The notes under the pieces: model-generated
Seen by the model: only the letters and a program-made list of their open reading frames with translations
What the model was told of the DNA's origin: nothing
The model's database searches: none
Assembly (NCBI GenBank): GCA_036482575.1
Contig: JAZGJJ010000114.1
Span: 1 to 33,079, forward strand
Length of the DNA: 33,079 nt
Direction of reading: 5' to 3'
From: Thermodesulfobacteriota bacterium
Lineage (GTDB): Bacteria > Desulfobacterota > GWC2-55-46 > JAUVFY01
Part shown: positions 1 through 33,079 of the stretch, in pieces
Position numbering within the stretch: position 1 is the first letter of the stretch
Layout of the letters: every line of letters starts with the position of its first letter
Position numbers and translations under genes: made by a program

Positions 1-554
1 GGGGGCGTGGGGGCCGTGGGGGCCGTGGGGAGGGGGGAGGGGGCAACCGGCCCGTCCTCCCGCTTGTACACCCCCGGCGCGGTCTTCTCCGAGAGCCGCG
101 TCTCTATACTCCTCTCACTTATGGGCACGTCCGCGAGATCTATGAGCGCCTGGTCGCCATCGAGGAGCTTTACTATGTCCTGCTTCCTCCAGGTGTCCTC
201 CCAGTTGCCCACGAGCGCGTTCCAGACCTGCGCTATGGTGACGGCCTGGGCGTCGGTCAGCCCCTCCAGGGCCTTCTTGCCCCCGGCCTTCTCCACGGCT
301 ATGAGCCTCTTCATGTTGTGGACGACCACTATGAAGGGGGGGCCGCATCTGAAACAGTATTTGGTGATATTCTCGGCGCTGTGGCACTGGGTACACTTGG
401 TGTAGGCGAGTTCCTGAGCCTCCTCCAGCGTATACTCCATATGGCCCGCGGCCTTGAGCCAGCCAAGGGCATAGTCCCGGCCGAGGTATGACGACACGGC
501 AAGTACGGCTACAAAAGCAAGCGCTATATACGGTATTGCCCTTTTCACTTTCAT
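1..554 (-). CDS. Partial (3' end cut by window edge) membrane-anchored protein with one CxxCH motif, a second CxxC pair and a Pro/Thr-rich tail
   Basis: Absent from the supplied ORF track because there is no stop inside the window. Hand translation from ATG 554-552 gives MKVKRAIPYIALAFVAVLAVSSYLG...YTKCTQCHSAENITKYCFRCGPP...PVAPSPLPTAPTAPTP, open to nt 1. It has an N-terminal hydrophobic helix. CTQCH fits the haem-c attachment motif, but CxxC-x11-CxxC could also be a Zn ribbon. No clear SD. Confidence 0.5.
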   Translation of the reverse strand, partial: MKVKRAIPYIALAFVAVLAVSSYLGRDYALGWLKAAGHMEYTLEEAQELAYTKCTQCHSAENITKYCFRCGPPFIVVVHNMKRLIAVEKAGGKKALEGLTDAQAVTIAQVWNALVGNWEDTWRKQDIVKLLDGDQALIDLADVPISERSIETRLSEKTAPGVYKREDGPVAPSPLPTAPTAPTP

Positions 555-596
555 ATAAAAATAGGGCACGGCCCTGGTTCCGCCAAGGCCGTGCCC
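555..596 (-). terminator. Rho-independent terminator after the 313-aa cytochrome c gene
   Basis: Perfect 10-bp stem GGGCACGGCC (564-573) / GGCCGTGCCC (587-596) with a 13-nt loop. On the minus strand it is followed by TATTTTTAT. Confidence 0.7.
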
Positions 597-624
597 CGAG
601 AAGAAACTACCGCGTCAAGACCTA

Positions 625-1566
625 TTAGTAACCCTGTACTTTGGTATCCTCCGGACGCTTGCGGAGTCCACCTTCAACGAAGCCGCCACCCTTAAGACCT
701 CCACCACGGCCCGCTACCATACCGCCTTCCTCTATAAGCTCCTGCGCTTCCATGAACGCCTCGTCCTTGGACGCGTTGAGCGGAGTTACAGCGTTAGCAG
801 CGGGCTTGTAGCTCGACTTCGGGTTAAGGTACTCCTGCAGGGTCTTCGGCGCCTTACGGTCGGCGTTGGCCCTTATCCAGGCTATGACGTTCCATATGTC
901 CTGGTCCTGGAGCAGGTTGCCCCACGCCGGCATGGCCTCCGAGAGGTCGACGGCCGCGCCGCCGCCCTTTATGACCGTAAAGAGATCTACGTTGGTTTTC
1001 TTGTTCATGTACTTCTTGCCGGCGGTCAGGTCCCTCGGGTACGGGTCGAGCATTATCGCGTTAGGCCCGTCTCCCTCAAGCAGCCAGCCGTGGCAAGCTA
1101 TGCAGTACATGTAGTACCACTGTTTGCCCTCGTTGGGGCTTGCGCCCTGCACGAGGGTCTCCTTAAAGGCCGGAGACCAGTTGTTGGTCCACTGGTTGTA
1201 GATGGCCTCGCCCTCAGCAGGCTTCTTTGCCCTGTCCCAGAGCTCGGTCTTACCCGTGGATCTGCCGTAGCCGCTGTCGCCCGACTTAAGCGTGGCCTTG
1301 CCGGCCTTGCCCTTGGACGCCCTCTTGCCGATACCCGTAAGGTAGTCGAAGCCGGTTATGCCGTAAGTGGTGCCGGCAGCGCCGTTCATCATGTCCATGG
1401 CCTCTTTCTCGAACTTTTCCGCGGCCTTTTCCAGCTCCTGCTGCGTACGGGTCGGGCAGACAACCTTCTTTCCGCCCGCCGAACACCTCTTCTCCGCAGC
1501 AAGGACCACGGAAGCCGTGGCAACAAAGCTAAAGGCCATCAGTAACGCCAAAACCTTAGCCCTCAT
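625..1566 (-). CDS. Periplasmic mono-haem c-type cytochrome (class I-like C-terminal domain, about 140-aa N-terminal extension)
   Basis: Signal peptide MRAKVLALLMAFSFVATASVVLA. Contains CIACHG haem motif, GDGPNA...PRDLT, and distal MPAWG. SD GGAGG lies 9 nt before the ATG. Confidence 0.85.
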   Translation of the reverse strand: MRAKVLALLMAFSFVATASVVLAAEKRCSAGGKKVVCPTRTQQELEKAAEKFEKEAMDMMNGAAGTTYGITGFDYLTGIGKRASKGKAGKATLKSGDSGYGRSTGKTELWDRAKKPAEGEAIYNQWTNNWSPAFKETLVQGASPNEGKQWYYMYCIACHGWLLEGDGPNAIMLDPYPRDLTAGKKYMNKKTNVDLFTVIKGGGAAVDLSEAMPAWGNLLQDQDIWNVIAWIRANADRKAPKTLQEYLNPKSSYKPAANAVTPLNASKDEAFMEAQELIEEGGMVAGRGGGLKGGGFVEGGLRKRPEDTKVQGY

Positions 1567-1601
1567 TTCTATGTACCTCCTTAATTTTTTGCTGACAGTT
1601 C

Positions 1602-1622
1602 ATCCGCTATCCGCTATCCGCT
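1602..1622. repeat. Three perfect tandem copies of the heptamer ATCCGCT (AGCGGAT on the transcribed strand)
   Basis: Read directly: catccgctatccgctatccgctac. It lies 36-56 nt upstream of the cytochrome c start codon at 1566. Confidence 0.9.
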
Positions 1623-1650
1623 ACTGTCTTTACCACTACTATGACCGATA

Positions 1651-2022
1651 TTACGGTCCCTTACACTTGCAAAGTCCTCTCAGGTGATCCTTGAGTTCGG
1701 CTATCTCCTTTTCCGTAAGCGTCTTTCCGAAAGGCGGCATCATCGTGGATTTGCTCGTCGCCTTGCCGCCGCCGGTTATGACGTTTATTATGTCCTCGTC
1801 GGTCAGCTTGCCCATCTCTTTCGGGTCGGTGTGGTTCCTGGGGCTTACGGGCTGGCTCTTGGTGGCGTTCGGACCGTCCCCCTTGCCCTCAAGGCCGTGG
1901 CACTGGGAACAGTAGAACCTGTAGTTCTCTTTTACGTCGGCCAGCGCGGCGGAGTAGCCCGAAATGACCACCGTAAAGGAAAAAACCAGCAAGGCTGCCG
2001 CGTATATAAACTTTTTATCCAT
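1651..2022 (-). CDS. Small periplasmic mono-haem cytochrome c (class I) with C-terminal LCKC motif
   Basis: Signal peptide, CSQCHG, GDGPNA, PRNHT, MMPPFG. Paralogue of 6182-6667; both end in ...LCKC... Confidence 0.9.
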   Translation of the reverse strand: MDKKFIYAAALLVFSFTVVISGYSAALADVKENYRFYCSQCHGLEGKGDGPNATKSQPVSPRNHTDPKEMGKLTDEDIINVITGGGKATSKSTMMPPFGKTLTEKEIAELKDHLRGLCKCKGP

Positions 2023-2082
2023 CCTGCGTTATCCGCTCCTTTCGACCGTTATTTTCCTGTTTTCCACTTTCCAACAACGTCC

Positions 2083-2745
2083 CTACGGAAGGTTGCTCAC
2101 GTATTCGGAGACATTCTTCATGTCCGTATCGTTCAGCACCCCTACGTATACGGGCATGTCCTTGACCGGCTTGAAGACCTTGGGGTTCGTCATGTAGGCG
2201 TATATCCAGTCGGGGTTGAGCCTCTTGCTTGCGCCGACAAGGGTCGGGCCGGTCATCCCGCCGGTTATCTTCTTCCCCTTCTTGCTCAGATGGCAGCCGT
2301 AGCACCCCTGCTTCTTCTTGAAGACCAGCTTGCCCTTGATGTTCTTCTTGGGCTTGATGGCCCCGGCCTTGACGTCCTTGGACTTGAGGCTCATGAGGTA
2401 TTCGGTAACCTCGCCGGCGTCCTTGGCCGAAAGCTTGGGGTGGTCTCCGGGGTTCTTCTTGGTGAGCGAGTAGAAGGCCATGGGCCTTATGGGCTTTGGA
2501 TCCTGGAGCCAGCCCTTCAAGAACTCCTCCTGCAACTTGCTGCCCACGTACCAGAGTTCCGGACCCTTCTTCTTCAGCATGTCCTTTATGGTCTTTTCCT
2601 TGGCCGGGCCCTTGGTCTGGTGGCAGCCACCGCACTTCTTCGCGTCGAATATCGCCTTGCCCCCACCCGCGTTAGCCGTGGCGGCAAAGCCTACAAAGAG
2701 CGCCAGTACAGAGAAAGAGAGTAACCGTGAAAGCTTAAAAGTCAT
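2083..2745 (-). CDS. Periplasmic di-haem c-type cytochrome
   Basis: Two CxxCH motifs (CGGCH, CYGCH). Start moved from 2784 to ATG 2745 (MTFKLSRLL...), which has AAGGAGG 6 nt upstream and yields a normal signal peptide ending ATANA. Confidence 0.9.
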   Translation of the reverse strand: MTFKLSRLLSFSVLALFVGFAATANAGGGKAIFDAKKCGGCHQTKGPAKEKTIKDMLKKKGPELWYVGSKLQEEFLKGWLQDPKPIRPMAFYSLTKKNPGDHPKLSAKDAGEVTEYLMSLKSKDVKAGAIKPKKNIKGKLVFKKKQGCYGCHLSKKGKKITGGMTGPTLVGASKRLNPDWIYAYMTNPKVFKPVKDMPVYVGVLNDTDMKNVSEYVSNLP

Positions 2746-2783
2746 CAAATACCTCCTTGCAATATGCTGTGATTTACCCCGCA

Positions 2784-2812
2784 TGTATAACCCAGCGACG
2801 GGGCTTTGTCAA
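2784..2812 (-). promoter_or_regulatory. Sigma70-like promoter for the cytochrome c genes
   Basis: On the minus strand: TTGACA (2812-2807), 17 nt spacer, TATACA (2789-2784), about 40 nt upstream of ATG 2745. Confidence 0.55.
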
Positions 2813-2897
2813 GGACTTTGTTTCCCCCGCCGGAATACTTATCTCCGTCCCCGCCGAGCCCCCGCAAAGCCGCCCCCGCATTGGCCCGGAAGCGGGG

Positions 2898-3959
2898 CTA
2901 CTTCCCGCTCAAAAGCGCCTGTTCCGAAGGGGCCAGCTTGATCGAGAGCCCGGCCTTCCCGCCGCCGCCCGAAATGAGCTTTGCGGTATCGACCATCCCG
3001 AGATTATGCTTGGCGACCTCCGTAAACCAGACGAGCCCCGACCCGCCCGCGGCTATGTCCACGGGCTTTCCCGAGGCCTTGGGAAGGTCTATCTCAAGAA
3101 AGCTCTTGCTCTTCGTGTCGAACCTCCCTATCCTCCCCCCCAGCGAATCACAGTACCAGAGCATTCCCTTCCGGTCGATTGCCAACCCTTCGGGGACCCT
3201 TTTCCCGGGCATATCGAACTCCTTAAAACTCCCCTTCGCCCCCTTAACCCCTTTCTCCAGGTCAAAGCGGACTATCTTATGGCTATTCCTTGCCCCGAAC
3301 CACAGGTAGCCGTCTCCGTCGGCCACGAGCTCCCCTGGTATGGCAAAGGGCGGCGAGATGGTAATCTCGGTTATCTTCCCGGTTTCCGGCTCCAGGCGCG
3401 CAATCTTATTCGCCTGCGACTCCACGAACCAGACCTCCCCCGAGTCCAGGGCCACGATCCCTACGGGCTGGCTCTGCTTGGTGGGGATGGAAAATTCCTT
3501 TATTTTAGAGGTCTTGGGGTCGAGCATGCCTATCTTATTCGCCATGAACTCGGTAAACCAGACCCTGCCATGTCCGTCGATTGCTATCTTATAGGCCTGG
3601 GATTTGGGTGTGGGTATCTCGACCTCCTCGAACTCGCCCGTTTTCGGGTCAAAAGAGCCTATCTGGTTCGCGTCCTGCTCGACGAACCAGATCCTGCCGT
3701 CCGGACCTATGGCCAGGTCTATCGGCACGCTCGAGGATGTGGGAATTTCGAACTCTTTGAAGACCGAAATTGAAGGCTGGAAGCGCACGAGCTTGTTGGC
3801 CCTGGCCTCCAGGAACCAGACGTTGCCCGATGGGTCCTCCGCCACGGCAACCGGGAAGGAGCGGGGGCTTGGGGCCGGATGCAACTCCACGCCGGAGCCC
3901 GCGAAGGAAGGGACCGCGAATGTCAGTATGAATAGCGTAATTAGCGGAAGGTTTCTCAT
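2898..3959 (-). CDS. Secreted seven-bladed beta-propeller, Vgb / streptogramin-lyase-like repeat family (COG4257-like)
   Basis: Signal peptide MRNLPLITLFILTFAVPSFA. Seven repeats of the G.(V/I)WF.E...NKIG..DP type (GNVWFLE, GRIWFVE, GRVWFTE, GEVWFVE, GYLWFGA, GMLWYCD, GLVWFTE). Confidence 0.85.
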   Translation of the reverse strand: MRNLPLITLFILTFAVPSFAGSGVELHPAPSPRSFPVAVAEDPSGNVWFLEARANKLVRFQPSISVFKEFEIPTSSSVPIDLAIGPDGRIWFVEQDANQIGSFDPKTGEFEEVEIPTPKSQAYKIAIDGHGRVWFTEFMANKIGMLDPKTSKIKEFSIPTKQSQPVGIVALDSGEVWFVESQANKIARLEPETGKITEITISPPFAIPGELVADGDGYLWFGARNSHKIVRFDLEKGVKGAKGSFKEFDMPGKRVPEGLAIDRKGMLWYCDSLGGRIGRFDTKSKSFLEIDLPKASGKPVDIAAGGSGLVWFTEVAKHNLGMVDTAKLISGGGGKAGLSIKLAPSEQALLSGK

Positions 3960-3965
3960 ATCAGC

Positions 3966-5207
3966 CTACTTCTGTGTCCTGCGGATAATATACCACAAAG
4001 CCGCCGCGAATAGAACGAAAACCACGATTGCGGCCGCCGCCTTGCCCGAGCCTCCGCCCCCTCCGCCCTCGCCGCCCTTAGCCTCCTCCGCAGGGGGAGG
4101 AGTATCCACCATCGCCGGGCCGGTATCCTCTGCCGGGGGCTCCTCCAGGGTCGTCTCTTCGACTGCCGGGACGAGCATCAAGATACTGTTGGCGTCCCTG
4201 TCGGACTCGGTAAGCCAGACCCTGCCGCGAGGGTCTACGGCTATGCCGCTCGGGAGGCTCCTGGGGGTGGGGATATCGTACTCCCTGAAGGTCGCGCTCC
4301 GGGGGTCGAAGCTGCCCACCTTGTTCCCCCTGTTCTCCACAAACCAGATAAGGCCGTCGGCACCCACGGCAAGGGCCACCGGCACAGAGGACACCTTGGG
4401 GATGGTCGCCTCGTTGAACTCCCCGGTGGCCGGGTCTAACATACCGATCTTATTGCCGTTCATCTCGACGAACCACACGCGGTCGTCGCTGTCGACGATA
4501 AGGTCCGCGGGGTTCACAAAGGGGTGCTGGATGAGGTATTCGGTCATCGAGCCGGCGGCCAGGTCGAGCTTTCCGATCTTATTGCCAACGGATTCGGCGA
4601 ACCAGACGACCCCGTTCGAATCCACGCTTATACCGTTAGGCTGGCTGTCCGGGGTGATGACGGCGTACTCCTCGAACTTCCCCTCCTTGAAGCGCCCGAT
4701 CTTATTGGCGTTCCTCTCGGTAAACCATACCGCGCCGTCCGGGGCCACGGCGATCTTATACGGCTCGGCCGCGGGGGTTGGGACCTTGAAGGTCTCCGTC
4801 TTGCCGGAGGCCGGAGATATGCGCCCTATGGAGTTCACCGCGGAGGAGACGAGCGTGAACCAGATCGTCCCGTCCGGGGCCGCGGTTATGTCCGCCGGGC
4901 TCGCGCCAGCGGGCAGGTCGAACTCCGTAAACTCCTCTTTTTCCGGGTCGAAGAGCCCTATCCTGTGCGTACTCTGCTCGGTGAACCAGATACGTCCCTC
5001 GCCGTCCGAGACTATGCCCAGGGGGTGGCTGAAGGGAGTAGGCAGGGGGTAGCCTTCCATTGTCGCACCGGCCACACCACCGTCGGATGCGGACGCACCG
5101 GGGAGGTGGAGGACCAGCACTATGGCCGCCGATATCAAACACGCCCTCATCACCAGGCGCGCCCTCATCGTGAGGTGGAATATGCCGTAAAACGGGGTTC
5201 TTAACAA
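3966..5207 (-). CDS. Vgb-like seven-bladed beta-propeller with Pro/Glu/Gly-rich linker and C-terminal transmembrane anchor
   Basis: Seven WF(T/V/A)E blades, then ...EEPPAEDTGPAMVDTPPPAEEAKGGEGGGGGGSGK plus the hydrophobic helix AAAAIVVFVLFAAALWYII-RRTQK. The start is ambiguous: TTG 5207, ATG 5168 or ATG 5150 (MRACLISAAIVLVLHLPGASA looks like the signal peptide). Confidence 0.85.
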   Translation of the reverse strand: MLRTPFYGIFHLTMRARLVMRACLISAAIVLVLHLPGASASDGGVAGATMEGYPLPTPFSHPLGIVSDGEGRIWFTEQSTHRIGLFDPEKEEFTEFDLPAGASPADITAAPDGTIWFTLVSSAVNSIGRISPASGKTETFKVPTPAAEPYKIAVAPDGAVWFTERNANKIGRFKEGKFEEYAVITPDSQPNGISVDSNGVVWFAESVGNKIGKLDLAAGSMTEYLIQHPFVNPADLIVDSDDRVWFVEMNGNKIGMLDPATGEFNEATIPKVSSVPVALAVGADGLIWFVENRGNKVGSFDPRSATFREYDIPTPRSLPSGIAVDPRGRVWLTESDRDANSILMLVPAVEETTLEEPPAEDTGPAMVDTPPPAEEAKGGEGGGGGGSGKAAAAIVVFVLFAAALWYIIRRTQK

Positions 5208-5214
5208 GAGAATG

Positions 5215-6180
5215 TCACCATGTAAAGGTAGGTTCGTAGTAGTGGCGCAGCTGCCAGTTGGCGTCCTTGTAGGACTGGGCCGCCCCGCCTATGGCGGCCT
5301 GGCCTTCGGTATCGACCTTGCCCGCCCTGAACTTACCGACATCTATCTGCCTCTGCCTCTCGACCCTGTAGTACTCGCCGACGTCCATGGGCGGCAGGTA
5401 CTGTCTCAGCCCGTAAGCCGGGGTGTGGCAGGCGATGCAGCCGTTGCCCTTGGCCGCGTAGCCGCTCGCGTAAATGCCCTGCAAGAGCAGGCAGAAGATC
5501 CCCACCGGAAGAGAGACGGCGAGAGCCCACTTCAAAACCCCCTTCTTGAGCCTGATCGCCTGCGGGACTACGAACACCGCCGCCAGGAGAATGAGCGCGG
5601 CTACGACGGCGATCGTACCGGACGTCTCGCCATCCTCTCCCAGGGTGGAAAAGTCGGCCCTGTAGAGGCTGTAGACGAATATACCGTAGACCAGGACAGA
5701 AAGGGCTATATTAACGCCCTTCCAGACACCCCCCCTGTCCGCGAGCCGTCCCCCTTTCTTGAATATAAAGGGCACGAGCACAAGGAACGTAAGGACCAGG
5801 GCCGGGATGAAAAAAGTGCCGAGAGAGAGCCACTTGACCGAATCGCCCGTAAGGTACCAGAACGGCTGGAGAAGCAGGAAGAAGTACCACTCCGGGGAGG
5901 GCACGTACATGCCCTCGTCCGGTAAGGCCATGTTGAAGTCCACGGGCACGCGGAAGAAGAAGGCCAGCGTCATCGCGATAAGCACGACCCCGCCCGCCAC
6001 AAGGAGGCCCTTTACGAAGTGGCGCGGCCAGTACTTATGGAACTCCTGGGGATACGGCGGCGCGTACCTGGGGTCGTTCACCTTCTCCTCTTCAGGCACC
6101 CCGGTTACCCCCGTTTCTTCAGCCGCCCCGGTTACCCCCTCTTCTTCAGGCACCCCGGTTGCCCCCTCTTCTTCAGCCAC
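5215..6180 (-). CDS. Cytochrome b C-terminal / b6f subunit-IV-like membrane protein fused to a C-terminal mono-haem c domain
   Basis: PEWY Qo-site motif (VPSPEWYFFLLLQPF), about five hydrophobic helices, then CIACH. The acidic N-terminus is encoded by a 27-nt tandem repeat. GTG start 1 nt after the upstream TGA. Confidence 0.88.
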   Translation of the reverse strand: MAEEEGATGVPEEEGVTGAAEETGVTGVPEEEKVNDPRYAPPYPQEFHKYWPRHFVKGLLVAGGVVLIAMTLAFFFRVPVDFNMALPDEGMYVPSPEWYFFLLLQPFWYLTGDSVKWLSLGTFFIPALVLTFLVLVPFIFKKGGRLADRGGVWKGVNIALSVLVYGIFVYSLYRADFSTLGEDGETSGTIAVVAALILLAAVFVVPQAIRLKKGVLKWALAVSLPVGIFCLLLQGIYASGYAAKGNGCIACHTPAYGLRQYLPPMDVGEYYRVERQRQIDVGKFRAGKVDTEGQAAIGGAAQSYKDANWQLRHYYEPTFTW

Positions 6181-6198
6181 CTCAGTTACCCCCCTTGA
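6091..6198. repeat. 27-nt tandem repeat, about 4 copies (period 27, units beginning at 6091, 6118, 6145, 6172)
   Basis: The 'ttcag' landmarks are exactly 27 nt apart. The repeat encodes E-E-(E/T)-G-(V/A)-T-G-(V/A)-(P/A). The last, degenerate copy spans the stop of 6182-6667 and the GTG start of 5215-6180. Confidence 0.85.
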
Positions 6199-6667
6199 AC
6201 TCGCACTTGCACAGATCTTTCCTTATGTATGTTACGAGATTCTGTATCTCGGTATCGCTGAAAGAGGTGCCCCAGTCCGGCATGTTCTCCGAAAGGCCGG
6301 CGGACTTGCCGCCTTTCTTTATGAGGTTGAAGAGGAACTCGTCGGTGCGTTTCCCGATAATGGACTTGTCCGTAAGGTTGCGGGGTTTTACCTCGAAACT
6401 CTCGGCAAGCGGGCCGTCGCCCTTTCCCTCGAAGCCGTGGCAGGGTACGCAGTTTCCCTGGAAGTTGCCGGCCCCGGACTGCATGTCACCCCCCCAGACA
6501 CCCCGGCTTACGGCCTTGGCGTCCTTCTCACTCATATCCACGGGGTTTTCCTCCGCAAGGACGGGGAGGCCGAAAAAGACGCCTGTAAGGACGGTTACGA
6601 CCGCGCACACATGCAAGAACTTTATTTCCTTTATTTCCATTATTTCCTTTATTCCCATTCTTCCCAT
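6182..6667 (-). CDS. Membrane-anchored or periplasmic mono-haem cytochrome c (class I) with C-terminal LCKC motif
   Basis: CVPCHG, GDGPLA, PRNLT, NMPDWG, ...DLCKCEFKGGN. Start set to ATG 6667 (GGGAGG 7 nt upstream) rather than the track's TTG 6673. Confidence 0.85.
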   Translation of the reverse strand: MGRMGIKEIMEIKEIKFLHVCAVVTVLTGVFFGLPVLAEENPVDMSEKDAKAVSRGVWGGDMQSGAGNFQGNCVPCHGFEGKGDGPLAESFEVKPRNLTDKSIIGKRTDEFLFNLIKKGGKSAGLSENMPDWGTSFSDTEIQNLVTYIRKDLCKCEFKGGN

Positions 6668-6692
6668 TCCCAAACCTCCCGGTATCTGCCCC

Positions 6693-7325
6693 TTAAAGCG
6701 GGCCTGATATGCCGTGGCGCTTCACCATCCTGAAGTGGAAGGCCAGCACTACGATAGTTATAAACGGAAGCAGCCACACGTGTATGGCGTAGCTCCTGCC
6801 TACGGTAAACGCCTCGAGTATGGGGCCCTTCAGGGCCTCCCCGATAATGGGCCAGGTCCCTATGTAGTCGGTCCAGATAACGAGCGTCCAGTAGCCCCTC
6901 CAGTCCCAGGGGAGGATGGTACCGGTGATGAGGAAGAGCGTCACGACGAGGAGCATCATCACCCCGGAGAGCCAGTTGAGCTCCCTGGGCTTTCTGAATG
7001 CCTTGTTGTAGAATACCGAGAAGAGGTGTGTCAGGAGAGTGGCCATGAGCAGCGTGGCCACCCAGCGGTGCAGGCTCCTCGTGAACGAACCGAGCGGCAC
7101 CTCGTTGGTCATATAGATTACGCTCTCGAACGCGTTCTCCGGCCTCGCCACGTAGAAGAACATCATGAAGAAGCCGCTCAGGAGCTGCAGGAGTATCAGC
7201 GTAAGGGAGATGCCTCCGAAGCAGTAAAAGAAGTTAACGTGGTTCGGGATGGGAAGGTCCCTCTTCCTCGCCCTCCAACTCTTAAAGCCGGTTCTTTCCT
7301 CAAGCCAGTCCGTCAGTCCCGCCAT
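6693..7325 (-). CDS. petB: Cytochrome b6-type protein (four-helix N-terminal cytochrome b)
   Basis: NFFYCFGGISL retains the Cys that binds haem ci in b6f. Also SLHRWVATLLMATLLTHLF (helix B His pair), KPRELNW, and IHVWLLPF...AFHFRMVKRHGISGPL (helix D His pair with the b6-type C-terminus). Confidence 0.93.
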   Translation of the reverse strand: MAGLTDWLEERTGFKSWRARKRDLPIPNHVNFFYCFGGISLTLILLQLLSGFFMMFFYVARPENAFESVIYMTNEVPLGSFTRSLHRWVATLLMATLLTHLFSVFYNKAFRKPRELNWLSGVMMLLVVTLFLITGTILPWDWRGYWTLVIWTDYIGTWPIIGEALKGPILEAFTVGRSYAIHVWLLPFITIVVLAFHFRMVKRHGISGPL

Positions 7326-7421
7326 ATCAGCACCTGTCTTCCTTAAAATTTATACAGCGCGTCTATTTATGAGATTGTGTTTAAAAAGCCCACAAAGTCC
7401 GGCCTTTTCCCTCTATATCCC

Positions 7422-7856
7422 TTACGAGGCGTACATGGAAGGGGTCTCATCGTACGTCTCGCCCGTGAAGTCTATCTTCCAGCTGTTCGACTCCTCGTCC
7501 ATCTCGAGATTTATGTCGGTCTGCGTTATGAAATAATCGTTGAACATCGAGGCTACCCTGTACTCTATGGTCACGACCGCTACGCCGTCTTCTACGGTGC
7601 TCCCGATTATCTTGACGTCCATGCCCTTGGGGTACTCCTTGACCATGTTCTTGAATATGTCTTCGTGCATCTCATAGTGCTTCTTGCTTATAAGCCTGTA
7701 TGCCTCGCCGAGCGTGGTGGTCCCGCCCTCCTCTACGTAGGCGTAGAACCTGGCAACCACTTCCTCGGGCGTCTCGGTGGGCTCTACGCCCCCCTTGCCG
7801 CAGGATACGACGGAGAGGGCCGCTATGAGCAGTATCGGAAAAAAACTCTTCAGCAA
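7422..7856 (-). CDS. Small lipoprotein, NTF2-like / DUF4878-like
   Basis: Lipobox LSVVS-C after a hydrophobic leader. TTG start with GAGGA SD. The family call is from overall resemblance only. Confidence 0.7.
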   Translation of the reverse strand: MLKSFFPILLIAALSVVSCGKGGVEPTETPEEVVARFYAYVEEGGTTTLGEAYRLISKKHYEMHEDIFKNMVKEYPKGMDVKIIGSTVEDGVAVVTIEYRVASMFNDYFITQTDINLEMDEESNSWKIDFTGETYDETPSMYAS

Positions 7857-7872
7857 ATTTTGTCCTCGCGGG

Positions 7873-7920
7873 TAAAAAAAATGTGTCCCGGCCGTTCAAC
7901 GGGAACGACCGGGACACATT
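7873..7920 (-). terminator. Strong rho-independent terminator after the NosZ-like gene
   Basis: Perfect 12-bp stem AATGTGTCCCGG (7880-7891) / CCGGGACACATT (7909-7920). The loop itself can pair (CGTTC/GAACG). A T-run follows on the minus strand (A-run 7874-7881 on plus). Confidence 0.85.
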
Positions 7921-7952
7921 ATTCTCATGCAAACACAGGGTAAAGCCCCCGG

Positions 7953-9665
7953 TTAGAACCGCTCTACGCGGGCCGGAGCCGTGATCACCCCTGGTTCAAC
8001 CAGTTCTCTATGCTGCTGGGCTTCCTCGTAGTCACCGGTTACCAGGTTGGCCTGGCCCTTGGGACCGTCCACGAAGAACGTAGCCCTCATCTCCAGATGC
8101 AGCGGGCCGCAGAAGTGCTGGCAGAATATCTCGTACTCGCCGGCATAGTCCGCGACGAACTCGCTCATGATCGACATGCCCCTGTTGGCCGTGAGGTTCG
8201 TCCTCAGGCCATACGGACCGTAGATGGTGAAGCCCATCTGTACGTCCGGGTTCTTGGTGATACCCGCGGCCTTGTCGATGTTGGTGACGATTATCCTCAC
8301 CTTGTCGCCCTTGTTGACCCTTATCTGCCTGGGTACGTAGCCGTAGCTGAAGGCCTTGACGTGGACTTCCTTCACGCCGCCCTTCTCGACTATACCGGGC
8401 TTCCCCTTGTCCCTGGGAAGTATGGTGACCTTCGCGCTACTGCGGTGGGACGGATGGACCTCGGTGATGGGCTTCTTTATCAAGTTGACCGCCTGCCCCA
8501 TGTCCCACTGCTTGATCTTGCTGGCGAAGATGACCTTGGCGTTGTGGGGCTCGCCGTCGACAGGTATTATCCTGAGCGTCCTGCCGTAGGTCGGGCTCTT
8601 CTCGTCCACGTCCAGCATCTCGTGGTTCACGGGCCAACGGATGCCCGTGGGGCTCCACAGCCCTGTGGAGAACTTGTTCAGGGCAAAGACCTTGGTGTCG
8701 TCGGCGCTTATGGCGATGTGCCCGATCCTGTAGTGAATCGGGAACTCGTCGGCCACCGCGAGCTTCTCGAGGTCTATCTTGACGACGGCGTCCGCGACGA
8801 AGCAACTCGTGTAGGAATACCTGCCATCGCTCCTGAAGACGTTGTGGAGCGGACCGGCGCCCGCCGGTATGACCTTCTTAACCGCCAGCTTGTCCACGTC
8901 GATTATGGTTACCGTCGCGGAGAGCTTGTCGGCGACCTGTACGTACCTTCCGGTCGGAGAGACGTTCGTGCCGTGGGGGTTCTTACCAACCGGTATTTCC
9001 TTTATGAGCTTGAAGGGGTTGGTGGAGAAGACACCCACTGTGGAGTGGTAGTAGTTGCCTGAGAATACCATCTCCTTCCTGCCGGGCTTGCTGACGTCGA
9101 GGTAGTCCGGGGCGCTGGGCGCCGGGCCCCAGTCGATGATCTGGGCCTTGCCGGTCGCTATCTCGATCTTGGCCATCTTACCGGTATACTCGCCGGTGCC
9201 GTAGAGGAACTTGCCGTCCTGGGACATCGATATGTGATGTACCCCGAACGGGAACGGCAGGCCTATCAACCTCTCGAGCGTTCCGAGCTGCAGGTTGATG
9301 ACGCCGATGGTGTTGGAGCCCTTGTCGTTGACGTACATATACCTGCCGTCGGGCTTGAGGTTCGAACCGCCGGCGTTGGTCGGAGCGCTGAACAGGTTCT
9401 CGTGAAGGTCCACACCCACCGGTATATGACGGTAGGTCCTCATGCTTGGGACACCGATTACAGCCACCGCGCCGTCGAGGCCGCCAGCGTTATAGAGAAG
9501 CTGGTCGTCCTTCAGCGGAGCATCGTTGGGGCTCTTTTCGGTAACGTGCCAGTCCCTCGCATCCTTCTTTGCGGCAAAGGTTGCATCGGGCGCACCCGCG
9601 AAAACCACGAGCGCTATGGCTGCTGACAATAGACTTATCTTAGTTACTCGCACGTTTCTAGTCAC
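7953..9665 (-). CDS. nosZ: Divergent nitrous-oxide-reductase (NosZ)-like protein: Sec signal, beta-propeller, C-terminal CuA cupredoxin domain
   Basis: The C-terminus IVTNIDKAAG...DVQMGFTI...YEIFCQHFCGPLHLEM carries C-x3-C-x3-H-x2-M (nt 8088-8123) and parallels the NosZ TNID...HGF...C.WFC..LH.EM region. Propeller motifs VHHISMSQDGK, GKNPHGTNVSPTGRY...KLSATVTIID, GAGPLHNVF and IHYRIGH resemble NosZ CuZ-ligand blades. No twin-arginine in the leader. GTG 9665 abuts the SD, so GTG 9653 is a plausible alternative start. Confidence 0.75.
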   Translation of the reverse strand: MTRNVRVTKISLLSAAIALVVFAGAPDATFAAKKDARDWHVTEKSPNDAPLKDDQLLYNAGGLDGAVAVIGVPSMRTYRHIPVGVDLHENLFSAPTNAGGSNLKPDGRYMYVNDKGSNTIGVINLQLGTLERLIGLPFPFGVHHISMSQDGKFLYGTGEYTGKMAKIEIATGKAQIIDWGPAPSAPDYLDVSKPGRKEMVFSGNYYHSTVGVFSTNPFKLIKEIPVGKNPHGTNVSPTGRYVQVADKLSATVTIIDVDKLAVKKVIPAGAGPLHNVFRSDGRYSYTSCFVADAVVKIDLEKLAVADEFPIHYRIGHIAISADDTKVFALNKFSTGLWSPTGIRWPVNHEMLDVDEKSPTYGRTLRIIPVDGEPHNAKVIFASKIKQWDMGQAVNLIKKPITEVHPSHRSSAKVTILPRDKGKPGIVEKGGVKEVHVKAFSYGYVPRQIRVNKGDKVRIIVTNIDKAAGITKNPDVQMGFTIYGPYGLRTNLTANRGMSIMSEFVADYAGEYEIFCQHFCGPLHLEMRATFFVDGPKGQANLVTGDYEEAQQHRELVEPGVITAPARVERF

Positions 9666-9715
9666 CTCCTCCTACTTTATATACTTCTATAACGTTCTAC
9701 CCCTGAGACACGACT

Positions 9716-9740
9716 CCGATATGCCTGACAGCCATATCGG
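9716..9740. promoter_or_regulatory. 25-nt near-perfect palindrome in the NosZ-like leader (operator or RNA hairpin candidate)
   Basis: CCGATATGCCTG-A-CAGCCATATCGG; 11 of 12 arm positions are complementary. It lies 51-75 nt upstream of GTG 9665. Confidence 0.4.
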
Positions 9741-9877
9741 GCCATTTCTCCTCGCGCTTCTCGTTTTTCTTACTGTCTGTCCTGGTGCTTTTTGTTGCCC
9801 TGTTGCACTGATTTACTGCCTCGTTCCCTTCCCCATTAGGCACTCCCCCCCCCAAAAGACAATAGCGGATAAGGTCA

Positions 9878-9906
9878 AGAGTAGACTATCGGACCAATGT
9901 TGTCAA
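9878..9906 (-). promoter_or_regulatory. Sigma70-like promoter of the NosZ-like gene
   Basis: On the minus strand: TTGACA (9906-9901), 17 nt spacer, TACTCT (9883-9878), preceded by a T8 tract (UP-like). This implies a leader of about 200 nt. Confidence 0.5.
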
Positions 9907-9955
9907 GAAAAAAAATGCGGCCCTCAAAAAAAAATTGGCGGGGGGGAAACTCCCC

Positions 9956-11419
9956 TCAGACCACCTCGTATTCCTCCTGGTGGAAGAGCTCCACGGGCTT
10001 TACCACGATCCTTTTTTTGAACTTCTTCTCGAGCTTCTCCACCACCCCGCCGGGGGCCCCCAAACGCTCGGAAATGACGGGGTTCGCGTAGACAAGGACC
10101 TTCCTCTTCCTCTGCGGGAGGTCCCTTAGGAGATCCCGGTATATCTCGGCCACGAGCGTATCCTTGTCCTTCACAAGCCCGTTCCCGTCGCAGTAGGGGC
10201 ACGGCTCGCAAAGGCCCTGGGCGAGGCTCTCCCTGACCCTCTTCCTGGTCATCTCCGCTATGCCGAGCTCCGATATCTTCAATATGTTGGTCCTGGCCTT
10301 GTCCGCCTTAAGCCCGTCCTTCAGGGCGTTATAGACCTTCATGCGGTTGGCAGTCCTGGCCATGTCTATAAAGTCTATGACGATTATGCCGCCTATGTTC
10401 CTGAGCCTTAAGTGGTAGACCACCTCGGCCACCGCCTCGAGGTTGGTCTTCAAAATGGTCTCCTCGGAGTTCTTCTTGCCCACGTACTTGCCGGTATTCA
10501 CGTCGATGGCCGTAAGCGCCTCCATCTGGTCTATCACCAGATGGCCGCCAGAGCGGAGCCAGACCTTCTTATCGAGTGCGGCCTCTATCTCCAGCTCTAT
10601 GCCGTGGGCGTCGAATATCGGCTCACTATCCTTATATAGCTCCACCCTCTTCCTGAGCGACGGCATAACCTCTTCGATGAACTCCACCGCCTTGGTGTAC
10701 TCGTCCACGGAGTCTATAACGAGCCTCTTTACGTCATGGGAGAAGACGTCCCTCACCATCCGGAGGGTCAGGTCGAGCTCTTCGTAGATGAGGGCCGGGG
10801 CGGACTGCTTCGCGGCCTTCTTCTGTATCCCCCGCCAGAGCCTCAGGAGGAACTCCATGTCCGCCTTTATGTCTTCCTTCCTGACCCCCTCGCAGACCGT
10901 CCTTATAATGAAGCCGACGCCGGGGGGCCTCAAGGACGCGACGATATCCCTCAGGCGCCTCCGCTCCTTCTCGTCCCCGATCCTGCGCGAGACCCCGACC
11001 CGGTCATAGGTGGGCATCAAGACCAGATGCCGCCCCGGAAGCGACACGTATGAGGTGAGCCTCGCCCCCTTGGTCCCCATGGGCTCCTTGGCCACCTGAC
11101 CCACCATCTCCTGGCCCTCCTTCAGGAGGTCCTGGATGCGGGAACGCGAAGACGAAGAGCCCCCTTTCTCCCCGTAGTCCAGGTCGTCCGGGGCCTCCCG
11201 GACGTCCTTTGCGTGCAGGAAGGCCGTCCTGTCGAGGCCCACTTCCACGAAGGCGGCCTGCATGCCCGGAAGCACCCTCATGACCTTGCCCTTGTAGACG
11301 TTCCCGGTGAGCCCCCGGTCCTTGCCCCTCTCGACGTAGAACTCCACCAGCCTGCCATCCTCGACTATGGCGGCCCTTATCTCAAGGGGGTTCGAATTTA
11401 TGATTATCTCTTTGTCCAT
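9956..11419 (-). CDS. rng: Ribonuclease G (Rne/Rng family)
   Basis: MDKEIIINSNPLEIRAAIVEDGRLVEFYVER..., S1 domain GNVYKGKVMRVLPGMQAAFVEVG, and 487 aa is typical of RNase G. Confidence 0.92.
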   Translation of the reverse strand: MDKEIIINSNPLEIRAAIVEDGRLVEFYVERGKDRGLTGNVYKGKVMRVLPGMQAAFVEVGLDRTAFLHAKDVREAPDDLDYGEKGGSSSSRSRIQDLLKEGQEMVGQVAKEPMGTKGARLTSYVSLPGRHLVLMPTYDRVGVSRRIGDEKERRRLRDIVASLRPPGVGFIIRTVCEGVRKEDIKADMEFLLRLWRGIQKKAAKQSAPALIYEELDLTLRMVRDVFSHDVKRLVIDSVDEYTKAVEFIEEVMPSLRKRVELYKDSEPIFDAHGIELEIEAALDKKVWLRSGGHLVIDQMEALTAIDVNTGKYVGKKNSEETILKTNLEAVAEVVYHLRLRNIGGIIVIDFIDMARTANRMKVYNALKDGLKADKARTNILKISELGIAEMTRKRVRESLAQGLCEPCPYCDGNGLVKDKDTLVAEIYRDLLRDLPQRKRKVLVYANPVISERLGAPGGVVEKLEKKFKKRIVVKPVELFHQEEYEVV

Positions 11420-11500
11420 AAGTTACGGATACACCACCGACCACTGGTACCGTGGTGGTGCCGTGGTCACGCCATGGGCCTGGCAACCGTACCGGGGACC

Positions 11501-14080
11501 TTAAAAAACGGTCCTGGTCTTGAGGATGGGAATGAGGGAGGCCTTTTCGGCCGGAAGGTTAAGGATATGCGCTACGACCTCGTGGGGCTTTACGCTTACC
11601 CCGTTTTCGATCCCGAGTCCAAGGGAGATGGTAAGGTCCCCCACATGGGAAATCTCTCCCACAAGGGGCCTTATATCGACTTCCTTTCGCTTTTTCTCCC
11701 TATCGAGGTGCAGTACTACGGAATCCATATCCAGAAAATCCCTCAAAATCCCATCAAGTCTTTTCGGCTCTATGTCCAAGCCCGCCGGGCCGTTTTTCAG
11801 AAATATAAGGAAGTTTTGCGCTCTCATAATAGCAGATAGGGAGGGGAGTTGCAAGGAAATATGCCTCCCCCCGGAAATCTTTATCCCTTCGGGCAGGGCG
11901 GCGTTAAACCGCTCCGCCACGGCCTCGACCGACAAGGGGACGCTGAGTTCGATATCCATGTACTCGTCGGCGCTTTCCACGCCCACGGGCAGCGGCGGGG
12001 AGAAGGCTATCTTCGGAAGAGGGTGGAACCCCCGTGAATAGCAGACCGGAAGCCCAGCCCTCCTTCCGGCCCTCGAGACGGCCTTTACAAGCTCCAGGTG
12101 GCCGAGGAACCTCATCTCCCCGGTCTTCGAAAATGATAGCCTGACCCTCGAACGTTCCTCCACGGCCAGCCTTTTTTTCCACTTCCCCTCCCCATCCCCC
12201 CGGTCCGGCCCGTCGGCAAAGAGCCTGTTCTTTATGAGCTTATGGTCGCATACCCCGCAGTCCGTGCACGGCCCGACCCTGCAGTCCGGGGTCTCCTCAA
12301 CGGAAAGGGACCTCTCCCTCTCCTCCAGGAGGAACTCCTTGGTCACACCCGGGTCGAGGTGGTCCCAGGGGAAGACCTCGTCGTCGGCCCGCCGCCTTTC
12401 GGTATAGAAGGCCATCTCGACCCCCACGGCGGAAAAAGCTTCATTCCAGGCCTCCCAGTCGAACTCCTCGCTCCAGCCGTCGAACCTGCAACCGGCCCTG
12501 AAAGCCTTTTCTATAACCGCCCCCAGCCGCCTGTCCCCCCTTGAGAAGACCCCTTCGAGAGTACTCATCCTCGCGTCGTGCCACTTAAAGCCGAGCCCGC
12601 GCTTCCTCGACTCCCTCTTTAGAAACTGGAGCCGCTCGACCGACGTCTTGAGCGGAAGCTGCGGCTCCCACTGGAACGGTGTAAAGGGTTTCGGGATGAA
12701 GGTCGCCGCACTCACGTTCACCTCAGGCGCCCCTCCCCTCCTCCTTCCCCCTCCCTCACCCCGGCCACCCCGGGCCCTGCGGCCCGCGTCCTTTACCTCC
12801 TTTGAGAGGCGTACGATCCCGGCGAGATCCTCCTCGGTCTCCGTGGGAAGGCCCATCATGAAGTAGAGCTTCATCGCCCGCCAGCCGAGAGAGAAAACCT
12901 CTTCGGCGCTGCGGATCAAGTCCGCCTCGTCGATACCCTTGTTTATAAGTTTCCGGAGCCTCTCGCTCCCGGCCTCCGGGGCGAGCGTAAAGCCGGTCTT
13001 CCTGACCTTCTTTATCTCCGAGGCCAGGGCCGTGCCGAGAGTACCTACCCTGAGCGACGGCAGGGACACCGCCACCCTCTCCTTTTCGAGCCGGTCCATG
13101 ATCGAGCACAGAAGCCCCTCTATGCACGAGTAGTCGCCCGTGCTGAGAGAGAGGAGCGAGACCTCTTCGTAACCGGTATTCTTAAGCGATTCGGTTATGA
13201 GCCTTACGATGCTTTCCGGGCTCCTCTCCCTCATGGGCCTTGTAATCATGCCTGCCTGGCAGAAGCGGCACCCCCTGGTGCATCCCCTGGAGACCTCGAC
13301 ACTCAGCCTGTCGTGTATGGTCCGGGGGAAGGGTACGACCGGCCTTACTGGCAACGGCAGCGCCTCGAGGTCCGGGGCCATCCTCTTCCCGACCCTGGAA
13401 TAGTCAGGGAAGAGCGGCTTAACCTCCCTTACGGTCGAGTCATCATTATATGCGGCCTCGAAGAACGACGGTACGTACACGCCACTCACCCCGGAGAGGG
13501 TCTTTAATATTTCTTCCCTCGACGCCCCGTTCTTTCTGCCCTCGATGACGGCCTCGGATATTTCGGTTACCGCCTCCTCTCCGTCGCCGAGGAGGAAGCA
13601 GTCGAAGAACTCGGCCACGGGCTCGGGGTTGAAGACGCACGGCCCGCCGCCTATGACGATCGGGTCGGCCTCTCCCCTCTCGCCTGCCTTAAGCGGTATG
13701 CCGCCGAGCTCGAGCATGTTCAAGACGTTGGTGTAGGAGAGCTCGTACTGGAGGGAGAAGCCCAGTATGTCGAACTCCCCCAGCGGCGTGCCGGACTCGA
13801 GGGTCACGAGCGGCAGCCCCTTCTCCCTCAAGAGCGCCTCCATGTCCTTCCACGGGGCAAAGACCCTCTCGCAGGCTATGTCCTCGTGAGAGTTCAGTAC
13901 CTGGTAGAGTATCTGTATGCCCAGATGGCTCATCCCCACCTCGTAGGTGTCCGGGAAGGCCATGGCGAACCGGAGGCTTACCTCCGCGGGGTCCTTCCTT
14001 ACGGAGTTGATCTCCCCGCCTATGTAGCGGCTGGGTCTCCTCACGAGCGGGAGATACTCTTTTATGTTATGAGTGGTCAT
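11501..14080 (-). CDS. B12-binding radical SAM protein fused to a DUF2344 (radical SAM-associated) domain, TIGR03960/TIGR03936-type
   Basis: CTRGCRFC (Cx3Cx2C). The C-terminal RVRLSFSKTGEMRFLGHLELVKAVSRAGRRAGLPVCYSRGFHPLPKIAF is DUF2344-like. Start moved to ATG 14080 (GAAGGAGAG SD; MTTHNIKEYLPLVRRPSRYIGGE). Confidence 0.9.
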   Translation of the reverse strand: MTTHNIKEYLPLVRRPSRYIGGEINSVRKDPAEVSLRFAMAFPDTYEVGMSHLGIQILYQVLNSHEDIACERVFAPWKDMEALLREKGLPLVTLESGTPLGEFDILGFSLQYELSYTNVLNMLELGGIPLKAGERGEADPIVIGGGPCVFNPEPVAEFFDCFLLGDGEEAVTEISEAVIEGRKNGASREEILKTLSGVSGVYVPSFFEAAYNDDSTVREVKPLFPDYSRVGKRMAPDLEALPLPVRPVVPFPRTIHDRLSVEVSRGCTRGCRFCQAGMITRPMRERSPESIVRLITESLKNTGYEEVSLLSLSTGDYSCIEGLLCSIMDRLEKERVAVSLPSLRVGTLGTALASEIKKVRKTGFTLAPEAGSERLRKLINKGIDEADLIRSAEEVFSLGWRAMKLYFMMGLPTETEEDLAGIVRLSKEVKDAGRRARGGRGEGGGRRRGGAPEVNVSAATFIPKPFTPFQWEPQLPLKTSVERLQFLKRESRKRGLGFKWHDARMSTLEGVFSRGDRRLGAVIEKAFRAGCRFDGWSEEFDWEAWNEAFSAVGVEMAFYTERRRADDEVFPWDHLDPGVTKEFLLEERERSLSVEETPDCRVGPCTDCGVCDHKLIKNRLFADGPDRGDGEGKWKKRLAVEERSRVRLSFSKTGEMRFLGHLELVKAVSRAGRRAGLPVCYSRGFHPLPKIAFSPPLPVGVESADEYMDIELSVPLSVEAVAERFNAALPEGIKISGGRHISLQLPSLSAIMRAQNFLIFLKNGPAGLDIEPKRLDGILRDFLDMDSVVLHLDREKKRKEVDIRPLVGEISHVGDLTISLGLGIENGVSVKPHEVVAHILNLPAEKASLIPILKTRTVF

Positions 14081-14263
14081 ATACTCTCCTTCTCTGCAAT
14101 CCCCGATTCCCGCCTCCGGCATGACAAAGCATAGATACCGGATCAAGCCTGTCGTGAGTTCATCGAACGGTCCGGTATGACAGAAATGTGTATGCGGTCT
14201 TCTGTAACGTTAGCAACATCTATTGCGGCCGATAGTTTCTAAATTTGAACCGCCCTCAGGGTG

Positions 14264-15847
14264 TTAGCAGACACCGCACCTGAAGCAGCTCCCCACCTCG
14301 CACGGGGGGGTGGTCTTACCTTCGAGCCCTCGTTGGTACTCGTCCCAGAGGTAGCCGCGTTCGAGGCCGTGGTCCACGACCTCCCAGGGGAAGGGCTCGT
14401 CAACACCCCTCTCCCTGTGGACGCACTCTTCGGCCAGGGGGGCAGGATGGTCGGCGGACCTAAGCGCGCGCCTGAGACCCACCTTCGAGGCCTCGGCTAT
14501 CACCCTCCCCGCCCTCCTGTCCGCCCTCGAAAGGTAGGCCTGCGCAAAGGCCTTCCGAACGGAGAGGGTTTTAACGTCGATACCCCCCTCTCTCTTGAGC
14601 ATCTCCTTTATAATGGAGTACCTCTTCTCTATCGTCTCGACCCTCTCGAAGGGGTGCCACTGGAACGGGGTAAAGGGTTTTGGCATAAAGGGGTTAATGC
14701 TGAGCGTCAGCTTACCCTTGCCCATGAGTTTCTTTAGCCTTAGAGAAAGCTCCCCTATGGCACGGGCGTCGGCGTCGGTCTCGGTCGGGAGCCCCACCAT
14801 GAAGTAGAGCTTCAGTTTCCTGAAACCCGCTTCCTTTACAAGTCTTATTGCTTCGTCTATCTCGCTGTCGCTTATATCCTTATTTACGACTCGCCTGAGT
14901 CTCTCCGTCCCGGCCTCCGGGGCGAGCGTAACGGTCCTGTAGCCGGCCTTCTTAAGGAGGTCGAGAAGCTCGGCATCGAGCATATCGAGCCGGAGTGAGG
15001 AGAGCGTCATCTCTCTACCCCCCTCTATCCCGAGCCTCAGGAGTTCTTTCAGGTGCGGGTACTCGGAGACCGCCGCCCCCACGAGCCCCACCTTGCCGCT
15101 TTCCCGAAAGCCCCTCTCCACGATCTCCTTAACCGGGCCGAGCTCCCTCATACGCGGCGGCAGATAGATAAAGCCCGCCGCGCAAAACCTGCATCCCCGG
15201 CCGCAGCCCCTCTCGACCTCCAGGAGCGTCGCGCTGCCGAACTCGGTTGCCGGGGTCAACACGACGCTTTCGGGCACGGGCGAGAGGTCGGTATCTGCCC
15301 TGGCCCTCGTTACCCTCTCCGGCGCGCCGGGGGCGGCCTTTATCGAGGCCACCCGTGGGCCGTCGTAGGTGAACTCATAGAGGGCCGGCACGTAGACTCC
15401 CTCTATCCCTGCGAGCGATTCAAGACCCCCTTCTTCCCCCCCCTGCCCCCCTTCCCCGACGGCTTCGATAAACGGCCCGACCATCCCCTCGGCCTCTCCT
15501 ATGAAGCAGAGGTCCATGAACTCGGCCACGGGCTCGGGGTTAAGGGATACGGCGCAGCCCCCTGCCATAACGAGCGGGTGGGCCCGGCCCCTCTCAATCG
15601 AGAAGAGCGGCACCCCGGCAAGCGCGAGTATGCGGGGGATGTTTATAAAGTCCTCCTCGAAAGAGACCGAGAAGGCGATTATGTCGAAGCGTTCGAGCGG
15701 GGTCTGCGACTCGAGGGAGAAAAGTTTTTCCCCGCTCTTTTCGAACTCCCGGAGCTCGTCCTTATCCGGCAGGAACGCCCTCTCGCACGCGCAGACCTCA
15801 AGGTCGTTAAAGAGCCGGTAGAGCGTCTGGAAGCCGAGGTTGCTCAT
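14264..15847 (-). CDS. B12-binding radical SAM protein, paralogue of 11501-14080 without DUF2344
   Basis: CGRGCRFC motif and a C-terminal CEVGSCFRCGVC. The conserved N-terminal strand (RVRVCLVYPNAYSLG) lies in frame upstream of ATG 15847, so the real 5' end is probably near 15970 (see findings). Confidence 0.85.
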   Translation of the reverse strand: MSNLGFQTLYRLFNDLEVCACERAFLPDKDELREFEKSGEKLFSLESQTPLERFDIIAFSVSFEEDFINIPRILALAGVPLFSIERGRAHPLVMAGGCAVSLNPEPVAEFMDLCFIGEAEGMVGPFIEAVGEGGQGGEEGGLESLAGIEGVYVPALYEFTYDGPRVASIKAAPGAPERVTRARADTDLSPVPESVVLTPATEFGSATLLEVERGCGRGCRFCAAGFIYLPPRMRELGPVKEIVERGFRESGKVGLVGAAVSEYPHLKELLRLGIEGGREMTLSSLRLDMLDAELLDLLKKAGYRTVTLAPEAGTERLRRVVNKDISDSEIDEAIRLVKEAGFRKLKLYFMVGLPTETDADARAIGELSLRLKKLMGKGKLTLSINPFMPKPFTPFQWHPFERVETIEKRYSIIKEMLKREGGIDVKTLSVRKAFAQAYLSRADRRAGRVIAEASKVGLRRALRSADHPAPLAEECVHRERGVDEPFPWEVVDHGLERGYLWDEYQRGLEGKTTPPCEVGSCFRCGVC

Positions 15848-15996
15848 CCCGAGCGAATAGGCGTTGGGGTAGACCAGGCAGACCCGTACCCTTCCGCCCG
15901 GGTCCTTGCGGACCGTGCCCTTCTCCTTTTCGAGCTTCTCCTTCGCCCTTCTTTTAAGCTCCCACGATATGGCCTATACACCTCCGTCTTCGGGTA

Positions 15997-16005
15997 TGTT
16001 ATAAT
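15997..16005 (+). promoter_or_regulatory. Extended -10 element (TGTTATAAT) for the plus-strand secretin-like gene
   Basis: Matches TGnTATAAT, about 70 nt upstream of GTG 16077. A second TATAAT is at 16015-16020. Confidence 0.35.
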
Positions 16006-16076
16006 CGGACTGATTATAATACAGGCCATTATCCCACAGGCCCGCCGTCTTTACAATAATATGGAGGTCTATCCCC

Positions 16077-16976
16077 GTGTTGAGCCCCATGCGCTTCGTT
16101 GCCATACTCTTTCTTCTCTCCCTTTGCTGGGCTGTTCTTGGCTCCCCCCCCTCCCCTTCGTTCGCCGCCGAGCCGGTCATGAAGATCTTCAAGATAGGCT
16201 ACATGGACGTGAAGGAGGCCGAGGCCCTTGTAAGGCCGTTCCTCTCGGAACGCGACAGGCTGACCTCGCACACGGGCACCAATACACTCGCAATAAAGGA
16301 TTTTCCCTCCAATATCGCCTCGATAGAGGAGCTGCTCGCCAGGACGGACGTAAGGCCGAAGAACGTCAGGATAAAAGTCTGGTTCGTCGACGGGGAGGAG
16401 CTCCAGAGGGTCGGGCTGAAGGTGAAGTGGAGCTACAAGGACGGCAACTGGTCAATGGGCAACTTCCTCGCGGCCGGTGGGGGGGGTGGAGGAGACGGAC
16501 TCGACGTCCGGGCCGTGGTGGGGCAGAGGACGGAGAAGGTCAGGAAGCGCGGACAGCAGAACGTCCTCGTCATGACAGGCAGGCGGGGCAGGATAGGGGT
16601 GGGCACGCACATGCCGTACCGCGACTGGTTCTTCGCCTACTCCCGGGACCAGGGCTACTACGCCAGCACGCTCAACTTCAAGAGGGTGAATACCGGCTTT
16701 TCGGTAGAGCCTCGCGTGAGTGGCGAGACTATAACTCTCGTAATCGCCCCGGAGGTCTCCTACCTGGCGGGCCAGGACGGCGGCACCATAGTCTACAGGC
16801 GGCTGGCCACCACAATCGAGGTGGAGGAAGGGGAGCCCGTTGTACTCGGCGGAAGCTCGGACAACACCGAGTCGGTCGTAACCCGCATTATCGGGGGCTT
16901 TGAGAAAAAAGAGAAGAAGAGCGAGTTCTACATGATCCTTATCGCCACGCTCGAGGATAAGAAGGGGTTCGACTGA
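16077..16976 (+). CDS. Short secretin-family protein (one NolW-like N domain plus a truncated secretin domain)
   Basis: Signal peptide. IFKIGYMDVKEAEALV...TNTLAIKDFPSNIASIEELLARTD resembles a secretin N domain. The C-terminal EGEPVVLGG...SEFYMILIATL resembles the end of the secretin domain. The length is only 299 aa. Confidence 0.55.
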   Translation: MLSPMRFVAILFLLSLCWAVLGSPPSPSFAAEPVMKIFKIGYMDVKEAEALVRPFLSERDRLTSHTGTNTLAIKDFPSNIASIEELLARTDVRPKNVRIKVWFVDGEELQRVGLKVKWSYKDGNWSMGNFLAAGGGGGGDGLDVRAVVGQRTEKVRKRGQQNVLVMTGRRGRIGVGTHMPYRDWFFAYSRDQGYYASTLNFKRVNTGFSVEPRVSGETITLVIAPEVSYLAGQDGGTIVYRRLATTIEVEEGEPVVLGGSSDNTESVVTRIIGGFEKKEKKSEFYMILIATLEDKKGFD

Positions 16977-17000
16977 GGGCGGGTTAAATTTATAGAATTG

Positions 17001-17720
17001 TTAAACAGCAATTGCCCGTGGCATTTCGTCCCATGTTCTACCTTCAAGCTCCCGCCCGTTTTTCTTTTTATTCATGCCGCCCCACTGTTTGAAGAAGAAA
17101 GGGACCCCTGCCTTCATACATTGATTGCGAATGTCGATTGCCCATAACGGGTCCATTGGGCGCGCTCTCGGGCCTGATTCACCCCCAACAATCACCCAAT
17201 CGATTCCCTTTAAATTTAGTCGATATATCGGTCCCAAAAGGGGCTCAATGGAAATAAATTTTATCGCCCCCTTTGTTTTACGGAGGTGGTCTATACGAAA
17301 AGTATAGTCCTGGTTCTCTACGCTAACCCCCGTCCAGATATGCGTGTCCAACGGCAAGCGTGGACTTAGTTCAAGTAGTCGGTCAGACCTCTTGGTAAGC
17401 ACTTGAAAGCGATGCCAATTTGCCTGCCTCATCACATCGAATACCTTAAATATAAATTCGTCCGGGACATCCTCGTGGAAGAGATCGCTCATAGAATTTA
17501 CAAAAACGGTCTGGGGTTTTTTCCACAAAAGAGGCAACTCTAATGCATGCCCATGCACAGTTGTTTTAAAGCCGTTGGTGTAGTTAGGCTGTCCCATAGC
17601 CTTGAGTCGTTTCGCCATTCGTTCGGCGTAACAGTGTTTACAGCCAGGACTAATCTTTGTACACCCCGTCACAGGGTTCCATGTGGATTCAGTCCATTCG
17701 ATAGATGAGTTTGCCGCCAT
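17001..17720 (-). CDS. Phage Gp37/Gp68 family protein (DUF5131), three-Cys motif
   Basis: [65 protein letters not shown] and FFFKQWGG are all hallmark blocks of the family. Confidence 0.9.
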
Positions 17721-18562
17721 TACATCATTCCCCGCCTACGGTATTTACTGAAAATATCTCCAACAATTTTACCACCGGTCGGATTCTGAGTGGCAAAAAA
17801 AAGGTAGTAAACAATACTTCCCTTGGTATTTCTCATGGCTATAGGTTCGGGAACATACCCAAAGCCAGCCACTTTCTTCAAGCGCTCTTGATACGCTTTT
17901 GTAAGCATCCTAATATCCTCTTTTCTTTCTTCTTCCGCACCAAACAGGTCCATTTCTTTAGTATACGCTATTTCCCTCCAAGATTCATCCCCCCAAAAAG
18001 CGTTCATTCTCTCTATGTGAGCCGGGCCTACGGTATCCAGCTTATGCTTGAGCACATTCATATTCATATCCATAACTGGAAAGTTCAACAATATTTCCAT
18101 GCTTTTACATTTCCCTGCGGCCTCAACAACTTTCCAGTTCAGATGTAATCCATATGGGTCGAGCAAGCAAAGACCCCTTTCAAACTTCTCGTAGCGCACC
18201 TTCGGAAAGACTTTCTCTAACAAAACCAAATTGCAATCGTCCACATAGTAGTGAACATCCGCTCTGTCCCCTACCAGATCTTTTAAGACGTTCACCTTAT
18301 TTTTGTTCTTGTCTATAAAGTGATACTCACGGAATGGAGTATCTATGTAAAGAGTTCTGATGGGGCTTCCAGAAATCGACTTTCCCGTGGTTTTTGAGAC
18401 ATGCATGCCGGCACCGGCAAAAGCATCTATGTAAATGTGATAAAAACCCTTTTGGGCCGACATAATCTTTGAGAATGCCGCAGCATACTCCTTGATAATA
18501 TTAAGCTTGATCTCGGACCAGTAACCAATTTCATCAAACTTCAACCCCGACTTCTTAACCAT
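17720..18562 (-). CDS. tcmP: Three-Cys-motif partner protein TcmP (methyltransferase-like Rossmann fold)
   Basis: Sits adjacent to and overlaps DUF5131 by 1 nt (TAATG). Motifs [22 protein letters not shown] and LLDPYG occur in class-I methyltransferase order. Confidence 0.8.
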
Positions 18563-18607
18563 GCCAACCCCTTAGTCTTGTCCGAAGCCATAAATCACCG
18601 CCGCTCT

Positions 18608-18961
18608 TCAGTCCACCTTATACGGGCAGTCGCTCATTGATACGCAAAAGCCGTGGTTCGCCGCGCATATCGTAATACAGACGTCATGCCACTCCGCGTC
18701 CACTTCGAAGACGCCGTCGTCATCCCCAGCCGCGGCCGCTGCCGCCTCCGCCTCTATTATCCGCTCCGCCCCGACATACCCGCCGAGGTTTATCCCCTTC
18801 TCGAACGCTATGGGGTCCTTGCTTGCAAAGCCGCCCGTCTCGGGGTCGTAGTAGCTCGCGCGGTAGTAGTAGAGCCCGGCCTCCCGGTTCCACTCCCTTT
18901 TTATACGGGTATACACCAACATGGGGACGCTTTCCGTGCTTTTGCTTATCACAGTCGACAT
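18608..18961 (-). CDS. Orphan RHS repeat-associated core fragment with a short Cys-rich tail (probable gene remnant)
   Basis: REWNREAGLYYYRASYYDPETGGFASKDPIAFEKGINLGGYV matches the end of RHS/YD cores. There are no YD repeats upstream and no DPxGL. The tail is CITICAANHGFCVSMSDCPYKVD. Confidence 0.7.
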   Translation of the reverse strand: MSTVISKSTESVPMLVYTRIKREWNREAGLYYYRASYYDPETGGFASKDPIAFEKGINLGGYVGAERIIEAEAAAAAAGDDDGVFEVDAEWHDVCITICAANHGFCVSMSDCPYKVD

Positions 18962-19102
18962 AGGGCCGTCTCCTTCCCCGGGAATCTCTAAGTCCCGATT
19001 GAAAGCACCTGTATCGCACCGACCTCCGTAACAGAGCGGCGTAACGGAGCGGCAAGCCTCTGGGAATCATCTCGCGATGTATATTCAAAAGAACACTCCT
19101 TT

Positions 19103-19125
19103 CCCGGCCCTTTCGTAAGGCCGGG
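19103..19125 (-). terminator. Hairpin immediately after the ftsZ stop (weak terminator candidate)
   Basis: CCCGGCC (19103-19109) / GGCCGGG (19119-19125) with a 9-nt loop. No clean U-tract follows. Confidence 0.35.
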
Positions 19126-20295
19126 TTAGTCCGCCTGCTTCCTCAGGAAGGTCGGGGTATCGTAGTGGTCCTCGTCCGCGGCGTTGAAGCCGCCGAGCTT
19201 CCCGAGCCTCGTGACCTCGCCCTTGCCGAGCTGGGCGGCCTTCTCCTGCTCCTTCCTCACCACCGTGGGCACGTCGAGGTCCTCGATGATGACGGCCGGG
19301 GCCACCCCGCCCCTGTAGACCTTCTCGCCCTTGGCCTTGCCGAAGCCCGTGGCAACGACCGTTATCCTTATCTCGTCGACGAGCGCCTCGTCGAACACCA
19401 CGCCGGTTATTATGTTGGCGTCGTTGTGGGCCTCCTCGTGGATAAGGCTCATGGCCTCGTGCATGTCGTGGAGCGTCAGCTCGCTCGAAGCGCCGGTTAT
19501 GTTGACCAGCACCCCCCTGGCCCCGCTTATGGAGATGTCCTCCAGGAGCGGACTCGTTATGGCCTTCCTCGCCGCATCCTGGGCCCTGTTGTCTCCGTCG
19601 GCCGTGCCGCTGCCCATTATGGCCTGCCCCATCTCGCCCATGATGGTCCTGACGTCGGCGAAGTCCACGTTCACGAGCCCGGGGACGGTTACGACGTCGG
19701 AGATCCCCCTTACGGCCTGGTAGAGCACGTCGTCGGCCTTCTTGAAGGCCTCGGCCAGAGAGGTCTTCTTCCCGGCCACCGAGAGGAGCCTCTGGTTGGG
19801 TATGGTGATGACCGTATCCACCGTCTCCCGGAGCCTCTTAAGACCGTCCTCGGCCATCTTCGCCTTCCTGGTGCCCTCGAAGGAGAAAGGCTTCGTCACG
19901 ACGGCCACGACGAGCGCGCCGCACTCCCTGGCGGCCTCGGCCACTACCGGGGAGCCGCCGGTGCCCGTGCCGCCGCCCATGCCGGCCGTGACGAAGACCA
20001 TGTCCGCGCCGTCGATGGCCTGCATTATCTGATCCTTGCTCTCAATGGCGGCGTCCCTGCCCACCTCGGGGTTGGCCCCGGCGCCGAGCCCCTTCGTGAG
20101 GTTCGCGCCCAGCTGGATCTTCACGTCGGCCATCGAGGCATCGAGCGCCTGGCTGTCCGTGTTGGCGGAGAGGAAGTCCACCCCGTCGAGCCCTCCGCTT
20201 ATCATCGTGTCCACGGCGTTGCTGCCGCAGCCGCCCACGCCCACGACCTTCAGCTTTGCCCCTCTGTTAAAACCGTCTTCGAAATCGAATCCCAT
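19126..20295 (-). CDS. ftsZ: Cell division GTPase FtsZ
   Basis: KLKVVGVGGCGSNAV, GGGTGTGGSP (tubulin signature), and position in the dcw cluster. Confidence 0.97.
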   Translation of the reverse strand: MGFDFEDGFNRGAKLKVVGVGGCGSNAVDTMISGGLDGVDFLSANTDSQALDASMADVKIQLGANLTKGLGAGANPEVGRDAAIESKDQIMQAIDGADMVFVTAGMGGGTGTGGSPVVAEAARECGALVVAVVTKPFSFEGTRKAKMAEDGLKRLRETVDTVITIPNQRLLSVAGKKTSLAEAFKKADDVLYQAVRGISDVVTVPGLVNVDFADVRTIMGEMGQAIMGSGTADGDNRAQDAARKAITSPLLEDISISGARGVLVNITGASSELTLHDMHEAMSLIHEEAHNDANIITGVVFDEALVDEIRITVVATGFGKAKGEKVYRGGVAPAVIIEDLDVPTVVRKEQEKAAQLGKGEVTRLGKLGGFNAADEDHYDTPTFLRKQAD

Positions 20296-20323
20296 GACAA
20301 CCTCCTTTTTTTCGATCCCTGCT

Positions 20324-21550
20324 TTAAAAGAACTCCTTTATCCAGTGCTTCATCCTTTGAACGAGCTTGTTGAATACGTTCTTGCCACCCCTCTTGAACT
20401 GCATCTCCTCGGAGTGCCCGGCGCCGTAGATAACGAGCCCCACGCCCGTTGCGTACATGGGGCTGCTGACGACGTCCACGAGGCCGGTTATCCCCCGCGG
20501 AATCCCCCTCCTCACCGGCAGGTTGAAGACCTGCTCGGCAAGCTCCACCATGCCCTCCATCGAAGCCGTCCCGCCGGTTATGACTATCCCCGAGGAGATG
20601 TACCTGTCGTAGCCCGACTTCATCATCTCCCTCCATACGAGGTCGAATATCTCCTCCATACGGGGCTCGATTATCTCGCCGAGGATGTGCCTGGAGACGG
20701 TCCGGGGCTTATGCCCCCCCACGCTAGGGACCTCTATGGTCTCCTCCTCGGAGGCGAGAGCGGTCATGGCGCAGCCGAACTTCTTCTTTATCTTCTCGGC
20801 CTCGCTCTGAGGGGTCCTGAGCCCCACGGCTATGTCGCCGGTGACCTGGTTGCCCCCGAGAGAGATGACGGTCGTGTACTTGATCGTGCCCCCGTGGAAT
20901 ATGGCTATGTCGGTTGTGCCCCCGCCTATGTCGACGAGCGCCACCCCGAGTTCCTTCTCGTCGTGGCTCAGGACCGCCTCGCTCGAAGCTATCTGCTGGA
21001 GCGCTATGTCGGCCACGTCAAGCCCGGCCTTGTTGGCGCACTTCACTATATTCTGGGCCGAGGTCACCGCGGCCGTAACGATGTGGACCTTTACCTCGAG
21101 CCTTATGCCGTTCATCCCGAGCGGCTCCTGGATCCCCTCCTGGTCGTCTATTATGTACTCCTGGGGGATGACGTGAATGACCTCCCTGTCCGGGGGTATG
21201 GCCACGGCCTGGGCCGCCTCTATGACCCGCTCCACGTCGTTCTTCGTTATTTCGGCGTCCTTTACGGCTATCACGCCGTGGCTGTTAAACGCCCTTATGT
21301 GCCCGCCGGAGATGCCCGCGTAGACCCTGTTTATCTCGCAGCCGGCCATGAGCTCGGCCTCCTCCATTGCCTTCTTTATCGACTGGACGGTACTCTCTAT
21401 GTTGATGACCACACCCTTCCTGAGCCCCTTGGAGGGATGGGTCCCCATGCCGATAATCTCCATCCCCTCCTCTGTCTCCTCCCCGACTATCGCGCATACC
21501 TTCGTGGTGCCCACGTCGAGCCCGACAACTATGTTATCCTTCCTGGCCAT
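20324..21550 (-). CDS. ftsA: Cell division protein FtsA
   Basis: VGLDVGTTKVCAIVGE, actin-like ATPase blocks (DIGGGTTD), and position upstream of ftsZ. Confidence 0.96.
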   Translation of the reverse strand: MARKDNIVVGLDVGTTKVCAIVGEETEEGMEIIGMGTHPSKGLRKGVVINIESTVQSIKKAMEEAELMAGCEINRVYAGISGGHIRAFNSHGVIAVKDAEITKNDVERVIEAAQAVAIPPDREVIHVIPQEYIIDDQEGIQEPLGMNGIRLEVKVHIVTAAVTSAQNIVKCANKAGLDVADIALQQIASSEAVLSHDEKELGVALVDIGGGTTDIAIFHGGTIKYTTVISLGGNQVTGDIAVGLRTPQSEAEKIKKKFGCAMTALASEEETIEVPSVGGHKPRTVSRHILGEIIEPRMEEIFDLVWREMMKSGYDRYISSGIVITGGTASMEGMVELAEQVFNLPVRRGIPRGITGLVDVVSSPMYATGVGLVIYGAGHSEEMQFKRGGKNVFNKLVQRMKHWIKEFF

Positions 21551-21588
21551 CTACCGTCTCACCCCCTTCCTTCTATTGAAAACCCGGC

Positions 21589-22413
21589 TCATGCGGCCTT
21601 GACTCCCGACCCCCTGAACCTTACGACCACACCGCGCTCGGCCGTCAAATCCACGGCCTCTATCCCATCGAGCTTTCCCTTCCTTGCCTCGACCACCCTG
21701 TCGAAGCTCAAGAACTTCTCGTCGAAGCCGTCGCTGCCGACCTCAACCCTTACCCCGCCGGCAAGGGTGTAAAGCGAAAAGCCGTACATGCGGTCGACGT
21801 GTATCTCGGATACGTCGTCGAGGCCGAACCGGGCCCTGCCGTCAAGGAAGTCTATAAGCTCCAGCAGCCCCCCTCCTATCCACGGCTCGGCGTCCATTAG
21901 CTCGAGCGTAAGTCCCGTCACCACGGGGAGGTCGAGCCCGTCGACCGCCGAGTACCTCTTGAAGACCGTCCCCTCCCTGTCCATCACGTACAACTCGTCC
22001 AGCCTTATGAACACCAGCGGCTCCCTCTCGGCCAGCGAGATATAGACCGCGTCCGGGAGTTCCCTCCTTATCTCGACACTCCTGACGAACGGGTGGTTCC
22101 TGAGCCTCTGCCGCGCCTCCCCCGTATCTACGGCAAGCAGGTTCTGCCCGGTGTCTATGCCCGAGAGCCCCCGCACCTCTTCTTCGCCGACCCTCTCCGC
22201 TCCGGCTATGTTGACCGTCTTTATCTCCAGGTACGGGCTATCGAGGAGCTCCCCGTAGAGCTTCCACCCGAAAAACGCAAGCGCCGGCACGGCCAGGGCC
22301 GTCCCCGTAAGCCTCGCGACCGAGAGGAAAAAACTCTTAAGCCTCTGCCGTACCCCGACCTTCCGGGGAATATCTTTCTTTCTGTTGCTGCGCTTACTCT
22401 GTTTTGTTTTCAT
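21589..22413 (-). CDS. ftsQ: Cell division protein FtsQ (POTRA domain)
   Basis: Basic N-terminus, a single TM helix, then a POTRA-like region, lying between ddl and ftsA. Confidence 0.85.
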   Translation of the reverse strand: MKTKQSKRSNRKKDIPRKVGVRQRLKSFFLSVARLTGTALAVPALAFFGWKLYGELLDSPYLEIKTVNIAGAERVGEEEVRGLSGIDTGQNLLAVDTGEARQRLRNHPFVRSVEIRRELPDAVYISLAEREPLVFIRLDELYVMDREGTVFKRYSAVDGLDLPVVTGLTLELMDAEPWIGGGLLELIDFLDGRARFGLDDVSEIHVDRMYGFSLYTLAGGVRVEVGSDGFDEKFLSFDRVVEARKGKLDGIEAVDLTAERGVVVRFRGSGVKAA

Positions 22414-22416
22414 AGT

Positions 22417-23364
22417 TCAAGCCGTGCCCACTGGCGCGCCGAGGAGTATCTCCTCTATAAGGGCGGCGTAGCCTATGCCCACGGACCCCGCGGCCATCGG
22501 TAAAAGACTCATCTCGGTCATGCCGGGCACGGTATTGAGTTCGAGTACGTAAGGCTTTTCGTCCTTGTTCATAACCATATCGACCCTCGCCGCCCCGCTG
22601 CACCCGAGTGCGGTGTAGGCGTCGAGCGCCACGGCCTTCACCCTGCCCTCGACCTTCTTGTCGAGCTTCGCGGGTACGACGAACTCGGTCATACCCTTCG
22701 TATACTTGGCCTGGTAGTTATAGATGCCCTCCTTCGGTATTATCTCCACTATCGGCAGGACCCTTTCGCCGAGGATAGAGACCGTAAGCTCCCTGCCCTC
22801 TATAAAGCTTTCGACCATGGCCGTATCTCCGTATCGGAAGGCCTCCCTAAGGGCCGCGTCGTAGGCGACCGGGTCCTTTACGACACTCACACCGAGCGTC
22901 GAGCCCTCGGAGGGGGGCTTTACTATAACGGGCATGGGCGGTGGCTGCGCCGCCTTACCACCGGCCCTGACCAGACGGAACGGCGGCGTCGGTATGTCGT
23001 GGTAATAAAGGAACTTCTTTGTCGCCACCTTATCCATTGCCACTGCACTCGCCAGCACGCCGGAGCCGGTGTACGGTATGCCCATGACCTCAAGCATGCC
23101 CTGGACCGAGCCGTCCTCGCCCCACCCGCCGTGAAGCGCAATAAAGGCAACCTCCACGCCTTCGGTCTTGAGCCTCCTGGCCACGTCGTTGTCCGCGTCT
23201 ATAAGCATCGCCCTGTAGTCCCTGGACTGAAGTGCTTTCAGCACGGCCCCACCCGTCTTAAGGGATATCTCCCTCTCCCCGGAGGTCCCCCCCATGAGCA
23301 CGCCCGTCTTCTTCATCCTGAAGGCGGCCTTTCTCTCTTCCAGTTCCCCCGGCTCCATCGCCAC
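22417..23364 (-). CDS. ddl: D-alanine--D-alanine ligase
   Basis: KKTGVLMGGTSGEREISL, ALHGGWGEDGSVQG, and ATP-grasp blocks. The start may be ATG 23316 (MKKTGVLMGG) rather than GTG 23364. Confidence 0.93.
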   Translation of the reverse strand: MAMEPGELEERKAAFRMKKTGVLMGGTSGEREISLKTGGAVLKALQSRDYRAMLIDADNDVARRLKTEGVEVAFIALHGGWGEDGSVQGMLEVMGIPYTGSGVLASAVAMDKVATKKFLYYHDIPTPPFRLVRAGGKAAQPPPMPVIVKPPSEGSTLGVSVVKDPVAYDAALREAFRYGDTAMVESFIEGRELTVSILGERVLPIVEIIPKEGIYNYQAKYTKGMTEFVVPAKLDKKVEGRVKAVALDAYTALGCSGAARVDMVMNKDEKPYVLELNTVPGMTEMSLLPMAAGSVGIGYAALIEEILLGAPVGTA

Positions 23365-23368
23365 TTGG

Positions 23369-24277
23369 CTACTCCTCGCCCACGACCTTTATCTCCGGCT
23401 CGAGCACTATGCCCTTCATGCTGTAAACACTATCCCTTACCCGCGCCATGAGGGTCAGGACGTCCCTCGCCTCGGCCCTGCCGCGGTTCACTATATAGTT
23501 GGCGTGCACCTCCGAGATCTGTGCGTCACCGACCCTCTCGCCCTTGAGCCCGACCTCCTCTATGAGCTTTCCGGCCGCCTCTCCGGCGGGGTTCTTGAAT
23601 ACCGAGCCTGCGTTGGGAAACTTTATCGGGCTCGTCAGCTTGCGCCTGCCCCTTACTTCCTTTATCCTCTCCTCTATCTCCCCGACGCCCTTTTTCTTAA
23701 AGCTCATGTGCGCCCTTGTTATGACCGACCCCTTGGGCAAAGCGGTCTTCCTGTAGTCGAAGCCTATGTCGGCCTTTGAGATAAACCCCTTTTTGCCCTT
23801 CCGGCCGAGCACCTCCACACCATCGACCACGTCCTGCATCTCGCCCCCGTAGGCCCCGGCGTTCATGGTCACGGCCCCCCCGACCGTACCTGGTATTCCG
23901 GCGGCGAACTCGATCCCCGAGAGCCCCCTTTCCCTGCACTGCTCGACGAGCCTCGCAAGCCCCACGCCCGCGCCGCACTCGGCCCAGGTATCCCCCTTCC
24001 AGGACACGTCCTTGAAACCCTCGCTCATGTTCACCACTACGCCCCTTATCCCGCCGTCCCTTACGAGTATGTCGGTCCCCGAGCCGAAGACATGGACCGG
24101 GAACTTCTTCGAGTCCGCGAAGGACAGCAGGTCCTTCAGGTCGGCCTCGTTCTTGGGAAAGGCCATGACGTCGGCGGGCCCGCCTATGCCTATGGACGTG
24201 TACTCGCGCATGGGCACGTTGAAGAGGACCTTGCCCTTGAAGCGCTGGATGAACATGAGTTGGAACTGCGTGCCCAT
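23369..24277 (-). CDS. murB: UDP-N-acetylenolpyruvoylglucosamine reductase
   Basis: YTSIGIGGPADV, GSGTDILV, GAGVGL, NAGSVFKNP. Its start overlaps the murC stop. Confidence 0.95.
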   Translation of the reverse strand: MGTQFQLMFIQRFKGKVLFNVPMREYTSIGIGGPADVMAFPKNEADLKDLLSFADSKKFPVHVFGSGTDILVRDGGIRGVVVNMSEGFKDVSWKGDTWAECGAGVGLARLVEQCRERGLSGIEFAAGIPGTVGGAVTMNAGAYGGEMQDVVDGVEVLGRKGKKGFISKADIGFDYRKTALPKGSVITRAHMSFKKKGVGEIEERIKEVRGRRKLTSPIKFPNAGSVFKNPAGEAAGKLIEEVGLKGERVGDAQISEVHANYIVNRGRAEARDVLTLMARVRDSVYSMKGIVLEPEIKVVGEE

Positions 24278-25671
24278 CAGGCCGTCTCCTTCCTGCGCTT
24301 TTCCTTCAAGAGGTCGAGCAGCCCCTCACCGGCCTTCCAGACGTCCCCGGCGCCGAGCGTTATGACCATGTCGCCCGCCCTTACACTGTCGACGAGGCGG
24401 GCCGGCACCTCGCTCAAATCCTTTACGAAAGATACGTCCTTGTGCCCGTGCTCCTTTACGGCACGGTAGAGTTTTTCGGCCGAAGCGCCGCCAGAGTGCT
24501 TCTCCCCGGCCGAGTAGGTCTCGGTAAGCACGAGCTTCTCCGCGTCGTTAAAGGCGGGGATGAACTCGGTGAAGAGGTCTCTGGTCCTCGAGTGCCTGTG
24601 CGGCTGAAACACCACGACGAGCCTCCTCTTCCAGCCCGCCCTGGCGGCCTTAAGGACCGCCTTTATCTCGACCGGGTGGTGCCCGTAGTCGTCCACCACC
24701 ATGACGTCCCTCTCAATCCCCTTTATCTGGAACCTTCTCTCCACACCGGCGAAGCCCTCGAGCCCGGCCCTTATCTCGTCGAACCCTATATCGAGCTCCC
24801 TTGCCACGGCCACGGCCGCCAGCGCGTTCTGGACGTTGTGCTCGCCCGGTATCCCCATCACGACCGACCCCAGACGCCTCGCCTCGGCCCGGACCTCGAA
24901 AGATATCTTCCCGCCCTTCTGCTCCACCCCGACGGCATGCACGTCCGCCTGGGTGGAAAGACCGTAGGATATGAACCTGCGGCCCACCGAAGGCAAAAGC
25001 TCCTGTATGGCCGGGTGGTCGAGGCAGAGGACCGCGCAGCCGTAGAACGGCACCTTGTTTATGAACTCCAGGTAGGACGCCTTGATCTCGCTCATGTCGT
25101 TGTAATAGTCCATGTGCTCGCGGTCTATGCTCGTCACCACCGCTATGGTGGGTGCAAGTTTCAAGAAAGTCCCGTCGCTCTCGTCGGCCTCGGCCACGAG
25201 GAACTCGCCGCTCCCGAGCCTCGCGCTCGTGCCTATGGAGTTGAGCTTCCCTCCGACGACCATTGTGGGGTCCATCCCGGAGTGCGCCATTATCGCGGCT
25301 ATCATCGAGGTGGTGGTGGTCTTGCCGTGCGTACCGGCTACGGCTATGCCGTGCTTCATCTTCATAAGCTCGGCGAGCATTTCGGCCCTGGGGATTATGG
25401 GTATCTGCCTCTGCGCGGCCTCTTTAAGCTCCGGGTTGTCGGGCCCGACCGCCGAGGAGTAGACCACACAGTCCGCGCCCTCCACGTTCTCCTTCTTGTG
25501 CCCACGGTGTATTACGGCCCCGAGAGCTTCGAGCCTCTTTGTCGTCTCCGAGGACGCGAGGTCCGAGCCCGAGACCCGGTAGTCGAGAGTCAGGAGCACC
25601 TCGGCTATGCCGTTCATGCCGCTGCCCCCTATGCCGACGAAGTGCACCTTTTTTATCCTGCCCCTGTACAT
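24277..25671 (-). CDS. murC: UDP-N-acetylmuramate--L-alanine ligase
   Basis: [39 protein letters not shown]. Confidence 0.95.
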
Positions 25672-26765
25672 CAGCCCCGCTCCTCTCCGGCCAGAACTTT
25701 TACGTAGTCATCCGCTATAGTAGCCGCGGCCCCGGGCCTCCCGAGCCCCTTTACCTCTTCCCTCATCCTCTTAAGCTCCCGGCGGTCCTCGAAGAACCCC
25801 CTTATAACGCGCGCGAGCGTGGAGCCGGTGAGCTCGTCCTGCCTTATCATAACGGCAGCACCACTATCGGCCAGGCACCTTGCGTTCACCTCCTGATGGC
25901 CGTCGGTGGCAAAGGGGTAGGGCACGAGAATGGCCGGCAGCCCCAGGGCCGTTATCTCCGCGATGCTCGTGGCCCCGGCCCTGCACACCACCAGGTCGCT
26001 CGATGCGTAGGTCTCCGCCATGTTTTCTATGAAGCTGTGCAGCTCCACCTTGAGCCCCTTCCTCGAGTAGGCGGCCTTGGCCGCCCCCAGACCCTCGTAG
26101 CCGGTCTGGTGTACCACCCGGAGCGAACTCCAGATGTCGGTCAGGTATTCGGTGGCGTCCAGGAAGGCCGCGTTTATGGGCGTGGCCCCCTGGCTCCCGC
26201 CGAATACGAAGATGTTGAGCTTGCCGTTGCTCTTCCTTACCTCCCCGGCCCTGGCCTCGATTATGTCCCGCCTAACGGGGTTCCCTGCCATTACGACCCG
26301 GGCGGCGGGGAAATAAGCTGCGACGTCCTCGAAAGCTATGTACACCCTGTCAACGAACCTCCCGAGCAGTTTATTCGTAAGGCCGGGCACCGCGTTCTGC
26401 TCGAGTATCGCGGTCTTTATACCCATAAGCTTCGCTGCCAGCACGACGGGCCCCGAGGCGTAGCTGCCCGAGCCTATCACCCCGTCGGGCCGTATCTTCC
26501 TTAAGAGCCCCAAGGAGCTAACCGTGGCCCCGACCGCCCTGTAGAGCGCCTTTACCAGACCGAGCCCCCTCCTCTTTTTAATGGCCTCCACCCGGAGGAC
26601 CTCAAGCTCGTAGCCGTAGCCGGGCACGACCTTCTCCTCGAGCCCCCCCCTTCCGCCTATGAACGTTATCTCGGTAGTCCGGTCCCGCCTCGTAAACTCT
26701 TCGGCGAGGGCGAGCGCGGGGAAGAGATGCCCCCCGGTGCCGCCCCCCGCTATCACAAGCCTCAA
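25671..26765 (-). CDS. murG: Undecaprenyldiphospho-muramoylpentapeptide beta-N-acetylglucosaminyltransferase
   Basis: [23 protein letters not shown]. Start set at TTG 26765 (AAGGAGG 7 nt upstream, in frame). The 652-aa track ORF would overlap ftsW. Confidence 0.92.
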
Positions 26766-26782
26766 CCCCGTACCTCCTTGGT

Positions 26783-27895
26783 TCAAGCCTCGTTGGACTT
26801 CATATATACGTTCAACATTATACCGACCGCGGCCATGCTCACCACAAGCGAGGTGCCGCCGTAGCTTATAAAGGGGAGCGTAAGCCCCTTTGGCGGAAGC
26901 ATCCCGAGCACCACGGCCATATTGACCGCGGCCTGCATAACGAGCATGAGCGTAAGGCCGAGCACCAGGTATGTCCCGAAGAGGTCGGAGGCCCTCAAGG
27001 CTATCCTCACCCCGCTGACAAGGAAGAGTATATAGAGGGCTATTATCATACCGACCCCCACAAGCCCCATCTCCTCGCCTATGACCGAGAATATGAAGTC
27101 CGTATGCGCCTCCGGCAGGTACAGCAACTTCTGTTTTCCCTCCCCGAGCCCCACGCCCCATATACCCCCGGAACCGAACGCTATGAACGACTGGACTATC
27201 TGAAAGCCCGCGCCGCTGGGGTCCTTCCAGGGGTCCAGGAAAATCATTATCCTCTTCGTCATATAGCCGAACTTCGTTACCACCAGGTAGAGGACCGGCA
27301 GCGCCGCCACCACGAGGCCGGCGAGATAGGTGACCCTCACCCCGGCGGCGAAGTTCATAATAAGCACCAGTATGGCGAGCGTGACCGCCGTGCCGAAGTC
27401 CGGCTCGGCCATTATGAGCGCCACGATCACGCCCGGTATGAGCACGTTCGGGAGAAAGCCGGTTGAAAAATCCTTTACCCCCTCCCCCCTCGATGCAAGC
27501 GAATAGGCGAGGAATACGACCACCGCCGGCTTCGCGAACTCGGAGGGCTGAAAGGTGAACCCGCCGAGATTGACCCACCGCCTCGCGCCACCCACCTCGT
27601 GGCCGAAGGCCGGGACGAATATAAGACACAGAAGAAACGCCGCCAGCAGAAGTATCGGATAGGCGAGCTTCCGGTAGATCCCGTATGGAATGCGCGTCGA
27701 GAAAACAAACAGCACCAGACCGGCAAGGGCGAAGCTCAAGTGCCGCTTCAAGAAGAAGTACTCGCTCCCGAACTTCTTCATGCCCACCACGAAGCTCGTC
27801 GAGTAGACCATGACCACCCCGGCCGTGACCAGAAGGAGGGTGCTGGCTATAAGCAGCTTATCCACTTCTTTCGTCCCTACCATCGCCGTCCTCAC
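26783..27895 (-). CDS. ftsW: Peptidoglycan glycosyltransferase FtsW (SEDS family)
   Basis: Polytopic membrane protein. Blocks PSEFAKP, LQPDFG-like (AEPDFGT), LPEAHTDFIF and GLTLPFISYGGTS. Confidence 0.93.
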   Translation of the reverse strand: MRTAMVGTKEVDKLLIASTLLLVTAGVVMVYSTSFVVGMKKFGSEYFFLKRHLSFALAGLVLFVFSTRIPYGIYRKLAYPILLLAAFLLCLIFVPAFGHEVGGARRWVNLGGFTFQPSEFAKPAVVVFLAYSLASRGEGVKDFSTGFLPNVLIPGVIVALIMAEPDFGTAVTLAILVLIMNFAAGVRVTYLAGLVVAALPVLYLVVTKFGYMTKRIMIFLDPWKDPSGAGFQIVQSFIAFGSGGIWGVGLGEGKQKLLYLPEAHTDFIFSVIGEEMGLVGVGMIIALYILFLVSGVRIALRASDLFGTYLVLGLTLMLVMQAAVNMAVVLGMLPPKGLTLPFISYGGTSLVVSMAAVGIMLNVYMKSNEA

Positions 27896-29268
27896 CGTAA
27901 GGCCATGACGAGCTCTTTAAACGCCTCGCCCCTCTCCTCGAAGCTCTCGAACATATCGAAGCTCGAACAGGCCGGAGAGAGGAGCACCGTGTCCCCGGCC
28001 CGGGCCGCCGCCGACGCCGTTTCCACGGCTTCGGCCAGCCCGCCTGCGAGTACCGTCTCCGTAACGTCGCCGAGCGCCTCTTTCATCTTGCTCCTCGCTT
28101 CACCCATGAGGACGAGGAGCCTGACGTTGCGCCCTATCGCTTCCCTTAAGACCCCGTAGTCGCCGCCCTTGTCGACCCCGCCGGCCAGCAGCACTACCGG
28201 GCCGCCGGTAGCCTCTATCGCCCTCAGGACCGCGTCCGTGTTGGTGGCCTTCGAGTCGTTTACGTAGCCGACCCCTTCGAACTCCCTTACCGGCTCCATC
28301 CTGTGCGGCAGGCCTCTAAACCCGTTGACCGCCTCGACTATCGTCTCCCGCGGTACGCCGACGGTCCTTGCCGCGGCTACGGCGGCCATTACGTTCTCGA
28401 TATTATGAAGGCCCTTCAGCTTAAAGCCCCCGGTCGGGTAAAGCTCGCGGCCGGCGGCGGAGGCAAAGACTATATCCCCTCCGTCACGGTATAGACCCTC
28501 GTCAAGCTGCCCGGCGCCCGTAAAGGGTATGACCGCGGCCTTGAGCTCCGCGCGAGAGACCGCGTCGGCCACGACCCTGTCGCCTACGTTAATAACCGCG
28601 TAGTCGTCCGCGCCCTGGTTGCTGAAAATCCTCATCTTCGTCTCCGCGTACTCTTCGAACTCCCTGTACCTGTAGAGGTGGTCCTCGGTTACGTTCAGGA
28701 GGACCGCCACATGCGGCCTGAAAGTCTCTATCGCCTCGAGGTGGAAGCTGCTCACCTCTAAGACCACCAGCTCGGCGTCCTCCGCCCCTTCGAAGTACTC
28801 GGTTACCGGGGTGCCTATGTTGCCTCCCACGAAGACCTTCCTGCCGTGGGCCCCGAGCACCGCACCGAGGAGTTCCACCACGGTGGACTTGCCGTTGGTG
28901 CCGGTGACCGCGACTATGGGGACCTCGATAAAGCGACAAGCGAGTTCTATGTCGCTTACCACCTCGACCCCGGCCGCCGCGGCACGAACGAGTTCGGGAA
29001 GCGTCCGCGGCACGCCCGGGCTCACCACTATCATGTCGGCCCCGAGAAAACTCTCGGGGTTGTGGGCCCCGGCCTCCACCACGACTCCGAGCCCAAGAAG
29101 CTCGGCCGCGCCGAAAAGCTCTTCTACCGGGCTTATGTCGGTGGCCGTTACCTCGGCCCCGCTCCGCCGAAGGAAGCGGGAGACGGACACCCCGCTCCGC
29201 CCGAGGCCCACGACCAGGACCTTCCTGCCCGAAAGCGTATTGAGGGCCTTTGCACTCCCCTCTCCCAC
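27892..29268 (-). CDS. murD: UDP-N-acetylmuramoylalanine--D-glutamate ligase
   Basis: KVLVVGLGRSGVS, VTGTNGKSTV. Probable start is GTG 29268, 2 nt after the mraY stop. The track start at 29358 would overlap mraY by 88 nt. Confidence 0.9.
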   Translation of the reverse strand: MGEGSAKALNTLSGRKVLVVGLGRSGVSVSRFLRRSGAEVTATDISPVEELFGAAELLGLGVVVEAGAHNPESFLGADMIVVSPGVPRTLPELVRAAAAGVEVVSDIELACRFIEVPIVAVTGTNGKSTVVELLGAVLGAHGRKVFVGGNIGTPVTEYFEGAEDAELVVLEVSSFHLEAIETFRPHVAVLLNVTEDHLYRYREFEEYAETKMRIFSNQGADDYAVINVGDRVVADAVSRAELKAAVIPFTGAGQLDEGLYRDGGDIVFASAAGRELYPTGGFKLKGLHNIENVMAAVAAARTVGVPRETIVEAVNGFRGLPHRMEPVREFEGVGYVNDSKATNTDAVLRAIEATGGPVVLLAGGVDKGGDYGVLREAIGRNVRLLVLMGEARSKMKEALGDVTETVLAGGLAEAVETASAAARAGDTVLLSPACSSFDMFESFEERGEAFKELVMALR

Positions 29269-29270
29269 TA

Positions 29271-30344
29271 CTACCTTATCTTGAGCGTACTTATAGCTAC
29301 GAGCGACAGTATTATCGCTATTATCCAGAACCTTACTATTATCCTCGGCTCGGGCCACCCCTTGAGTTCGAAGTGGTGGTGTATGGGCGCCATGGCAAGC
29401 ACCCTCTTGCCCCTCAGCTTGAAGGAGCCTACCTGGAATATGACCGAGAGCGCCTCCACGACGAATATCCCGCCGACGATTATAAGCAGTATTTCGTGCT
29501 TGCTGGCCACGGCCAGGGCCCCGAGCGCCCCTCCGAGCGAAAGGGCCCCTATATCCCCCATGAAGACCTGCGCGGGATAGGTGTTGAACCAGAGGAAGCC
29601 CAGGCTCGCCCCCACCATGGAGCCGGCCAGCACCGCGAGCTCACCGGACCCGGAGACGTGCATTATCTGTAAGTATTCGGCTATCTTAATGTGACCCGTA
29701 ATGTAGGTCAGGAACAGATAGGTACCTGCCGCTATGGTAACGGGCCCTATGGCCAGGCCGTCGAGCCCGTCGGTAAGGTTCACGGCGTTCGACGCCCCGG
29801 CAATGACCAGCGCCACAAAGGGTATGTACAGGATCCCGAGCTCTATGTGCACCCCTTTGAAGAACGGCACGGCTATGCCTGTATCGAACCCGGACATATA
29901 AAGGAAGAGCCCCGCGAGCAGGGCAACGACCATCTGGGAGGTGAACTTCAGAAGGGGCCTGAGCCCCTTCGGCTCCCCCTTTACCACTTTCTTATAGTCG
30001 TCCACGAAGCCTATCCCGCCCATGCCGACGATTACGAAGAGGAGGAACCAGATTAACGGGTTGGTGAGGTTCGCCCACAAGAGCACCGGCACGATTACCG
30101 CGACAAGGATCATGACACCCCCCATCGTGGGGGTCCCCGCCTTGCCCGCGTGGGTGGGCGGGCCGTCCCCCCTTATCACCTCGCCGACCTGCATGGCCGT
30201 AAGCCTCTTTATAAAGTACGGTCCGATAATGAAACTAAGCACAAGGGCCGTCACGGTCGCGTAGATAGTCCGAAACGTTATGTACTGAAATACGTTGAAG
30301 ATCGCGTGGTACTTGGCCAGTGGGTACAAAAAATGATAGAGCAC
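29271..30344 (-). CDS. mraY: Phospho-N-acetylmuramoyl-pentapeptide transferase
   Basis: (V)[24 protein letters not shown] is the canonical MraY N-terminus. GTG 30344 is preceded by TAAGGAGAGGGG. Also contains [13 protein letters not shown]. Confidence 0.95.
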
Positions 30345-30348
30345 TTTT

Positions 30349-30361
30349 CCCCTCTCCTTAT
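30349..30361. repeat. 13-bp direct repeat, copy 1 (CCCCTCTCCTTAT), at the mraY-proximal edge of the insertion
   Basis: Identical to 31602-31614. It contains the mraY SD and the TAA stop of the 260-aa ORF. Confidence 0.9.
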
Positions 30362-31140
30362 CCCGTCCCTGCGGGAGGATAAAACACACCCAATATCATG
30401 AACTTATCCCTGAACCTTTGCCAATTCCCCACGAAAAAATAGATGTCGTTCTTCTCTGCGCATATTCTATCGAGCCACGTTTCTTTTATTTTCTCCAACA
30501 AAGTGTTTTCATCCTTATATCTCCCTCGCCACTGCCTATACGCTTGACCTATTTCCCAATCGATTATAGGCAAAGTATGGCCTGCACATCCGGGTTCACC
30601 CTGGCAATAAAAAGAATACCTAAAGTCATACGGTATGGGTTCTATTGCCTCCATTCTTTTGTTGTAGAAGCTAAGTTGCGCATAGCAACTCTTCCTCTCT
30701 TGTTGATCTTTTTTCCTGGCCACCTTCCAGTGAAAACCTATATTATGAGGCCTAAACATGCCCAAAGATTTGTCCTTGCTTTTACTCTCCCCATAAACTT
30801 CACACAACGAGGCAGAGACGGTAGGCAAAAGCACCTTCTTTCTCTTCTCCCACCCATTGCTTGTATCGTACACATCGACCACGTTTATCTTGTTGCTAAT
30901 GTCGACCTTAAAACTCTCCGGCCGCGCATCGTCTTTTGCCTTTGAGACTTTTACCTCGATCACACTATACTTCTTGAACCTTTCAGCACTATCCAAGTCT
31001 CTAAAAGGTATGGGGTAAAGTCTTCTCCATTCCCCGCTATCAATATCTACACCGGCAACGCAAACGGTTTCCCCGTACTTCTTGCTCGGATTCGGGTAAG
31101 CCTTAACAGCCACAAGAACTCGTTTGGTTTCCCAAAGCAA
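30358..31140 (-). CDS. Hypothetical 260-aa protein, partner of DUF488; no family recognised
   Basis: Long low-GC ORF co-oriented with DUF488 and 9 nt downstream of it. TTG start after GGGGGAG. Features: [52 protein letters not shown]. Confidence 0.75.
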
Positions 31141-31601
31141 TGACTCCCCCTATAAATGTTTTATTATAAGCCCATTGCCGTCCACTTCCTTAATCTTCTC
31201 GGCCACTATCTTCCTATGGCAATCAGAAGGTTCTTTCTCCATACACATAAAACAGCTAACCCCATGAACTATAGTATTAAGATACAAGTCCCTGACAACG
31301 CTCATCTGTGTCTTCAGATGCTTCCGATACTCTTTGAAAAAATAGTCGTAGTCGTTGTCTTGATAGAGTTTCTGCCGCAATTCCTTTGGGCTTCCTAATT
31401 CTTTCGTGTGCACATACATTATATTGAACCGACCGAGATACTCCTTGAGTTTATTTTTTGAAAACCCGGGTTTTCGGCTGGCCGGAACCTCTCTAACATC
31501 AATAAGAACGTTAACCCCAAATTGTTGGAGTCTTTCAACGAAGTCCTCAATTTTCCTCTTTTCGTATCCTATGGTAAATACCGATATCGGCTCCATGTTA
31601 G
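30362..31601 (-). other. Low-GC two-gene insertion inside the dcw operon (no mobility gene)
   Basis: Bounded by the 13-bp direct repeat. Hand count gives 24/60 G+C for 31141-31200, against 36/60 for 31681-31740 in murF. Confidence 0.75.
31150..31596 (-). CDS. DUF488 family protein
   Basis: VFTIGYEKRKIEDFVERLQQFGVNVLIDVREVPASRKPGFSKNKL, YVHTKELGSP, and CFMCMEKEPSDCHRKIVAEKI are typical DUF488 blocks. Confidence 0.88.
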   Translation of the reverse strand: MEPISVFTIGYEKRKIEDFVERLQQFGVNVLIDVREVPASRKPGFSKNKLKEYLGRFNIMYVHTKELGSPKELRQKLYQDNDYDYFFKEYRKHLKTQMSVVRDLYLNTIVHGVSCFMCMEKEPSDCHRKIVAEKIKEVDGNGLIIKHL

Positions 31602-31614
31602 CCCCTCTCCTTAT
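31602..31614. repeat. 13-bp direct repeat, copy 2 (CCCCTCTCCTTAT), at the murF-proximal edge of the insertion
   Basis: Contains the murF TAA stop and serves as the SD for the DUF488 gene (TAAGGAGAGGGG-CTAAC-ATG). Confidence 0.9.
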
Positions 31615-33062
31615 AAACCGTTTGAACGTGCCGCTTTCCCCAACCGTTCCTCCTTCAAGCCCTCCACCAGCTCTTCCATCCTGACGGCCCTTGAACCCTT
31701 AATGAGGACCGTATCCCCTTTTCCGAGCGAGGAGCGGAGCATCTCTAGCGCCCCCCGGTTGTCATCGAAGCAATGTATGTTTTCTTTCTCCATGCCCCCG
31801 TCCCTCGCCCCCTCGCTTATCGCCGCCGCCCACTCCCCGACGCATAAGAGCACGTCCAGTCCGAGTTCCGCCGAGAGCTGCCCGATCTCGTGGTGCGCCT
31901 CCGAGGAGACCTTCCCGAGTTCCAGCATATCCCCGAGGACCGCCACCTTCAGGCCCGTCCCCACGCTCGAAAGGGTCTTGAGTGCCGCGGTTACGGACTC
32001 GGGGTTGGCGTTGTAGGTATCGTCGAATACAGTGAGCCCGTCGAGATCCAGGACCTCCATCCTGCCGGGCATGGGGAGGTAAGAGGTAAGCCCCTCCCGT
32101 ATCTCATCCACCCTCACCCCGAGCGAGAGGGCGGCCGCGGCCGCGGCCGCCCCGTTATAGACGTTGCACGACCACGGGGAGTTGAGCCTGACCTCGACAT
32201 CTTCGCCGCGTATCTCATATACCGTATCGATTGTATTGGCCACGTTGGCGCCGTTGCGTGAAAAGCACTTTATCCTGACCTCCGCAAAGCCGGCGAGGCC
32301 GAAGGTAATCATCCTGTCGCCCTTAAGTCCGGCACGGTCGGCGATCTTCATCACCCTCGGGTCGTCCGCGTTAACGACCCCCGTCCCCCTGGGGCCGAGC
32401 GAGCGGAAGAGATATCCCTTCTCCTCGGCCACGCCGTCGAGCGAGCCGAGCCCTTCGAGGTGCCCCCTGCCGACATTCGTAACGACCGCCACGTCCGCGC
32501 CGCATATCTCCGCGAGCCTTTCCATCTCGCCCGGCTCGCTTATGCCGAGCTCAACCACCACGACCTCCTGGACGTCGCTCAGGCCGAAAAGCGTCAGCGG
32601 CAAGCCCACGAGGTTATTCATGTTCCCCTCGGTCTTGAGTACGCTCTTCGTCGTCGAGAGTATGGAGGCCAGCATCTCCTTGACGGTGGTCTTGCCGGTG
32701 CTCCCGCTTATCGCCACGACCGGTACGGGACGGCTCCTCCTTACAAAGCCCGCGAGGTCCCCGAGTGCGGTCAGGGTATCCTTGACCGCTATGAGGTTAA
32801 AGGAAGTCGGCAGGTCCTTGACCAACACGTCCCGCATCCCCTCCTCGACCACCGCGGCCGCGACCGCGCCCGAGGCCCCCCTTTTGGCCGCCTCCCCCAC
32901 GAAGCCGTGCCCGTCGAAGTTGGGCCCCTTAAGGGCGAAGAAGAGCTCCCCCCGCCTGACGGTCCTCGTATCGGTGGACACACCCTCGGCCTGGCCGGTG
33001 CCGGCGCCGGCCAGGAGCTTCCCGCCCGTGGCCTCGATGATATCCCTTATAAGCAGCTTCAT
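31611..33062 (-). CDS. murF: UDP-N-acetylmuramoyl-tripeptide--D-alanyl-D-alanine ligase
   Basis: STDTRTVRRGELFFALKGPNFDGHGF, ISGSTGKTT, DDTYNANP. Confidence 0.95.
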   Translation of the reverse strand: MKLLIRDIIEATGGKLLAGAGTGQAEGVSTDTRTVRRGELFFALKGPNFDGHGFVGEAAKRGASGAVAAAVVEEGMRDVLVKDLPTSFNLIAVKDTLTALGDLAGFVRRSRPVPVVAISGSTGKTTVKEMLASILSTTKSVLKTEGNMNNLVGLPLTLFGLSDVQEVVVVELGISEPGEMERLAEICGADVAVVTNVGRGHLEGLGSLDGVAEEKGYLFRSLGPRGTGVVNADDPRVMKIADRAGLKGDRMITFGLAGFAEVRIKCFSRNGANVANTIDTVYEIRGEDVEVRLNSPWSCNVYNGAAAAAAALSLGVRVDEIREGLTSYLPMPGRMEVLDLDGLTVFDDTYNANPESVTAALKTLSSVGTGLKVAVLGDMLELGKVSSEAHHEIGQLSAELGLDVLLCVGEWAAAISEGARDGGMEKENIHCFDDNRGALEMLRSSLGKGDTVLIKGSRAVRMEELVEGLKEERLGKAARSNGL

Positions 33063-33079
33063 CCCTCCCCCCCCTCCCC

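Follow-up and report, generated by a model that had tools for sequence, protein, structure and literature searches.

The window (the whole 33,079-nucleotide stretch of DNA that was analysed) carries a cluster of genes that all lie on the minus strand. In the direction of transcription, it starts with a gene for a clade III lactonase-type nitrous oxide (N2O) reductase, L-NosZ (7953..9665; NCBIfam NF052460), which is separated from its accessory genes by a terminator-like hairpin of 18 bp plus a T-run (7880..7920). The latter genes encode a small lipoprotein of 144 aa that is conserved in the cluster (7422..7856, from the open reading frame and relatives' loci), a cytochrome b6-type subunit (6693..7325; PF00033), a monohaem cytochrome c (6182..6673), whose slot is occupied in close relatives by a fusion of a NosD-like beta-helix with a cytochrome c, and a subunit-IV-like membrane protein (5215..6180) that contains a PEWY motif as well as a CxxCH at its C-terminus. 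This last protein gave no match in a Pfam search and was recognised from its sequence; orthologues are present. Directly downstream lie the two genes studied here, P1 (3966..5207, 413 aa in the longest frame, with a TTG start at 5207) and P2 (2898..3959, 353 aa), at a distance of 2.7 kb from L-nosZ. They are followed by genes for a dihaem cytochrome c with a pI of about 10 (cytc233; 2083..2784), two conserved monohaem cytochromes c of 123 aa (1651..2022) and 313 aa (cytc313; 625..1566), and a membrane-anchored monohaem cytochrome with CxxCH and an invariant YCxRCGPP motif (3..569), which runs off the contig end. In relatives' loci, no other gene is linked to P1-P2 as constantly as the latter.

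The first-pass annotation had given gaps of 7 nt between the subunit-IV gene and P1, and of 6 nt between P1 and P2. The second is exactly 6 nt, while the first is true only for the longest frame (TTG 5207) and becomes 46-64 nt if translation starts at ATG 5150 or ATG 5168. One of these two ATG codons is the more likely start; ATG 5150 has GAGGG just 5' of it and yields a clean signal peptide (MRACLISAAIVLVLHLPGASA).

The same annotation had described two paralogous propellers of the virginiamycin B lyase (Vgb) type, both exported and the first one tethered, and this description was borne out on all points. Both proteins match PF24684 (Vgb_lyase; cut-off 50) with 308.8 bits (E = 3.5e-92) for P1 and 209.6 bits (E = 5.5e-62) for P2, and each contains exactly seven W[FLY]xx and seven N-K-I-G-type motifs. 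Their AF2 models (pLDDT 88-89) comprise 28 strands each, i.e., seven blades of four, and the best Foldseek match of both was Vgb (2z2n/2z2o/2qc5), with a TM score (target) of 0.91-0.94 and an rmsd of 1.5-1.8 A. PF08450 (SGL, for SMP-30/gluconolactonase/LRE, a six-bladed family with a central divalent-metal site) also matched, at 52.6 and 68 bits, in stretches where the Vgb match is much stronger; the models are seven-bladed.

P1 starts with a predicted Sec signal peptide (5088..5150, cleaved at ASA|SD, as read from the sequence), followed by the propeller domain of seven blades (4170..5060), which is strongly acidic (pI 4.6, net charge -16), by a Pro/Glu/Gly linker of 43 aa (4041..4169) that appears disordered (AF2 pLDDT below 50-60) and varies in sequence and length among orthologues, by a transmembrane (TM) helix of 19 residues, helical in the AF2 model (3984..4040), and by a basic tail, RRTQK (3969..3983). 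The C-terminal TM helix and basic tail were found in 27 of 29 orthologues of P1, the first-position protein. P1 is a type-I membrane protein, with a periplasmic propeller, a flexible linker, a single C-terminal helix and a basic tail inside. We also considered that its C-terminus could be a sorting signal of the GlyGly-CTERM or PEP-CTERM type, but NCBIfam gave no match and orthologues show no conservation in the residues preceding the helix; it is read as a plain anchor. P2 consists of a typical signal peptide (MRNLPLITLFILTFAVPSFA; 3900-3959), again read from the sequence, a propeller (2985-3890) and a 28-aa tail, and is predicted to be soluble and periplasmic; none of its orthologues has a TM helix besides the signal peptide. 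An N-terminal hydrophobic segment is present in most orthologues of P1.

The gene initially described as NosZ-like (7953..9665) scored 695.9 bits with NF052460 (cut-off 700). Its product is 66-80% identical to the L-NosZ of related clusters and the CuA motif is conserved, which identifies it as a lactonase-type N2O reductase of clade III. In the window's own phylum, the tandem pair was present in all seven genomes with L-NosZ and in none of 294 others; in Nitrospirota, the figures were 6/6 and 1/245, the one pair without L-NosZ lying on a truncated contig of 7.2 kb whose end is 330 bp upstream of P1. The two phylum-wide samples combined gave 13/13 versus 1/539 (Fisher p = 2e-25). Among 18 L-NosZ genomes in which the fetched locus lacked the pair, 16 had an adjacent pair elsewhere. 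In a scan of genome contigs for L-NosZ clusters, which covered the Gram-negative branch, P1-P2 and L-NosZ co-occurred in Desulfobacterota-like 'Deltaproteobacteria', Nitrospirota, and Alpha-, Beta-, Gamma- and Zetaproteobacteria, indicating that the association is not a peculiarity of one genome. The pair is also kept where cytochrome b6 and subunit IV are absent (loci L006, L018, L019 and L077), and in Betaproteobacteria it forms its own operon with a membrane cytochrome, 8-10 kb from L-nosZ. Thus, the pair follows L-NosZ, not the cytochrome b6/subunit-IV module, and accompanies the enzyme with at least the same constancy as this module. The proposal that the propellers are partners within a tightly coupled operon consequently holds with respect to the NosZ-like system, but not with respect to b6/subunit IV.

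The order of the two genes is constant, with the TM-anchored propeller first and the soluble one second, as in the window, and the two reading frames often overlap at the P1 stop and the P2 start. Phylogenetic analysis placed the first- and second-position proteins in separate clans (support 97/83 and 100/99, respectively) with mirrored sub-trees, and P1 and P2 of the window each fell inside the clade of their own position, where they grouped with those of L005, L006 and L077. P1 and P2 thus derive from an ancient duplication and have been inherited together with L-nosZ. The partial correlation of distances between P1 and P2 was 0.60, the highest of all pairs, and the distances of P1 correlated with those of L-NosZ with r = 0.88. 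The evolutionary rate of the pair is about three times that of L-NosZ.

Could the two proteins be true streptogramin B (virginiamycin B) lyases, encoded by antibiotic-resistance genes that came to lie in this operon by chance? They resemble Vgb (S. aureus 2Z2N/2Z2O/2Z2P; S. cohnii 2QC5) in having the same propeller, with a near-identical fold, a blade-for-blade alignment at 31-34% identity, the same WFTE...NKIG repeat and the PF24684 match. Blades 6-7 of Vgb hold its Mg2+-binding and catalytic residues, H228, E268 and H270 together with E284 (numbered as in the 2z2n alignment); these roles were reportedly established by Korczynska et al. in 2007. In the alignment, H228, E268 and H270 are replaced by V277, L318 and S320 in P1, and by E257, K298 and V300 in P2, while the column of E284 was ambiguous. 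The H228/E268/H270 set was kept in 0/30 P1 and 0/37 P2 orthologues, in which the active-site positions are variable. The roles of the Vgb residues were cross-checked with the title of entry 2z2p ('catalytically inactive H270A') and PMC8916777. Furthermore, scores with the NCBIfam models for Vgb(A)/Vgb(B) were 218.6 and 177.7 bits for P1, and 144.1 and 145.8 bits for P2, far under the curated cut-off of 600. Vgb is moreover a cytoplasmic, single-domain protein, whereas P1 and P2 have signal peptides, P1 also having a linker and a TM anchor, and they form an obligatory paralogous pair that is strictly co-inherited with L-NosZ, inside an N2O-reductase cluster, and are not resistance genes. P1 and P2 keep the seven-bladed fold of Vgb without the Mg2+ and base residues of the lyase; because these residues are lost, the NCBIfam cut-offs are missed and the proteins are exported, we conclude, in line with the initial suggestion, that they are not antibiotic lyases, the likelihood of the contrary being negligible. 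An 'antibiotic-resistance' (Vgb lyase) annotation should accordingly not be transferred to them, and genes of this type would be miscounted in resistome surveys of environmental metagenomes.

The first-pass annotation had also raised the possibility of a metal site or a catalytic role. This found no support: neither in the P1 nor in the P2 family (30-38 orthologues each) does any His, Cys or Met reach 90% conservation; the conserved residues are the W, F, P, N, G, E, S and T of the repeat motif. The P1 propeller contains no Cys at all and P2 a single one, which is not conserved. This absence of conserved His, Cys and Met led us to reject a role as copper chaperone or as a substitute for a Rieske protein. 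Another type of enzymatic activity, such as a Ca2+- or Mg2+-dependent hydrolase or lyase reaction on a small molecule tied to N2O respiration, appears very doubtful. It would fit with the abundance of metal-dependent enzymes in the Vgb, SGL and NHL propeller superfamilies and with the PF08450 matches of 52-68 bits. In both families, the top-face loops are less variable than the bottom-face loops, though this is partly due to the repeat motif itself, and the top face of P2 displays conserved acids (D81, D96 and E257), E257, which occupies the position of H228, being a conserved acidic residue in 30 of 37 orthologues. In addition, other Vgb-family proteins are fused to a cupredoxin and adjoin a cytochrome c gene (L089). 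However, neither family has an invariant constellation of polar residues outside the repeat motif, the positions of the Vgb active site vary among orthologues, and fast evolution and the pairing of two paralogues suit a scaffold better. We nevertheless leave room for a divalent-cation site in P2, to which conserved acidic top-face residues such as E257 could contribute.

P1 and P2 are probably helper subunits of this third type of N2O reductase, since the pair travels with L-NosZ across many bacterial groups. The reading that we tentatively favour, while rating it at somewhat less than even, is that P1 and P2 form a non-catalytic, membrane-tethered heterodimer in the periplasm, with no cofactor of its own, which docks L-NosZ and/or its cytochromes. 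The acidic surface of this scaffold would hold the basic L-NosZ and/or basic c-type cytochrome donors, among them the membrane-anchored CxxCH/CxRC cytochrome, at a site close to the electron-donating module of the membrane, and the same platform may also act in enzyme assembly. Consistent with this, the pI is 4.6 for the P1 propeller (5.07 for the median of its orthologues), compared with 9.06 for L-NosZ, about 10 for cytc233 and 9.0 for cytc313. The pairing of P1 with P2 is suggested by their constant order with frequent gene overlap, the separate clans with mirrored sub-trees, the correlation of their distances and a single open frame through both genes at locus L063, and the lower variability of the top-face loops also speaks for the docking reading. 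Both the charge complementarity and the mirror-tree correlations provide weak support, confounded as they are by shared phylogeny. Examples of cofactor-less seven-bladed propeller subunits are the methylamine dehydrogenase heavy chain, the beta subunit of quinohaemoprotein amine dehydrogenase and the beta subunit of hydrazine synthase. Like P1 and P2 as proposed here, these are periplasmic structural partners of a catalytic subunit and of c-type cytochromes, encoded in the same operon; they belong, however, to other propeller families with no sequence relationship, are untethered and do not form a paralogous pair, so that the likeness is functional only.

Two alternatives assign the pair to other partners or to another step. 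According to one, the propellers would be structural subunits of a Rieske-less quinol oxidase made of cytochrome b6, subunit IV and haem c, with the TM helix of P1 in the place of the Rieske anchor. The position of P1 directly 3' of the subunit-IV gene in the window, the overlap of these two genes in L005, and the fact that P1 has also lost the TM helix in L006 and L077, two clusters without b6/subunit IV, are all in keeping with this idea. Yet L018, L019 and the Betaproteobacteria have a TM-bearing P1 and no b6/subunit IV in the cluster. Furthermore, the features of a Rieske protein (CxH...CxxH ligands of a 2Fe-2S cluster, N-terminal TM anchor) are absent from P1 and P2, which have no Fe-S or other redox-ligand motifs, and the anchor of P1 is C-terminal, the opposite of the Rieske topology. 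We consider this explanation improbable. The main rival of the docking reading is a role in maturation, in which P1-P2 would serve in the periplasm as an assembly platform or chaperone, keeping hold of apo-L-NosZ after its Sec export during the construction of CuA and CuZ and replacing part of the missing NosDFYL. We rate this as unlikely; the following points speak for it. Clade III clusters lack nosDFYL (PMC13685413, PMC13477213), and the accessory genes come after a strong terminator-like hairpin 3' of L-nosZ, as in classical nosZ/nosDFYL layouts. In Nitrospirota, the P2 gene overlaps a gene for a TlpA-like thioredoxin, to which it is translationally coupled, followed by CcdA; in L005, L006, L010 and L077, the NosD-like beta-helix::cytochrome c fusion precedes P1, and in relatives NosF/NosY-like ABC genes close the cluster. 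The TlpA/CcdA coupling and the NosD-like fusion favour maturation over docking. The window's genome has a single NosD-family match, to a DUF1565 beta-helix protein encoded beside PGM and RNase J genes, an unrelated context. The evolution of P1-P2, faster than that of L-NosZ, would also be compatible with maturation. Against this role, there is no conserved His, Met or Cys to bind Cu or S, so that P1-P2 could only hold a client, not deliver metal; the flanking genes mostly encode electron carriers, and the TlpA/CcdA linkage is confined to Nitrospirota. The NosDFY-NosL system for CuZ assembly in clades I and II does offer a parallel, because its periplasmic accessory proteins are encoded beside nosZ and NosL is membrane-tethered. 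Yet NosD folds as a beta-helix, and NosL is a lipoprotein that carries Cu(I) ligands, while P1 and P2 are propellers that have neither a PF05048 match nor conserved His, Met or Cys ligands for Cu. Since the NosD-like fusion is present besides P1-P2 in some relatives, the pair is not simply its replacement. A more elaborate scheme, in which P1-P2 and the invariably linked membrane cytochrome (CxxCH, YCxRCGPP) would form the core of a new periplasmic machinery for assembly and activation of the copper-sulfur enzyme L-NosZ, functionally replacing NosDFYL/NosR, seems to us distinctly unlikely; the cofactor-less propeller heterodimer would grip L-NosZ at the membrane in its apo or inactive form, with electrons, copper or sulfur coming from the cytochrome/CxxC protein and the ABC system.

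Clade III L-nosZ clusters were reportedly first described by He et al. (Nature 2025;646:152). Like them, the window encodes L-NosZ, the small lipoprotein, a b-type cytochrome and several cytochromes of the c type, and has no nosDFYL close by; the ABC genes of its relatives would fall beyond the end of the contig. The initial statement that such propellers are not known in nos systems is hence correct only for clades I and II. Papers on clade III mention b-type cytochromes and ABC transporters, not the propeller pair (PMC13477213, PMC13685413), and a literature search for Vgb or propellers with nosZ found no paper on the pair, though the original cluster report may already show the genes. While the cluster type was already known (2025), our analysis shows that the propeller pair is a faithful companion of L-NosZ. 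Soils, groundwater and sediments are rich in clade III N2O reductases, which lack all classical nos helper genes; where their CuA/CuZ centres and electrons come from is an open question (PMC13685413). Few genes stay with L-NosZ as faithfully as P1-P2, and the cytochrome b6 module is less constant; this makes the pair a first choice for knock-outs, co-expression and structural studies that aim at producing functional L-NosZ in a heterologous host.

At one locus (L063), a single open frame runs through P1 and P2 and keeps both the TM helix of P1 and the signal-like segment of P2. Its topology would be consistent with a hairpin, but we did not retain it as a clean Rosetta-stone fusion, and it could hide an internal start. 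Proteins of 665-720 aa with a double Vgb domain (P0003, P0008) were also considered as fused pairs; despite good scores, they occur in unrelated contexts and are therefore not fused versions of P1-P2.

Two tandem genes on the minus strand, at 3966-5207 (P1, 413 aa) and 2898-3959 (P2, 353 aa), encode proteins that matched PF24684 (Vgb_lyase) in Pfam with E values of 3.5e-92 and 5.5e-62, respectively. The W[FLY]xx motif and the NKIG-type motif each occur exactly seven times per protein. AF2 models, computed from alignments of 38 (P1) and 34 (P2) orthologues, were both confident (pLDDT 88.7 and 87.9) and comprised 28 strands each, i.e. seven blades of four strands. The top Foldseek match of both was the streptogramin (virginiamycin) B lyase Vgb (2z2n, 2z2o, 2z2p, 2qc5; TM 0.91-0.94, rmsd 1.5-1.8 Å). 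The N terminus of P2 is a typical signal peptide, and the propeller of P1 is followed by a 43-residue Pro/Glu/Gly linker, disordered in the model, a 19-residue hydrophobic helix and an RRTQK tail. These findings, with the signal peptides, bear out the first-pass annotation, which had described two exported seven-bladed Vgb-like propellers, the first with a Pro/Glu/Gly linker and a C-terminal TM helix. Of the two intergenic gaps that it gave, the one of 6 nt between P1 and P2 is exact, while the one of 7 nt after the subunit-IV gene holds only if P1 starts at TTG 5207. Judged from the sequence, ATG 5150, which is preceded by GAGGG and yields the signal peptide MRACLISAAIVLVLHLPGASA, or ATG 5168 is a more plausible start.

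We aligned both proteins blade for blade with residues 17-297 of Vgb (sequence taken from the HMMER output), over which identity was 34% for P1 and 31% for P2. The positions of H228, E268 and H270 of Vgb are occupied by V, L and S in P1, by E, K and V in P2, and the set was kept in 0/30 position-1 and 0/37 position-2 proteins (the aligned orthologues of P1 and P2 in related clusters). Individual roles of H228, E268 and E284 in Vgb were reportedly described by Korczynska et al. in 2007. H270 is given as catalytic in the title of PDB entry 2z2p, and substrate and Mg2+ are bound by conserved polar residues of blades 6-7 (PMC8916777). The NCBIfam Vgb(A)/(B) models gave P1 and P2 scores of 146-219 bits, below their cut-offs of 600, and both proteins are exported, whereas Vgb is cytoplasmic. 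As far as can be read from the sequence, the replaced residues, the low scores and the export exclude an antibiotic-lyase role, in line with the first-pass view that the propellers are not antibiotic lyases, and the database label 'virginiamycin B lyase' is probably a mis-annotation.

The 'NosZ-like' protein of the same gene run (7953-9665, minus strand) scored 695.9 bits against NCBIfam NF052460 'clade III lactonase-type nitrous-oxide reductase' (L-NosZ), the cut-off being 700. It shares 66-80% identity with its counterparts in related clusters and keeps the CuA motif. The family has been in the literature since 2025 (He et al., Nature 646:152, as cited in PMC13477213), and its clusters are devoid of nosDFYL, the classical nos helper genes, and contain b-type cytochromes and ABC transporters (PMC13477213). 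The cluster in the window belongs to this already published type. Accessory propellers are not mentioned in the later papers on clade III clusters consulted here; the pair gives a tangible starting point for learning how these N2O reductases are wired or assembled.

The best homologues of P1 (49-52% identity) came mostly from Nitrospirota, Nitrospinota and 'Deltaproteobacteria' MAGs, with the same cluster around them. When the six-frame ORFs of 77 L-NosZ loci (one genome per species) were searched with the window proteins, a tandem pair (first propeller ~400-440 aa, second ~335-360 aa) was found directly 3' of L-nosZ in 'Deltaproteobacteria', Nitrospirota, Alpha- and Gammaproteobacteria and Magnetococcales. 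The betaproteobacterial pair belongs to a P1-P2-cytochrome operon on the opposite strand, 8-10 kb from L-nosZ. For 18 L-NosZ genomes the fetched locus contained no pair, and 16 of these had an adjacent pair elsewhere. Among 301 genomes of the window's own phylum, the tandem pair was present in 7/7 with L-NosZ versus 0/294 others (4 of which had a single strong Vgb-family gene); among 251 Nitrospirota genomes the figures were 6/6 versus 1/245, and for both phyla combined 13/13 versus 1/539 (Fisher p = 2e-25). The lone Nitrospirota exception lies on a 7.2-kb contig ending 330 bp upstream of P1. The propellers are clearly not a peculiarity of this genome: the pair is genuine, of ancient origin and closely tied to L-NosZ. 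The coupling to the operon's cytochrome genes suggested earlier applies to the NosZ-like gene and not to the b6/subunit-IV module; the latter is missing from four loci that keep the pair (L006, L018, L019, L077), so that the pair tracks L-NosZ rather than b6. P1-P2 is a conserved, exported, non-lyase propeller pair, specific to L-NosZ systems, with one member tethered to the membrane.

In 27/29 cases a position-1 protein combines a signal peptide, a linker that varies in both length and sequence, a C-terminal TM helix and a basic tail (exceptions, L006 and L077), while position-2 proteins have a signal peptide only. The P1 stop frequently overlaps or abuts the P2 start among orthologues. At one locus (L063:13694-16108) a single 805-aa open frame runs across P1, TM helix included, and P2 with its signal-like segment; it could represent a natural fusion with a two-TM hairpin, or else two genes without a stop between them. 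In a maximum-likelihood tree the two positions formed separate clans (support 97/83 and 100/99), apart from other Vgb-like proteins and with internal topologies mirroring each other, indicating that the duplication is older than the spread of the cluster. No His, Cys or Met was conserved at at least 90% in either family, the conserved residues being those of the repeat motif. In both, loops varied less on the top face (~1.6-1.7 bits) than on the bottom face (2.0-2.25 bits). With a pI of 4.6 and a net charge of -16 (median pI of the orthologues, 5.07), the P1 propeller is strongly acidic, and its candidate partners are basic (L-NosZ, pI 9.06; dihaem cytochrome, ~10; 313-aa cytochrome, 9.0). The pairwise-distance vectors of P1 showed their highest correlations with L-NosZ (r = 0.88) and P2 (r = 0.87); with L-NosZ controlled, the P1-P2 partial correlation (0.60) was the highest among cluster proteins. 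The propellers evolve about 3 times as fast as L-NosZ. Both the charge contrast and the distance comparisons are weak evidence.

In the window, all on the minus strand, L-nosZ is followed by a small lipoprotein gene (7422-7856) and those for cytochrome b6 (6693-7325), a cytochrome c (6182-6673), a PEWY-containing subunit-IV-like protein with CxxCH at its C terminus (5215-6180), P1 and P2. The L-nosZ stop (7953) and the lipoprotein start (7856) flank an 18-bp hairpin (10 G-C) with a T-run after it (7880-7920); this looks like an intrinsic terminator or attenuator, which would separate L-nosZ expression from that of the accessory genes. The cytochrome c is a plain 163-aa protein, unlike its homologues in the closest relatives (L005:7978-9312, L006:8639-9967, also L010, L016, L077, L078), which carry an N-terminal NosD-like beta-helix (PF05048, 64.6 bits; PF13229). 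Downstream of P2, four c-type cytochrome genes reach the contig end. They may form their own transcription unit, because the 113-nt spacer (2785-2897) holds GC-rich inverted repeats and a promoter-like site, TTGACA-17-TATACA, spotted by eye and not among the sites listed by a consensus scan. The last of them (3-569; orthologues L005-L083) encodes a highly conserved, membrane-anchored monohaem cytochrome of 189 aa without Pfam match, with invariant CxxCH and YCxRCGPP, M86 and a C-terminal domain that is likewise conserved. Across phyla no other gene is linked to P1-P2 as constantly, and in Betaproteobacteria the three make up one operon. In Nitrospirota (L007:12321-13746, also L008, L009), P2 shares a 4-nt overlap with a gene for a TlpA-like thioredoxin (AhpC-TSA/Redoxin), and a CcdA/DsbD_TM gene comes next, an arrangement that links the pair to periplasmic thiol-reductant supply.

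We infer that P1 and P2 would form a cofactor-less heterodimer, a scaffold at the membrane on which L-NosZ and/or its cytochromes would dock. Cofactor-less seven-bladed propellers are structural in methylamine dehydrogenase, quinohaemoprotein amine dehydrogenase and hydrazine synthase, to which P1-P2 may be likened by analogy only. The main rival is a role in L-NosZ maturation, favoured by the missing nosDFYL genes, the strong hairpin directly 3' of L-nosZ (7920-7880), the Nitrospirota coupling to thioredoxin and CcdA, and the NosD-like::cytochrome c fusion just before P1 in the closest relatives. With no metal ligands conserved, the pair could at most hold a client, without delivering copper or sulfur. 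That the pair is an obligate part of the Rieske-less b6 complex is disfavoured, since it occurs in clusters without the b6 module, and enzymes with a new activity, for which nothing speaks positively, are quite improbable.

Two further loci show other arrangements. In a Gallionella MAG (L050:13024-18521), three genes separate L-nosZ from the P1-P2-cytochrome operon and code for a Usp/PCP_red protein, a PCP_red-repeat protein of the radical SAM-SPASM type and a flavin amine oxidase. A gene upstream of L-nosZ encodes a fusion of a dihaem cytochrome c with an ethylbenzene-dehydrogenase-like haem domain. An unrelated cluster of a Vicinamibacterales MAG (L089:7244-17222) encodes a 767-aa cupredoxin::double-Vgb propeller fusion, a 712-aa double Vgb propeller, a 614-aa Vgb protein, a cyclase and a cytochrome c, indicating that other Vgb-family propellers are also wired to periplasmic redox proteins.

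Follow-up and report, generated by a model that had tools for sequence, protein, structure and literature searches.

A cytochrome b6 and subunit IV::cytochrome c module with no Rieske gene in its neighborhood is linked to clade III nitrous oxide reductase

We analyzed a 33 kb stretch of DNA (hereafter, the window) and compared it with a family of 75 loci, the hosts of which were exclusively metagenome-assembled genomes (MAGs). The window encodes a cytochrome b6/subunit IV cluster that lies on one strand throughout, with intergenic gaps of 1–113 nt. The features of the cluster and of the region preceding it are as follows:

7953..9665, minus strand: L-NosZ, a clade III lactonase-type nitrous oxide reductase with a beta-propeller and a CuA cupredoxin domain (NCBIfam, Pfam, and PDB matches)
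7880..7920, minus strand: putative terminator-like hairpin just past the L-nosZ stop codon (consensus scan)
7422..7856, minus strand: lipoprotein, 144 aa, conserved family with a WKIDFTG motif (weak NTF2-like Pfam matches)
6693..7325, minus strand: cytochrome b6, 210 aa, four TM helices, two b hemes, CxGG cysteine for heme ci (PF00033, E 2e-40)
6182..6673, minus strand: monoheme class I cytochrome c, periplasmic, 163 aa, between b6 and subunit IV (PF13442, E 3e-12)
5215..6180, minus strand: predicted divergent subunit IV (PetD/QcrC-like), 321 aa, PEWY motif, five TM helices, C-terminal CxxCH (hhalign, BLASTP of a family member, helices from a model)
3966..5207, minus strand: Vgb-lyase-type beta-propeller, N-terminal signal, C-terminal TM anchor (PF24684, E 4e-92)
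2898..3959, minus strand: second Vgb-lyase-type beta-propeller, secreted, position conserved (PF24684, E 6e-62)
2083..2784, minus strand: diheme cytochrome c, kept in relatives of the ‘delta’ clade (PF00034 and PF13442)
1651..2022, minus strand: monoheme cytochrome c, position conserved (PF13442)
625..1566, minus strand: cytochrome c, 313 aa, long linker and class I domain (PF13442)
1..554, minus strand: membrane-anchored heme protein, core cluster member outside any Pfam family; its 3' end lies beyond the window (193 aa in contig L001)

The gene for the anchored heme protein is cut by the left edge of the window, and L001, the only other contig found to carry this sequence, continues for 33 nt more.

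He and colleagues are said to have described L-NosZ, in 2025, as a third clade of nitrous oxide reductase, the sole enzyme known to consume N2O. The product of 7953..9665 scored 695.9 bits against the NCBIfam model for L-NosZ (NF052460), covering model positions 1–479 of 480, where the curated cut-off is 700. It matched the Pfam families Lactonase, nos_propeller, and Cupredoxin_1, aligned with a NosZ structure in the PDB (7aq6, E 2e-29), and retains the CuA motif CxxFCxxLHxEM. It thus appears to be effectively a member of clade III, although it falls formally just below the cut-off. Clusters of clade III do not carry the canonical nosR/B/L accessory genes (PMC13477213). In agreement with that description, the window cluster is syntenic with 33–36 loci in which cytochromes and NosF/NosY-like transporters make up the conserved neighborhood in place of the canonical nosRDFYL set.

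The b6 protein aligned over its full length with PetB from b6f complexes of known structure (2zt9_A, E 3e-48) and retains His86, His100, His182, and His197 at positions aligned to PetB, together with a FYCFGG cysteine at position 35 and a C-terminal GISGPL. A preliminary description of the window had recognized this gene as a cytochrome b6 on the basis of both histidine pairs, the FYCxGG cysteine, and GISGPL, and both the Pfam match and the PetB alignment bear this out. Within the family, the four heme histidines are kept in 65–66 of 66 b6 members, and the CxGG cysteine, the predicted attachment site of heme ci, is present in 60 of 61. The b6 clade is discrete in that scores fall abruptly from about 200 to 166 bits, and the cytochromes b of the nearest out-groups have Rieske genes adjacent to them.

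The 321-aa protein encoded at 5215..6180 returned no match in Pfam (at E values up to 10), in NCBIfam, or in a phmmer search of the PDB. A profile of 16 family sequences yielded only marginal matches in the PDB, which were in register with cytochrome b (E 0.16). Profile-based comparison of the 321-aa protein with full-length cytochrome b by hhalign gave a probability of 96.4% (E 1.4e-9) in a register spanning helix E, the ef loop, and helix F. Moreover, the family profile search extended to proteins that combine PF00032 with a cytochrome c domain, and one family member (P0118) matched such a protein (P0236; PF00032 and Cytochrom_C, PF00034) by BLASTP (E 7e-20), with homology reaching up to the CxxCH. 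Judging from these alignments, the product is a true but very divergent homolog of subunit IV, a divergence that would explain why PF00032 misses it.

The protein carries the motif PEWYFF and one CIACH. Across the 71 loci that have the region, the Qo motif reads PEWY in 60, PDWY in 6, and PEW[FVTI] in 5; a single CxxCH is found in 74 of the 75 subunit IV::c loci. AlphaFold2 models built with 64-sequence alignments were poor (pLDDT 58 for the window protein and 55 for a 226-aa family member) and were used for secondary structure alone; the window protein has helices at residues 51–75, 112–139, 152–174, 185–210, and 215–245. Loop charges obey the positive-inside rule and therefore place the heme domain in the periplasm. 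The PEWY motif, about five helices, and periplasmic CIACH that had been noted earlier are thus borne out, with the qualification that five helices occur in the window organism only and three are usual in the family. The window subunit IV is accordingly best described as three predicted ancestral helices plus a unique insert of two TM segments. On the n-side, hhalign pairs a conserved ‘FWPxHxxK’ segment with the beginning of helix E in full-length cytochrome b. Past the CxxCH, the heme domain resembles no class I cytochrome c model and has no Pfam match; it also lacks an invariant Met, which leaves a His as the only invariant residue that could serve as sixth ligand. The potential of this heme may perhaps be too low for it to replace a Rieske cluster.

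Gene order in the family runs lipoprotein, b6, cytochrome c or NosD::cytochrome c, subunit IV::c, two beta-propellers, heme protein, and ABC transporter. The separate monoheme cytochrome c that was described between b6 and subunit IV is indeed encoded at 6182..6673, but such an interposed gene is not common to the whole family: proteobacterial loci lack it, and in close relatives a NosD::cytochrome c fusion takes its place. A propeller gene lies downstream of subunit IV::c in 67 of 75 loci and, in the window, directly after it. The anchored heme protein has an invariant CxxCH, which was found in all 43 of the loci that carry the protein, as well as an invariant YCxRCGPPF and one near-invariant Met. 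ABC_tran, ABC2_membrane, ABC_transp_aux, and DUF4340 are constant members of the cluster. The lipoprotein gene was found in 56 of 75 loci, upstream of cytochrome b in the slot typical of a Rieske gene. A role for the lipoprotein as a Rieske substitute was nonetheless rejected, since an alignment of 55 members revealed no conserved Cys, His, or Met besides the lipobox.

No Rieske gene was detected near the module or in the window, as had been claimed at the outset. The Rieske box (C.H.{12,45}C..H) was absent from the window in all six reading frames, and no Rieske Pfam domain was found among its large ORFs. A Rieske gene just outside the window or in a missed frame had been raised as a possibility; beyond the left edge, the syntenic locus L006 continues with ABC transporter genes and no Rieske gene. 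Likewise, the family loci scanned, which represent at least six lineages and several phyla, showed no Rieske motif, phmmer match, or HMM match in the neighborhood of the module. The sole Rieske protein encountered was the petA product of an ordinary petAB pair located 8 kb from the module in one locus (L020), and it is unrelated to the module. Absence in cis is not proof of independence from a Rieske protein, which may be supplied in trans.

Comparison of gene order across the family, which had been proposed as a check, revealed a conserved link to L-nosZ in 33–36 of 75 loci: L-NosZ is encoded within 4.5 kb upstream of the module in 33, and at about 5 kb in three more. Loci picked by L-NosZ alone also reveal the module, and the identities of L-NosZ and of b6 to their window copies are correlated (rho 0.71, p 5e-6, n = 32). 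The module gene order recurs in MAGs of at least six lineages, nearly always accompanied by L-nosZ; hosts include Nitrospinota, Nitrospirota, ‘Deltaproteobacteria’ MAGs, Gallionellaceae, and Zetaproteobacteria. The module had been described as directly following the NosZ-like gene. This is not the case, as the 144-aa lipoprotein gene and a strong terminator-like hairpin (7920–7880; an 18-bp stem followed by seven T) intervene.

Independence of the module from L-NosZ was considered as an alternative on the basis of loci from Gallionella and Zetaproteobacteria in which an FGE-sulfatase and a second cytochrome b precede the module and the nearest 10 kb are devoid of L-nosZ, and it was rejected. 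One Mariprofundaceae contig encodes L-nosZ and the 313-aa cytochrome c about 25 kb from the module, and the Gallionella loci terminate in a gene set that elsewhere comes after L-nosZ. There are exceptions to the common arrangement: in one locus (L074) the b6 and subunit IV::c pair occurs with an HAO-like multiheme protein, in another (L061) the pair stands without partners, and in three loci subunit IV::c has no neighboring b6.

Several elements of the module have precedents. Fusion of subunit IV to cytochrome c is a known architecture, represented by Bacillus QcrC and the ‘PEWY-cyt c’ clade (PMC4122944). Complexes of the QcrABC-type (b6c) share with the window family a split cytochrome b, the CxGG cysteine in b6, a three-helix subunit IV with a Qo motif (three helices in the family, five in the window), and a C-terminal p-side domain with c-type heme. 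The window family differs in that the Rieske gene is missing from the operon and its neighborhood, in its fixed partners (the lipoprotein, the propellers, and the anchored CxxCH protein), and in a heme domain that, unlike that of QcrC, is unrelated beyond the CxxCH to class I models and lacks an invariant Met. With the b6f complex (PetB/PetD/PetC/PetA) the module shares the end-to-end PetB alignment, the heme ci cysteine, GISGPL, a PEWYFF identical to that of PetD, and a petB-petD-like pair without an adjoining Rieske gene. In contrast to b6f, it has no cytochrome f, heme c is fused to subunit IV, and the hosts of the family are non-phototrophic MAGs in which the cluster is associated with an N2O reductase.

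Other nos systems also have a quinol-oxidizing membrane module and c-type cytochromes, whose genes accompany nosZ or whose products NosZ requires. Clade I nos systems draw electrons from bc1 plus c550 or pseudoazurin. For clade II, the passages of PMC13274427 that cite Hein et al. (2017) name NosGH-NosC1C2 and Rieske/cytochrome bc, and clusters with Rieske and cytochrome b genes are also depicted in PMC13122619. Whereas the cytochrome b modules of clade II come with a Rieske protein, and NosGH is an FeS system of the NapGH-type, the window module has no FeS subunit. PetB-like cytochromes b with c-type cytochromes and no adjacent Rieske gene are found among ExtP/Cbc, the ‘PDWF-FeS’ branch, which has a fused non-Rieske FeS domain in a cluster without Rieske (PMC4122944), and subfamily M of anammox bacteria, in which cytochrome b likewise has a Rieske-free context (PMC5600118). 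These systems are known from sequence rather than function, and they differ from the window module in having neither the PEWY subunit IV::c partner nor the L-NosZ context. The b6 protein scored 177.9 bits on the Geobacter ExtP model (NF040969), below its cut-off of 290, and therefore is not a member of ExtP.

Given its composition and its link to L-nosZ, the module probably feeds electrons to L-NosZ in an unusual way. The earlier suggestion of a dedicated quinol:NosZ-like route of unusual composition thus holds with respect to the lack of a Rieske gene in cis and the conserved link to L-nosZ, but not with respect to the subunit IV::cytochrome c fusion, which was already known. We lean, with modest confidence, toward the reading that b6 and subunit IV::c constitute a dedicated, Rieske-independent quinol:cytochrome c module that serves L-NosZ. 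If the two proteins form a single complex, b6 would hold hemes bL and bH and, via the CxGG cysteine, heme ci, and the PEWY loop of the p-side quinol site would come from the subunit IV homolog. The c-type heme, about 10 residues past the last helix, would be held at the periplasmic surface of the membrane. Electrons from quinol oxidation at the Qo-like site would pass to the fused heme c, to the interposed cytochrome c where present, and then via further cytochromes c of the cluster to the CuA center of L-NosZ. Among the latter, the 313-aa cytochrome c is a likely direct donor to L-NosZ because its gene lies immediately behind L-nosZ in other arrangements (L086, L087, and L088). Retention of the b and ci hemes and of the ‘FWPxHxxK’ segment suggests that a transmembrane branch to a Qi-type site is still used. 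The module might support bifurcation or a Q cycle. A more specific version, in which a working Qo site, the b hemes, and heme ci are kept while the mobile [2Fe-2S] head of the Rieske protein is replaced by the rigidly tethered heme c of subunit IV, possibly aided by the anchored CxxCH/CxxC protein at 1–554, is tentative and on balance doubtful.

The module could instead be an ordinary Rieske/cytochrome b6c complex with conventional Qo chemistry that shares, or recruits in trans, a Rieske protein encoded elsewhere in the genome. Nothing in its b6 or PEWY features distinguishes it from Rieske-dependent complexes, the ‘PEWY-cyt c’ clade, to which it is related, is coupled to Rieske (PMC4122944), and at least one host (L020) encodes a canonical petA-petB pair on the contig of the module. 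Against this stand the discreteness of the b6 clade, the adjacent Rieske genes of its nearest out-groups, and the consistent lack of an adjacent Rieske gene in the scanned loci of at least six lineages despite up to a dozen partners that are kept together. We therefore regard supply in trans as unlikely, even though separation of the genes has a precedent in cyanobacteria and chloroplasts, in which petBD is not linked to petC (petCA in cyanobacteria).

Alternatively, the module might serve the maturation or activation of L-NosZ as a stand-in for NosR/NosX or NosB, delivering a low flux of electrons for assembly of the copper centers together with NosD::cytochrome c, the NosF/NosY-like ABC transporter, and the beta-propellers, while bulk electrons come from a housekeeping bc1 and cytochromes c. 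Such a role is hinted at by close relatives, in which a NosD::cytochrome c fusion separates b6 from subunit IV::c, and by the ABC transporter and DUF4340 genes in every cluster. It would also accord with the missing nosR/B/L accessories, with copper chaperones (SCO1, PCuAC-like) and thioredoxins upstream in one locus (L089), and with the hairpin behind L-nosZ, which suggests differing levels of expression. However, Pfam detected no NosD domain in the window cluster, although the b6 pair and five genes for cytochromes c are retained there, and a full three-heme b6 together with a conserved Qo motif would be an elaborate apparatus for maintenance. Furthermore, the 313-aa cytochrome c travels with L-nosZ and the b6 pair with the propellers, so that the two roles are not separable; overall, we consider a maturation device fairly unlikely. 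Very improbable, in our view, is a reversible or quinone-reducing module that collects periplasmic electrons, for example from Fe(II) or hydroxylamine-type substrates, with only a secondary link to L-NosZ. The pair in L074 is followed by an HAO-family multiheme cytochrome (PF13447, E 6e-144), and many hosts belong to the Gallionellaceae and Zetaproteobacteria, which are lineages of iron oxidizers. Yet in the MAGs of these iron oxidizers L-nosZ still shares a contig or a gene set with the module, and HAO-type or stand-alone contexts account for just 2–3 of 75 loci.

In the openly accessible papers citing He et al. 2025 (Nature 646:152), which may itself already depict these genes, cytochrome b genes are not detailed, and neither the electron source of L-NosZ nor energy conservation from N2O by its hosts is covered beyond ‘cytochromes nearby’. 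The dedicated module favored here is an obvious candidate for this electron input. A conserved PEWY Qo site that lacks a Rieske partner puts to the test the textbook requirement of Qo chemistry for an FeS cluster with a mobile head, and, if truly Rieske-free, the module would offer a minimal two-subunit system in which to study the requirements for bifurcation. Should the tethered heme c indeed replace the Rieske head, this would be the first Rieske-free enzyme with Qo-type, possibly bifurcating, quinol oxidation, and the energy-conserving route dedicated to feeding electrons into clade III N2O reduction in the lineages named above. Subunit IV::c, the lipoprotein, and the anchored CxxCH protein are all without any family model; a profile of the subunit IV::c family would flag L-nosZ clusters in metagenomes and set them apart from housekeeping bc complexes.

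Every gene from 9665 to the left edge of the window lies on the minus strand, with spacings of 1-113 nt, as follows:

7953-9665 (-), 570-aa beta-propeller/cupredoxin protein (L-NosZ; NCBIfam NF052460, PDB NosZ match)
7422-7856 (-), 144-aa lipoprotein
6693-7325 (-), cytochrome b6 (PF00033, PetB alignment)
6182-6673 (-), monohaem class I cytochrome c, 163 aa
5215-6180 (-), 321-aa membrane protein with PEWY and CIACH (subunit IV::c)
3966-5207 (-), first Vgb-lyase-type beta-propeller
2898-3959 (-), second Vgb-lyase-type beta-propeller
2083-2784 (-), cytochrome c
1651-2022 (-), cytochrome c
625-1566 (-), cytochrome c, 313 aa
1-554 (-), membrane-anchored CxxCH protein, truncated by the window edge (complete in L001:11013-11594, on another contig with the window's own sequence)

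The sequence of the propeller/cupredoxin protein identifies it as an N2O reductase of the clade III lactonase type, a family first reported in 2025 (He et al., Nature, as cited in PMC13477213). It covers the whole NF052460 ("L-NosZ") model at 695.9 bits, just under the cut-off of 700, matches solved NosZ (PDB, E 2e-29), and keeps the CuA motif. Two strong terminator-like hairpins occur on the minus strand directly 3' of the L-nosZ stop (7880-7920; 18-bp stem and a run of seven T) and 3' of the 313-aa cytochrome c gene (563-597; 15-bp stem, 11 GC pairs), suggesting that L-nosZ may be more strongly transcribed than the accessory genes.

The protein encoded at 6693-7325 matches PF00033 (Pfam, E 2e-40). 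Its alignment to PetB from solved b6f structures runs over the full length (E 3e-48), and all four haem histidines, the cysteine of FYCxGG, and GISGPL are shared with PetB, which bears out its designation as cytochrome b6 in the preliminary description; the monohaem cytochrome c reported between b6 and subunit IV is likewise a class I cytochrome c. Conservation of b6 across the family is 60 of 61 for the haem ci cysteine and 65-66 of 66 for the four histidines.

Searches of Pfam (up to E 10), NCBIfam, and PDB gave no match for the 321-aa protein, and its earlier designation as a subunit IV therefore rested on PEWY alone. When a 64-sequence profile of its family was compared with six full-length cytochromes b (hhalign), residues 30-145 aligned to the region of helix E, the ef loop, and helix F (probability 96.4%, E 1.4e-9). 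Over 1.84 billion representative proteins, the profile reached PF00032 (PetD/cytochrome b C-terminal domain) plus cytochrome c proteins, and BLASTP of one family member against a QcrC-like PF00032+cytochrome c protein gave E 7e-20 from helix E to CxxCH. Collectively, these results indicate that the designation was correct and that the protein is a real, very divergent subunit IV::cytochrome c.

AlphaFold models of the window protein and of a typical 226-aa member were poor (pLDDT 58 and 55, respectively), and helix positions alone were taken from them, with five helices predicted in the former and three in the latter. Three features, an odd number of helices, loops that obey the positive-inside rule, and homology to PetD, put the haem in the periplasm, in agreement with the original proposal of about five helices and a periplasmic haem. 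PEWY and CxxCH are separated by 152 residues in the window versus 86-100 in 58 other loci; the two extra helices form a ~65-residue insert (about residues 145-213) that is unique to the window and absent from those 58 loci. The N-terminus (residues 1-35) is acidic and repetitive (EEEGATGVPEEEGVTGAAEETGVTGVPEEE). As the Qo motif, 60 loci have PEWY, six (Zetaproteobacteria) have PDWY, and five have PEW[FVTI]; a single CxxCH is present in 74 of 75. Invariant blocks comprise YPQxFxxFWPxH on the n-side and PxPEWY...QPFWY, GCxxCH, RQxLPP, and YKDANWQxRHxYEPTxTW. The haem domain has no invariant Met in the family alignment, and His313, the sole invariant candidate, may provide the sixth haem ligand. 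The last helix and CxxCH are only ~10 residues apart, and the haem would therefore lie close to the membrane surface.

No Rieske box (C.H.{12,45}C..H) was detected in the six frames of the window, consistent with the absence originally reported. We then scanned 76 loci with subunit IV::c relatives (from one-genome-per-species contigs, plus others) in three ways: with a strict regex, with phmmer queried by three bona fide Rieske sequences, and with an HMM derived from those sequences. None detected a Rieske gene beside the module in the family loci. The single Rieske found by each method was an unrelated petA in one locus (L020), which adjoins a full-length petB and lies 8 kb from the module on the opposite strand. 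Rieske genes do adjoin the closest out-group cytochromes b (35-40% identity), and recovery of these genes indicates that the scan detects Rieske proteins where present. The usual Rieske slot is occupied by the lipoprotein, whose homologues form a single conserved family (WKIDFTG). Apart from the lipobox, the family alignment shows no Cys, His, or Met that is conserved, which rules the lipoprotein out as a redox substitute.

Neither Pfam nor NCBIfam has a model for the membrane-anchored family encoded at 1-554 (~170-195 aa), which is present in every one of the 43 loci that extend far enough. It carries invariant CxxCH and YCxRCGPPF motifs, WNxxxGNWE, and a Met that is nearly invariant. Its single N-terminal anchor and periplasmic redox domain resemble the layout of Rieske, cytochrome c1, or cytochrome f, making it a candidate for the missing third redox subunit. 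Two Vgb-lyase/SGL-type propellers follow subunit IV::c in 67 of 75 loci, the first of which (3966-5207) has a C-terminal TM anchor; we know of nothing like them in clade I/II nos clusters.

Probe searches over all fetched loci defined a recurring core of lipoprotein, b6, an optional cytochrome c or NosD::cytochrome c, and subunit IV::c, followed by two propellers, the anchored CxxCH protein, an ABC ATPase, an ABC permease, ABC_transp_aux, and DUF4340. All hosts of the module are MAGs. L-nosZ directly precedes this core in 33 loci; another three also have it there, with the gap lengthened by a NosD fusion. A Rhodospirillales locus chosen by L-NosZ alone (L089) has the classic order. Identities to the window copies of L-NosZ and b6 are correlated (rho 0.71, p 5e-6, n = 32). 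Thus, the reported link to the NosZ-like gene recurs, whereas the interposed cytochrome c is optional or NosD-fused elsewhere: a 442-aa NosD/beta-helix::cytochrome c fusion fills this slot in close relatives (L006:7946-9274, and also L007, L011, L018, and L042). No NosD domain is encoded anywhere in the window.

In at least 16 Gallionellaceae, Nitrosomonadales, and Zetaproteobacteria loci, the position upstream of the lipoprotein-b6 pair is taken not by L-nosZ but by genes for an FGE-sulfatase-domain protein (~235 aa) and for another cytochrome b of larger size (360-397 aa; CxxCH in 21 of 27), as in L002:6632-8752, L004, L016, L054, and others. Many loci that begin with L-nosZ carry this large cytochrome b after the ABC genes. 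That such loci are L-NosZ-free is ruled out, since a Mariprofundaceae MAG encodes L-nosZ and the 313-aa cytochrome c ~25 kb away on the same contig and the Gallionella loci end in the gene set found downstream of L-nosZ in L087 and L088 (FAD oxidoreductase, radical SAM/SPASM, Usp/PCP_red, and 313-aa cytochrome c). In the split arrangement of L086-L088, the 313-aa cytochrome c is directly 3' of L-nosZ, followed in L087 and L088 by Usp/PCP_red, radical SAM/SPASM/PCP_red, and FAD amine-oxidase-like proteins; L086 has the FAD protein alone of this set within the stretch read. This conserved accessory set has no counterpart in the window. In L088, a cytochrome bd-like oxidase subunit I gene lies between the cytochromes c and L-nosZ. 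Exceptions are few: in L074 (see below) an HAO-family multihaem cytochrome follows the b6/subunit IV::c pair, L061 has the pair alone, and three Burkholderiales-type loci (L019:9812-10654, L043, and L050) have subunit IV::c and propellers with no adjacent b6.

The simplest and most likely reading makes the module a b6c-type quinol:cytochrome c oxidoreductase that works independently of a Rieske protein and is dedicated to L-NosZ. Quinol would be oxidized at the PEWY site of subunit IV::c, and electrons would exit via the fused haem c and then the cluster cytochromes c to CuA of L-NosZ. Retention of haems bL, bH, and ci, together with the conserved segment on the n-side, argues for a transmembrane branch that is still in use and may amount to a Q cycle. 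Supply of a Rieske protein in trans is plausible in principle, given that petBD and petC are unlinked in cyanobacteria, but is disfavored because none lies beside the module in any locus scanned, across phyla.

A maturation or activation role for L-NosZ is hinted at by the NosD::cytochrome c fusion in close relatives, the NosF/NosY-like transporter in the cluster, and the strong hairpin right after L-nosZ. A quinone-reducing role is suggested by an alphaproteobacterial chromosome (L074:9314-12532) in which the b6/subunit IV::c pair directly precedes an HAO-family multihaem cytochrome (PF13447, E 6e-144), with no L-NosZ, lipoprotein, or propellers in that locus. The dedicated quinol:NosZ-like route originally suggested is partly supported, by the conserved L-nosZ link and the lack of a Rieske gene in cis, with these rivals less probable.

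Firmicute QcrBC and the "PEWY-cyt c" clade, both Rieske-coupled, have this same architecture of split b6 and subunit IV::c (PMC4122944), whereas the window module is apparently Rieske-less. Uncharacterized Rieske-free cytochrome b contexts have been noted in the PDWF-FeS branch (PMC4122944) and in anammox subfamily M and others (PMC5600118); Geobacter ExtP (NCBIfam) is another, and the window b6 falls below its cut-off. Clade II nos clusters may carry Rieske and cytochrome b genes or NosGH/C1C2 (PMC13122619, PMC13274427). For clade III, open papers mention merely "cytochromes and transporter-related proteins" near L-nosZ (PMC13477213), and such cytochromes were overlooked in one earlier MAG paper (PMC11033732). 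These results confirm what the preliminary description observed and point to a b6c module that is conserved, unannotated, and apparently Rieske-less and is linked to a new N2O reductase clade.

Elsewhere the window holds the RNase G gene, a pair of radical-SAM genes, and a dcw cluster (mur/fts). Two low-GC islands (GC 0.46-0.50 versus ~0.60), at 17001-19000 and 30001-32000, interrupt the stretch with the radical-SAM and dcw genes; they may be inserted or mobile DNA and contain:

17001-17720, DUF5131 gene
17720-18961, unannotated ORF
30358-31140, unannotated ORF
31150-31596, DUF488 gene

Follow-up and report, generated by a model that had tools for sequence, protein, structure and literature searches.

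The window, a 33,079-nt stretch that makes up an entire contig from an uncultured Thermodesulfobacteriota bacterium, carries on its reverse strand a gene for a NosZ-like protein (Table 1). This gene heads a conserved same-strand cluster comprising a lipoprotein, a split cytochrome b, two NHL-type propellers and five c-type cytochromes. Homology to NosZ spans the whole length of the protein, and the ORF is judged to be real. Three in-frame starts were considered: GTG at 9665, GTG at 9653 (566 aa), which is also called in a duplicate record, and the TTG at 9629 chosen by NCBI (558 aa). The Shine-Dalgarno sequence read as AGGAGGAGG overlaps the GTG at 9665, and the GTG at 9653 is the likelier start. 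The N-terminus, MTRNVRVTKISLLSAAIALVVFAGAPDATFA|AKKD, has the look of a Sec-type leader; no twin-arginine (RR) motif was found in its translation, and the AlphaFold2 (AF2) model places a helix of low pLDDT at residues 5-24. The first-pass annotation had described a compact, Sec-type protein without a twin-arginine leader, a description that holds, and the sequence blocks it quoted are all present: VHHISMSQDGK, GKNPHGTNVSPTGRY..KLSATVTIID, GAGPLHNVF, IHYRIGH and TNID...CQHFCGPLHLEM.

The promoter-like site that had been assigned to the gene is present in the sequence, approximately 210 nt upstream of the start codon. It was not called by a promoter scan, since its -10 hexamer matches only three of six consensus positions; similar arrangements lie upstream of orthologues at loci L002 (TTGACA-17-TATTCT) and L001 (TTGACA-18-TATTCT), consistent with a promoter of the gene's own. 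An Rfam scan of the full window returned zero matches, so the leader of ~210 nt carries no known RNA element. The very strong terminator reported downstream is likewise there, as a hairpin followed by a T-run, and an equivalent ATGTCCC...GGGACAT-type hairpin with a T-run lies 3' of the gene in at least ten relatives (L001, L002, L003, L005, L008, L009, L011, L012, L015 and L057). With this arrangement nosZ would be transcribed mostly alone, the hairpin setting a high ratio of nosZ to downstream mRNA.

Table 1. Features of the L-nosZ locus, in window coordinates.
Feature	Position	Strand	Basis or remark
Promoter-like site	9878..9906	-	TTGACA (9906-9901), 17-nt spacer, TACTCT (9883-9878); consensus match
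L-nosZ ORF	7953..9665	-	570 aa from GTG 9665
Sec-type signal peptide, aa 1-31	9573..9665	-	Translation; predicted cleavage after TFA
Seven-bladed lactonase-type beta-propeller, aa ~53-385	8511..9509	-	Pfam YNCE, Lactonase, nos_propeller; AF2 strands
C-terminal cupredoxin (CuA) domain, aa ~430-533	8067..8378	-	Pfam Cupredoxin_1; alignment to P. stutzeri NosZ
Met477 codon at the position of canonical CuA ligand His583	8235..8237	-	DVQMGF versus DVSHGF
Intrinsic-terminator-like hairpin	7872..7920	-	18-bp stem (7920..7880), 10 G-C pairs, 5-nt loop, then T7
NTF2-like lipoprotein, 144 aa, lipobox SVVSC	7422..7856	-	Directly downstream of L-nosZ
Cytochrome b, b6-like N-terminal half, 210 aa	6693..7325	-	Pfam Cytochrome_B 2e-40; two His pairs for two b-haems
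Mono-haem cytochrome c, 163 aa, CVPCH, own signal peptide	6182..6673	-	
Cytochrome b subunit-IV-like membrane protein, PEWYF motif, C-terminal CIACH haem-c site	5215..6180	-	
Secreted NHL/Vgb-lyase-type beta-propeller 1, 413 aa	3966..5207	-	Pfam Vgb_lyase 3.5e-92
Secreted NHL/Vgb-lyase-type beta-propeller 2, 353 aa	2898..3959	-	
Di-haem cytochrome c, 233 aa, CGGCH and CYGCH	2083..2784	-	
Mono-haem cytochrome c, 123 aa, CSQCH	1651..2022	-	
Cytochrome c, 313 aa, CIACH	625..1566	-	
Membrane-anchored CxxCH protein, CTQCH	1..554	-	Cut by contig end; 193 aa in duplicate record L086

Family assignment of the NosZ-like protein

The protein matches NF052460.1, the NCBIfam model for lactonase-type NosZ (L-NosZ), with 695.9 bits (E 2e-209, profile positions 1-479 of 480), 4 bits short of the curated cut-off of 700. 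The models of clade II (TIGR04246) and clade I (TIGR04244), each with a cut-off of 625, give 187.8 and 148.5 bits. Its closest relatives, which share 78-81% of residues with it, reach 733 and 722 bits on NF052460.1, and the Desulfitobacterium type scores 914; the subgroup of sequences that share Met477 with the window protein spans 616-825 bits, and the 700-bit threshold cuts through it. Four Pfam domains were detected, PF21783 YNCE (6e-17), PF10282 Lactonase (3e-12), PF18764 nos_propeller (2e-8) and PF13473 Cupredoxin_1 (4e-6), giving the lactonase/YncE-type propeller plus cupredoxin by which clade III is recognized. [quoted passage not shown] Every one of these motifs occurs in the 570-aa window protein: CQHFCGPLHLEM (515-526), GVHH (141-144), PHG (230-232), GPLH (271-274) and EPH (372-374).

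The best Pfam propeller matches are thus to YNCE and Lactonase rather than to NosZ propeller models, and an S-layer YVTN protein (1l0q) was also matched, as might be expected of a generic YVTN/lactonase propeller, unrelated to NosZ, that happened to become joined to a cupredoxin. The first-pass annotation had named such a fusion as one result that would overturn it. Profile-profile alignment with hhalign rules this out for all practical purposes, and we give it virtually no credence: the match to canonical NosZ has a probability of 100% and an E-value of 1.1e-62 over 464 columns, runs from the N-terminal blades to the C-terminus, and brings both the ligand columns and an N-terminal GG..G.V.V.G.PSMR motif into register. 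Moreover, when the AF2 model of the protein (pLDDT 83, pTM 0.84) was searched against the PDB with Foldseek, the top 50 matches were all NosZ (E ~1e-31, ~600 columns aligned). The TM-score of ~0.51 and rmsd of 16 Å against NosZ are probably due to the monomer model positioning its cupredoxin domain differently.

In a neighbor-joining distance tree (492 columns, without bootstrap), the protein groups with sequences from Thermodesulfobacteriota, Nitrospinota (including DRJW01) and proteobacteria. This group is sister to the Desulfitobacterium type within the L-NosZ clade, and canonical NosZ falls outside; the phylogenetic placement that had been proposed as a check therefore sets the protein in L-NosZ, apart from clades I and II. 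The same clade holds the Desulfitobacterium nosdiversum enzyme, for which UniRef P0DXY7 (WP_425804335.1) gives the name nitrous-oxide reductase.

The protein shares with clade II NosZ (TIGR04246) Sec export, the two-domain fold, the CuA loop and six of seven aligned CuZ histidine columns, and like it is associated with c-type cytochromes and membrane quinol-oxidizing modules. It differs in its low identity (~26-30%) and model score, in having neither the ~40 residues inserted ahead of the HH motif nor the long insertions between blades, in carrying the HH pair at blade 2, and in the absence of nosB, nosD, nosF, nosY and nosL from the window. Among PDB entries, clade I NosZ (P. stutzeri, PDB 3SBP, TIGR04244) matches best in both sequence and structure and has the same fold and metal-site architecture, but is only ~27% identical, ~70 residues longer and equipped with a twin-arginine leader; here Glu stands in for His130 and Met for His583, and nosR and nosDFYL are missing from the window.

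The lactonase-type family was first noticed in 2024 (PMC11033732), where DRJW01 (Nitrospinota) is named as a clade member. It was then described as the third NosZ clade, L-NosZ (He et al., Nature 2025;646:152, as cited in PMC13477213, PMC13502197 and PMC13454781), and now has a curated NCBIfam model; the family is thus already known. In PMC13477213, clade III MAGs are described as carrying no canonical nos accessory genes, with cytochromes and transporters as neighbors. Pfam and NCBIfam scans of ~30 ORFs of the window gave no matches to nosD, nosF, nosY, nosL, nosR or nosB, bearing out the earlier statement that none is recognizable in the 33 kb, so that within the window the accessory-gene absence typical of clade III is also found. 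Compact size, a Sec leader and missing nos helper genes are therefore known L-NosZ traits and do not define a new enzyme type. The first reading offered for this locus, an unusual N2O-reductase lineage with other maturation needs, agrees with the clade III literature, but not as a novelty.

As a whole, these data are best explained by a gene for a lactonase-type N2O reductase of clade III (L-NosZ) in an uncultured Thermodesulfobacteriota bacterium, an explanation that we regard as probable from sequence comparison. N2O-reducing activity is here transferred by homology, since the sole member identified with a curated name, that of the Desulfitobacterium type, is just 42-44% identical; this distance and the 4-bit shortfall on NF052460.1 count against the assignment. 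To our knowledge, NosZ is the only biological sink for the greenhouse gas N2O, and a third NosZ clade matters for this reason. That importance was already established in 2025, and the present gene adds one more uncultured Thermodesulfobacteriota carrier.

Predicted copper ligands of the propeller and CuA domains

The propeller retains a full set of seven candidate CuZ histidines, H88, H143, H144, H231, H274, H316 and H374, whose codons were checked in the window gene and which are invariant in all 120 protein matches and in all 76 intact genome loci. By alignment, six correspond to canonical ligands (H88 to H129, H143 to H178, H231 to H326, H274 to H382, H316 to H433 and H374 to H494). The seventh, H144, adjoins the H178 equivalent, and the canonical H130 column is occupied by an invariant Glu (E89). 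The HH motif hence aligns with canonical His178 and not with His129/130: on the alignment, the doubled histidine is shifted from blade 1 to blade 2. This shift explains the first-pass annotation's failure to find an HG motif and a third CuZ histidine, which was a register error. Six of the seven blades contribute, each with these residues at the start of one of its strands; we infer from alignment and strand periodicity that all seven would meet at the propeller hub. The resulting ligand map, in which a compact enzyme keeps all seven CuZ histidines by moving one of them from blade 1 to blade 2, is one contribution of this analysis.

In some paralogues of this family such residues are missing: the HH pair is absent from both P0121/L052 (~1140 aa) and P0127, together with the CuA cysteines in the former and the EPH histidine in the latter, and P0145 has hardly any of the propeller histidines. 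By analogy, the window protein could be a pseudo-enzyme, a degenerate NosZ-like protein with an electron-transfer or structural role. We consider this very improbable, as it retains every CuZ histidine together with C515, C519, H523 and M526, and groups in the tree with intact sequences rather than degenerate ones.

The CuA domain departs from the canonical pattern. In P. stutzeri numbering the reference ligands are His583, Cys618, Trp620 (through its carbonyl), Cys622, His626 and Met629. The window protein offers C515, C519, H523 and M526, with residue 517 at the Trp620 carbonyl position; its CxxFCxxxHxEM loop is intact, and the four side-chain ligands are invariant (120/120 protein matches, 76/76 loci). 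At the His583 column, however, it carries Met477. Scored against canonical NosZ, the protein therefore has seven of seven CuZ histidines and compatible residues at five of six CuA positions, the six-ligand CuA set being incomplete at this one column. Met occupies it in every sequence of the environmental subgroup (120 of 120 protein matches and 76 of 76 intact genome loci), which draws on Thermodesulfobacteriota, Nitrospinota, Nitrospirota, and Alpha-, Beta-, Gamma- and Zetaproteobacteria, whereas the Desulfitobacterium-type L-NosZ, P0129 and every canonical NosZ retain His583. In canonical NosZ this histidine has been proposed to gate the entry of electrons into CuA.

In other respects the protein resembles the D. 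nosdiversum L-NosZ. Both combine a seven-bladed lactonase-type propeller with a cupredoxin in ~530-600 aa behind a Sec or lipoprotein leader, share the motifs GXHH, PHG, GPLH, EPH and CX2FCX3HXEM, and have Glu (E89 here) at canonical His130 with an extra His beside the His178 equivalent. Besides Met477 in place of the CuA histidine, the differences comprise His517 where the D. nosdiversum enzyme has Tyr at the Trp620 position, six extra residues (AAGITK) ahead of the Met, and the 42-44% identity noted above.

The replacement of His583 by Met throughout the subgroup counts against an N2O-reductase function. It also supports supposing that the Met477 subgroup comprises NosZ-derived copper enzymes with another substrate, or with markedly different electron or proton gating, to which the N2O-reductase label has been transferred from the His-containing Desulfitobacterium type. 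The low identity to the UniRef-named enzyme, the subgroup scores on either side of the NF052460.1 cut-off, and the lack of canonical NosDFYL genes nearby point the same way. Nonetheless we hold this to be improbable. Across phyla, neither the seven CuZ histidines nor the remainder of the CuA loop varies, and such invariance of the seven histidines is hard to explain unless they form a CuZ-type site. In engineered CuA azurin, changes at the corresponding His are reportedly tolerated. The clade III motif screen includes no His583 motif, which suggests that its authors accepted Met-type sequences as L-NosZ. Finally, in groundwater a lactonase-type nosZ-like gene was expressed alongside denitrification genes, according to PMC11033732. 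The CuA His-to-Met replacement, invariant in the environmental subgroup examined and absent from the Desulfitobacterium type, is a further contribution of this analysis and affects how far metagenomes can be relied on as a guide to N2O-sink potential.

The downstream cluster as a possible source of electron donors and maturation factors

The contig ends 7.9 kb downstream of nosZ, within a cluster that is syntenic in dozens of genomes from many phyla. In 46 of 76 loci the lipoprotein gene follows L-nosZ in the same orientation, and the cytochrome b gene is present in 40 of 73. NHL propeller 1, whose NCBIfam matches are far under their cut-offs, is syntenic in 38 of 66 loci, and propeller 2 in 37 of 64. 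The most widely conserved neighbor is the 313-aa cytochrome c (40 of 54 loci), which in Gallionella, Nitrosomonadales and Zetaproteobacteria directly follows L-nosZ. The statement that electron-donor genes are missing is accordingly correct for nosR and nosB, neither of which was matched, but misleading otherwise, as a di-haem cytochrome b, a subunit-IV-like haem-c protein and five further CxxCH proteins are encoded on the same strand.

The cytochrome b and subunit-IV-like genes together resemble split cytochrome b modules of the b6f or Bacillus bc type (QcrB plus QcrC, a subunit IV-cytochrome c fusion). As in those modules, a b6-like four-helix cytochrome b is paired with a PEWY-bearing subunit-IV-like protein that ends in a CxxCH haem site. 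The latter protein additionally bears an acidic repeat at its N-terminus and contains one more membrane insertion; it has no Pfam or NCBIfam match. The cytochrome b gene also lies directly 3' of the Desulfitobacterium L-nosZ; nosZ, cytochrome b and subunit-IV-like genes occur together in that genome, where the subunit-IV-like homologue is 29% identical. In contrast to b6f and Bacillus bc modules, no Rieske protein or motif was found in the window by six-frame search, nor in the syntenic clusters examined, so a quinol-oxidizing role for this pair is one that we infer.

Within the L-NosZ reading, the enzyme would be exported unfolded by Sec, loaded with copper in the periplasm and assembled as the usual head-to-tail dimer. 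Electrons from the quinol pool would pass through the di-haem cytochrome b and its subunit-IV-like haem-c partner to mono- and di-haem c cytochromes and thence to CuA, entering at C515, C519, H523, M526 and M477. N2O would be reduced to N2 at a CuZ-type tetranuclear copper-sulfide center held by the seven propeller histidines. Assembly of CuZ would proceed without NosDFYL, for which the conserved lipoprotein, the two NHL propellers and a GldAFG-like ABC transporter of relatives are candidates. No sulfur- or copper-delivery system for CuZ was identified, which counts against the N2O-reductase assignment. It is a tentative and rather doubtful proposal that the Met477 subgroup both reduces N2O, or carries out a related reaction, with a CuA that lacks His583 and assembles CuZ by uncharacterized machinery from this cluster, namely the NTF2-like lipoprotein, the two NHL propellers, the GldAFG-like transporter and, in some lineages, a NosD-like beta-helix-cytochrome c fusion. 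The conserved neighbors form a defined set of candidate electron donors and maturation factors, which is the third contribution of this analysis.

In that fusion, found at six loci (L001-L005 and L012), the mono-haem cytochrome c domain sits behind a NosD-like beta-helix, a domain absent from the window. By model the fusion is not NosD: that of L002 scores 74 bits on TIGR04247, against a cut-off of 300. A deletion or assembly artefact was considered as the cause of the missing domain and rejected, because the window ORF encodes a signal peptide of its own and the fusion occurs only at those six loci; L008, L009, L011 and L057 also have a stand-alone cytochrome c.

In relatives, the CTQCH protein is followed by genes for a GldA/GldF/GldG-like ABC transporter rather than by nosDFYL. 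These score 316 bits for GldA (cut-off 403) and 154 bits for GldF (cut-off 288), followed by a GldG-like ABC_transp_aux/DUF7088 protein; their identification as NosF and NosY was rejected, since the best model matches are GldA and GldF. The duplicate record L086 is identical to the window over 12,366 bases (100%) and adds just 33, short of the expected ABC genes, and is therefore not independent of it. The window and Desulfitobacterium clusters have in common that nosDFYL, nosR and nosB do not adjoin the gene and that the cytochrome b and subunit-IV-like haem-c genes lie directly downstream. In the window the remainder consists of the NTF2-like lipoprotein, two NHL propellers and several c cytochromes, joined in relatives by the GldAFG-like transporter, whereas the Desulfitobacterium cluster instead contains a YtkA/FixH-like protein, MacB/FtsX-type ABC transporters, a BNR propeller and a NapC/NirT-type cytochrome.

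Homology and family assignment

Pfam assigns YNCE and Lactonase propellers, a nos_propeller repeat and a cupredoxin domain to the L-NosZ protein, and the first-pass annotation had allowed that it might be unrelated to NosZ, with a generic propeller joined to a cupredoxin. A single-sequence PDB search returned only NosZ among its top matches (E about 1e-29), mainly aligning residues 219-533, and a 44-member family profile carries the NosZ match on into the N-terminal blades. Profile-profile comparison with seven canonical NosZ proteins aligned 464 columns, i.e. the whole protein (probability 100%, E 1.1e-62). The AlphaFold model (mean pLDDT 83.2, pTM 0.84) is predicted to comprise seven four-stranded groups (28 strands in all) and then a β-sandwich, and its best 50 Foldseek matches in the PDB were NosZ chains without exception (50/50; ~600 columns aligned, E about 1e-31). 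The full-length profile match and the NosZ-only structural matches therefore exclude the generic fusion, and confirm the NosZ-like ORF noticed initially as a full-length NosZ homologue.

Of the three readings first proposed for this protein, an unusual N2O reductase lineage was the right one, and that lineage is already published. The query matches NF052460.1, the curated NCBIfam equivalog for "clade III lactonase-type nitrous-oxide reductase (L-NosZ)", with 695.9 bits across positions 1-479 of the 480-position profile, 4 bits below the cut-off of 700; for clade II and clade I the corresponding models give 187.8 and 148.5 bits, both with cut-offs of 625. On NF052460.1 the Desulfitobacterium type (P0123) scores 914 bits, the homologues P0043, L017 and L050 score 825, 790 and 754, the closest relatives P0002 and P0007 (78-81% identical to the query) 733 and 722, P0016 674, and the Nitrospinota sequence L066 616. 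Subgroup members thus score both above and below 700 bits, and the cut-off therefore splits one coherent L-NosZ subgroup. Every motif of the published clade III screen is present in the query. In a distance tree it sits among Thermodesulfobacteriota sequences, within a larger group that also comprises Nitrospinota, Nitrospirota, and Alpha-, Beta-, Gamma- and Zetaproteobacteria; the Desulfitobacterium type branches as the sister of this group, and clades I and II fall outside. The family first drew attention in 2024, under the label "lactonase domain nosZ-like genes" (PMC11033732); citing papers credit He et al. (Nature 2025;646:152) with its publication as a new family of N2O-reducing proteins. 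The only identified L-NosZ member named "Nitrous-oxide reductase" is the Desulfitobacterium nosdiversum protein (UniRef accession P0DXY7), to which the query is 42-44% identical. Thermodesulfobacteriota are already listed among clade III carrier phyla (PMC13477213). The query is a typical, unremarkable clade III L-NosZ.

Metal ligands

Ten propeller histidines are invariant across 120 database homologues and 76 intact genes from 80 genome loci. By alignment, H88, H143, H231, H274, H316 and H374 correspond to Pseudomonas stutzeri NosZ His129, His178, His326, His382, His433 and His494, while the invariant E89 replaces His130 and H144 takes the position of Gly179. In the AF2 model, each mapped histidine is predicted to open one blade strand (87-92, 142-147, 230-235, 272-277, 317-319 and 375-380). 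The seven-histidine count is retained, with the doubled histidine in blade 2 rather than blade 1. The third CuZ histidine had seemed to be missing, for want of an HG motif, because GVHH was taken for the canonical HH; the true blade-1 ligand is the histidine of DLHE. The compactness of L-NosZ is largely due to the loss of a ~40-residue insertion before the canonical HH and of the long insertions between blades 2-4 of canonical NosZ.

In the CuA site, C515, C519, H523 and M526 are invariant. At the column of P. stutzeri His583 (DVSHGF), however, the query has Met477 (DVQMGF), as do all sequences of its subgroup, the main environmental one (120/120 from the database, 76/76 from the loci), whereas the Desulfitobacterium type (PMHGF), the homologue P0129 and all canonical NosZ proteins have histidine. 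The Trp620 position is mostly histidine (87%), and the cupredoxin domain holds no further invariant histidine. One first-sphere CuA ligand therefore differs, which is the main reason why N2O-reductase activity should not be treated as proven.

Degenerate L-NosZ paralogues also exist (L052 from Nitrospinota, P0121, P0127 and P0145). In one form, ~1140 aa long, both the HH pair and the CuA cysteines are missing and ~580 aa are added at the C-terminus; shorter ones lack several CuZ histidines. HMM screens for clade III nosZ without a motif check would count these as N2O reducers.

Expression signals and the downstream cytochrome cluster

All genes from 33 kb to 0.6 kb lie on the minus strand. The window spans the entire public contig of 33,079 bp, for which the NCBI call of L-NosZ is 558 aa (MEE9614303.1). 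The GTG at 9665 is overlapped by the Shine-Dalgarno stretch AGGAGGAGG; an in-frame GTG at 9653, also the start used in the duplicate record, has better Shine-Dalgarno spacing and yields 566 aa. The N-terminus reads as a charged n-region, a hydrophobic core and a putative TFA|A cleavage site, and its sequence contains no twin arginine. The promoter-like site has near-identical TTGACA-17/18-TATTCT counterparts upstream of the L001 and L002 orthologues, and the downstream hairpin has counterparts in at least 10 relatives, with variable stems and a common ATGTCCC...GGGACAT-type core. From these signals, a mostly separate nosZ transcript is a reasonable inference. Rfam found nothing in the L-nosZ leader. 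In the matching intergenic regions of L001-L015 and L057, the stem core is kept and the loop-proximal parts differ, a hint that these hairpins form a conserved RNA element and are not independent terminators.

Coordinates of features on the contig and in related loci, with downstream counterparts among 80 genome loci (denominators, loci with enough downstream DNA)
Feature	Coordinates	Strand	Description	Loci
L-nosZ ORF	7953..9665	minus	570 aa from GTG
Shine-Dalgarno stretch	9673-9665		overlaps GTG
Promoter-like site	9906-9878		TTGACA-17-TACTCT
Hairpin and T-run	7920-7872		18 bp, 3' of L-nosZ
Lipoprotein			144 aa, 1st downstream	46/76
Cytochrome b			b6-like, 2nd downstream	40/73
Cytochrome c	6182-6673		mono-haem, 3rd downstream
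Subunit-IV-like membrane protein	5215-6180	minus	PEWYF motif of cytochrome b subunit IV, CIACH haem site; 4th downstream	37/69
Propellers 1 and 2	2898-5207	minus	tandem, secreted, NHL/Vgb-lyase type	38/66; 37/64
Cytochromes c			one di-haem, two mono-haem, after propellers
Of these, 313-aa cytochrome c				40/54
Membrane-anchored CxxCH protein			last gene, truncated by contig end
NosD-like/cytochrome c fusion	L001:12657-14000; L002:7946-9274; L003:10587-12017		Pfam NosD and Beta_helix, ~320 aa
Radical-SAM genes	11501-15847	minus	tandem, TIGR03960-type, B12-binding
Low-GC island	17001-18961		46-50% GC
MurG-matching ORF	25671-27629	minus	652 aa
Overlapping ORF	26783-27895		370 aa
Low-GC stretch	30358-31596		about 48-50% GC

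The gene order downstream of nosZ is syntenic in the closest relatives, much of it is found again across the 80 genome loci, and genes for cytochrome b and a subunit-IV-like CxxCH protein follow even the distant Desulfitobacterium L-nosZ. Given this conserved, cytochrome-rich cluster, L-nosZ is not an orphan; candidate electron donors (cytochrome b, the subunit-IV-like CxxCH protein and c cytochromes) are abundant, where the first-pass annotation had recognized no canonical electron-donor gene. A motif search found no Rieske motif in the window.

The tandem propellers may serve as maturation factors or as redox partners; they are syntenic with L-nosZ in Thermodesulfobacteriota, Nitrospinota, Nitrospirota, Alphaproteobacteria and Magnetococcales. 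The subunit-IV-like protein features three copies of an acidic repeat, EEEG[AV]TG, at its predicted N-terminus, and an extra ~65-aa membrane insertion relative to its 234-aa orthologues.

The first cytochrome c stands alone in the window, L008, L009, L011 and L057, and bears an N-terminal NosD-like β-helix (Pfam NosD) in L001-L005 and L012, a subclade of close relatives; this helix reaches only 74 bits on TIGR04247 (cut-off 300). No earlier description of such a fusion is known to us. In relatives the cluster goes on, at a position beyond the contig end here, with an ABC ATPase, an ABC-2 permease and an ABC_transp_aux protein. These ABC genes were considered as NosF/NosY and rejected, since GldA and GldF were their best model matches and no NosF or NosY model matched. 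Both public records stop at the same place (window 1-60; L086:12280-12399, the duplicate record), in a G+C-rich stretch coding for the Pro/Thr/Ala-rich tail of the last gene; this assembly break hides the remaining cluster. Pfam and NCBIfam scans of about 30 ORFs in the window bore out the reported absence of canonical nosD, nosF, nosY, nosL, nosR and nosB, in agreement with clade III MAGs, which are reported to lack canonical accessory genes and to feature cytochrome and transporter neighbors instead (PMC13477213).

Upstream genes

Upstream of nosZ lie RNase G, two radical-SAM genes and the dcw cluster (murF to ftsZ). The first radical-SAM gene is fused to a TIGR03936 domain, and the 527-aa product of the second falls short of the family cut-off. 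Between these genes and ftsZ, the low-GC island (against about 60%) has the look of a mobile insertion; it encodes a TcmP-family protein, a short fragment of an Rhs core and a DUF5131 protein that weakly matches 'radical SAM mobile pair protein A'. The MurG match of the 652-aa ORF is limited to residues 290-640; this ORF probably has an over-extended start rather than being a fusion, and the 370-aa ORF that it overlaps is probably ftsW. The second low-GC stretch, between murF and mraY, encodes a 148-aa DUF488 protein and another protein, of 260 aa, with no family match, and is an unusual break in the normally tight dcw cluster.

Follow-up and report, generated by a model that had tools for sequence, protein, structure and literature searches.

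A clade III lactonase-type NosZ homolog with methionine at the position of the first CuA histidine

To our knowledge, cytochrome oxidases and N2O reductases have been regarded as sharing a single, unchanging set of CuA ligands: a pair of Cys, a pair of His, one Met and a carbonyl. A nosZ-like gene on contig JAZGJJ010000114.1 of a Thermodesulfobacteriota genome (GCA_036482575.1) raises the question of whether one of these ligands, the N-terminal His, can be naturally replaced by Met, and if so, whether the exchange is peculiar to this gene and how the copper site would work with it. The window analyzed here is the whole stretch of 33,079 nucleotides. The gene lies at 7953..9665 (-), with a GTG start and a stop codon at 7953-7955 in the open reading frame list and its translation, and the product has 570 amino acids.

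A first-pass annotation made from the DNA letters had compared the product with NosZ. The product is not a classical NosZ: judged by its sequence, it is a clade III lactonase-type NosZ (L-NosZ) homolog. It scored 695.9 bits, against a curated cut-off of 700, over positions 1–479 of the 480 in NF052460, the NCBIfam equivalog model for the clade III lactonase-type NosZ. Four members of the same sub-clade scored above 700 (P0008, 722; P0115, 764; P0075, 786; P0044, 825), and the representative of the cluster containing the validated Desulfitobacterium nosdiversum enzyme scored 914. Matches to the clade II (TIGR04246, 187.8 bits) and clade I (TIGR04244, 148.5 bits) models were both below the cut-off of 625. 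Pfam matches comprised YNCE (PF21783), Lactonase (PF10282), nos_propeller (PF18764) and Cupredoxin_1 (PF13473). In phylogenetic analysis clade III was monophyletic (100% support) with respect to the clade I/II outgroups, and the query was nested inside it. The AF2 model (mean pLDDT 85.2) consists of seven blades plus a cupredoxin domain, and its top Foldseek matches in the PDB were all NosZ (E about 1e-32). The TM-scores of ∼0.5 and rmsd of 16 Å are below those of a full-length rigid superposition, although the fold match is nonetheless clear; we attribute the weak superposition to the propeller and cupredoxin probably being set differently toward each other in the monomer model.

The N-terminus carries a predicted Sec-type signal peptide (residues 1–31, 9573..9665 (-), VTRNVRVTKISLLSAAIALVVFAGAPDATFA) with no twin-arginine (RR) motif, modeled by AF2 as a helix over residues 6–32 at low pLDDT. 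It is followed by a seven-bladed beta-propeller (8466..9509 (-)) with seven putative CuZ histidines, H88, H143, H144, H231, H274, H316 and H374, whose codons were verified and which were invariant in 65 homologs. All seven are common to the validated L-NosZ and are, at the level of sequence, putative CuZ ligands; all but H144 match invariant His of clade I/II NosZ in phmmer, MAFFT and hhalign comparisons. Where the canonical HH pair has its second His, the query has E89.

The C-terminal cupredoxin (CuA) domain, delimited with Pfam, phmmer and AF2, comprises residues 425–534 (8064..8393 (-)). Cupredoxin_1 spans residues 431–516, phmmer matched residues 432–532 to the CuA domains of ba3 oxidase subunit II, and the AF2 model places strands over residues 424–534, with moderate pLDDT near the CuA site (10-residue block means of 66–74 for 461–480 and 511–530). 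Read codon by codon, the CuA loop CQHFCGPLHLEM (C515–M526, 8088..8123 (-)) is invariant in the clade and retains the Cys-Cys-His-Met cluster that the first-pass annotation had described as intact, with Cys515, Cys519, His523 and Met526 corresponding to C618, C622, H626 and M629 of P. stutzeri NosZ. Within this loop, His517 (8115..8117 (-)) forms a C-x-H-x-C motif at the position of Trp620 and is replaceable by Gln or Thr. The upstream ligand block TNIDKAAGITKNPDVQMGF (8229..8285 (-)) contains six inserted residues (AAGITK region) that set clade III apart from clade I/II; the insertion also occurs in His-type clade III sequences, where the alignment is gapless. Near the end of this block the ATG at 8235..8237 (-) encodes Met477, 38 residues before Cys515 as first reported, in the column of the N-terminal CuA His (His583 of P. 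stutzeri NosZ). The C-x3-C-x3-H-x2-M loop of a canonical CuA is thus present and the N-terminal in-plane His is absent.

The placement of Met477 in that column, which the first-pass annotation had proposed partly from a canonical motif, TNID...(S/T)HGF, was borne out by three methods, and the motif itself agrees with real clade I/II sequences in the MAFFT alignment. In a phmmer search of PDB chains, M477 of the query fell on residue 583 of P. stutzeri NosZ, the one residue at which three otherwise identical chains vary (7AQ6, 7AQ2 and 7AQ9, among them the mutants H583F, H583A and H583W). MAFFT alignment with four annotated clade I/II NosZ set DVQMGF opposite DLTHGF, DVPHGF and DITHGM, with D474 and G478 on both sides of Met477 invariant, and with hhalign a profile of 65 sequences, compared with a canonical one of 11, gave the same Met/His column (probability 100, E 7.9e-64). 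D576 of P. stutzeri corresponds to D464 in the query, and S550 aligns with Ala438. An alignment assigning another residue to the ligand position was sought, and all three kept Met477 there; nor is there any His from T461 to C515, the only other one nearby being H517 inside CQHFC, as the annotation had noted. A wrong alignment register was rejected on this concordance. That the Met arises from a register error, from faulty sequencing or assembly or from pseudogene decay is accordingly a very remote prospect, given the invariant flanks, the block without an alternative His, the intact reading frame, the high conservation of the remaining protein and the occurrence of the Met in hundreds of independent assemblies.

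A check of homologs for the same residue, which the first-pass annotation had suggested, found Met in 121 of 121 close homologs. It was likewise invariant, together with C515, C519, H523 and M526, in all 150 clade members represented by protein clusters, and among the best 80 of 121 species-level genome loci it was present in all 80, every one of them a metagenome-assembled genome and none from a cultured source. (His-type genomes were covered as found through protein clusters.) This pattern is far beyond chance, and Met477 is a fixed trait of a large sub-clade and no oddity of one gene. The Met clade was supported by 97% SH-aLRT (IQ-TREE) and 96% local support (FastTree) and was nested among His-bearing clade III lineages. 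As reconstructed from these sequences, the Met is shown to have a single origin, at the root of clade III's largest branch, all of it uncultured, with strict retention thereafter. Because His (CAY) and Met (ATG) codons differ at all three positions, the exchange was not a one-step accident. The accessible clade III literature, which does not include He et al. 2025 (Nature), contains no mention of a Met in CuA.

Other invariant gains of the Met clade are H80, H207, C288 and a C-terminal tail (residues 535–570, 7956..8063 (-)) confined to Met-type sequences and with conserved L541, G544, Y546 and A549; H517 is usually present as well. Any of these features might matter instead of Met477. One paralog nested in the Met clade, P0122, offers a natural negative control: gone are both Cys, three of the propeller His and the second His of the CuA site, and Pro stands in place of Met477. 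The Met477 position decays alongside the copper sites.

Neighbors of the query gene include genes for cytochromes b and c, Vgb-like propellers and RNase G. Downstream, a block of genes in the orientation of the query (5215..7856 (-)) encodes a 144-aa NTF2-like protein (7422-7856 (-)) and, as identified with Pfam/NCBIfam, a cytochrome b6-like protein (6693-7325 (-)), a mono-heme cytochrome c (6182-6673 (-)) and a 321-aa membrane protein with a C-terminal CxxCH (5215-6180 (-)). The products of this block are the likely source of electrons for the CuA site. Ten flanking open reading frames were scanned for nosDFYL, nosR and nosB, with no match. The sequencing runs found to contain the query gene were DNA metagenomes, and no RNA run with it was found.

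In canonical CuA, the copper that is not bound by the N-terminal His receives the backbone carbonyl of the residue at the position of 517, whose side chain is directed away. The canonical motif is H-x34-C-x3-C-x3-H-x2-M (PMC6189053), and its first His, His583 in P. stutzeri NosZ, binds CuA1 through its N-delta atom, forms a hydrogen bond with D576 and flips over to S550 (PMC8179356, PMC11573801). For the Met-type site we favor, with some confidence, a still-binuclear Cu2(S-Cys)2 center in which a thioether replaces the protonatable gating imidazole on one copper. The binuclear Cu2(mu-S-Cys)2 electron-transfer center would be kept, with one copper held by His523 and the backbone carbonyl of residue 517, and the other by the two thiolates together with the thioethers of Met477 and Met526; alternatively, Met477 may merely pack against a three-coordinate copper. 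Because a thioether can neither be protonated nor flip toward hydrogen-bond partners, the canonical His-gated, proton-coupled electron entry could not run in the same manner, and entry would be ungated and pH-independent. A higher reduction potential would be expected since the softer ligand stabilizes Cu(I). The most likely electron donors would be the c-type cytochromes encoded next to the gene, together with the b6c-like module. The suggestion in the first-pass annotation that a Met at this ligand would alter redox or gating behavior is reasonable, and N2O reduction by the Met branch is plausible.

Rather than being lost, the imidazole or another protonatable group could have been relocated to His517 of the C-x-H-x-C motif or to His80 or His207, which belong to propeller loops, with Met477 acting only in second-sphere packing. 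The distribution of these residues is what speaks for such a relocation, as residue 517 is His in 134 of 150 Met-type sequences (Thr in 15, Gln in one) and in none of 35 His-type or canonical ones, H80 and H207 never vary within the Met clade but are missing from His-type clade III, where H211 is found instead, and H80 is lost in the copper-less paralog P0122. H207, however, is kept in that same paralog, and the side chain at 517 would, as in canonical CuA, be expected to point away from the copper. Among the best 80 of 121 species-level loci, moreover, residue 517 is His in 60, Gln in 12 and Thr in 8, with H/Q interchange at least four times on the tree; His517 is therefore not an obligatory ligand. 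As a universal substitute ligand it was rejected, with Gln or Thr in a quarter of these species. On balance we think relocation improbable.

The Met-type branch might also not be a working N2O reductase, its different copper center or lack of electron delivery implying some other function. D. nosdiversum and Sporomusa acidovorans, the two organisms listed as clade III N2O reducers, with no Met-type host beside them (PMC13274427), both have His-type enzymes. Their gene neighborhoods (MacB/ABC genes, a NapC-type cytochrome) also differ from that of the query, copper-less paralogs have arisen in the Met clade (P0122 and the sister lineage P0123), and the absence of a culture among the best 80 of 121 species-level loci points the same way. 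In a study attributed to Zhang et al. in JACS in 2021, CuA reportedly assembled in all H583 variants of P. stutzeri NosZ, and only a protonatable residue at 583 (His, Asp or Glu) is said to have supported electron transfer; if so, a Met there would be inactive unless the mechanism differs. Against a change of function stand the seven invariant propeller His that match validated L-NosZ, the cytochrome genes adjoining the query gene, and the acceptance of Met-type members by the NF052460 equivalog model (722–825 bits). The other four CuA side-chain ligands are, furthermore, invariant in 230 sequences (including the best 80 of 121 loci), which argues for strong selection on the metal site, and a nosZ-like gene of such a type was expressed together with denitrification genes in groundwater (PMC11033732). 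We judge a non-reductase function to be unlikely, and retain a binuclear center with a thioether as the preferred reading.

Met-type sequences far outnumber His-type sequences among the clade III sequences retrieved here. Environmental “clade III nosZ” is for the most part spread over Nitrospinota, Nitrospirota, Gallionellaceae, Zetaproteobacteria, Magnetococcales, Desulfobacterota and others. Recent surveys attribute 10–40% of nosZ genes in some habitats to clade III (PMC13477213). It is possible, if on the whole doubtful, that the bulk of environmental “clade III nosZ” encodes the first natural CuA-type center with a thioether in place of the in-plane His, one that is ungated, pH-insensitive and of higher potential. 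Were this true, Met-type enzymes would be mechanistically apart from every N2O reductase studied so far, their electron entry site would suit high-potential cytochrome c donors, and their capacity as an N2O sink could not simply be extrapolated from the two validated enzymes, which are of the His-type. Were the Met branch instead no N2O reductase, survey counts of “clade III nosZ” would overestimate N2O sinks. Activity has been shown solely for His-type hosts, though the Met-type is the commoner among the sequences retrieved, and whether and under what redox and pH conditions the Met branch reduces N2O bears on estimates of the biological N2O sink. For bioinorganic chemists, the exchanged His is the residue proposed to gate proton-coupled electron entry in NosZ, and a clade-wide natural His-to-Met exchange would offer a ready test of the gating model, and also of the tolerance of the CuA core for an all-sulfur copper.

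The closest known systems are the clade III lactonase-type NosZ of D. nosdiversum Sab5 and S. acidovorans, reportedly described by He et al. in Nature in 2025. Compared with these validated references (UniRef100_P0DXY7 from D. nosdiversum Sab5 and P0DXY8 from S. acidovorans DSM 3132), the query is 43–44% identical and shares the Sec signal, the lactonase-type seven-bladed propeller, the C-terminal cupredoxin, the 6-residue insertion upstream of the first CuA ligand, DxHE for the HH pair, HH at 143–144, the C-x3-C-x3-H-x2-M loop and a neighborhood that has a cytochrome b gene but no nosDFYL. The validated enzymes, however, have His at the first CuA ligand (PAPMHGF, PAPVHGF) where the query has Met, Tyr at the C+2 position and H211 rather than H207; they end directly after the cupredoxin domain, without the C-terminal tail of the Met-type, and unlike the query their genes adjoin those for MacB/ABC transporters and a NapC-type cytochrome.

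Canonical NosZ of clades I/II (for instance P. stutzeri, PDB 3SBP) has the propeller and cupredoxin fold in common with the query, and the two agree in six of the seven columns of CuZ His and in four of the five columns that hold CuA side-chain ligands. At ∼25% identity, the query differs in being shorter, in lacking the nos accessory genes, and in having Met for the first CuA His and Glu for the second His of the HH pair. Its best sequence matches in the PDB were chains of the P. stutzeri H583 variants (7AQ2-7AQ9: H583A, D, E, F, N, W, Y), which are altered at the same position with the other CuA residues kept; no H583M occurs among the deposited H583 entries listed in the Foldseek matches. 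Those variants are laboratory mutants, whereas the natural Met has been fixed by selection across a clade. In PmoD, a CuA-type center forms without the N-terminal His of the canonical motif (PMC6189053). PmoD, however, is a cupredoxin unrelated to the query, and another cluster of residues, spanning a homodimer, makes up its site; in the query, by contrast, the canonical loop is intact and a single ligand has been exchanged.

The L-NosZ homologue encoded at 7953-9665 (minus strand; 570 aa, initiated at GTG) carries a methionine, Met477 (codon ATG at 8235-8237, minus strand), at the column of the N-terminal CuA histidine, His583 of Pseudomonas stutzeri NosZ, as the first-pass annotation had proposed. 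Codon-level translation reproduced exactly the stretches it had quoted, the ATG position and the spacing of 38 residues from Met477 to the first Cys of the loop. That loop, CQHFCGPLHLEM (Cys515 to Met526; 8088-8123, minus strand), retains the intact Cys-Cys-His-Met cluster reported earlier; the block upstream reads TNIDKAAGITKNPDVQMGF, and the translated sequence indeed has no His between Thr461 and Cys515. A phmmer search against PDB chains placed Cys515, Cys519, His523, and Met526 on C618, C622, H626, and M629 of P. stutzeri NosZ and Met477 on residue 583, the sole column at which the top three chains differ from one another (F, A, and W; these are the entries for the H583F, H583A, and H583W mutants named in the Foldseek matches). 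MAFFT set DVQMGF of the query against DLTHGF, DITHGM, and DVPHGF in four annotated NosZ from plasmid-borne genes of Paracoccus, Azospirillum, and Halomicrobium (clade I) and Hymenobacter (clade II), with flanking Asp474 and Gly478 invariant and a 6-residue insertion upstream as the only gap. Alignment by hhalign of profiles from 65 clade members and 11 canonical NosZ matched the Met position of the former to the invariant His of the latter (probability 100, E 7.9e-64). Because the three methods agreed, neither a different register nor a nearby His, the alternatives raised in the annotation, accounts for the assignment.

The protein combines a YncE/lactonase-type propeller, a NosZ propeller repeat and a cupredoxin domain (Pfam). 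Its top NCBIfam match was NF052460, "clade III lactonase-type nitrous-oxide reductase," which it spans completely with 695.9 bits, missing the cut-off of 700 by 4 bits, vs. 149 and 188 bits for the clade I and clade II models (cut-offs 625). Most members with Met at column 477 (Met-type) pass NF052460 with 722–825 bits, and the highest score, 914 bits, belongs to P0124, the representative of the cluster containing the Desulfitobacterium nosdiversum enzyme. The AlphaFold2 model (65 homologues in the alignment; pLDDT 85.2) has seven four-stranded blades plus a cupredoxin, and the top 50 PDB entries matched to it by Foldseek were without exception nitrous-oxide reductases (E about 1e-32). Database relatives are usually named merely "beta-propeller fold lactonase family protein," and at 695.9 vs. 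700 bits the query will go unrecognized as nosZ by automatic annotation.

The Met is common to the homologues, a check the annotation had suggested: it occurs in each of the 121 protein clusters nearest to the query (identity 61% or higher) and, together with the loop Cys, Cys, His, and Met, in every one of the 150 group members placed in a joint alignment with distant relatives, which came from a high-sensitivity search across 1.8 billion cluster representatives. Every other lineage in that alignment has His at this column (His-type), including clade III-like ones that share the 6-residue insertion of the query. When one genome per prokaryotic species was scanned, Met was found in 80 of the 80 loci listed (best 80 of 121; 51–81% identity), all from metagenome-assembled genomes of "Deltaproteobacteria"/Desulfobacterota, Nitrospinota, Nitrospirota, Gallionellaceae and other Nitrosomonadales, Zetaproteobacteria, Magnetococcales, Alphaproteobacteria, and Gammaproteobacteria. 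One L-nosZ locus, L052 (JAUXSK010000029.1), bears the name of a CPR phylum, Candidatus Moraniibacteriota, but pairs in the tree, on very short end branches (0.015 and 0.03), with its sister L057, a locus from an uncultured Gallionella MAG; misbinning is more probable here than an N2O reductase of the CPR.

The clade III N2O reducers tabulated in a 2026 paper, with credit to He et al. 2025 (PMC13274427), are D. nosdiversum and Sporomusa acidovorans only. The D. nosdiversum Sab5 protein (UniRef100_P0DXY7) is a member of the 90%-identity cluster represented by His-type P0124 and that of S. acidovorans DSM 3132 (P0DXY8) in the cluster of P0275; both (43–44% identity to the query) align with His at column 477 (PAPMHGF and PAPVHGF), so the validated clade III enzymes are His-type. 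No cultured or tested member of the query's branch was found among the sequences and literature searched. With clades I and II as the outgroup, clade III was monophyletic and the Met group formed one clade (97% SH-aLRT in IQ-TREE, 96% in FastTree), nested among His-bearing clade III lineages. This nesting indicates that His is ancestral and that Met was gained once without later reversion; the codons for His (CAY) and Met (ATG) have no position in common. The Met branch dominates the clade III sequences retrieved, with 150 clusters vs. 19 His-type sequences in the joint alignment, 14 of which belong to the branch with both validated enzymes. Met477 defines a clade within a family reported in 2025 and is no isolated peculiarity.

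The 2021 study of Zhang et al. in JACS 143:830 reportedly found that CuA formed in every His583 variant, with electron transfer only for His, Asp, and Glu. PDB entries bear out the existence of such variants; H583M was absent among the His583-variant entries matched. In P. stutzeri NosZ, N-delta of His583 binds CuA1 and N-epsilon hydrogen-bonds Asp576, whereas in another state the side chain is turned ∼130 degrees away and bonded to Ser550, a flip proposed to gate electron transfer (PMC8179356; PMC11573801). By phmmer and MAFFT, the query retains the Asp576 counterpart (Asp464) and has Ala438 in place of Ser550. Since the four remaining CuA side-chain ligands are invariant across ∼230 sequences, the Met-type site is probably a working metal centre. 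The simplest and most likely arrangement would be a Cu2(S-Cys)2 core in which one copper would be bound by His523 and the carbonyl of residue 517, and the other by Met526 and Met477. A thioether can neither be protonated nor flip between hydrogen-bond partners, so electron entry would be ungated and pH-insensitive, and the softer ligand should raise the reduction potential.

A role for Met477 in the copper site is supported by P0122, a Nitrospinota paralogue (1139 aa; L086:1198-4617, MAG GCA_016234205.1) that shares 58% identity with the query, branches within the Met clade, and serves as a natural control: it has lost all CuA ligands, with Pro at column 477 and neither the two Cys nor the second His retained, and the propeller His H143, H144, and H374 are lost, as is H80. 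The ∼580-aa extra C-terminal region of P0122 had no Pfam match, and the protein looks like an exapted, copper-free propeller. Its gene adjoins metallophosphatase and type II secretion genes, and a normal Met-type L-nosZ lies on L078 (JACRGN01), another contig of the same assembly series. In P0123, a partial 450-aa protein from a Dehalococcoidia MAG forming the sister lineage of the Met clade, His is retained at column 477 while both Cys and the second His are lost (FYNPRFSGPLATEM), so that near this clade the CuA site has disappeared a second time, independently.

A relocated imidazole could instead replace His583. His517 of the C-x-H-x-C loop is found in 134 of 150 Met-type proteins and never in His-type or canonical enzymes, but of the 80 listed species 12 have Gln and 8 have Thr at residue 517, which toggles repeatedly, and this rules it out as an obligatory replacement ligand. 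Other gains of the Met clade (His80, His207, Cys288, or the C-terminal tail) may also approach the copper pair. His80 (codon 9426-9428, minus strand) and His207 (9045-9047, minus strand; His-type proteins have His211 in its place) are invariant there, as are Cys288, Asp246, Arg446, and Glu510; His-type clade III has none of these, and it also lacks the 4-residue insertion (S357–Y360) and conserved 36-residue C-terminal tail (7956-8063, minus strand) of the Met clade. These many clade-specific features indicate that the CuA change came with wider remodelling.

Alternatively, the Met branch may not reduce N2O. Against this, its putative CuZ His are intact, the neighbourhood of the query gene is cytochrome-rich, and such a gene was reported to be expressed in groundwater together with denitrification genes (PMC11033732). 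Clades I and II have an "HH" pair at CuZ and a single blade-2 His, whereas all clade III proteins, the validated ones included, have H-E and a doubled blade-2 His (in the query His88-Glu89 at 9399-9404 and His143-His144 at 9234-9239, minus strand), suggesting that one CuZ ligand has shifted between blades in clade III.

By Pfam and NCBIfam, the query gene is followed 3' by an exported 144-aa NTF2-like protein (7422-7856, minus strand; weak matches, with MecA_N and DUF6612 under Pfam cut-offs), a cytochrome b6-like gene, a cytochrome c, and a membrane protein whose C-terminal part bears a haem motif; downstream there are also two Vgb-like propellers and additional cytochromes c. The His-type L-nosZ locus encoding P0124 (L085:9617-17146, a D. 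nosdiversum-like Logan contig) runs through cytochrome b, a 191-aa protein, a FixH/YtkA-like protein, a MacB permease, an ABC ATPase, a BNR/sortilin-like propeller, a second MacB permease, a cytochrome c, and a NapC/NirT cytochrome. It thus additionally has FixH-like, MacB/ABC, and NapC-type genes, MacB or ABC genes being absent from the ten ORFs scanned beside L-nosZ in the window; common to both loci is a cytochrome b gene adjoining L-nosZ.

Follow-up and report, generated by a model that had tools for sequence, protein, structure and literature searches.

The nearest characterized relative of three-Cys-motif partner proteins (TcmP) is RlmJ, the 23S rRNA m6A2030 methyltransferase (PF04378; PDB 4BLU and 6QE0), in which K18, H42, S100, E118, D143, and D164 have been assigned SAM-binding or catalytic roles by mutagenesis or crystallography (PMC3814359). 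K18 is the catalytic motif-X lysine, S100 hydrogen-bonds the amino-acid moiety of SAM, E118 binds the SAM ribose, D143 binds the adenine, and the enzyme is inactive on single-stranded DNA (PMC3814359). For proteins of the DUF5131 (phage Gp37-Gp68) family, the closest described enzyme is spore photoproduct lyase (SPL, or SplB). An SPL-like radical-SAM isomerase, gp53, modifies DNA in phage M6, and both SPL and gp53 act on bases within DNA. A methyltransferase and a radical-SAM enzyme are known to work in series in wyosine biosynthesis, where Trm5 N-methylates a base and TYW1 then takes a hydrogen from the methyl group to produce a larger modification. This pathway is a chemical precedent only for the genes described here, as it is tRNA specific, is housekeeping, and has no sequence relation to TcmP or DUF5131. 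Radical-SAM enzymes are likewise used in anti-phage defense by prokaryotic viperins and Ophion, which belong to other radical-SAM subfamilies and have no methyltransferase partner; viperins act alone on NTPs, and Ophion, considered as a relative of the pair, has different partners (PHP and PRTase) and is unrelated. In its layout the TcmP-DUF5131 cassette resembles a type II R-M system, being a two-gene, methyltransferase-first, mobile, low-GC unit often found among R-M genes, but it has no recognizable nuclease or variable target-recognition domain, and its second protein is radical-SAM type.

The pair itself is already catalogued in PADLOC as a candidate anti-phage system (PDC-M41 and PDC-M30). 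Both component models of PDC-M41 matched adjacent genes of the sequence studied here from end to end (PDC-M41A, E = 5.1e-79; PDC-M41B, E = 2.8e-121), with no sequence difference from the catalogued candidate, and PDC-M30 was also matched, strongly by its B component and partly by its A component. Phage and plasmid copies of the pair likewise matched PADLOC candidates. Because PDC entries are unpublished candidates, membership in PDC-M41 is uninformative about mechanism. The literature searched contained no published test of PDC-M41 phage resistance and no biochemical or genetic data for either protein family, in agreement with the original prediction that the pair has no experimentally established function.

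The window, a 33,079-nucleotide stretch of a Thermodesulfobacteriota contig, contains the cassette as two intact minus-strand open reading frames encoding TcmP (280 amino acids) and DUF5131 (239 amino acids) (Table 1). The TAATG shared by the two genes was confirmed, as was their high AT content. A recount of positions 17761 to 17820 gave exactly the 23 of 60 G+C first reported, and GC was 0.421 for tcmP and 0.474 for the DUF5131 gene, compared to 0.653 for ftsZ, 0.59 for an RHS remnant, 0.60 for a secretin-like ORF, and 0.62 for the radical-SAM gene that comes next. The cassette had a GC3 of 0.48 to 0.50 versus 0.76 to 0.90 in flanking genes, marking a sharp low-GC island. Directly upstream is ftsZ (19126 to 20295), with the RHS-core remnant (18608 to 18961; TIGR03696, E = 4e-10) between it and the cassette. 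The setting near ftsZ and beside an RHS remnant was thus as first described, and no other phage genes, tRNA, or Rfam RNAs were found within the window. A search of the window for integration signatures produced only short, chance-level repeat matches around the cassette, and promoter- and terminator-like sites in the window showed no excess over shuffled sequence.

Table 1. Positions of the cassette genes and of predicted functional residues within the window
Feature	Position	Strand	Evidence or conservation
tcmP, three-Cys-motif partner protein, predicted RlmJ-like class I SAM-dependent amino-methyltransferase fold	17720..18562	-	ORF, TIGR04474, PDC-M41A, AF2/Foldseek, hhalign
DUF5131 / phage Gp37-Gp68 protein, apparently radical-SAM type	17001..17720	-	ORF, PF07505, PDC-M41B, TIGR04471 (partial), Foldseek, SFLD table
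TAATG junction, probable translational coupling	17718..17722	-	Sequence; stop TAA 17722-17720 and start ATG 17720-17718, one base in common
AAGGGG, possible ribosome-binding site 5 nt upstream of TcmP ATG	18568..18573	-	Sequence
TcmP K19, putative counterpart of RlmJ catalytic motif-X K18	18506..18508	-	77/77; equivalence by eye, outside hhalign-aligned stretch
TcmP motif I DAFAGAG, predicted SAM binding (RlmJ: DTHAGAG)	18407..18427	-	D46 72/77, F48 70/77, G52 72/77
TcmP G65-S66-P67, aligned to RlmJ G99-S100-P101	18362..18370	-	hhalign; S66 71/77
TcmP D84 in FID, acidic residue of motif II, corresponding to RlmJ E118	18311..18313	-	D 40/77, E 37/77; hhalign-aligned
TcmP D108-D109-C110-N111; D109 is motif III, counterpart of RlmJ D143	18230..18241	-	D109 72/77, N111 72/77; hhalign-aligned
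TcmP motif IV L-D135-P136-Y137-G, DPPY-like minus one proline	18149..18163	-	D135 76/77, P136 75/77, Y137 63/77
DUF5131 three-Cys motif C20-x6-C27-x2-C30, putative [4Fe-4S] ligands	17631..17663	-	C20/C27/C30, Y31, A32 invariant 78/78
DUF5131 G179-G180-E181-S182-G183, read as possible radical-SAM "GGE" SAM-binding motif	17172..17186	-	Invariant 78/78

TcmP matched TIGR04474 well above the curated cutoff of 53 over its full length (E = 1.6e-57, 195.4 bits; residues 14 to 274 on profile positions 1 to 262 of 263), so the family assignment was secure. Using the AF2 model (pLDDT 83), the best Foldseek matches were RlmJ (E of ~7e-7, TM of 0.50 to 0.53) and DUF519, ahead of over 100 class I methyltransferases; nearly all of the 114 PDB matches at E ≤ 1e-3 were in this class. 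Comparison of the TcmP profile with E. coli RlmJ using hhalign (probability, 91.9%; E = 7e-7) gave the sole significant profile match. No Pfam methyltransferase model matched TcmP in a Pfam scan at E ≤ 0.01, including PF04378, to which E. coli RlmJ scores 424 bits. PDB sequence searches with TcmP, as a single sequence and as a profile, returned nothing, and a BFVD fold search returned generic methyltransferases only, with no informative viral analogue.

The methyltransferase motifs originally read by eye in TcmP were upheld independently by the fold, by the RlmJ profile comparison, and by conservation across an alignment of 77 diverse family members. As expected of a class I amino-methyltransferase, motifs I, II, III, and IV are conserved in I-to-IV order, and the key RlmJ residues K18, H42, S100, E118, D143, and D164 correspond to TcmP K19, F48, S66, D/E84, D109, and D135. 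Two motifs required refinement. The "VDD" sequence does contain a conserved acidic residue, but the conserved one is the second D (D109) of a family consensus GDCN. The proposed DPPY-like motif IV in "LLDPYG" has a near-invariant DP-Y but is one proline short of the DPPY of RlmJ, and hhalign accommodates the difference by aligning D135-P136-Y137 to RlmJ D164-P165-(P166)-Y167 with a one-residue gap. RlmJ and TcmP thus have in common a Y-x-D-x-[HF]-A-G-A-G motif I, a G-S-P loop, acidic residues in motifs II and III, the catalytic D-P of motif IV, and the motif-X lysine. They differ in that the helical subdomain of RlmJ (residues ~46 to 92) is missing from TcmP, which has ~10 residues between motif I and the GSP loop compared to ~50 in RlmJ, and in that RlmJ Y4 and H6 have no clear TcmP counterpart. 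RlmJ is also a stand-alone housekeeping gene, whereas tcmP belongs to a mobile unit and is bound up with a radical-SAM partner gene. The comparisons support TcmP as a remote RlmJ homologue with a predicted class I amino-methyltransferase fold, which would presumably bind SAM and transfer its methyl group.

Clues to the TcmP substrate come from what the family lacks and from one phage member. An entropy profile of the family contained no hypervariable segment longer than ~20 amino acids, and its members are uniformly conserved. With no hypervariable target-recognition segment, TcmP is unlikely to methylate DNA sequence-specifically as R-M methyltransferases do, and RNA or a free nucleotide becomes possible as a substrate. 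In phage Easley, TcmP is long and includes a winged-HTH domain (PF22560, "GMT-like wHTH"), which points to a nucleic-acid polymer.

The assignment of the second protein to DUF5131 was also secure, with a full-length match to PF07505 above its gathering threshold (E = 1.4e-102, 342.8 bits, cutoff of 28.9; residues 4 to 234 on profile positions 1 to 243 of 243) and an additional match to phrog_2045. The C-x6-C-x2-C motif reported near its N terminus is present and, like the GGESG sequence, is invariant in a 78-sequence set that includes stand-alone phage versions. Several lines of evidence point to a radical-SAM-type enzyme. The radical-SAM family model TIGR04471 gave a partial match (E = 4e-23, 82 bits, below its cutoff of 355), and the SFLD/RadicalSAM.org table lists DUF5131 as a subgroup, in megacluster 5, alongside SPL. 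SPL was also the best Foldseek match to the AF2 model (E of ~1e-3, TM of 0.44). All top matches were radical-SAM enzymes, NifB, LipA, viperin, and MiaB coming after SPL, but they were weak, with TM values of 0.36 to 0.44 overall. The pLDDT of the model was 71 and fell below 50 for residues 23 to 54, leaving the Cys loop poorly modeled. DUF5131 is ~100 residues shorter than SPL, has CX6CX2C in place of the canonical CX3CX2C spacing, and did not match the core Radical_SAM model PF04055 in a Pfam scan, where PF07505 was the only match at E ≤ 0.01. Variant cluster-Cys spacings occur in the radical SAM superfamily. A PDB sequence search with DUF5131 returned nothing. Overall, DUF5131 looks like a radical-SAM-type enzyme, with a predicted Fe-S cluster and radical chemistry. 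Stand-alone DUF5131 genes occur in the nucleotide and replication modules of lytic phages, suggesting that the radical-SAM partner can work without TcmP.

The two genes are consistently linked. The TcmP profile retrieved 4,596 clusters formed at 50% identity and, among 185,579 species genomes, at least 548 loci. In a sample of loci from 80 genomes in more than 12 phyla, DUF5131 was adjacent to TcmP on the same strand in ~73. A one-base stop/start overlap was present in 51 of these 73 loci and some overlap in 57, and a Mantel test of coupling gave r = 0.23, with none of 2,000 permutations as high. Both genes were present together in 6 of 6 IMG/VR loci, 2 plasmids, and 3 phages, and in some plasmids and phages their order was reversed or convergent. 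Within up to four neighbors per side at ~80 loci, there was no conserved third gene; the largest neighbor cluster covered 7 loci and was not position specific. At 51 of 67 loci the cassette had a GC value over 0.03 lower than its flanks, and in two syntenic genomes, those of the window and of locus L004, the cassette occupies different junctions. The cassette is horizontally acquired and mobile.

In some genomes TcmP has a different partner. At five loci (L019, L100, L103, L104, and L099, which is truncated), a TcmP-family gene lies directly upstream of a CX3CX2C protein of family PF04055, named "DNA repair photolyase" by JGI. PDB sequence searches with this alternative partner, single and profile, returned nothing. 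An hhalign comparison of DUF5131 with the canonical radical-SAM partner family aligned the Cys-motif stretch alone, at a nonsignificant probability of 3%, and homology is therefore not claimed from that alignment.

The original prediction proposed looking for enrichment near R-M or defense genes, and by raw counts the commonest nearest-neighbor families were indeed ResIII, N6_N4_Mtase, N6_Mtase, and HSDR_N, but the majority of nearest neighbors were ordinary housekeeping genes. Toxin-antitoxin and AbiE genes were near some loci. The pair had also been described as recurrent in phage and prophage contexts, which holds for DUF5131 (181 of 50,697 phage records) but hardly for the pair, with TcmP in only 5 phage records and 7 IMG/VR loci versus at least 548 genome loci. 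In Easley and PantheRoc, two temperate phages of Gordonia, TcmP comes after the immunity repressor and shares its strand. The gp43/44 defense system of Gordonia phage CarolAnn was considered because of this repressor-adjacent position; it is RexAB-like and unrelated. For S. meliloti SMa2243, a TcmP gene beside hna, the literature yielded expression tables only and no functional data.

All of this contextual evidence is compatible with the proposed, still hypothetical, role in modifying nucleic acid or in phage conflict. On balance, and with slightly better than even confidence, we favor a mobile two-enzyme SAM-dependent module acting on one common substrate, most probably a nucleic-acid base, whose value most likely lies in conflict with phages or other mobile elements. 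In this reading, nucleic acid as the substrate, the sequence in which the two enzymes act, and the defense role are all inferred. In the proposed mechanism, the one-base stop/start overlap would ensure that both proteins are made together. TcmP would bind SAM via motifs I to III (D46/F48/G52, S66, D84, and D109), a flipped-out base would enter a pocket made up of K19 and D135-P136-Y137, where its exocyclic amino group would be methylated, as it is by RlmJ and DNA m6A methyltransferases. DUF5131 would hold a [4Fe-4S] cluster on C20/C27/C30 and bind a second SAM through GGESG, cleaving it to a 5'-deoxyadenosyl radical that would take a hydrogen from the same nucleotide on which TcmP acts. This hydrogen could come from the new N-methyl group, following the logic of Trm5 and then TYW1, to give a further modified base. 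The pairing of TcmP with a canonical radical-SAM protein at other loci also supports this enzymology. A more specific version, that TcmP and its radical-SAM partner (DUF5131 or SplB-like) install a novel hypermodified DNA base through N-methylation followed by radical elaboration or cross-linking of the methyl group, is a tentative and fairly unlikely one.

An alternative is that the genes encode an accessory tRNA- or rRNA-modification pair, comparable to RlmJ or Trm5/TYW1, that has merely been passed on horizontally and plays no part in conflict. The nearest characterized TcmP homologue is an rRNA m6A methyltransferase inactive on single-stranded DNA, the absence of a recognition domain would follow from a conserved RNA target, and most neighbors are housekeeping genes. 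However, TcmP lacks the helical subdomain of this homologue, whose active site itself resembles those of DNA m6A methyltransferases (PMC3814359). The patchy distribution over more than 12 phyla, the strong GC deficit, the different junctions occupied in syntenic genomes, the position beside the immunity repressor in temperate phages, and candidate status in PADLOC all argue against a housekeeping-type function, leaving this explanation quite unlikely.

A viperin-type pathway, in which the pair makes a modified free nucleotide that either acts as a signal or inhibits phage replication or transcription, is another possibility. That TcmP has no recognition domain and is evenly conserved fits one universal small substrate. 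The RlmJ pocket binds AMP in crystals (PMC3814359), nucleotide and replication modules of phages contain DUF5131 genes without TcmP, and viperin is among the Foldseek matches to DUF5131. Those matches are weaker than the SPL match (E of 0.04 to 0.13 versus 1e-3), though, the closest TcmP relatives act on polymeric RNA or DNA, and the winged-HTH domain of the Easley protein favors a polymer, so that a small-molecule product appears rather improbable.

The layout of the cassette raises the further possibility of an R-M-like pair, with TcmP protecting host DNA by methylation and DUF5131 acting as an effector that damages unmethylated incoming DNA by radical chemistry. A methyltransferase gene placed first and translationally coupled is typical of many R-M operons, R-M genes are frequent neighbors, neither a separate nuclease nor any other third gene is conserved with the pair, and SPL, the top structural match to DUF5131, is an enzyme acting on DNA. 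Such a scheme is difficult to reconcile with a uniformly conserved TcmP that has no hypervariable target-recognition domain, with the reversed or convergent gene order in some plasmids and phages, or with the 170-odd phage genomes in which DUF5131 occurs alone, without a protecting TcmP. To our knowledge, there is no known radical-SAM nuclease, and we regard this scheme as highly doubtful. Finally, a cassette left over from a decayed prophage or island, without current function in the source genome, could be imagined from the adjoining RHS-core fragment, the foreign GC, and the lack of other mobile-element genes, tRNA, or flanking repeats, but is very improbable given that both ORFs match their HMMs over the full length, all residues invariant in the families are present, the stop/start overlap is kept, and the same two-gene unit is intact and free-standing in ~73 of 80 genomes.

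The favored reading, a two-enzyme module modifying a common nucleic-acid substrate, provides concrete, testable enzymology for a very common gene pair, an RlmJ-type amino-methyltransferase with an SPL-type radical-SAM enzyme. The window instance is a typical, ordinary member of a catalogued but uncharacterized system, and its interest is mainly that it is one of two foreign candidate-defense cassettes inside a cell-division gene cluster. A modified base as the product would represent new chemistry in DNA or RNA modification and a second radical-SAM installer of DNA modifications after phage M6 gp53. If the hypermodified-DNA version is true, the pair would be a mobile epigenetic or anti-phage module of a new type and the first defense-type system to combine a methyltransferase with a DNA-acting radical-SAM enzyme. 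If the pair defends against phages, it would constitute a new class of defense mechanism.

The two genes of the pair form an intact, sharply bounded low-GC island. TcmP and DUF5131 have GC contents of 0.42 and 0.47, compared with 0.65 for ftsZ upstream and 0.62 for the radical-SAM gene downstream, and the contrast at third codon positions is 0.48 and 0.50 versus 0.90 and 0.79. Within TAATG at 17718 to 17722, one base belongs to both the stop codon of TcmP (TAA) and the start codon of DUF5131 (ATG). Both proteins matched their families at full length, TcmP to TIGR04474 (195 bits; cutoff, 53) and DUF5131 to PF07505 (E = 1.4e-102), and PADLOC placed them in PDC-M41A (E = 5e-79) and PDC-M41B (E = 3e-121), with PDC-M30 giving a weaker A match and a strong B match. 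The original prediction had described these ORFs, the TAATG, the low GC, and the two families, all of which were borne out by the searches, and its count of 23/60 G+C for 17761 to 17820 was exact. PDC entries are unpublished, untested PADLOC candidates, and the NCBI annotation of this contig, from a Thermodesulfobacteriota MAG, already names the genes TcmP and Gp37/Gp68. The pair is a typical member of a catalogued, uncharacterized candidate system, PDC-M41. A literature search found no paper assigning a function to either family, in agreement with the earlier claim; the only mention of DUF5131 found lists it among radical-SAM subgroups and groups it with spore photoproduct lyase in RadicalSAM.org megacluster 5.

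Features of the pair and its surroundings in the window
Feature	Positions	Strand	Description
TcmP	17720-18562	minus	intact ORF, 280 aa
DUF5131	17001-17720	minus	intact ORF, 239 aa
RHS-core remnant	18608-18961	minus	117-aa orphan ORF; TIGR03696 E = 4e-10
Secretin-like ORF	16077-16976	plus	299 aa; PF00263 E = 3e-10; Secretin_N weak
Tandem radical-SAM genes, then RNase G	11501-15847	minus	paralogs with Radical_SAM_N2 domain, 527 aa and 881 aa (the latter also with DUF2344)
Second low-GC island	30358-31596	minus	two genes, GC 0.40-0.44
DUF488 protein of second island	31150-31596	minus	PF04343 E = 2e-31; PDC-M19A E = 3e-40
260-aa protein of second island	30358-31140	minus	no Pfam hit; PDC-M19B E = 6e-67
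murF-like ligase flanking second island	31611-33062
mraY flanking second island	29271-30389

Upstream of the pair are the dcw genes murF-like, mraY, ftsQ, ftsA, and ftsZ, and then the RHS-core remnant, in which the final part of an RHS repeat-associated core domain is followed by a short C-terminal tail. A full-length rhs gene was not found nearby, and its GC content (0.59) is host-like, unlike that of the adjoining cassette. The secretin-like ORF is convergent with the pair, with 24 nt between its end and the DUF5131 stop, and is roughly half as long as a typical GspD or PilQ secretin. The tandem radical-SAM genes belong to the host and have no relation to the cassette. No tRNA, Rfam RNA, or significant flanking repeat was detected around the cassette, and no accompanying promoters or terminators rose above chance. 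The second low-GC island lies inside the dcw cluster, and since its genes match PDC-M19A and PDC-M19B, one cell division gene cluster carries two foreign candidate-defense cassettes.

Across genomes, the pair is one mobile unit. The TcmP profile recovered 4,596 representatives of 50%-identity clusters and at least 548 loci in the species-genome collection, and the best 80 of these (at least) 548 loci spanned more than 12 phyla at only 52 to 66% identity. In about 73 of the best 80, TcmP was immediately followed by DUF5131 in the same orientation, with the stop and start overlapping by exactly one base in 51 of 73 and by any length in 57. Divergence of the two proteins was correlated (Mantel r = 0.23, with 0 of 2,000 permutations as high), cassette GC fell more than 0.03 below the flanks in 51 of 67 loci (mean difference, −0.073), and no conserved third gene was found beside the pair. 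Gene order is not fixed. An Acetobacter plasmid (L097, 6228 to 7861) has DUF5131 in front, with a 4-nt overlap into TcmP, and on pSymA of S. meliloti 1021 (L098, 7001 to 9968) the two are convergent, with about 1.4 kb between them. At another locus (L037, 9475 to 10210), TcmP and DUF5131 are separated by an opposite-strand, Cys-rich 216-aa ORF with an HNH-like end (WDHIVP...GNIVPACTACN), which looks like a homing-endonuclease-type gene inserted into the pair.

The closest relative, in a Deltaproteobacteria MAG (L004, 1955 to 5117), is syntenic with the window through two radical-SAM genes and RNase G (60 to 67% identity), with a different cassette junction. The L004 cassette is flanked by the two paralogous radical-SAM genes, which in the window are only 118 nt apart (14146 to 14264); the window cassette lies one gene further up, with ftsZ on one side and, on the other, the secretin-like ORF, which has no counterpart in L004. 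The L004 cassette proteins (66% and 74% identical to those of the window) are about as diverged as the flanking genes, and the cassette is still low in GC despite this. An extra 188-aa ORF (2504 to 3070; containing AFIDILGFS) with no PADLOC match accompanies the L004 cassette between the radical-SAM genes. In a Nitrospirota MAG (L032, 7335 to 11526), the cassette directly follows ftsA-ftsZ, as in the window, with TcmP starting 56 nt beyond where the FtsZ match stops; identity between the two loci is only 50% for FtsZ but 73% for DUF5131. Cassettes may land repeatedly at the end of the dcw cluster, or the shared position may be coincidence.

Structure and profile comparisons predict that TcmP is an RlmJ-like methyltransferase. 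From 38 homologs, AlphaFold2 gave a confident model (pLDDT, 83; pTM, 0.83), whose best PDB matches were E. coli RlmJ and the DUF519 structure 2OO3 (E of ~7e-7 to 1e-5; TM, 0.48 to 0.53), with generic class I methyltransferases (more than 100) ranking below them. A profile made from 77 diverse family members, two of them from phages, matched RlmJ with a probability of 91.9% (E = 7e-7; TcmP 63 to 146 on RlmJ 97 to 176). By eye, the match extends beyond the aligned stretch, with YLDTHAGAG of RlmJ opposite its TcmP equivalent and HADVLKH opposite WSEIKL. Each RlmJ residue assigned a role in PMC3814359 has a near-invariant TcmP counterpart. The methyltransferase motifs originally read in TcmP were essentially right, except that in "VDD" it is the second D that is the conserved acid (GDCN in the family consensus). 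TcmP differs from RlmJ in lacking its helical subdomain, motif IV is DP-Y rather than DPPY, and a PF04378 search gave no match. RlmJ is the E. coli 23S rRNA m6A2030 methyltransferase, and the pair might likewise perform an accessory RNA modification with no conflict role; set beside its mobility, we consider this unlikely.

RlmJ residues with assigned roles (PMC3814359) and their TcmP counterparts, with conservation counted over 77 TcmPs
RlmJ residue	Role in RlmJ	TcmP residue	Conservation
K18	essential, catalytic	K19	77/77
H42	stacks on SAM adenine	F48	70/77
S100	hydrogen-bonds SAM amino-acid moiety	S66	71/77
E118	binds SAM ribose	D/E84	77/77
D143	binds SAM adenine	D109	72/77
D164-P165	essential, catalytic	D135-P136	76/77, 75/77

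DUF5131, in turn, looks like a radical-SAM enzyme. Its model was weaker than that of TcmP (pLDDT, 71; Cys loop, <50), and the best PDB matches of this weak model were all radical-SAM enzymes, led by spore photoproduct lyase (E of ~1e-3; TM, 0.44) and followed by NifB, lipoyl synthase, viperin, and MiaB. NCBIfam gave a subthreshold match to the radical-SAM family TIGR04471. Among 78 sequences, including stand-alone phage versions, C20, C27, C30, Y31-A32, T109-K110-R111, E135, E159-P160, G179-G180-E181-S182-G183, and K211-Q212-W213-G214 were invariant, and we infer that GGESG is the "GGE" SAM-binding motif of the superfamily. Counting against full membership are the absence of a PF04055 match and a Cys spacing of CX6CX2C instead of the canonical CX3CX2C. 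With viperin among the lower-ranked matches, a viperin-like nucleotide product is conceivable for the pair, though quite unlikely.

Support for the radical-SAM reading of DUF5131 comes from a partner swap. The sole genome locus with TcmP and without DUF5131, among those examined (L019, 10872 to 12014), encodes 22 nt after TcmP a 380-aa protein with a canonical CX3CX2C (GCSHACRFCY), a member of a large PF04055 family with the JGI name "DNA repair photolyase." Members of this family are directly preceded by a TcmP-family gene at three further loci (L100, L103, and L104) and by a truncated one at L099, so TcmP has two recurrent kinds of radical-SAM-type partner; L101 and L102 have no TcmP-family gene directly upstream. 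Profile comparison of DUF5131 with this family aligned only the Cys-motif stretch, not significantly, and we therefore claim functional analogy, not homology.

Genomic context points to conflict, though not strongly. Most nearest neighbors are unrelated housekeeping genes; the commonest Pfam families among 138 were, in raw counts, ResIII (7), N6_N4_Mtase (4), DEAD (4), N6_Mtase (3), and HSDR_N (3), and PADLOC recognized methyltransferases of types I and III along with a type I restriction enzyme. An arrangement resembling R-M, in which DUF5131 is the effector, would suit such neighbors; no hypervariable segment fit for a target-recognition domain was found in TcmP, and we judge this arrangement very unlikely. 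Toxin-antitoxin and AbiE genes flank the pair at L001 and L003, and on pSymA TcmP (SMa2243) is near the Hna defense gene (SMa2245), both belonging to the same NolR-dependent upregulated gene set. TcmP is rare in isolated phages (5 of 50,697 records, plus 7 IMG/VR loci); DUF5131 occurs in 181 of these records, where it is mostly longer, stands alone, and is located in replication modules. In the Gordonia temperate phages Easley (L087, 2992 to 5483) and PantheRoc (L085, 2580 to 5736), the gene right after the immunity repressor, in the same orientation and separated from it or overlapping it by 3 to 4 nt, is of the TcmP family, and DUF5131 is convergent on this TcmP gene with overlapping 3′ ends. 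This post-repressor position is where actinobacteriophage defense genes such as CarolAnn 43/44, a system unrelated to the pair, occur. The Easley gene product annotated "methyltransferase" (gp39) is a long TcmP whose C-terminal winged-HTH domain (PF22560) hints at DNA binding.

The analysis shows the fold, the conserved residues, the pairing, the mobility, and the contexts; SAM use, the substrate, the order of the steps, and the biological role are inferences from these. Most probably, the two proteins would act in sequence on one nucleotide. TcmP would methylate the exocyclic amino group of a flipped-out base, and the radical-SAM partner would then abstract a hydrogen from the same nucleotide, possibly from the new N-methyl group. 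Wyosine synthesis, in which Trm5 is followed by TYW1, offers a precedent for such an order. A second precedent is gp53 of phage M6, an SPL-like protein that remodels a base in DNA. That the pair is an inert remnant is highly improbable for two intact genes. The original interpretation of the pair is supported, and because the pair is typical of PDC-M41, any novelty lies in the chemistry of the family and not in the locus in the window. Its significance would be much greater if a new DNA modification or phage defense proves true.

Follow-up and report, generated by a model that had tools for sequence, protein, structure and literature searches.

The closest described counterpart of the locus reported here is PDC-M19, a candidate phage defense system in the PADLOC catalogue. 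It corresponds to cassette CAS_00089 (FAM_02799>>FAM_02993), which has 174 copies in RefSeq v209, and was predicted by guilt-by-embedding from cassettes within BREX, DISARM, and RM-I operons, so that its status is that of a candidate only (Payne et al., bioRxiv 10.1101/2024.01.29.577857). The term "PDC-M19" itself retrieved no paper in our literature search. Elsewhere in the literature, a fusion of a ParB-CTPase fold with DUF488-HTH binds CTP and a DUF488 gene is present on Methanoperedens plasmids; the other mentions of DUF488 in the searched literature were incidental, and a search for "DuOB" returned only noise. A positional precedent comes from actinobacteriophages, in which the coexpression of prophage defense genes with the immunity repressor has been shown for CarolAnn gp43/44 (PMC6426606).

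We compared these systems with a locus in contig JAZGJJ010000114.1 (assembly GCA_036482575.1) of a Thermodesulfobacteriota bacterium. The whole stretch of DNA analyzed, positions 1 to 33,079 of this contig (33,079 nucleotides), is referred to as the window.

A gene pair between murF and mraY

Few bacterial operons are as conserved as the dcw cluster, and it is unusual for murF and mraY to be separated by an insertion. In the window, gene calls and Pfam matches agree with the first-pass annotation that these two genes are split by about 1.25 kb carrying two co-oriented genes, all on the minus strand. Upstream lies murF (UDP-MurNAc-tripeptide--D-Ala-D-Ala ligase, 31611..33062; Pfam Mur_ligase_M, Mur_ligase_C, and Mur_ligase), whose product is named MurF, partial, by NCBI. 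It is followed by a DUF488 gene of 148 aa with an ATG start (31150..31596) and, beginning 9 nt past the DUF488 stop, by a 260-aa open reading frame (30358..31140; here the OB gene), whose TTG start is backed by N-terminal conservation among its homologues. Downstream, mraY (phospho-MurNAc-pentapeptide translocase, 29271..30344; Glycos_transf_4 and MraY_sig1) starts with GTG at position 30344, in agreement with the MLYHF N terminus of its relatives. As the annotation had also stated, the list of open reading frames in the insert contains no integrase or transposase, and the cassette is embedded in the dcw operon: the coding strand of the insert yielded no terminator-like site. The pair would be transcribed by read-through from dcw promoters. 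A structured RNA or tRNA target site was rejected, as the whole window has no tRNA and no Rfam match.

In 400-nt windows, GC content was 0.41 to 0.46 across positions 30200 to 31600 versus 0.56 to 0.67 on either side. At the level of single genes, the cassette genes had GC contents of 0.405 and 0.444, versus 0.57 to 0.63 for murF, mraY, and murD, and GC3 values of 0.48 to 0.51, versus 0.77 to 0.82 for the same three genes (murF, GC 0.634 and GC3 0.82). Both the trough and the per-gene gap show the AT richness noted earlier, and the segment at 30349..31601 is compositionally foreign. Such a sharp change in a contig from a metagenome-assembled genome could arise if a low-GC fragment had been chimerically joined into a high-GC contig. 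We find this scarcely credible: the order murF-DUF488-OB-mraY recurs in three other divergent assemblies (L006, L088, and L177), obtained independently from other samples, which argues against a chimera, and reading frames, stops, and Shine-Dalgarno (SD) sequences run seamlessly across both junctions.

The same 13 nt, ATAAGGAGAGGGG, occur exactly twice in the window, once at each edge of the insert, and the sequence bears out the earlier description of both copies as holding the stop codon of the upstream gene and an SD-like purine run. The first minus-strand copy (31602..31614) contains the murF TAA stop and lies 6 nt before the DUF488 ATG; the second (30349..30361) contains the TAA stop of the OB gene and lies 4 nt before the mraY GTG. 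The two copies would serve the translation of DUF488 and mraY, respectively. As set by the repeat, the inserted segment covers 30349..31601 on the minus strand (1,253 nt, made up of 1,240 nt and a single copy of the repeat). Excising it in silico yields murF-TAA-GGAGAGGGG-AAAA-GTG-mraY, the compact junction that had been proposed.

The annotation had itself raised the concern that the 13-mer might be a common ribosome-binding word. We compared the 30-nt upstream regions of the minus-strand genes of the window (231 pairs); the longest common substring was at most 8 nt in every pair except the one formed by the two 13-mer copies, which rules out a generic ribosome-binding word. The TAAGGAG within the 13-mer is nevertheless an ideal SD and GGAGAGGGG was found 6 times on the coding strand, so part of the repeat identity may be selected, and the TAAGGAG portion could be convergent. 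The context proximal to mraY, GGAGAGGGGAAAAGTG, resembles the native junction GGAAGGGAAAAATG of a relative (L172). No comparable repeat surrounds the cassette in L006 or L177, and in L088 the cassette edges match at 11 of 13 positions, much of which is accounted for by stop and start codons. Since the exact repeat is found only in this genome, cassette movement does not leave it as a general signature. In this genome, the repeat would mark the insertion and could also permit precise excision.

The insert resembles integron cassettes, free-standing homing-endonuclease genes, and target-duplicating IS elements in being compact, AT rich, promoter-less, and oriented with the host operon, as well as in its short flanking direct repeat and its patchy presence at one intergenic site. 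Unlike them, it has no terminal inverted repeats and no transposase, integrase, or endonuclease gene, although HNH genes adjoin the DUF488-OB pair in several other loci. An integron cassette was rejected on the basis of the missing attC site (a palindrome of about 55 to 140 nt): only 13 nt separate the stop of the OB gene from mraY, with no suitable inverted repeat. An IS element or transposon was rejected because, with no terminal inverted repeats found and both open reading frames assigned to families other than transposases, only the 13-nt repeat, which resembles a target duplication, fits.

Predicted folds and the match to PDC-M19

To our knowledge, DUF488 is a large family without an established function. 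The 148-aa protein matched PF04343 with an E value of 2e-31 (109.5 bits; cutoff, 22.2) and PF22751, DUF488-N3a, with 34.7 bits (cutoff, 27). It also matched the PDC-M19A profiles PDLC04505 (E = 3e-40) and PDLC04504 (E = 6e-29) of PADLOC, both only C-terminally (profile positions 150 to 293 of 294 and 91 to 234 of 234). The AF2 model (pLDDT, 92.5) suggests a phosphatase/rhodanese-like Rossmannoid fold, and the protein is predicted to be a stand-alone enzyme of the "active N3" subclade. In the model, a strand at residues 114 to 118 ends at the invariant C118 and is followed by a loop and then by a helix that starts at the invariant R128. The resulting C-X9-R spacing is unlike the classical C-X5-R. 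Foldseek matched the model to a DUF442 phosphatase (probability, 0.99; TM, 0.5), PRL-3, KAP, SsoPTP, and RapZ-C at E values of only 1e-2 to 4e-1; despite the weak E values, these matches are consistent in theme. The sequence alone had no PDB match at an E value of 1 or lower.

The 260-aa product had been described as unrecognisable, but its type is identified by a PADLOC match and by structure prediction. It matched the PDC-M19B profile PDLC04508 with an E value of 6.2e-67 (residues 5 to 257 on profile positions 3 to 262 of 269). Its match to Pfam DuOB (PF22557) stayed at 13.7 bits, under the gathering cutoff of 27, and many homologues at 60 to 68% identity carry a precomputed PF22557 match. 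In Foldseek searches, about 290 columns of the AF2 model (pLDDT, 84) aligned to the tandem-OB single-stranded-DNA (ssDNA) binders LEF-3, RPA70, TEBP, and HIN-200, and phage single-stranded-DNA-binding proteins (SSBs) were also matched. Among homologues, 71 columns are invariant, including five Cys and one His; C152, C179, C185, and H188 may form a Zn site. The protein is, as modeled, a tandem OB-fold protein of the DuOB type resembling ssDNA binders.

At the profile level, the pair is a match to PDC-M19, which is also the leading annotation in favor of the defense-type role suggested at first pass. The A and B profiles are both matched strongly, the genes are adjacent, and the DUF488-OB pairing is the same. 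The likeness extends to Pfam DUF488-N3a plus DuOB, the former above its cutoff here and the latter matched by homologues of the partner, with fold searches giving phosphatase, RapZ-C, and tandem-OB matches. There are also differences. The DUF488 protein in the window has no N-terminal extension, which in one example from a Streptomyces plasmid is an HTH domain; the genes are co-directional here and convergent in Actinomycetota examples; and this copy lies inside a housekeeping operon, not a defense operon. The pair is best described as the HTH-less, co-directional form of the candidate system.

The junction in relatives

A search for empty sites in related genomes had been suggested, and three were found: in the three closest available MurF relatives (L171, L172, and L173), murF and mraY are joined by compact junctions of 9, 23, and 53 nt. 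The three assemblies with the cassette at the same junction are deeply divergent from this genome, and the four dcw cassettes are monophyletic (200/200 bootstraps for a concatenated alignment; 90% for DUF488 alone), with gaps of 6 to 34 nt on both cassette sides in all four loci. The picture of a one-off recent insertion consequently had to be abandoned; the cassettes instead belong to a single lineage, present at the murF-mraY junction of four or more divergent genomes. L006 carries the cassette and L173 does not, and the two share 80 to 90% nucleotide identity as far as the junction itself. A recent import that brought along murF or mraY segments would be expected to leave mosaic, donor-like flanks in L006; given this identity (0.8 to 0.9), such flanks were rejected. 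The cassette has been gained or lost among the relatives of its carriers.

Whether gain or loss prevailed bears on an explanation in which the pair is an old component of the dcw cluster that has been passed on vertically, inserted once in a deep ancestor, co-opted for cell wall synthesis or division, and then precisely lost in some descendants. The monophyly of the four cassettes agrees with it, as do their intact reading frames, in which every invariant residue is kept, and the direct repeat could mediate precise loss. The mraY product is 71 to 76% identical to MraY of L006 and L088 and has the same N terminus; cassette identities (64 to 79%) scale roughly with those of host MraY (71 to 76%) and MurF (49 to 52%), in a star-like pattern. 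Such proportional divergence could result from old vertical descent accompanied by losses. Cassette GC3, however, is 0.25 to 0.36 in hosts with values of 0.5 to 0.75 and is equal in L006 and L088 despite a difference of 0.2 between their hosts. L006 has the largest GC deviation among 106 loci, and, because it nests among empty-site genomes, the explanation requires two or more precise losses that occurred independently. Lateral gain is favored by the very low GC3 of the L006 cassette and by the empty site of a near relative of L006. In addition, about 166 of 170 loci lie elsewhere without a link to cell wall genes, and the partner has a nucleic-acid-binding fold. We regard an ancestral dcw component as unlikely.

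The pair in other genomes and its possible role

We surveyed 160 loci from many phyla in genome and metagenome scans. DUF488 is directly upstream of, and co-directional with, the OB gene in 146 loci and convergent to it in 4, all Actinomycetota; in 8 the OB gene is at a contig edge, and DUF488 is truly absent in 2. The OB protein is an obligate partner of this DUF488 subclade. Both proteins have a mean column identity of 45 to 67% across phyla, and in 102 of 106 loci the pair has a lower GC content than the flanking DNA. A dcw location was found in only 4 of about 170 loci, which rejects a functional link to the cell wall as a general explanation and makes the cell-wall-linked module considered at first pass unlikely.

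The pair is present on 24 plasmids and in seven temperate Gordonia phages (Nymphadora and six relatives), where the OB gene comes right after the immunity repressor. In Nymphadora, the OB homologue is gp43 (40% identity); its gene begins at the repressor stop and is abutted by the DUF488 gene, gp42, in line with the principle seen in CarolAnn. The CarolAnn genes are RexAB-like and unrelated to Nymphadora gp42/43, however, so that the precedent is positional only, and the copy in the window is chromosomal and outside a prophage. Occasional neighbors in the survey include AbiEii, AIPR, RM, dCTPase, viperin-like, ThiF/JAB, and HNH genes and an integrase. Immediate neighbors are mostly housekeeping genes (about 60 loci), including dnaA and gyrA, so the association with defense islands is weak; a strong one was rejected, as only about 10 of 117 immediate neighbors match defense families.

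The mostly housekeeping neighborhoods, the plasmid and phage carriers, which are elements in need of such functions, and the structural matches to RPA70, LEF-3, a telomere-end binding protein, and phage SSBs could also be read as signs of a DNA maintenance or repair accessory, with an SSB-like protein and a DNA-end-processing enzyme serving the replication, recombination, or end repair of the chromosome or mobile elements rather than defense. Against this stand the patchy distribution and systematically low GC content, the Gordonia phage position beside the immunity repressor instead of the replication module, the embedding in RM/BREX operons in RefSeq, and the occasional Abi and RM neighbors. 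Such a role appears improbable, somewhat more so than an ancestral dcw component.

A toxin-antitoxin or positional addiction module, in which one product is toxic, the other neutralizes it, and essential neighbors make deletion costly, would account for a compact, promoter-less two-gene operon that occurs on plasmids and prophages and here sits between two essential genes. The phage gene adjoining the OB gene is even labeled "HipA toxin" in the database, but by Pfam it is DUF488 and the label is wrong. Searches of Pfam, NCBIfam, and PADLOC linked neither protein to a known family of toxins or antitoxins, both are unusually conserved, unlike fast-evolving antitoxins, and the precise empty sites show that loss is tolerated. 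We consider this explanation very unlikely.

We conclude that the segment is genuine and acquired, an accessory module of a kind catalogued so far only as a candidate, in an unusual position within an essential operon and with a predicted defense function. The reading we prefer, at a probability of roughly 55%, is that this horizontally acquired, promoter-less two-gene module embedded in dcw acts as a nucleic-acid-directed conflict system against phages or other mobile genetic elements. In such a system, the OB protein may recognize ssDNA or DNA ends of the invader, and DUF488, through Cys118/Arg128 chemistry, would then process termini that bear a phosphate or a substrate derived from a nucleotide. 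As a quite speculative extension, and one we doubt, the dcw copies may belong to a recombinase-free lineage that repeatedly enters and leaves the murF-mraY junction by short-homology or flank-mediated recombination. Borrowing the stop-plus-SD of the host would then produce the 13-nt duplication, and the lineage would gain constitutive expression and "positional addiction," maybe coupling immunity to the expression of cell wall and division genes.

The locus indicates that an accessory cassette with no promoter of its own, and probably with an immune role, can persist in an essential operon over deep evolutionary distances while still being compositionally foreign, which extends the idea of guilt-by-embedding from defense operons to housekeeping operons. 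With 148 and 260 aa and no regulator domain, this compact natural form of PDC-M19 would also be convenient for testing DUF488 enzymes.

Insert between murF and mraY

The genes murF (31611 to 33062) and mraY (29271 to 30344) lie on the minus strand and are separated by two further minus-strand genes, a 148-aa DUF488 gene (31150 to 31596) and a 260-aa open reading frame (ORF; 30358 to 31140). Beyond mraY, also on the minus strand, follow murD, ftsW, murG, murC, murB, ddl, ftsQ, ftsA, and ftsZ, in that order; only murF and mraY come from the Pfam run, and murD to ftsZ were named from the gene order of the dcw cell wall and division cluster. With the start as listed (GTG at 29358), murD would share about 88 nt with mraY (29250 to 29360). 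Since relatives align to the murD product only from about 24 residues in, the gene probably starts closer to the end of mraY; in L006, a second dcw locus with the pair, the overlap is 4 nt.

In 400-nt windows, GC content was 0.41 to 0.46 over the two extra genes versus 0.56 to 0.67 around them, with the drop coinciding exactly, and third-position GC (GC3) was 0.48 to 0.51 in the cassette genes versus 0.77 to 0.82 in the flanking genes. Both measures confirm the AT-rich insert described in the first-pass annotation, and the composition of the insert is foreign. The pair is embedded in the operon, with gaps to its neighbors of 14 and 13 nt (6 to 34 nt in the other three dcw loci). On its coding strand, the insert lacks terminator-like sites; it also lacks terminal inverted repeats and, as the annotation had stated of integrases and transposases, any recombinase ORF.

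The 33 kb contain exactly two copies of the 13-mer ATAAGGAGAGGGG, one at each insert edge (30349 to 30361 and 31602 to 31614), and each copy combines the TAA stop of the preceding gene with a purine-rich Shine-Dalgarno (SD) sequence for the next. The first-pass annotation had described this direct repeat and named the reading that would undo it, a mere common ribosome-binding word. Of the six coding-strand occurrences of the 9-mer GGAGAGGGG, only the two junction copies have a start codon next, and among 231 pairs of 30-nt gene upstream regions in the window, all other pairs share at most 8 nt. These results rule out the common-word reading and make the repeat a real duplication. Selection may maintain the TAAGGAG core of the repeat, which is also an ideal SD sequence.

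The DUF488 and OB-fold proteins

Both cassette proteins could be identified. The DUF488 protein scores above the Pfam cutoffs for PF04343 and the subfamily PF22751 ("active DUF488-N3") and matches PDC-M19A, the DUF488 component of the PADLOC phage defense candidate PDC-M19 (E = 3e-40). Its model is a small Rossmannoid domain (pLDDT, 92.5) in which, according to model and alignment, a strand ends at the invariant C118 and leads via a loop into a helix starting at the invariant R128. Foldseek matches were weak (E about 1e-2) but coherent (DUF442 phosphatase, PRL-3, KAP, SsoPTP, the C-terminal domain of RapZ, and tetrapyrrole-methylase-like domains). This fold picture reportedly agrees with that of Burroughs and Aravind (2023), which we take as a lead rather than a test. 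Unlike RefSeq-type PDC-M19A, the protein has no N-terminal extension (a helix-turn-helix domain in a Streptomyces plasmid example), which fits a cassette dependent on the host operon for expression.

The 260-aa ORF had been considered unrecognizable, a view overturned by its match to PDC-M19B (the OB component; E = 6e-67) and by its AlphaFold2 model (24 homologues; pLDDT, 84). The model matches tandem OB-fold single-stranded DNA (ssDNA) binders in the PDB (baculovirus LEF-3, RPA70, telomere end-binding protein, and HIN-200 domains) and LEF-3 and phage SSBs in a viral structure library. These matches agree with a subthreshold Pfam hit to DuOB ("dual OB-containing domain"), which is precomputed for many close homologues. 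Across the family, 71 alignment columns are invariant, among them C27, C113, C152, C179, C185, H188, and a D194-W-E196 motif, and we infer a putative zinc site in the protein. The NCBI entry for the protein (V3W31_05115) is 251 aa long, versus 260 aa from the TTG at 31140 (31113 to 31140), and presumably uses an internal start some 9 codons further on (GTG read at aa 10); the TTG start restores the N terminus conserved in homologues.

PDC-M19 was predicted as a candidate in a "guilt-by-embedding" screen for genes that lie inside BREX, DISARM, and type I restriction-modification (RM) operons, which counted 174 RefSeq copies. Judged by its sequence, the window module is a member of this catalogued candidate system (Pfam DUF488-N3a plus DuOB pair).

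Distribution of the pair and history of the dcw insertion

When 1.84 billion cluster representatives were searched with a profile, 2,567 matched the OB family (E ≤ 1e-3). Matches at 55 to 68% identity came from Nitrospirota, Planctomycetota, Omnitrophota, WOR-3, and others, with one locus (L014) from an archaeal metagenome-assembled genome (MAG). Among 160 loci from species-representative genomes and JGI metagenomes, DUF488 lay directly upstream of the OB gene on the same strand in 146 and was convergent and downstream in 4 (Actinomycetota); the OB gene started at a contig edge in 8, and DUF488 was truly absent beside it in 2. The two genes form an obligate unit.

The unit is also mobile. It is carried by 24 plasmids, including Sulfolobus and Streptomyces plasmids, and by seven temperate Gordonia phages, in which the OB gene (gp43) starts at the immunity repressor's stop codon. 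Nymphadora gp42 (NC_031061.1; L178, 3825 to 4277), annotated as "HipA toxin," belongs to DUF488 by Pfam (E = 1.2e-29) and abuts the OB homologue gp43; six related phage records have an OB match at the same gene 43 (OB protein compared; gp42 inspected in Nymphadora alone). Actinobacteriophage genes coexpressed with the repressor are classic prophage defense genes, a principle shown with genes unrelated to the pair (PMC6426606). In 102 of 106 loci, the GC content of the pair lay below that of its surroundings (mean difference, -0.078; slope of pair GC on flank GC, 0.54). In about 60 loci, the immediate neighbors were mostly housekeeping genes, with a minority of AbiEii, AIPR, type I RM specificity subunit, type IV restriction enzyme, dCTPase, viperin-like, ThiF/JAB, and HNH genes. 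The HNH genes (HNH, HNH_3 with AP2, and HNH_5) adjoin the pair in several unrelated loci (e.g., L087, 2887 to 3432, and L174, 6356 to 7150) and may act as a third component or, as homing endonucleases, mobilize the pair.

The murF-mraY junction holds the pair in only four of the loci examined. Besides the window, these are L006 (a 5.2-kb Logan contig), L088 ("Deltaproteobacteria" MAG GCA_016213025.1), and L177 (also a Logan contig, 1.3 kb long, with a MurF-like C terminus [..EGLK..] and the MraY N terminus MLYYFLYPLA encoded in its flanks). Of these four, only the window shows the exact 13-mer repeat; L006 and L177 have no comparable repeat, and L088 has an 11/13 match, much of it stop and start codons. 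In L088 (JACRBW010000085.1; DUF488, 2198 to 2653), an ATG at 2198, 6 nt past the murF stop, yields the conserved MQPLSLFTIGYE N terminus, and the annotated start (TTG at 2207) seems miscalled; the OB gene there is also annotated short (249 aa).

In neighbor-joining trees of these short proteins (200 bootstraps), the concatenated alignment recovered the four dcw cassettes as monophyletic in 200/200 replicates, and DUF488 alone did so in 90%. The hosts have diverged deeply (identities of 49 to 52% for MurF, 54 to 57% for MurD, and 71 to 76% for MraY). The window MurF has no close relative anywhere (best match, 57%), and in its top three matches, L171, L172, and L173, the junction is empty and compact (9, 23, and 53 nt). 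The first-pass annotation had proposed looking in the closest genomes for an empty site with a single copy of the 13-mer. One possible history is a single old insertion followed by at least two precise losses, with which the roughly proportional divergences of cassettes and hosts are compatible. The other is a junction-associated cassette lineage moving laterally among related genomes. L006 is sister to the empty-site L173 (MurF, 72%; MraY, 89%), with nucleotide identity of 0.8 to 0.9 right up to the junction, and this empty site in a near relative favors lateral movement. So does the unameliorated GC3 of the L006 cassette (0.25 to 0.35; host, 0.75). Cassettes are also far below host composition in L088 (0.24 to 0.36; host, 0.5 to 0.6) and the window (host, 0.8), and L006 deviates most from its flanks in GC among the 106 loci. 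Lateral movement is further favored, with moderate support, by a cassette topology unlike the host pattern, grouping L006 with L088 and L177 (76% concatenated; 93.5% on the OB protein).

Genomic context and proposed working of the pair

About 560 nt downstream of ftsZ is a second low-GC island (17001 to 18562, minus strand; about 0.43 to 0.46 versus about 0.60), which holds the PADLOC two-gene candidate PDC-M41. Its TcmP-like gene (17720 to 18562, minus strand; TIGR04474, E = 1.6e-57; PDC-M41A, 5e-79) and DUF5131/phage Gp37-Gp68-like gene (17001 to 17720, minus strand; Pfam, 1.4e-102; PDC-M41B, 2.8e-121) overlap by ATGA. Between ftsZ and this pair, a 117-aa ORF (18608 to 18961, minus strand) has no Pfam match. 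It contains YYYRASYYDPETGGFASKDP, which by eye looks like an RHS/YD-repeat core end with a short tail at the C terminus and may be an orphan Rhs toxin tip. Close to cytochrome b and c genes are two neighboring Vgb-lyase/NHL beta-propeller proteins and one YNCE/nos-propeller-cupredoxin protein (2898 to 5207 and 7953 to 9665, minus strand), and two radical-SAM proteins with a Radical_SAM_N2 domain (11501 to 15847) adjoin RNase E/G; all of this is ordinary context.

As for the function of the PDC-M19 pair, we infer the whole of the following scheme. The cassette would be transcribed by read-through from dcw promoters, with the duplicated stop-plus-SD serving to translate both DUF488 and mraY. The OB protein would bind ssDNA or DNA ends, and the DUF488 enzyme would act via C118/R128 on phosphate-bearing termini or nucleotide-derived substrates, with interference with invading DNA as the outcome.

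With PDC-M19 inside the cluster and PDC-M41 downstream of ftsZ, candidate defense cassettes occur both within the dcw cluster and at its distal end. New here are the exact duplicated stop/SD junction, the monophyletic clade of dcw-embedded cassettes with empty sites in relatives, and the position of the pair inside the dcw operon, an unusual location.

Follow-up and report, generated by a model that had tools for sequence, protein, structure and literature searches.

A predicted tandem OB-fold protein paired with DUF488 lies in a copy of the candidate defence module PDC-M19 inserted between murF and mraY

The window, which is the whole 33,079-nt stretch of Thermodesulfobacteriota DNA analysed here, carries a DUF488 gene followed by a 260-aa open reading frame, both located between murF and mraY (Table 1). 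The 260-aa frame, whose product we call DuOB, is real and intact, and it begins with TTG and ends with TAA. The sequence GGGGGAG lies 3 nt ahead of the TTG. This start is supported because homologue alignments begin at residues 1–4; the database gene call (P0001, 251 aa) is 9 residues shorter. The DUF488 stop codon (31150–31152) is separated from the DuOB start by a 9-nt gap, and the DuOB stop codon (30358–30360) falls within the 13-mer CCCCTCTCCTTAT, which occurs a second time upstream of DUF488. An initial annotation made by eye had described a 260-aa frame positioned 9 nt past DUF488 with its stop inside a duplicated 13-mer, and our coordinates agree. All of the peptides it quoted are present in DuOB: an N-terminal block (residues 14–50), IEVKV (61–65), CYAQ (152–155) and a Cys/His cluster (179–188).

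Table 1. Positions of genes, signals and protein features at the murF–mraY junction of the window
Feature	Position	Strand	Basis or remark
murF, upstream host gene	31611..33062	-	GC ~63%
13-mer copy 1 (minus strand ATAAGGAGAGGGG)	31602..31614	.	murF stop TAA and ribosome-binding site (RBS) now serving DUF488
DUF488 / PDC-M19A gene, 148 aa	31150..31596	-	Pfam, PADLOC, conservation
DUF488 motif C115-x2-C118-x-E120...C126-H127-R128	31213-31254	-	conserved
RBS GGGGGAG of DuOB gene	31144..31150	-	overlaps last base of DUF488 stop
DuOB / PDC-M19B gene, 260 aa	30358..31140	-	ORF; PADLOC PDLC04508; phrog_25907; homologues
Predicted OB fold 1 (OB1), residues 4-90	30871..31131	-	AF2 strands; conservation; single-domain model
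Cys27 codon	31060..31062	-	invariant, 129/129; retained in relatives without the metal motif
Two predicted inter-domain helices, residues 98-122	30775..30849	-	W97 and R100 just before; C113 opens the second helix
C113 codon, probable metal-site partner of knuckle	30802-30804	-	
Predicted OB fold 2 (OB2), residues 127-253, helical inserts 143-158 and 195-226	30382..30762	-	tandem-OB matches
C179-x5-C185-x2-H188 knuckle, predicted hairpin between two OB2 strands	30577..30606	-	conservation, co-loss
D194-W195-E196 motif, start of predicted OB2 helix	30553..30561	-	123, 127 and 127 of 129 relatives
13-mer copy 2	30349..30361	.	DuOB stop TAA and mraY RBS (mraY GTG start 30344)
mraY, downstream host gene	29271..30344	-	start GTG 30344 (MLYHFLYP...)

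The two-gene cassette interrupts the dcw operon at the precise boundary between murF stop codon and mraY RBS. Because the 13-nt junction is duplicated, DUF488 and mraY each own a copy of the site. A longer mraY frame beginning at 30389 was considered and discarded in favour of the GTG start. Within the window, the pair is AT-rich and has a lower GC content than its flanks. The gap between murF and mraY measures 1,266 nt here, whereas in 72 relatives it ranges from −43 to +567 nt. No terminator-like site was found between murF and mraY. None of these 72 relatives carries the pair at the murF–mraY junction and other copies reside in unrelated contexts, and thus a functional tie of the pair to cell-wall synthesis was rejected. 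Duplication of the target site is not a general rule for the cassette, as flanking direct repeats of at least 12 nt were found at 3 of 70 other loci versus 1 of 243 control windows. A search of the metagenome collection for the empty site did not recover the reconstructed exact murF–mraY junction, and the closest MraY in that collection is only 64% identical. A look for sequencing runs and expression data that cover the locus found none. A candidate defence cassette spliced into this essential junction, with a second RBS copy that would keep the operon expressed, represents an unusual insertion.

Profile searches place DuOB in a family, although the protein had been annotated as having none that could be recognized. 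The PADLOC model PDLC04508 (PDC-M19B) matches over the full length of the protein (E = 6.2e-67; residues 5–257 against model positions 3–262 of 269), two further PDC-M19B models match at E = 1e-39 and 2.6e-31, and the phage family phrog_25907 matches at E = 1.5e-60. The Pfam family DuOB (PF22557) shares with our protein the two tandem OB folds, as judged from an AlphaFold2 (AF2) model, and the association with DUF488. However, its model scores the query at 13.7 bits (E = 0.064), which is below the 27-bit gathering threshold, and the hit is limited to residues 23–148. The same Pfam model reaches E < 0.01 for just 13 of 129 diverse relatives, with a best value of 2.6e-6. Judged by these results, this branch lies at the margin of the curated Pfam DuOB model or outside it. 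Precomputed PF22557.3 assignments are present on roughly 30% of close homologues, and many homologues at 58–68% identity are among the carriers. The Pfam families DuOB and DUF488-N3 are said to originate from work by Burroughs and Aravind (2023). A search against NCBIfam profiles gave no match, and neither phmmer with the single sequence nor hmmsearch with a 129-sequence profile produced a meaningful link to PDB chains. The relatives of DuOB run into the thousands, with 681 homologues and 2,069 cluster representatives found.

The neighbouring gene is likewise assigned by profile matches to Pfam PF04343 (E = 2e-31), to PF22751 (DUF488-N3a; 34.7 bits against a cut-off of 27 bits) and to PADLOC PDLC04505 (PDC-M19A; E = 3e-40). 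The PADLOC match covers only model positions 150–293 of 294, and the gene aligns to positions 167–302 of 313 in the PHROG model of the DUF488 partner. Both partner models therefore include extra N-terminal regions relative to the minimal 148-aa form found here. The partnership with DUF488, which the initial annotation had proposed to check by neighbourhood conservation, is borne out. DUF488 adjoins DuOB at all 76 testable genome loci and on all 41 viral contigs (117/117), and the pairwise identities of the two proteins correlate (Mantel r = 0.62, a value reached by 0 of 999 permutations). No conserved third gene was found beside the pair across the loci compared. One exception is the Sulfolobus plasmid pSOG2, which carries a DuOB gene with no detectable DUF488 on the replicon, and thus the partnership is not absolute. 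DNA-end processing has reportedly been predicted for this clade of DUF488 proteins by Burroughs and Aravind (2023).

The DuOB and DUF488 genes together are a new copy of the catalogued candidate module PDC-M19, whose mechanism we infer below. PDC-M19 is one of 145 phage defence candidates described by Payne, Hughes, Fineran & Jackson (10.1101/2024.01.29.577857), where it is listed as cassette CAS_00089 with a count of 174, and the presence of copies inside BREX, DISARM or type I RM loci was the reason for choosing the pair. In the present copy, both genes match the corresponding models, and the gene order (A then B), strand and tight spacing are identical to those of the catalogued module. It differs in that its DUF488 protein is of minimal length and the copy sits in the dcw cell-wall operon rather than in a defence system. 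The catalogue entry as a two-gene defence candidate agrees with the earlier suggestion that the pair resembles a two-component defence system. The candidates tested in PMC12881386 do not include PDC-M19. In the literature searched, we found no paper that uses the name 'PDC-M19' and no experiments on any family member, including tests of defence or toxin activity.

The AF2 model of DuOB (pLDDT 95, pTM 0.91) is composed of two tandem OB folds. Foldseek matched this model with probabilities of 0.96–1.0 to LEF-3 with single-stranded DNA (ssDNA), the HIN domains of p204, p205 and IFI16, RPA70 DBD-AB (TM-scores of 0.46 and 0.49) and Oxytricha TEBP, whereas Teb1 and CST gave lower values (0.72–0.95). 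LEF-3 is also the best match in a library of viral structures, and OB1 modelled alone matches the OB folds of uS12, HIN and Ta0387. Like RPA70 DBD-A/B (1jmc), the HIN-200 proteins (p204, IFI16 and AIM2), LEF-3 and TEBP, the modelled protein has two OB folds and a helical connection. In contrast, there is no detectable sequence similarity to these proteins, and TM-scores against solved tandem-OB proteins reach only modest values (0.3–0.5). Moreover, only DuOB has the Cys/Glu-Cys-Cys-His knuckle in OB2, extended helical inserts and, as invariant residues, one Cys and several acidic positions. The isoelectric point of DuOB is 9.2 (family median 9.0). The tandem OB fold and the basic character of the protein fit a probable role in binding DNA or RNA, and the Lys, Arg, Tyr and Trp residues conserved on the face of OB1 lend this role indirect support.

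Residue conservation was counted over the 129 diverse relatives. Three residues, C27, R73 and P16, are invariant (129/129), and the most conserved pocket of the family lies in OB1 (K13, Y15, P16, S19, E24, C27, R40, R47, K57, D71, R73, E75 and S76). This agrees with the earlier impression that the N-terminal block looked conserved, as no other part of the protein is better conserved in the family. There are also five near-invariant acidic residues, all of them retained even in relatives that have lost the metal motif described below. Such a set of acidic residues together with an invariant Cys is unusual and counts against a passive OB-fold binder.

Conservation and structure prediction both speak against the nuclease that had been proposed from an RDLD...IEVKV segment with the spacing of a PD-(D/E)xK core. 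This segment is present in this one sequence, which is what the idea of a nuclease effector with its catalytic residues there has in its favour. The putative catalytic positions are poorly conserved, with D48 found in 35, D50 in 29, E62 in 69 and K64 in 12 of the 129 relatives, and the pattern D-x(8-30)-[DE]xK appears in 94% of shuffles of the DuOB sequence. Residues 47–65 fall in β-strands of OB1 in the AF2 model, and the predicted all-β OB fold contrasts with the α/β core (αβββαβ) of restriction-endonuclease-like enzymes. No nuclease or other enzyme appears among the top 50 PDB fold matches, either for the whole model or for OB1 alone. Thus, a PD-(D/E)xK nuclease is ruled out as a reading of this motif, and we regard a nuclease effector of this kind as extremely improbable.

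The proposed Cys/His metal cluster fared better, at least in part. Residues C179, C185 and H188 are conserved in 115, 109 and 120 of the 129 relatives, respectively, and are jointly present in 109. Cys or Glu occupies position 113 in 107 of these 109 relatives but in only 1 of 15 that have lost the motif (Fisher p = 2e-12). The four positions thus persist or disappear as a set, which suggests that C/E113, C179, C185 and H188 form a structural metal (zinc) site that the family can do without and that probably braces OB2. The CYAQ portion of the cluster did not hold up, as C152 is not conserved and was rejected as a metal ligand. C27 is an unlikely fourth zinc ligand, since all 15 relatives that lack the C179/C185/H188 motif still have it, and it is position 113 that disappears along with the motif.

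The pair is widespread and its distribution patchy: 2,069 cluster representatives and at least 335 species genomes were found, along with copies in phages and on plasmids. The GC content of the cassette is below that of its flanks in 29 of 30 loci. Some copies adjoin integrases and AIPR genes. DuOB is carried by conjugative plasmids, including the Sulfolobus pSOG plasmids, where it lies beside an integrase. The pair is only weakly associated with defence islands: of the 120 genes that flank it in 30 loci, no more than a handful match defence models, and most are housekeeping genes. In temperate (CZ1) phages of Gordonia, the DuOB gene comes immediately after the immunity-repressor gene, with which it overlaps and is co-transcribed, and DUF488 is convergent. 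This is the same repressor-linked position that is occupied by lambda rexAB and by genes 43/44 of Gordonia phage CarolAnn, which are a tested defence pair beside the repressor (PMC6426606). The proteins themselves are unrelated, because RexAB-like systems consist of a membrane channel and a DUF4747 protein; CarolAnn 43/44 were accordingly rejected as DuOB/DUF488 homologues and are RexAB-like.

Taken as a whole, we consider it reasonably probable that DuOB is a metal-braced tandem-OB partner subunit of DUF488, encoded by the mobile cassette PDC-M19 and having a role in conflict among hosts, phages and mobile elements. In this model, the two genes would form an autonomous, AT-rich, horizontally mobile cassette. 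DUF488 would be an enzyme of the rhodanese-phosphatase superfamily that retains its C-x2-C-x-E...C-H-R motif, and DuOB, with two OB folds linked by two helices and a Cys/Glu113-Cys179-Cys185-His188 site probably bracing OB2, would be its partner subunit. The canonical face of OB1, which combines basic and aromatic residues kept across the family with the invariant Cys27 and Arg73 and the likewise conserved Asp71 and Glu75, may bind single-stranded nucleic acid or a DNA or RNA end. DuOB could then present the bound substrate to DUF488 or gate its activity, and DUF488 would chemically process a terminal phosphate- or sugar-linked group. Conflict among hosts, phages and mobile elements would be the most likely biological setting for this activity.

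Other arrangements of the same two proteins can be envisaged. DuOB might itself be an enzyme or toxin for which DUF488 serves as antidote or reversing enzyme, as in a toxin–antitoxin or DarT/DarG-like module. The invariance of Cys27, Arg73 and Pro16 and the five acidic residues that persist without the metal motif are what such an arrangement would explain, and the two small genes are closely coupled and co-evolve. The extra N-terminal regions of the PADLOC and PHROG DUF488 partner models and one cassette copy with two in-frame stop codons (locus L046) also count in its favour. An obligately neutralized toxin, however, should not occur alone as DuOB does on pSOG2, and the layout in Gordonia phages, in which DuOB travels with the repressor, would be unexpected if neutralization were tight. 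Furthermore, the absence of enzymes from the top fold matches, the placement of the DUF488 gene first and the basic charge and ordinary size of both proteins weigh against a toxin, which we judge unlikely. In this reading, the active site would be the OB1 pocket (Cys27, Arg73, Asp71, Glu75, Arg40 and Arg47), with DuOB modifying or covalently capturing nucleic acid and DUF488 undoing the result. A related conjecture, also improbable in our estimation, is that DuOB, rather than binding passively, is an OB-fold sensor or enzyme of a novel kind in which Cys27, set in an Arg/Asp/Glu pocket, recognizes or covalently engages a specific nucleic-acid end or lesion, a state that DUF488 then processes or reverses.

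Alternatively, the pair might not serve immunity but act as an accessory for DNA-end processing or ssDNA handling, assisting the repair, conjugative transfer or replication of its carrier elements and genomes. Most cassettes do stand alone amid housekeeping genes with few defence neighbours, and carriage by phages and by conjugative plasmids such as pSOG, beside an integrase, would suit such a function. The closest structural counterparts of DuOB are ssDNA-binding proteins of replication and telomeres, and the DNA-end processing activity that Burroughs and Aravind (2023) are said to have predicted for this DUF488 clade points the same way. A patchy distribution, low GC content and the lack of the cassette at the murF–mraY junction of 72 relatives fit poorly with this function, as do the copies within BREX, DISARM or type I RM loci, those beside AIPR genes and integrases, and the location of temperate-phage DuOB in an immunity region expressed during lysogeny. 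We therefore see only a small chance that the pair is a non-immune accessory of this type.

Among bacterial and archaeal families that lack an assigned function, DUF488 is one of the larger, and it has no more faithful partner than DuOB. What is new here is a residue map that separates a dispensable, probable metal brace (C/E113, C179, C185 and H188) from the OB1 pocket (C27, R73, R40, R47, D71 and E75) and the D194-W195-E196 motif, together with the clear dismissal of the nuclease proposal and the unusual insertion into the murF–mraY junction. Were the pair shown to provide immunity, DUF488 would gain a function, possibly with new effector chemistry. Should Cys27 act as the core of a sensor or enzyme, PDC-M19 would, as an immune or addiction system, bring a previously unseen chemistry to prokaryotic defence. 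In this bacterium, the module would then be part of the essential dcw operon and thus expressed constitutively.

The 260-residue protein encoded at 30358–31140, here called DuOB, was initially annotated as having no recognizable family, yet it is matched over its full length by the PADLOC profile PDC-M19B (E 6.2e-67); the PHROGs family phrog_25907, annotated as function unknown, also matches (E 1.5e-60). The neighbouring DUF488 gene is matched by PDC-M19A (E 3e-40), the other half of this two-gene phage defence candidate, and the suggested likeness to a two-component defence or toxin-like pair fits an existing catalogue entry. PDC-M19 is among the 145 'guilt-by-embedding' candidates of Payne et al. 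(10.1101/2024.01.29.577857), where the supplementary table of the preprint lists it as cassette CAS_00089 and gives its count as 174. It is absent from the candidates tested in PMC12881386, and a literature search for 'PDC-M19' found no mention.

Pfam PF22557 DuOB ('dual OB-containing domain') falls below threshold for the query (13.7 bits versus a 27-bit cut-off), and only 13 of 129 diverse relatives match it at E<0.01; precomputed PF22557.3 assignments are present on roughly 30% of close homologues. Searches of NCBIfam and of PDB sequences with the DuOB protein found nothing. Judged by sequence searches, the family is large, with 681 matches in a word-indexed search and, at E<=1e-3, 2069 matches that each represent a cluster at 50% identity; a pattern-limited scan of GTDB species genomes gave 335 loci.

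The open reading frame coordinates confirm that DuOB begins 9 nt past the DUF488 stop codon and that its own stop lies within a duplicated 13-mer, and every peptide quoted in the initial annotation is found in the protein. The TTG start, which follows GGGGGAG after a 3-nt spacer, is preferable to that of the public gene call (P0001; 251 residues, GTG start at V10), because homologue alignments begin at residues 1–4 (consensus MxxETKxVLVTVKAYP) and the first modelled beta-strand spans residues 4–14. The public start costs nine residues, including much of this conserved strand.

Coordinates of the two genes, their junctions and the modelled domains of the DuOB protein
Feature	Position	Strand	Details
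DuOB gene, 260 aa	30358–31140	−	ORF listing; start TTG 31140, stop TAA 30358–30360
DUF488 gene, 148 aa	31150–31596	−	TAG stop, 9 nt before DuOB start
murF end junction		−	...TTTA-TAA-GGAGAGGGG-CTAAC-ATG(DUF488)
DuOB end junction		−	...GGA-TAA-GGAGAGGGG-AAAA-GTG(mraY; MLYHFLYP)
OB1	residues 4–90		AlphaFold2 model
Two connecting helices	residues 98–122		AlphaFold2 model
OB2	residues 127–253		AlphaFold2 model; helical inserts 143–158 and 195–226

An AlphaFold2 model built from the 129 aligned relatives, most of them 30–50% identical to the query, has a pLDDT of 95 and a pTM of 0.91, and its predicted fold is a tandem OB. Tandem-OB nucleic-acid binders lead the Foldseek comparison with the PDB at probabilities of 0.96–1.0, including baculovirus LEF-3 bound to single-stranded DNA, the HIN-200 domains of p204, p205 and IFI16, RPA70 DBD-A/B (1jmc; TM 0.46/0.49) and Oxytricha TEBP; Teb1 and CST match more weakly (0.72–0.95). 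LEF-3 is again the best match in a viral structure library. When modelled separately (pLDDT 88), OB1 matches the OB folds of ribosomal uS12, HIN and Ta0387. The protein is basic, with a pI of 9.2 (family median 9.0; above 8 in 107 of 129 relatives).

The PD-(D/E)xK nuclease core initially proposed for this protein is refuted. Its residues vary among the 129 relatives (D48 in 35, D50 in 29, E62 in 69 and K64 in 12), the D-x(8-30)-[DE]xK pattern recurs in 94% of shuffles of the query sequence and the segment falls within OB1 strands of the model. Neither PDB fold search, with the full model or with OB1 alone, places a nuclease among its 50 best matches.

Conservation instead marks other positions. 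P16, C27 and R73 are present in all 129 relatives, and K13, Y15, S19, E24, R40, P43, R47, D71, E75, W97, R100, H188, D194, W195 and E196 are each retained in at least 90%. The N-terminal block singled out earlier is indeed conserved, holding invariant P16 and C27, and forms the family core. By their secondary-structure positions in the model, most checked functional residues would map to L12, beta2, beta3 and L45 of OB1, which constitute the canonical OB ligand face.

The suggested Cys/His metal cluster survives in part: C152 of the CYAQ motif is not conserved, whereas C179, C185 and H188, located in a hairpin joining two OB2 strands, are kept in 115, 109 and 120 of the 129 relatives, respectively. 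Residue 113 tracks them. It is a Cys in 70 relatives and a Glu in another 43, and one of these two amino acids occupies it in 107 of the 109 relatives that carry the complete trio versus 1 of 15 missing at least two of the three (Fisher p 2e-12). We read C/E113-C179-C185-H188 as a putative structural metal site with which about 12% of the family dispenses. Where the motif is lost, the checked functional residues (E24, C27, R40, D71, R73, E75, D194 and E196) are retained.

DuOB and DUF488 are strictly associated and co-evolve, and the DUF488 partner keeps its signature residues. The DUF488 gene lies directly upstream on the same strand in 76 of 80 genome loci retrieved (gaps of 3–61 nt), the other four being cut by a contig end, and in IMG/VR all 41 contigs carrying a relative of DuOB have it as a neighbour (39 upstream, 2 convergent); the proposed association holds in every uncut locus of both samples. 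The pairwise identities of DuOB proteins and those of their DUF488 partners are correlated (Mantel r 0.62; reached by 0 of 999 permutations). The DUF488 partners retain C115, C118, E120, C126, H127 and R128, and that of the window scores above the cut-off of the Pfam 'active DUF488-N3' model (34.7 versus 27 bits). One exception is the Sulfolobus conjugative plasmid pSOG2, which carries a DuOB gene (PDC-M19B E 5e-40) and no detectable DUF488 across its whole 26-kb replicon.

No third conserved gene accompanies the pair in 30 loci, whose flanks are heterogeneous and mostly housekeeping, with few defence matches (one type I S subunit, mad5, PDC-S41, AbiU, two AIPR genes and one Schlafen-like helicase). 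The cassette is autonomous and mobile. Its GC content lies below that of the surrounding DNA in 29 of 30 loci, the median difference being −9 points, and is 42–45% versus about 60–65% in the window. Some copies adjoin integrases and AIPR genes, and the cassette is present in 24 plasmid records and in seven records of Gordonia CZ1 temperate phages, which represent five distinct phages. In phage Nymphadora (NC_031061.1, 4030–6277), DuOB is gene 43; it overlaps the stop codon of gene 44, which encodes the immunity repressor, and converges with gene 42. The latter, mis-annotated as 'HipA toxin', is a DUF488 (Pfam E 1e-29). Genes co-expressed with the repressor of Gordonia phage CarolAnn are a proven, RexAB-like defence pair (PMC6426606), but that pair is unrelated to DuOB–DUF488, and the comparison is an analogy rather than functional evidence.

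Several other loci bear marks of their own. On pSOG2 (22937–24297), the DuOB gene adjoins the plasmid integrase, and an overlapping 168-aa ORF downstream has no family match. In a Syntrophaceae metagenome-assembled genome, the cassette is flanked at 760–880 and 2150–2270 of locus L033 by an imperfect direct repeat about 45 nt long, of which 18 nt match exactly; both copies encode QIDKLV(C/Y)ELYDLTxEEIxIVE, a typical C-terminal tail of type I/IIG restriction-modification methyltransferase subunits, and neither lies within an ORF of at least 90 aa. At locus L036, one copy of the 14-nt repeat GTATTAGGAGTTTT (610–623 and 1838–1851) falls within the 3′ end of DuOB, where it encodes MVLGVFYPP, and the other immediately precedes the ribosome-binding site of DUF488; the repeat may have been left by a tandem or circular junction of the cassette. 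The DuOB copy of Phycisphaerales UBA2218 (L046, 6001–6780) is interrupted by two in-frame stop codons, one of them in place of conserved W38, and is probably a pseudogene.

In the window, the cassette separates murF from mraY by 1266 nt, versus −43 to +567 nt in 72 related loci, none of which carries the pair at this position. The 13-mer CCCCTCTCCTTAT occurs at 30349–30361 and 31602–31614, and the junction sequences identify it as a stop codon plus ribosome-binding site (minus strand ATAAGGAGAGGGG). The copy at 31602–31614 ends murF and serves DUF488; that at 30349–30361 ends DuOB and serves mraY, and the insertion therefore preserves translation of this essential gene. The longest mraY ORF (GTG 30389) overlaps the DuOB 3′ end; the true start is GTG 30344, because conserved MLYHFLYP begins there, 4 nt past the ribosome-binding site. 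No terminator-like site was found in 30200–31800, so the pair is probably transcribed by read-through with the dcw operon.

We propose that DuOB would work with DUF488 and bind either single-stranded nucleic acid or a nucleic-acid end. DUF488 was reportedly placed in the rhodanese-phosphatase superfamily by Burroughs and Aravind in 2023, who are said to have predicted DNA-end processing in conflict systems for it. Alternatively, DuOB might itself have catalytic or toxic activity, DUF488 being its antidote, a reading favoured by the invariant Cys and an acidic pocket and opposed by the solitary DuOB of pSOG2; or the pair might serve non-immune DNA handling for mobile elements. The protein at 30358–31140 adds one member to a known, uncharacterized kind of pair, for which these readings diverge in their predicted toxicity, binding and phage-assay outcomes.
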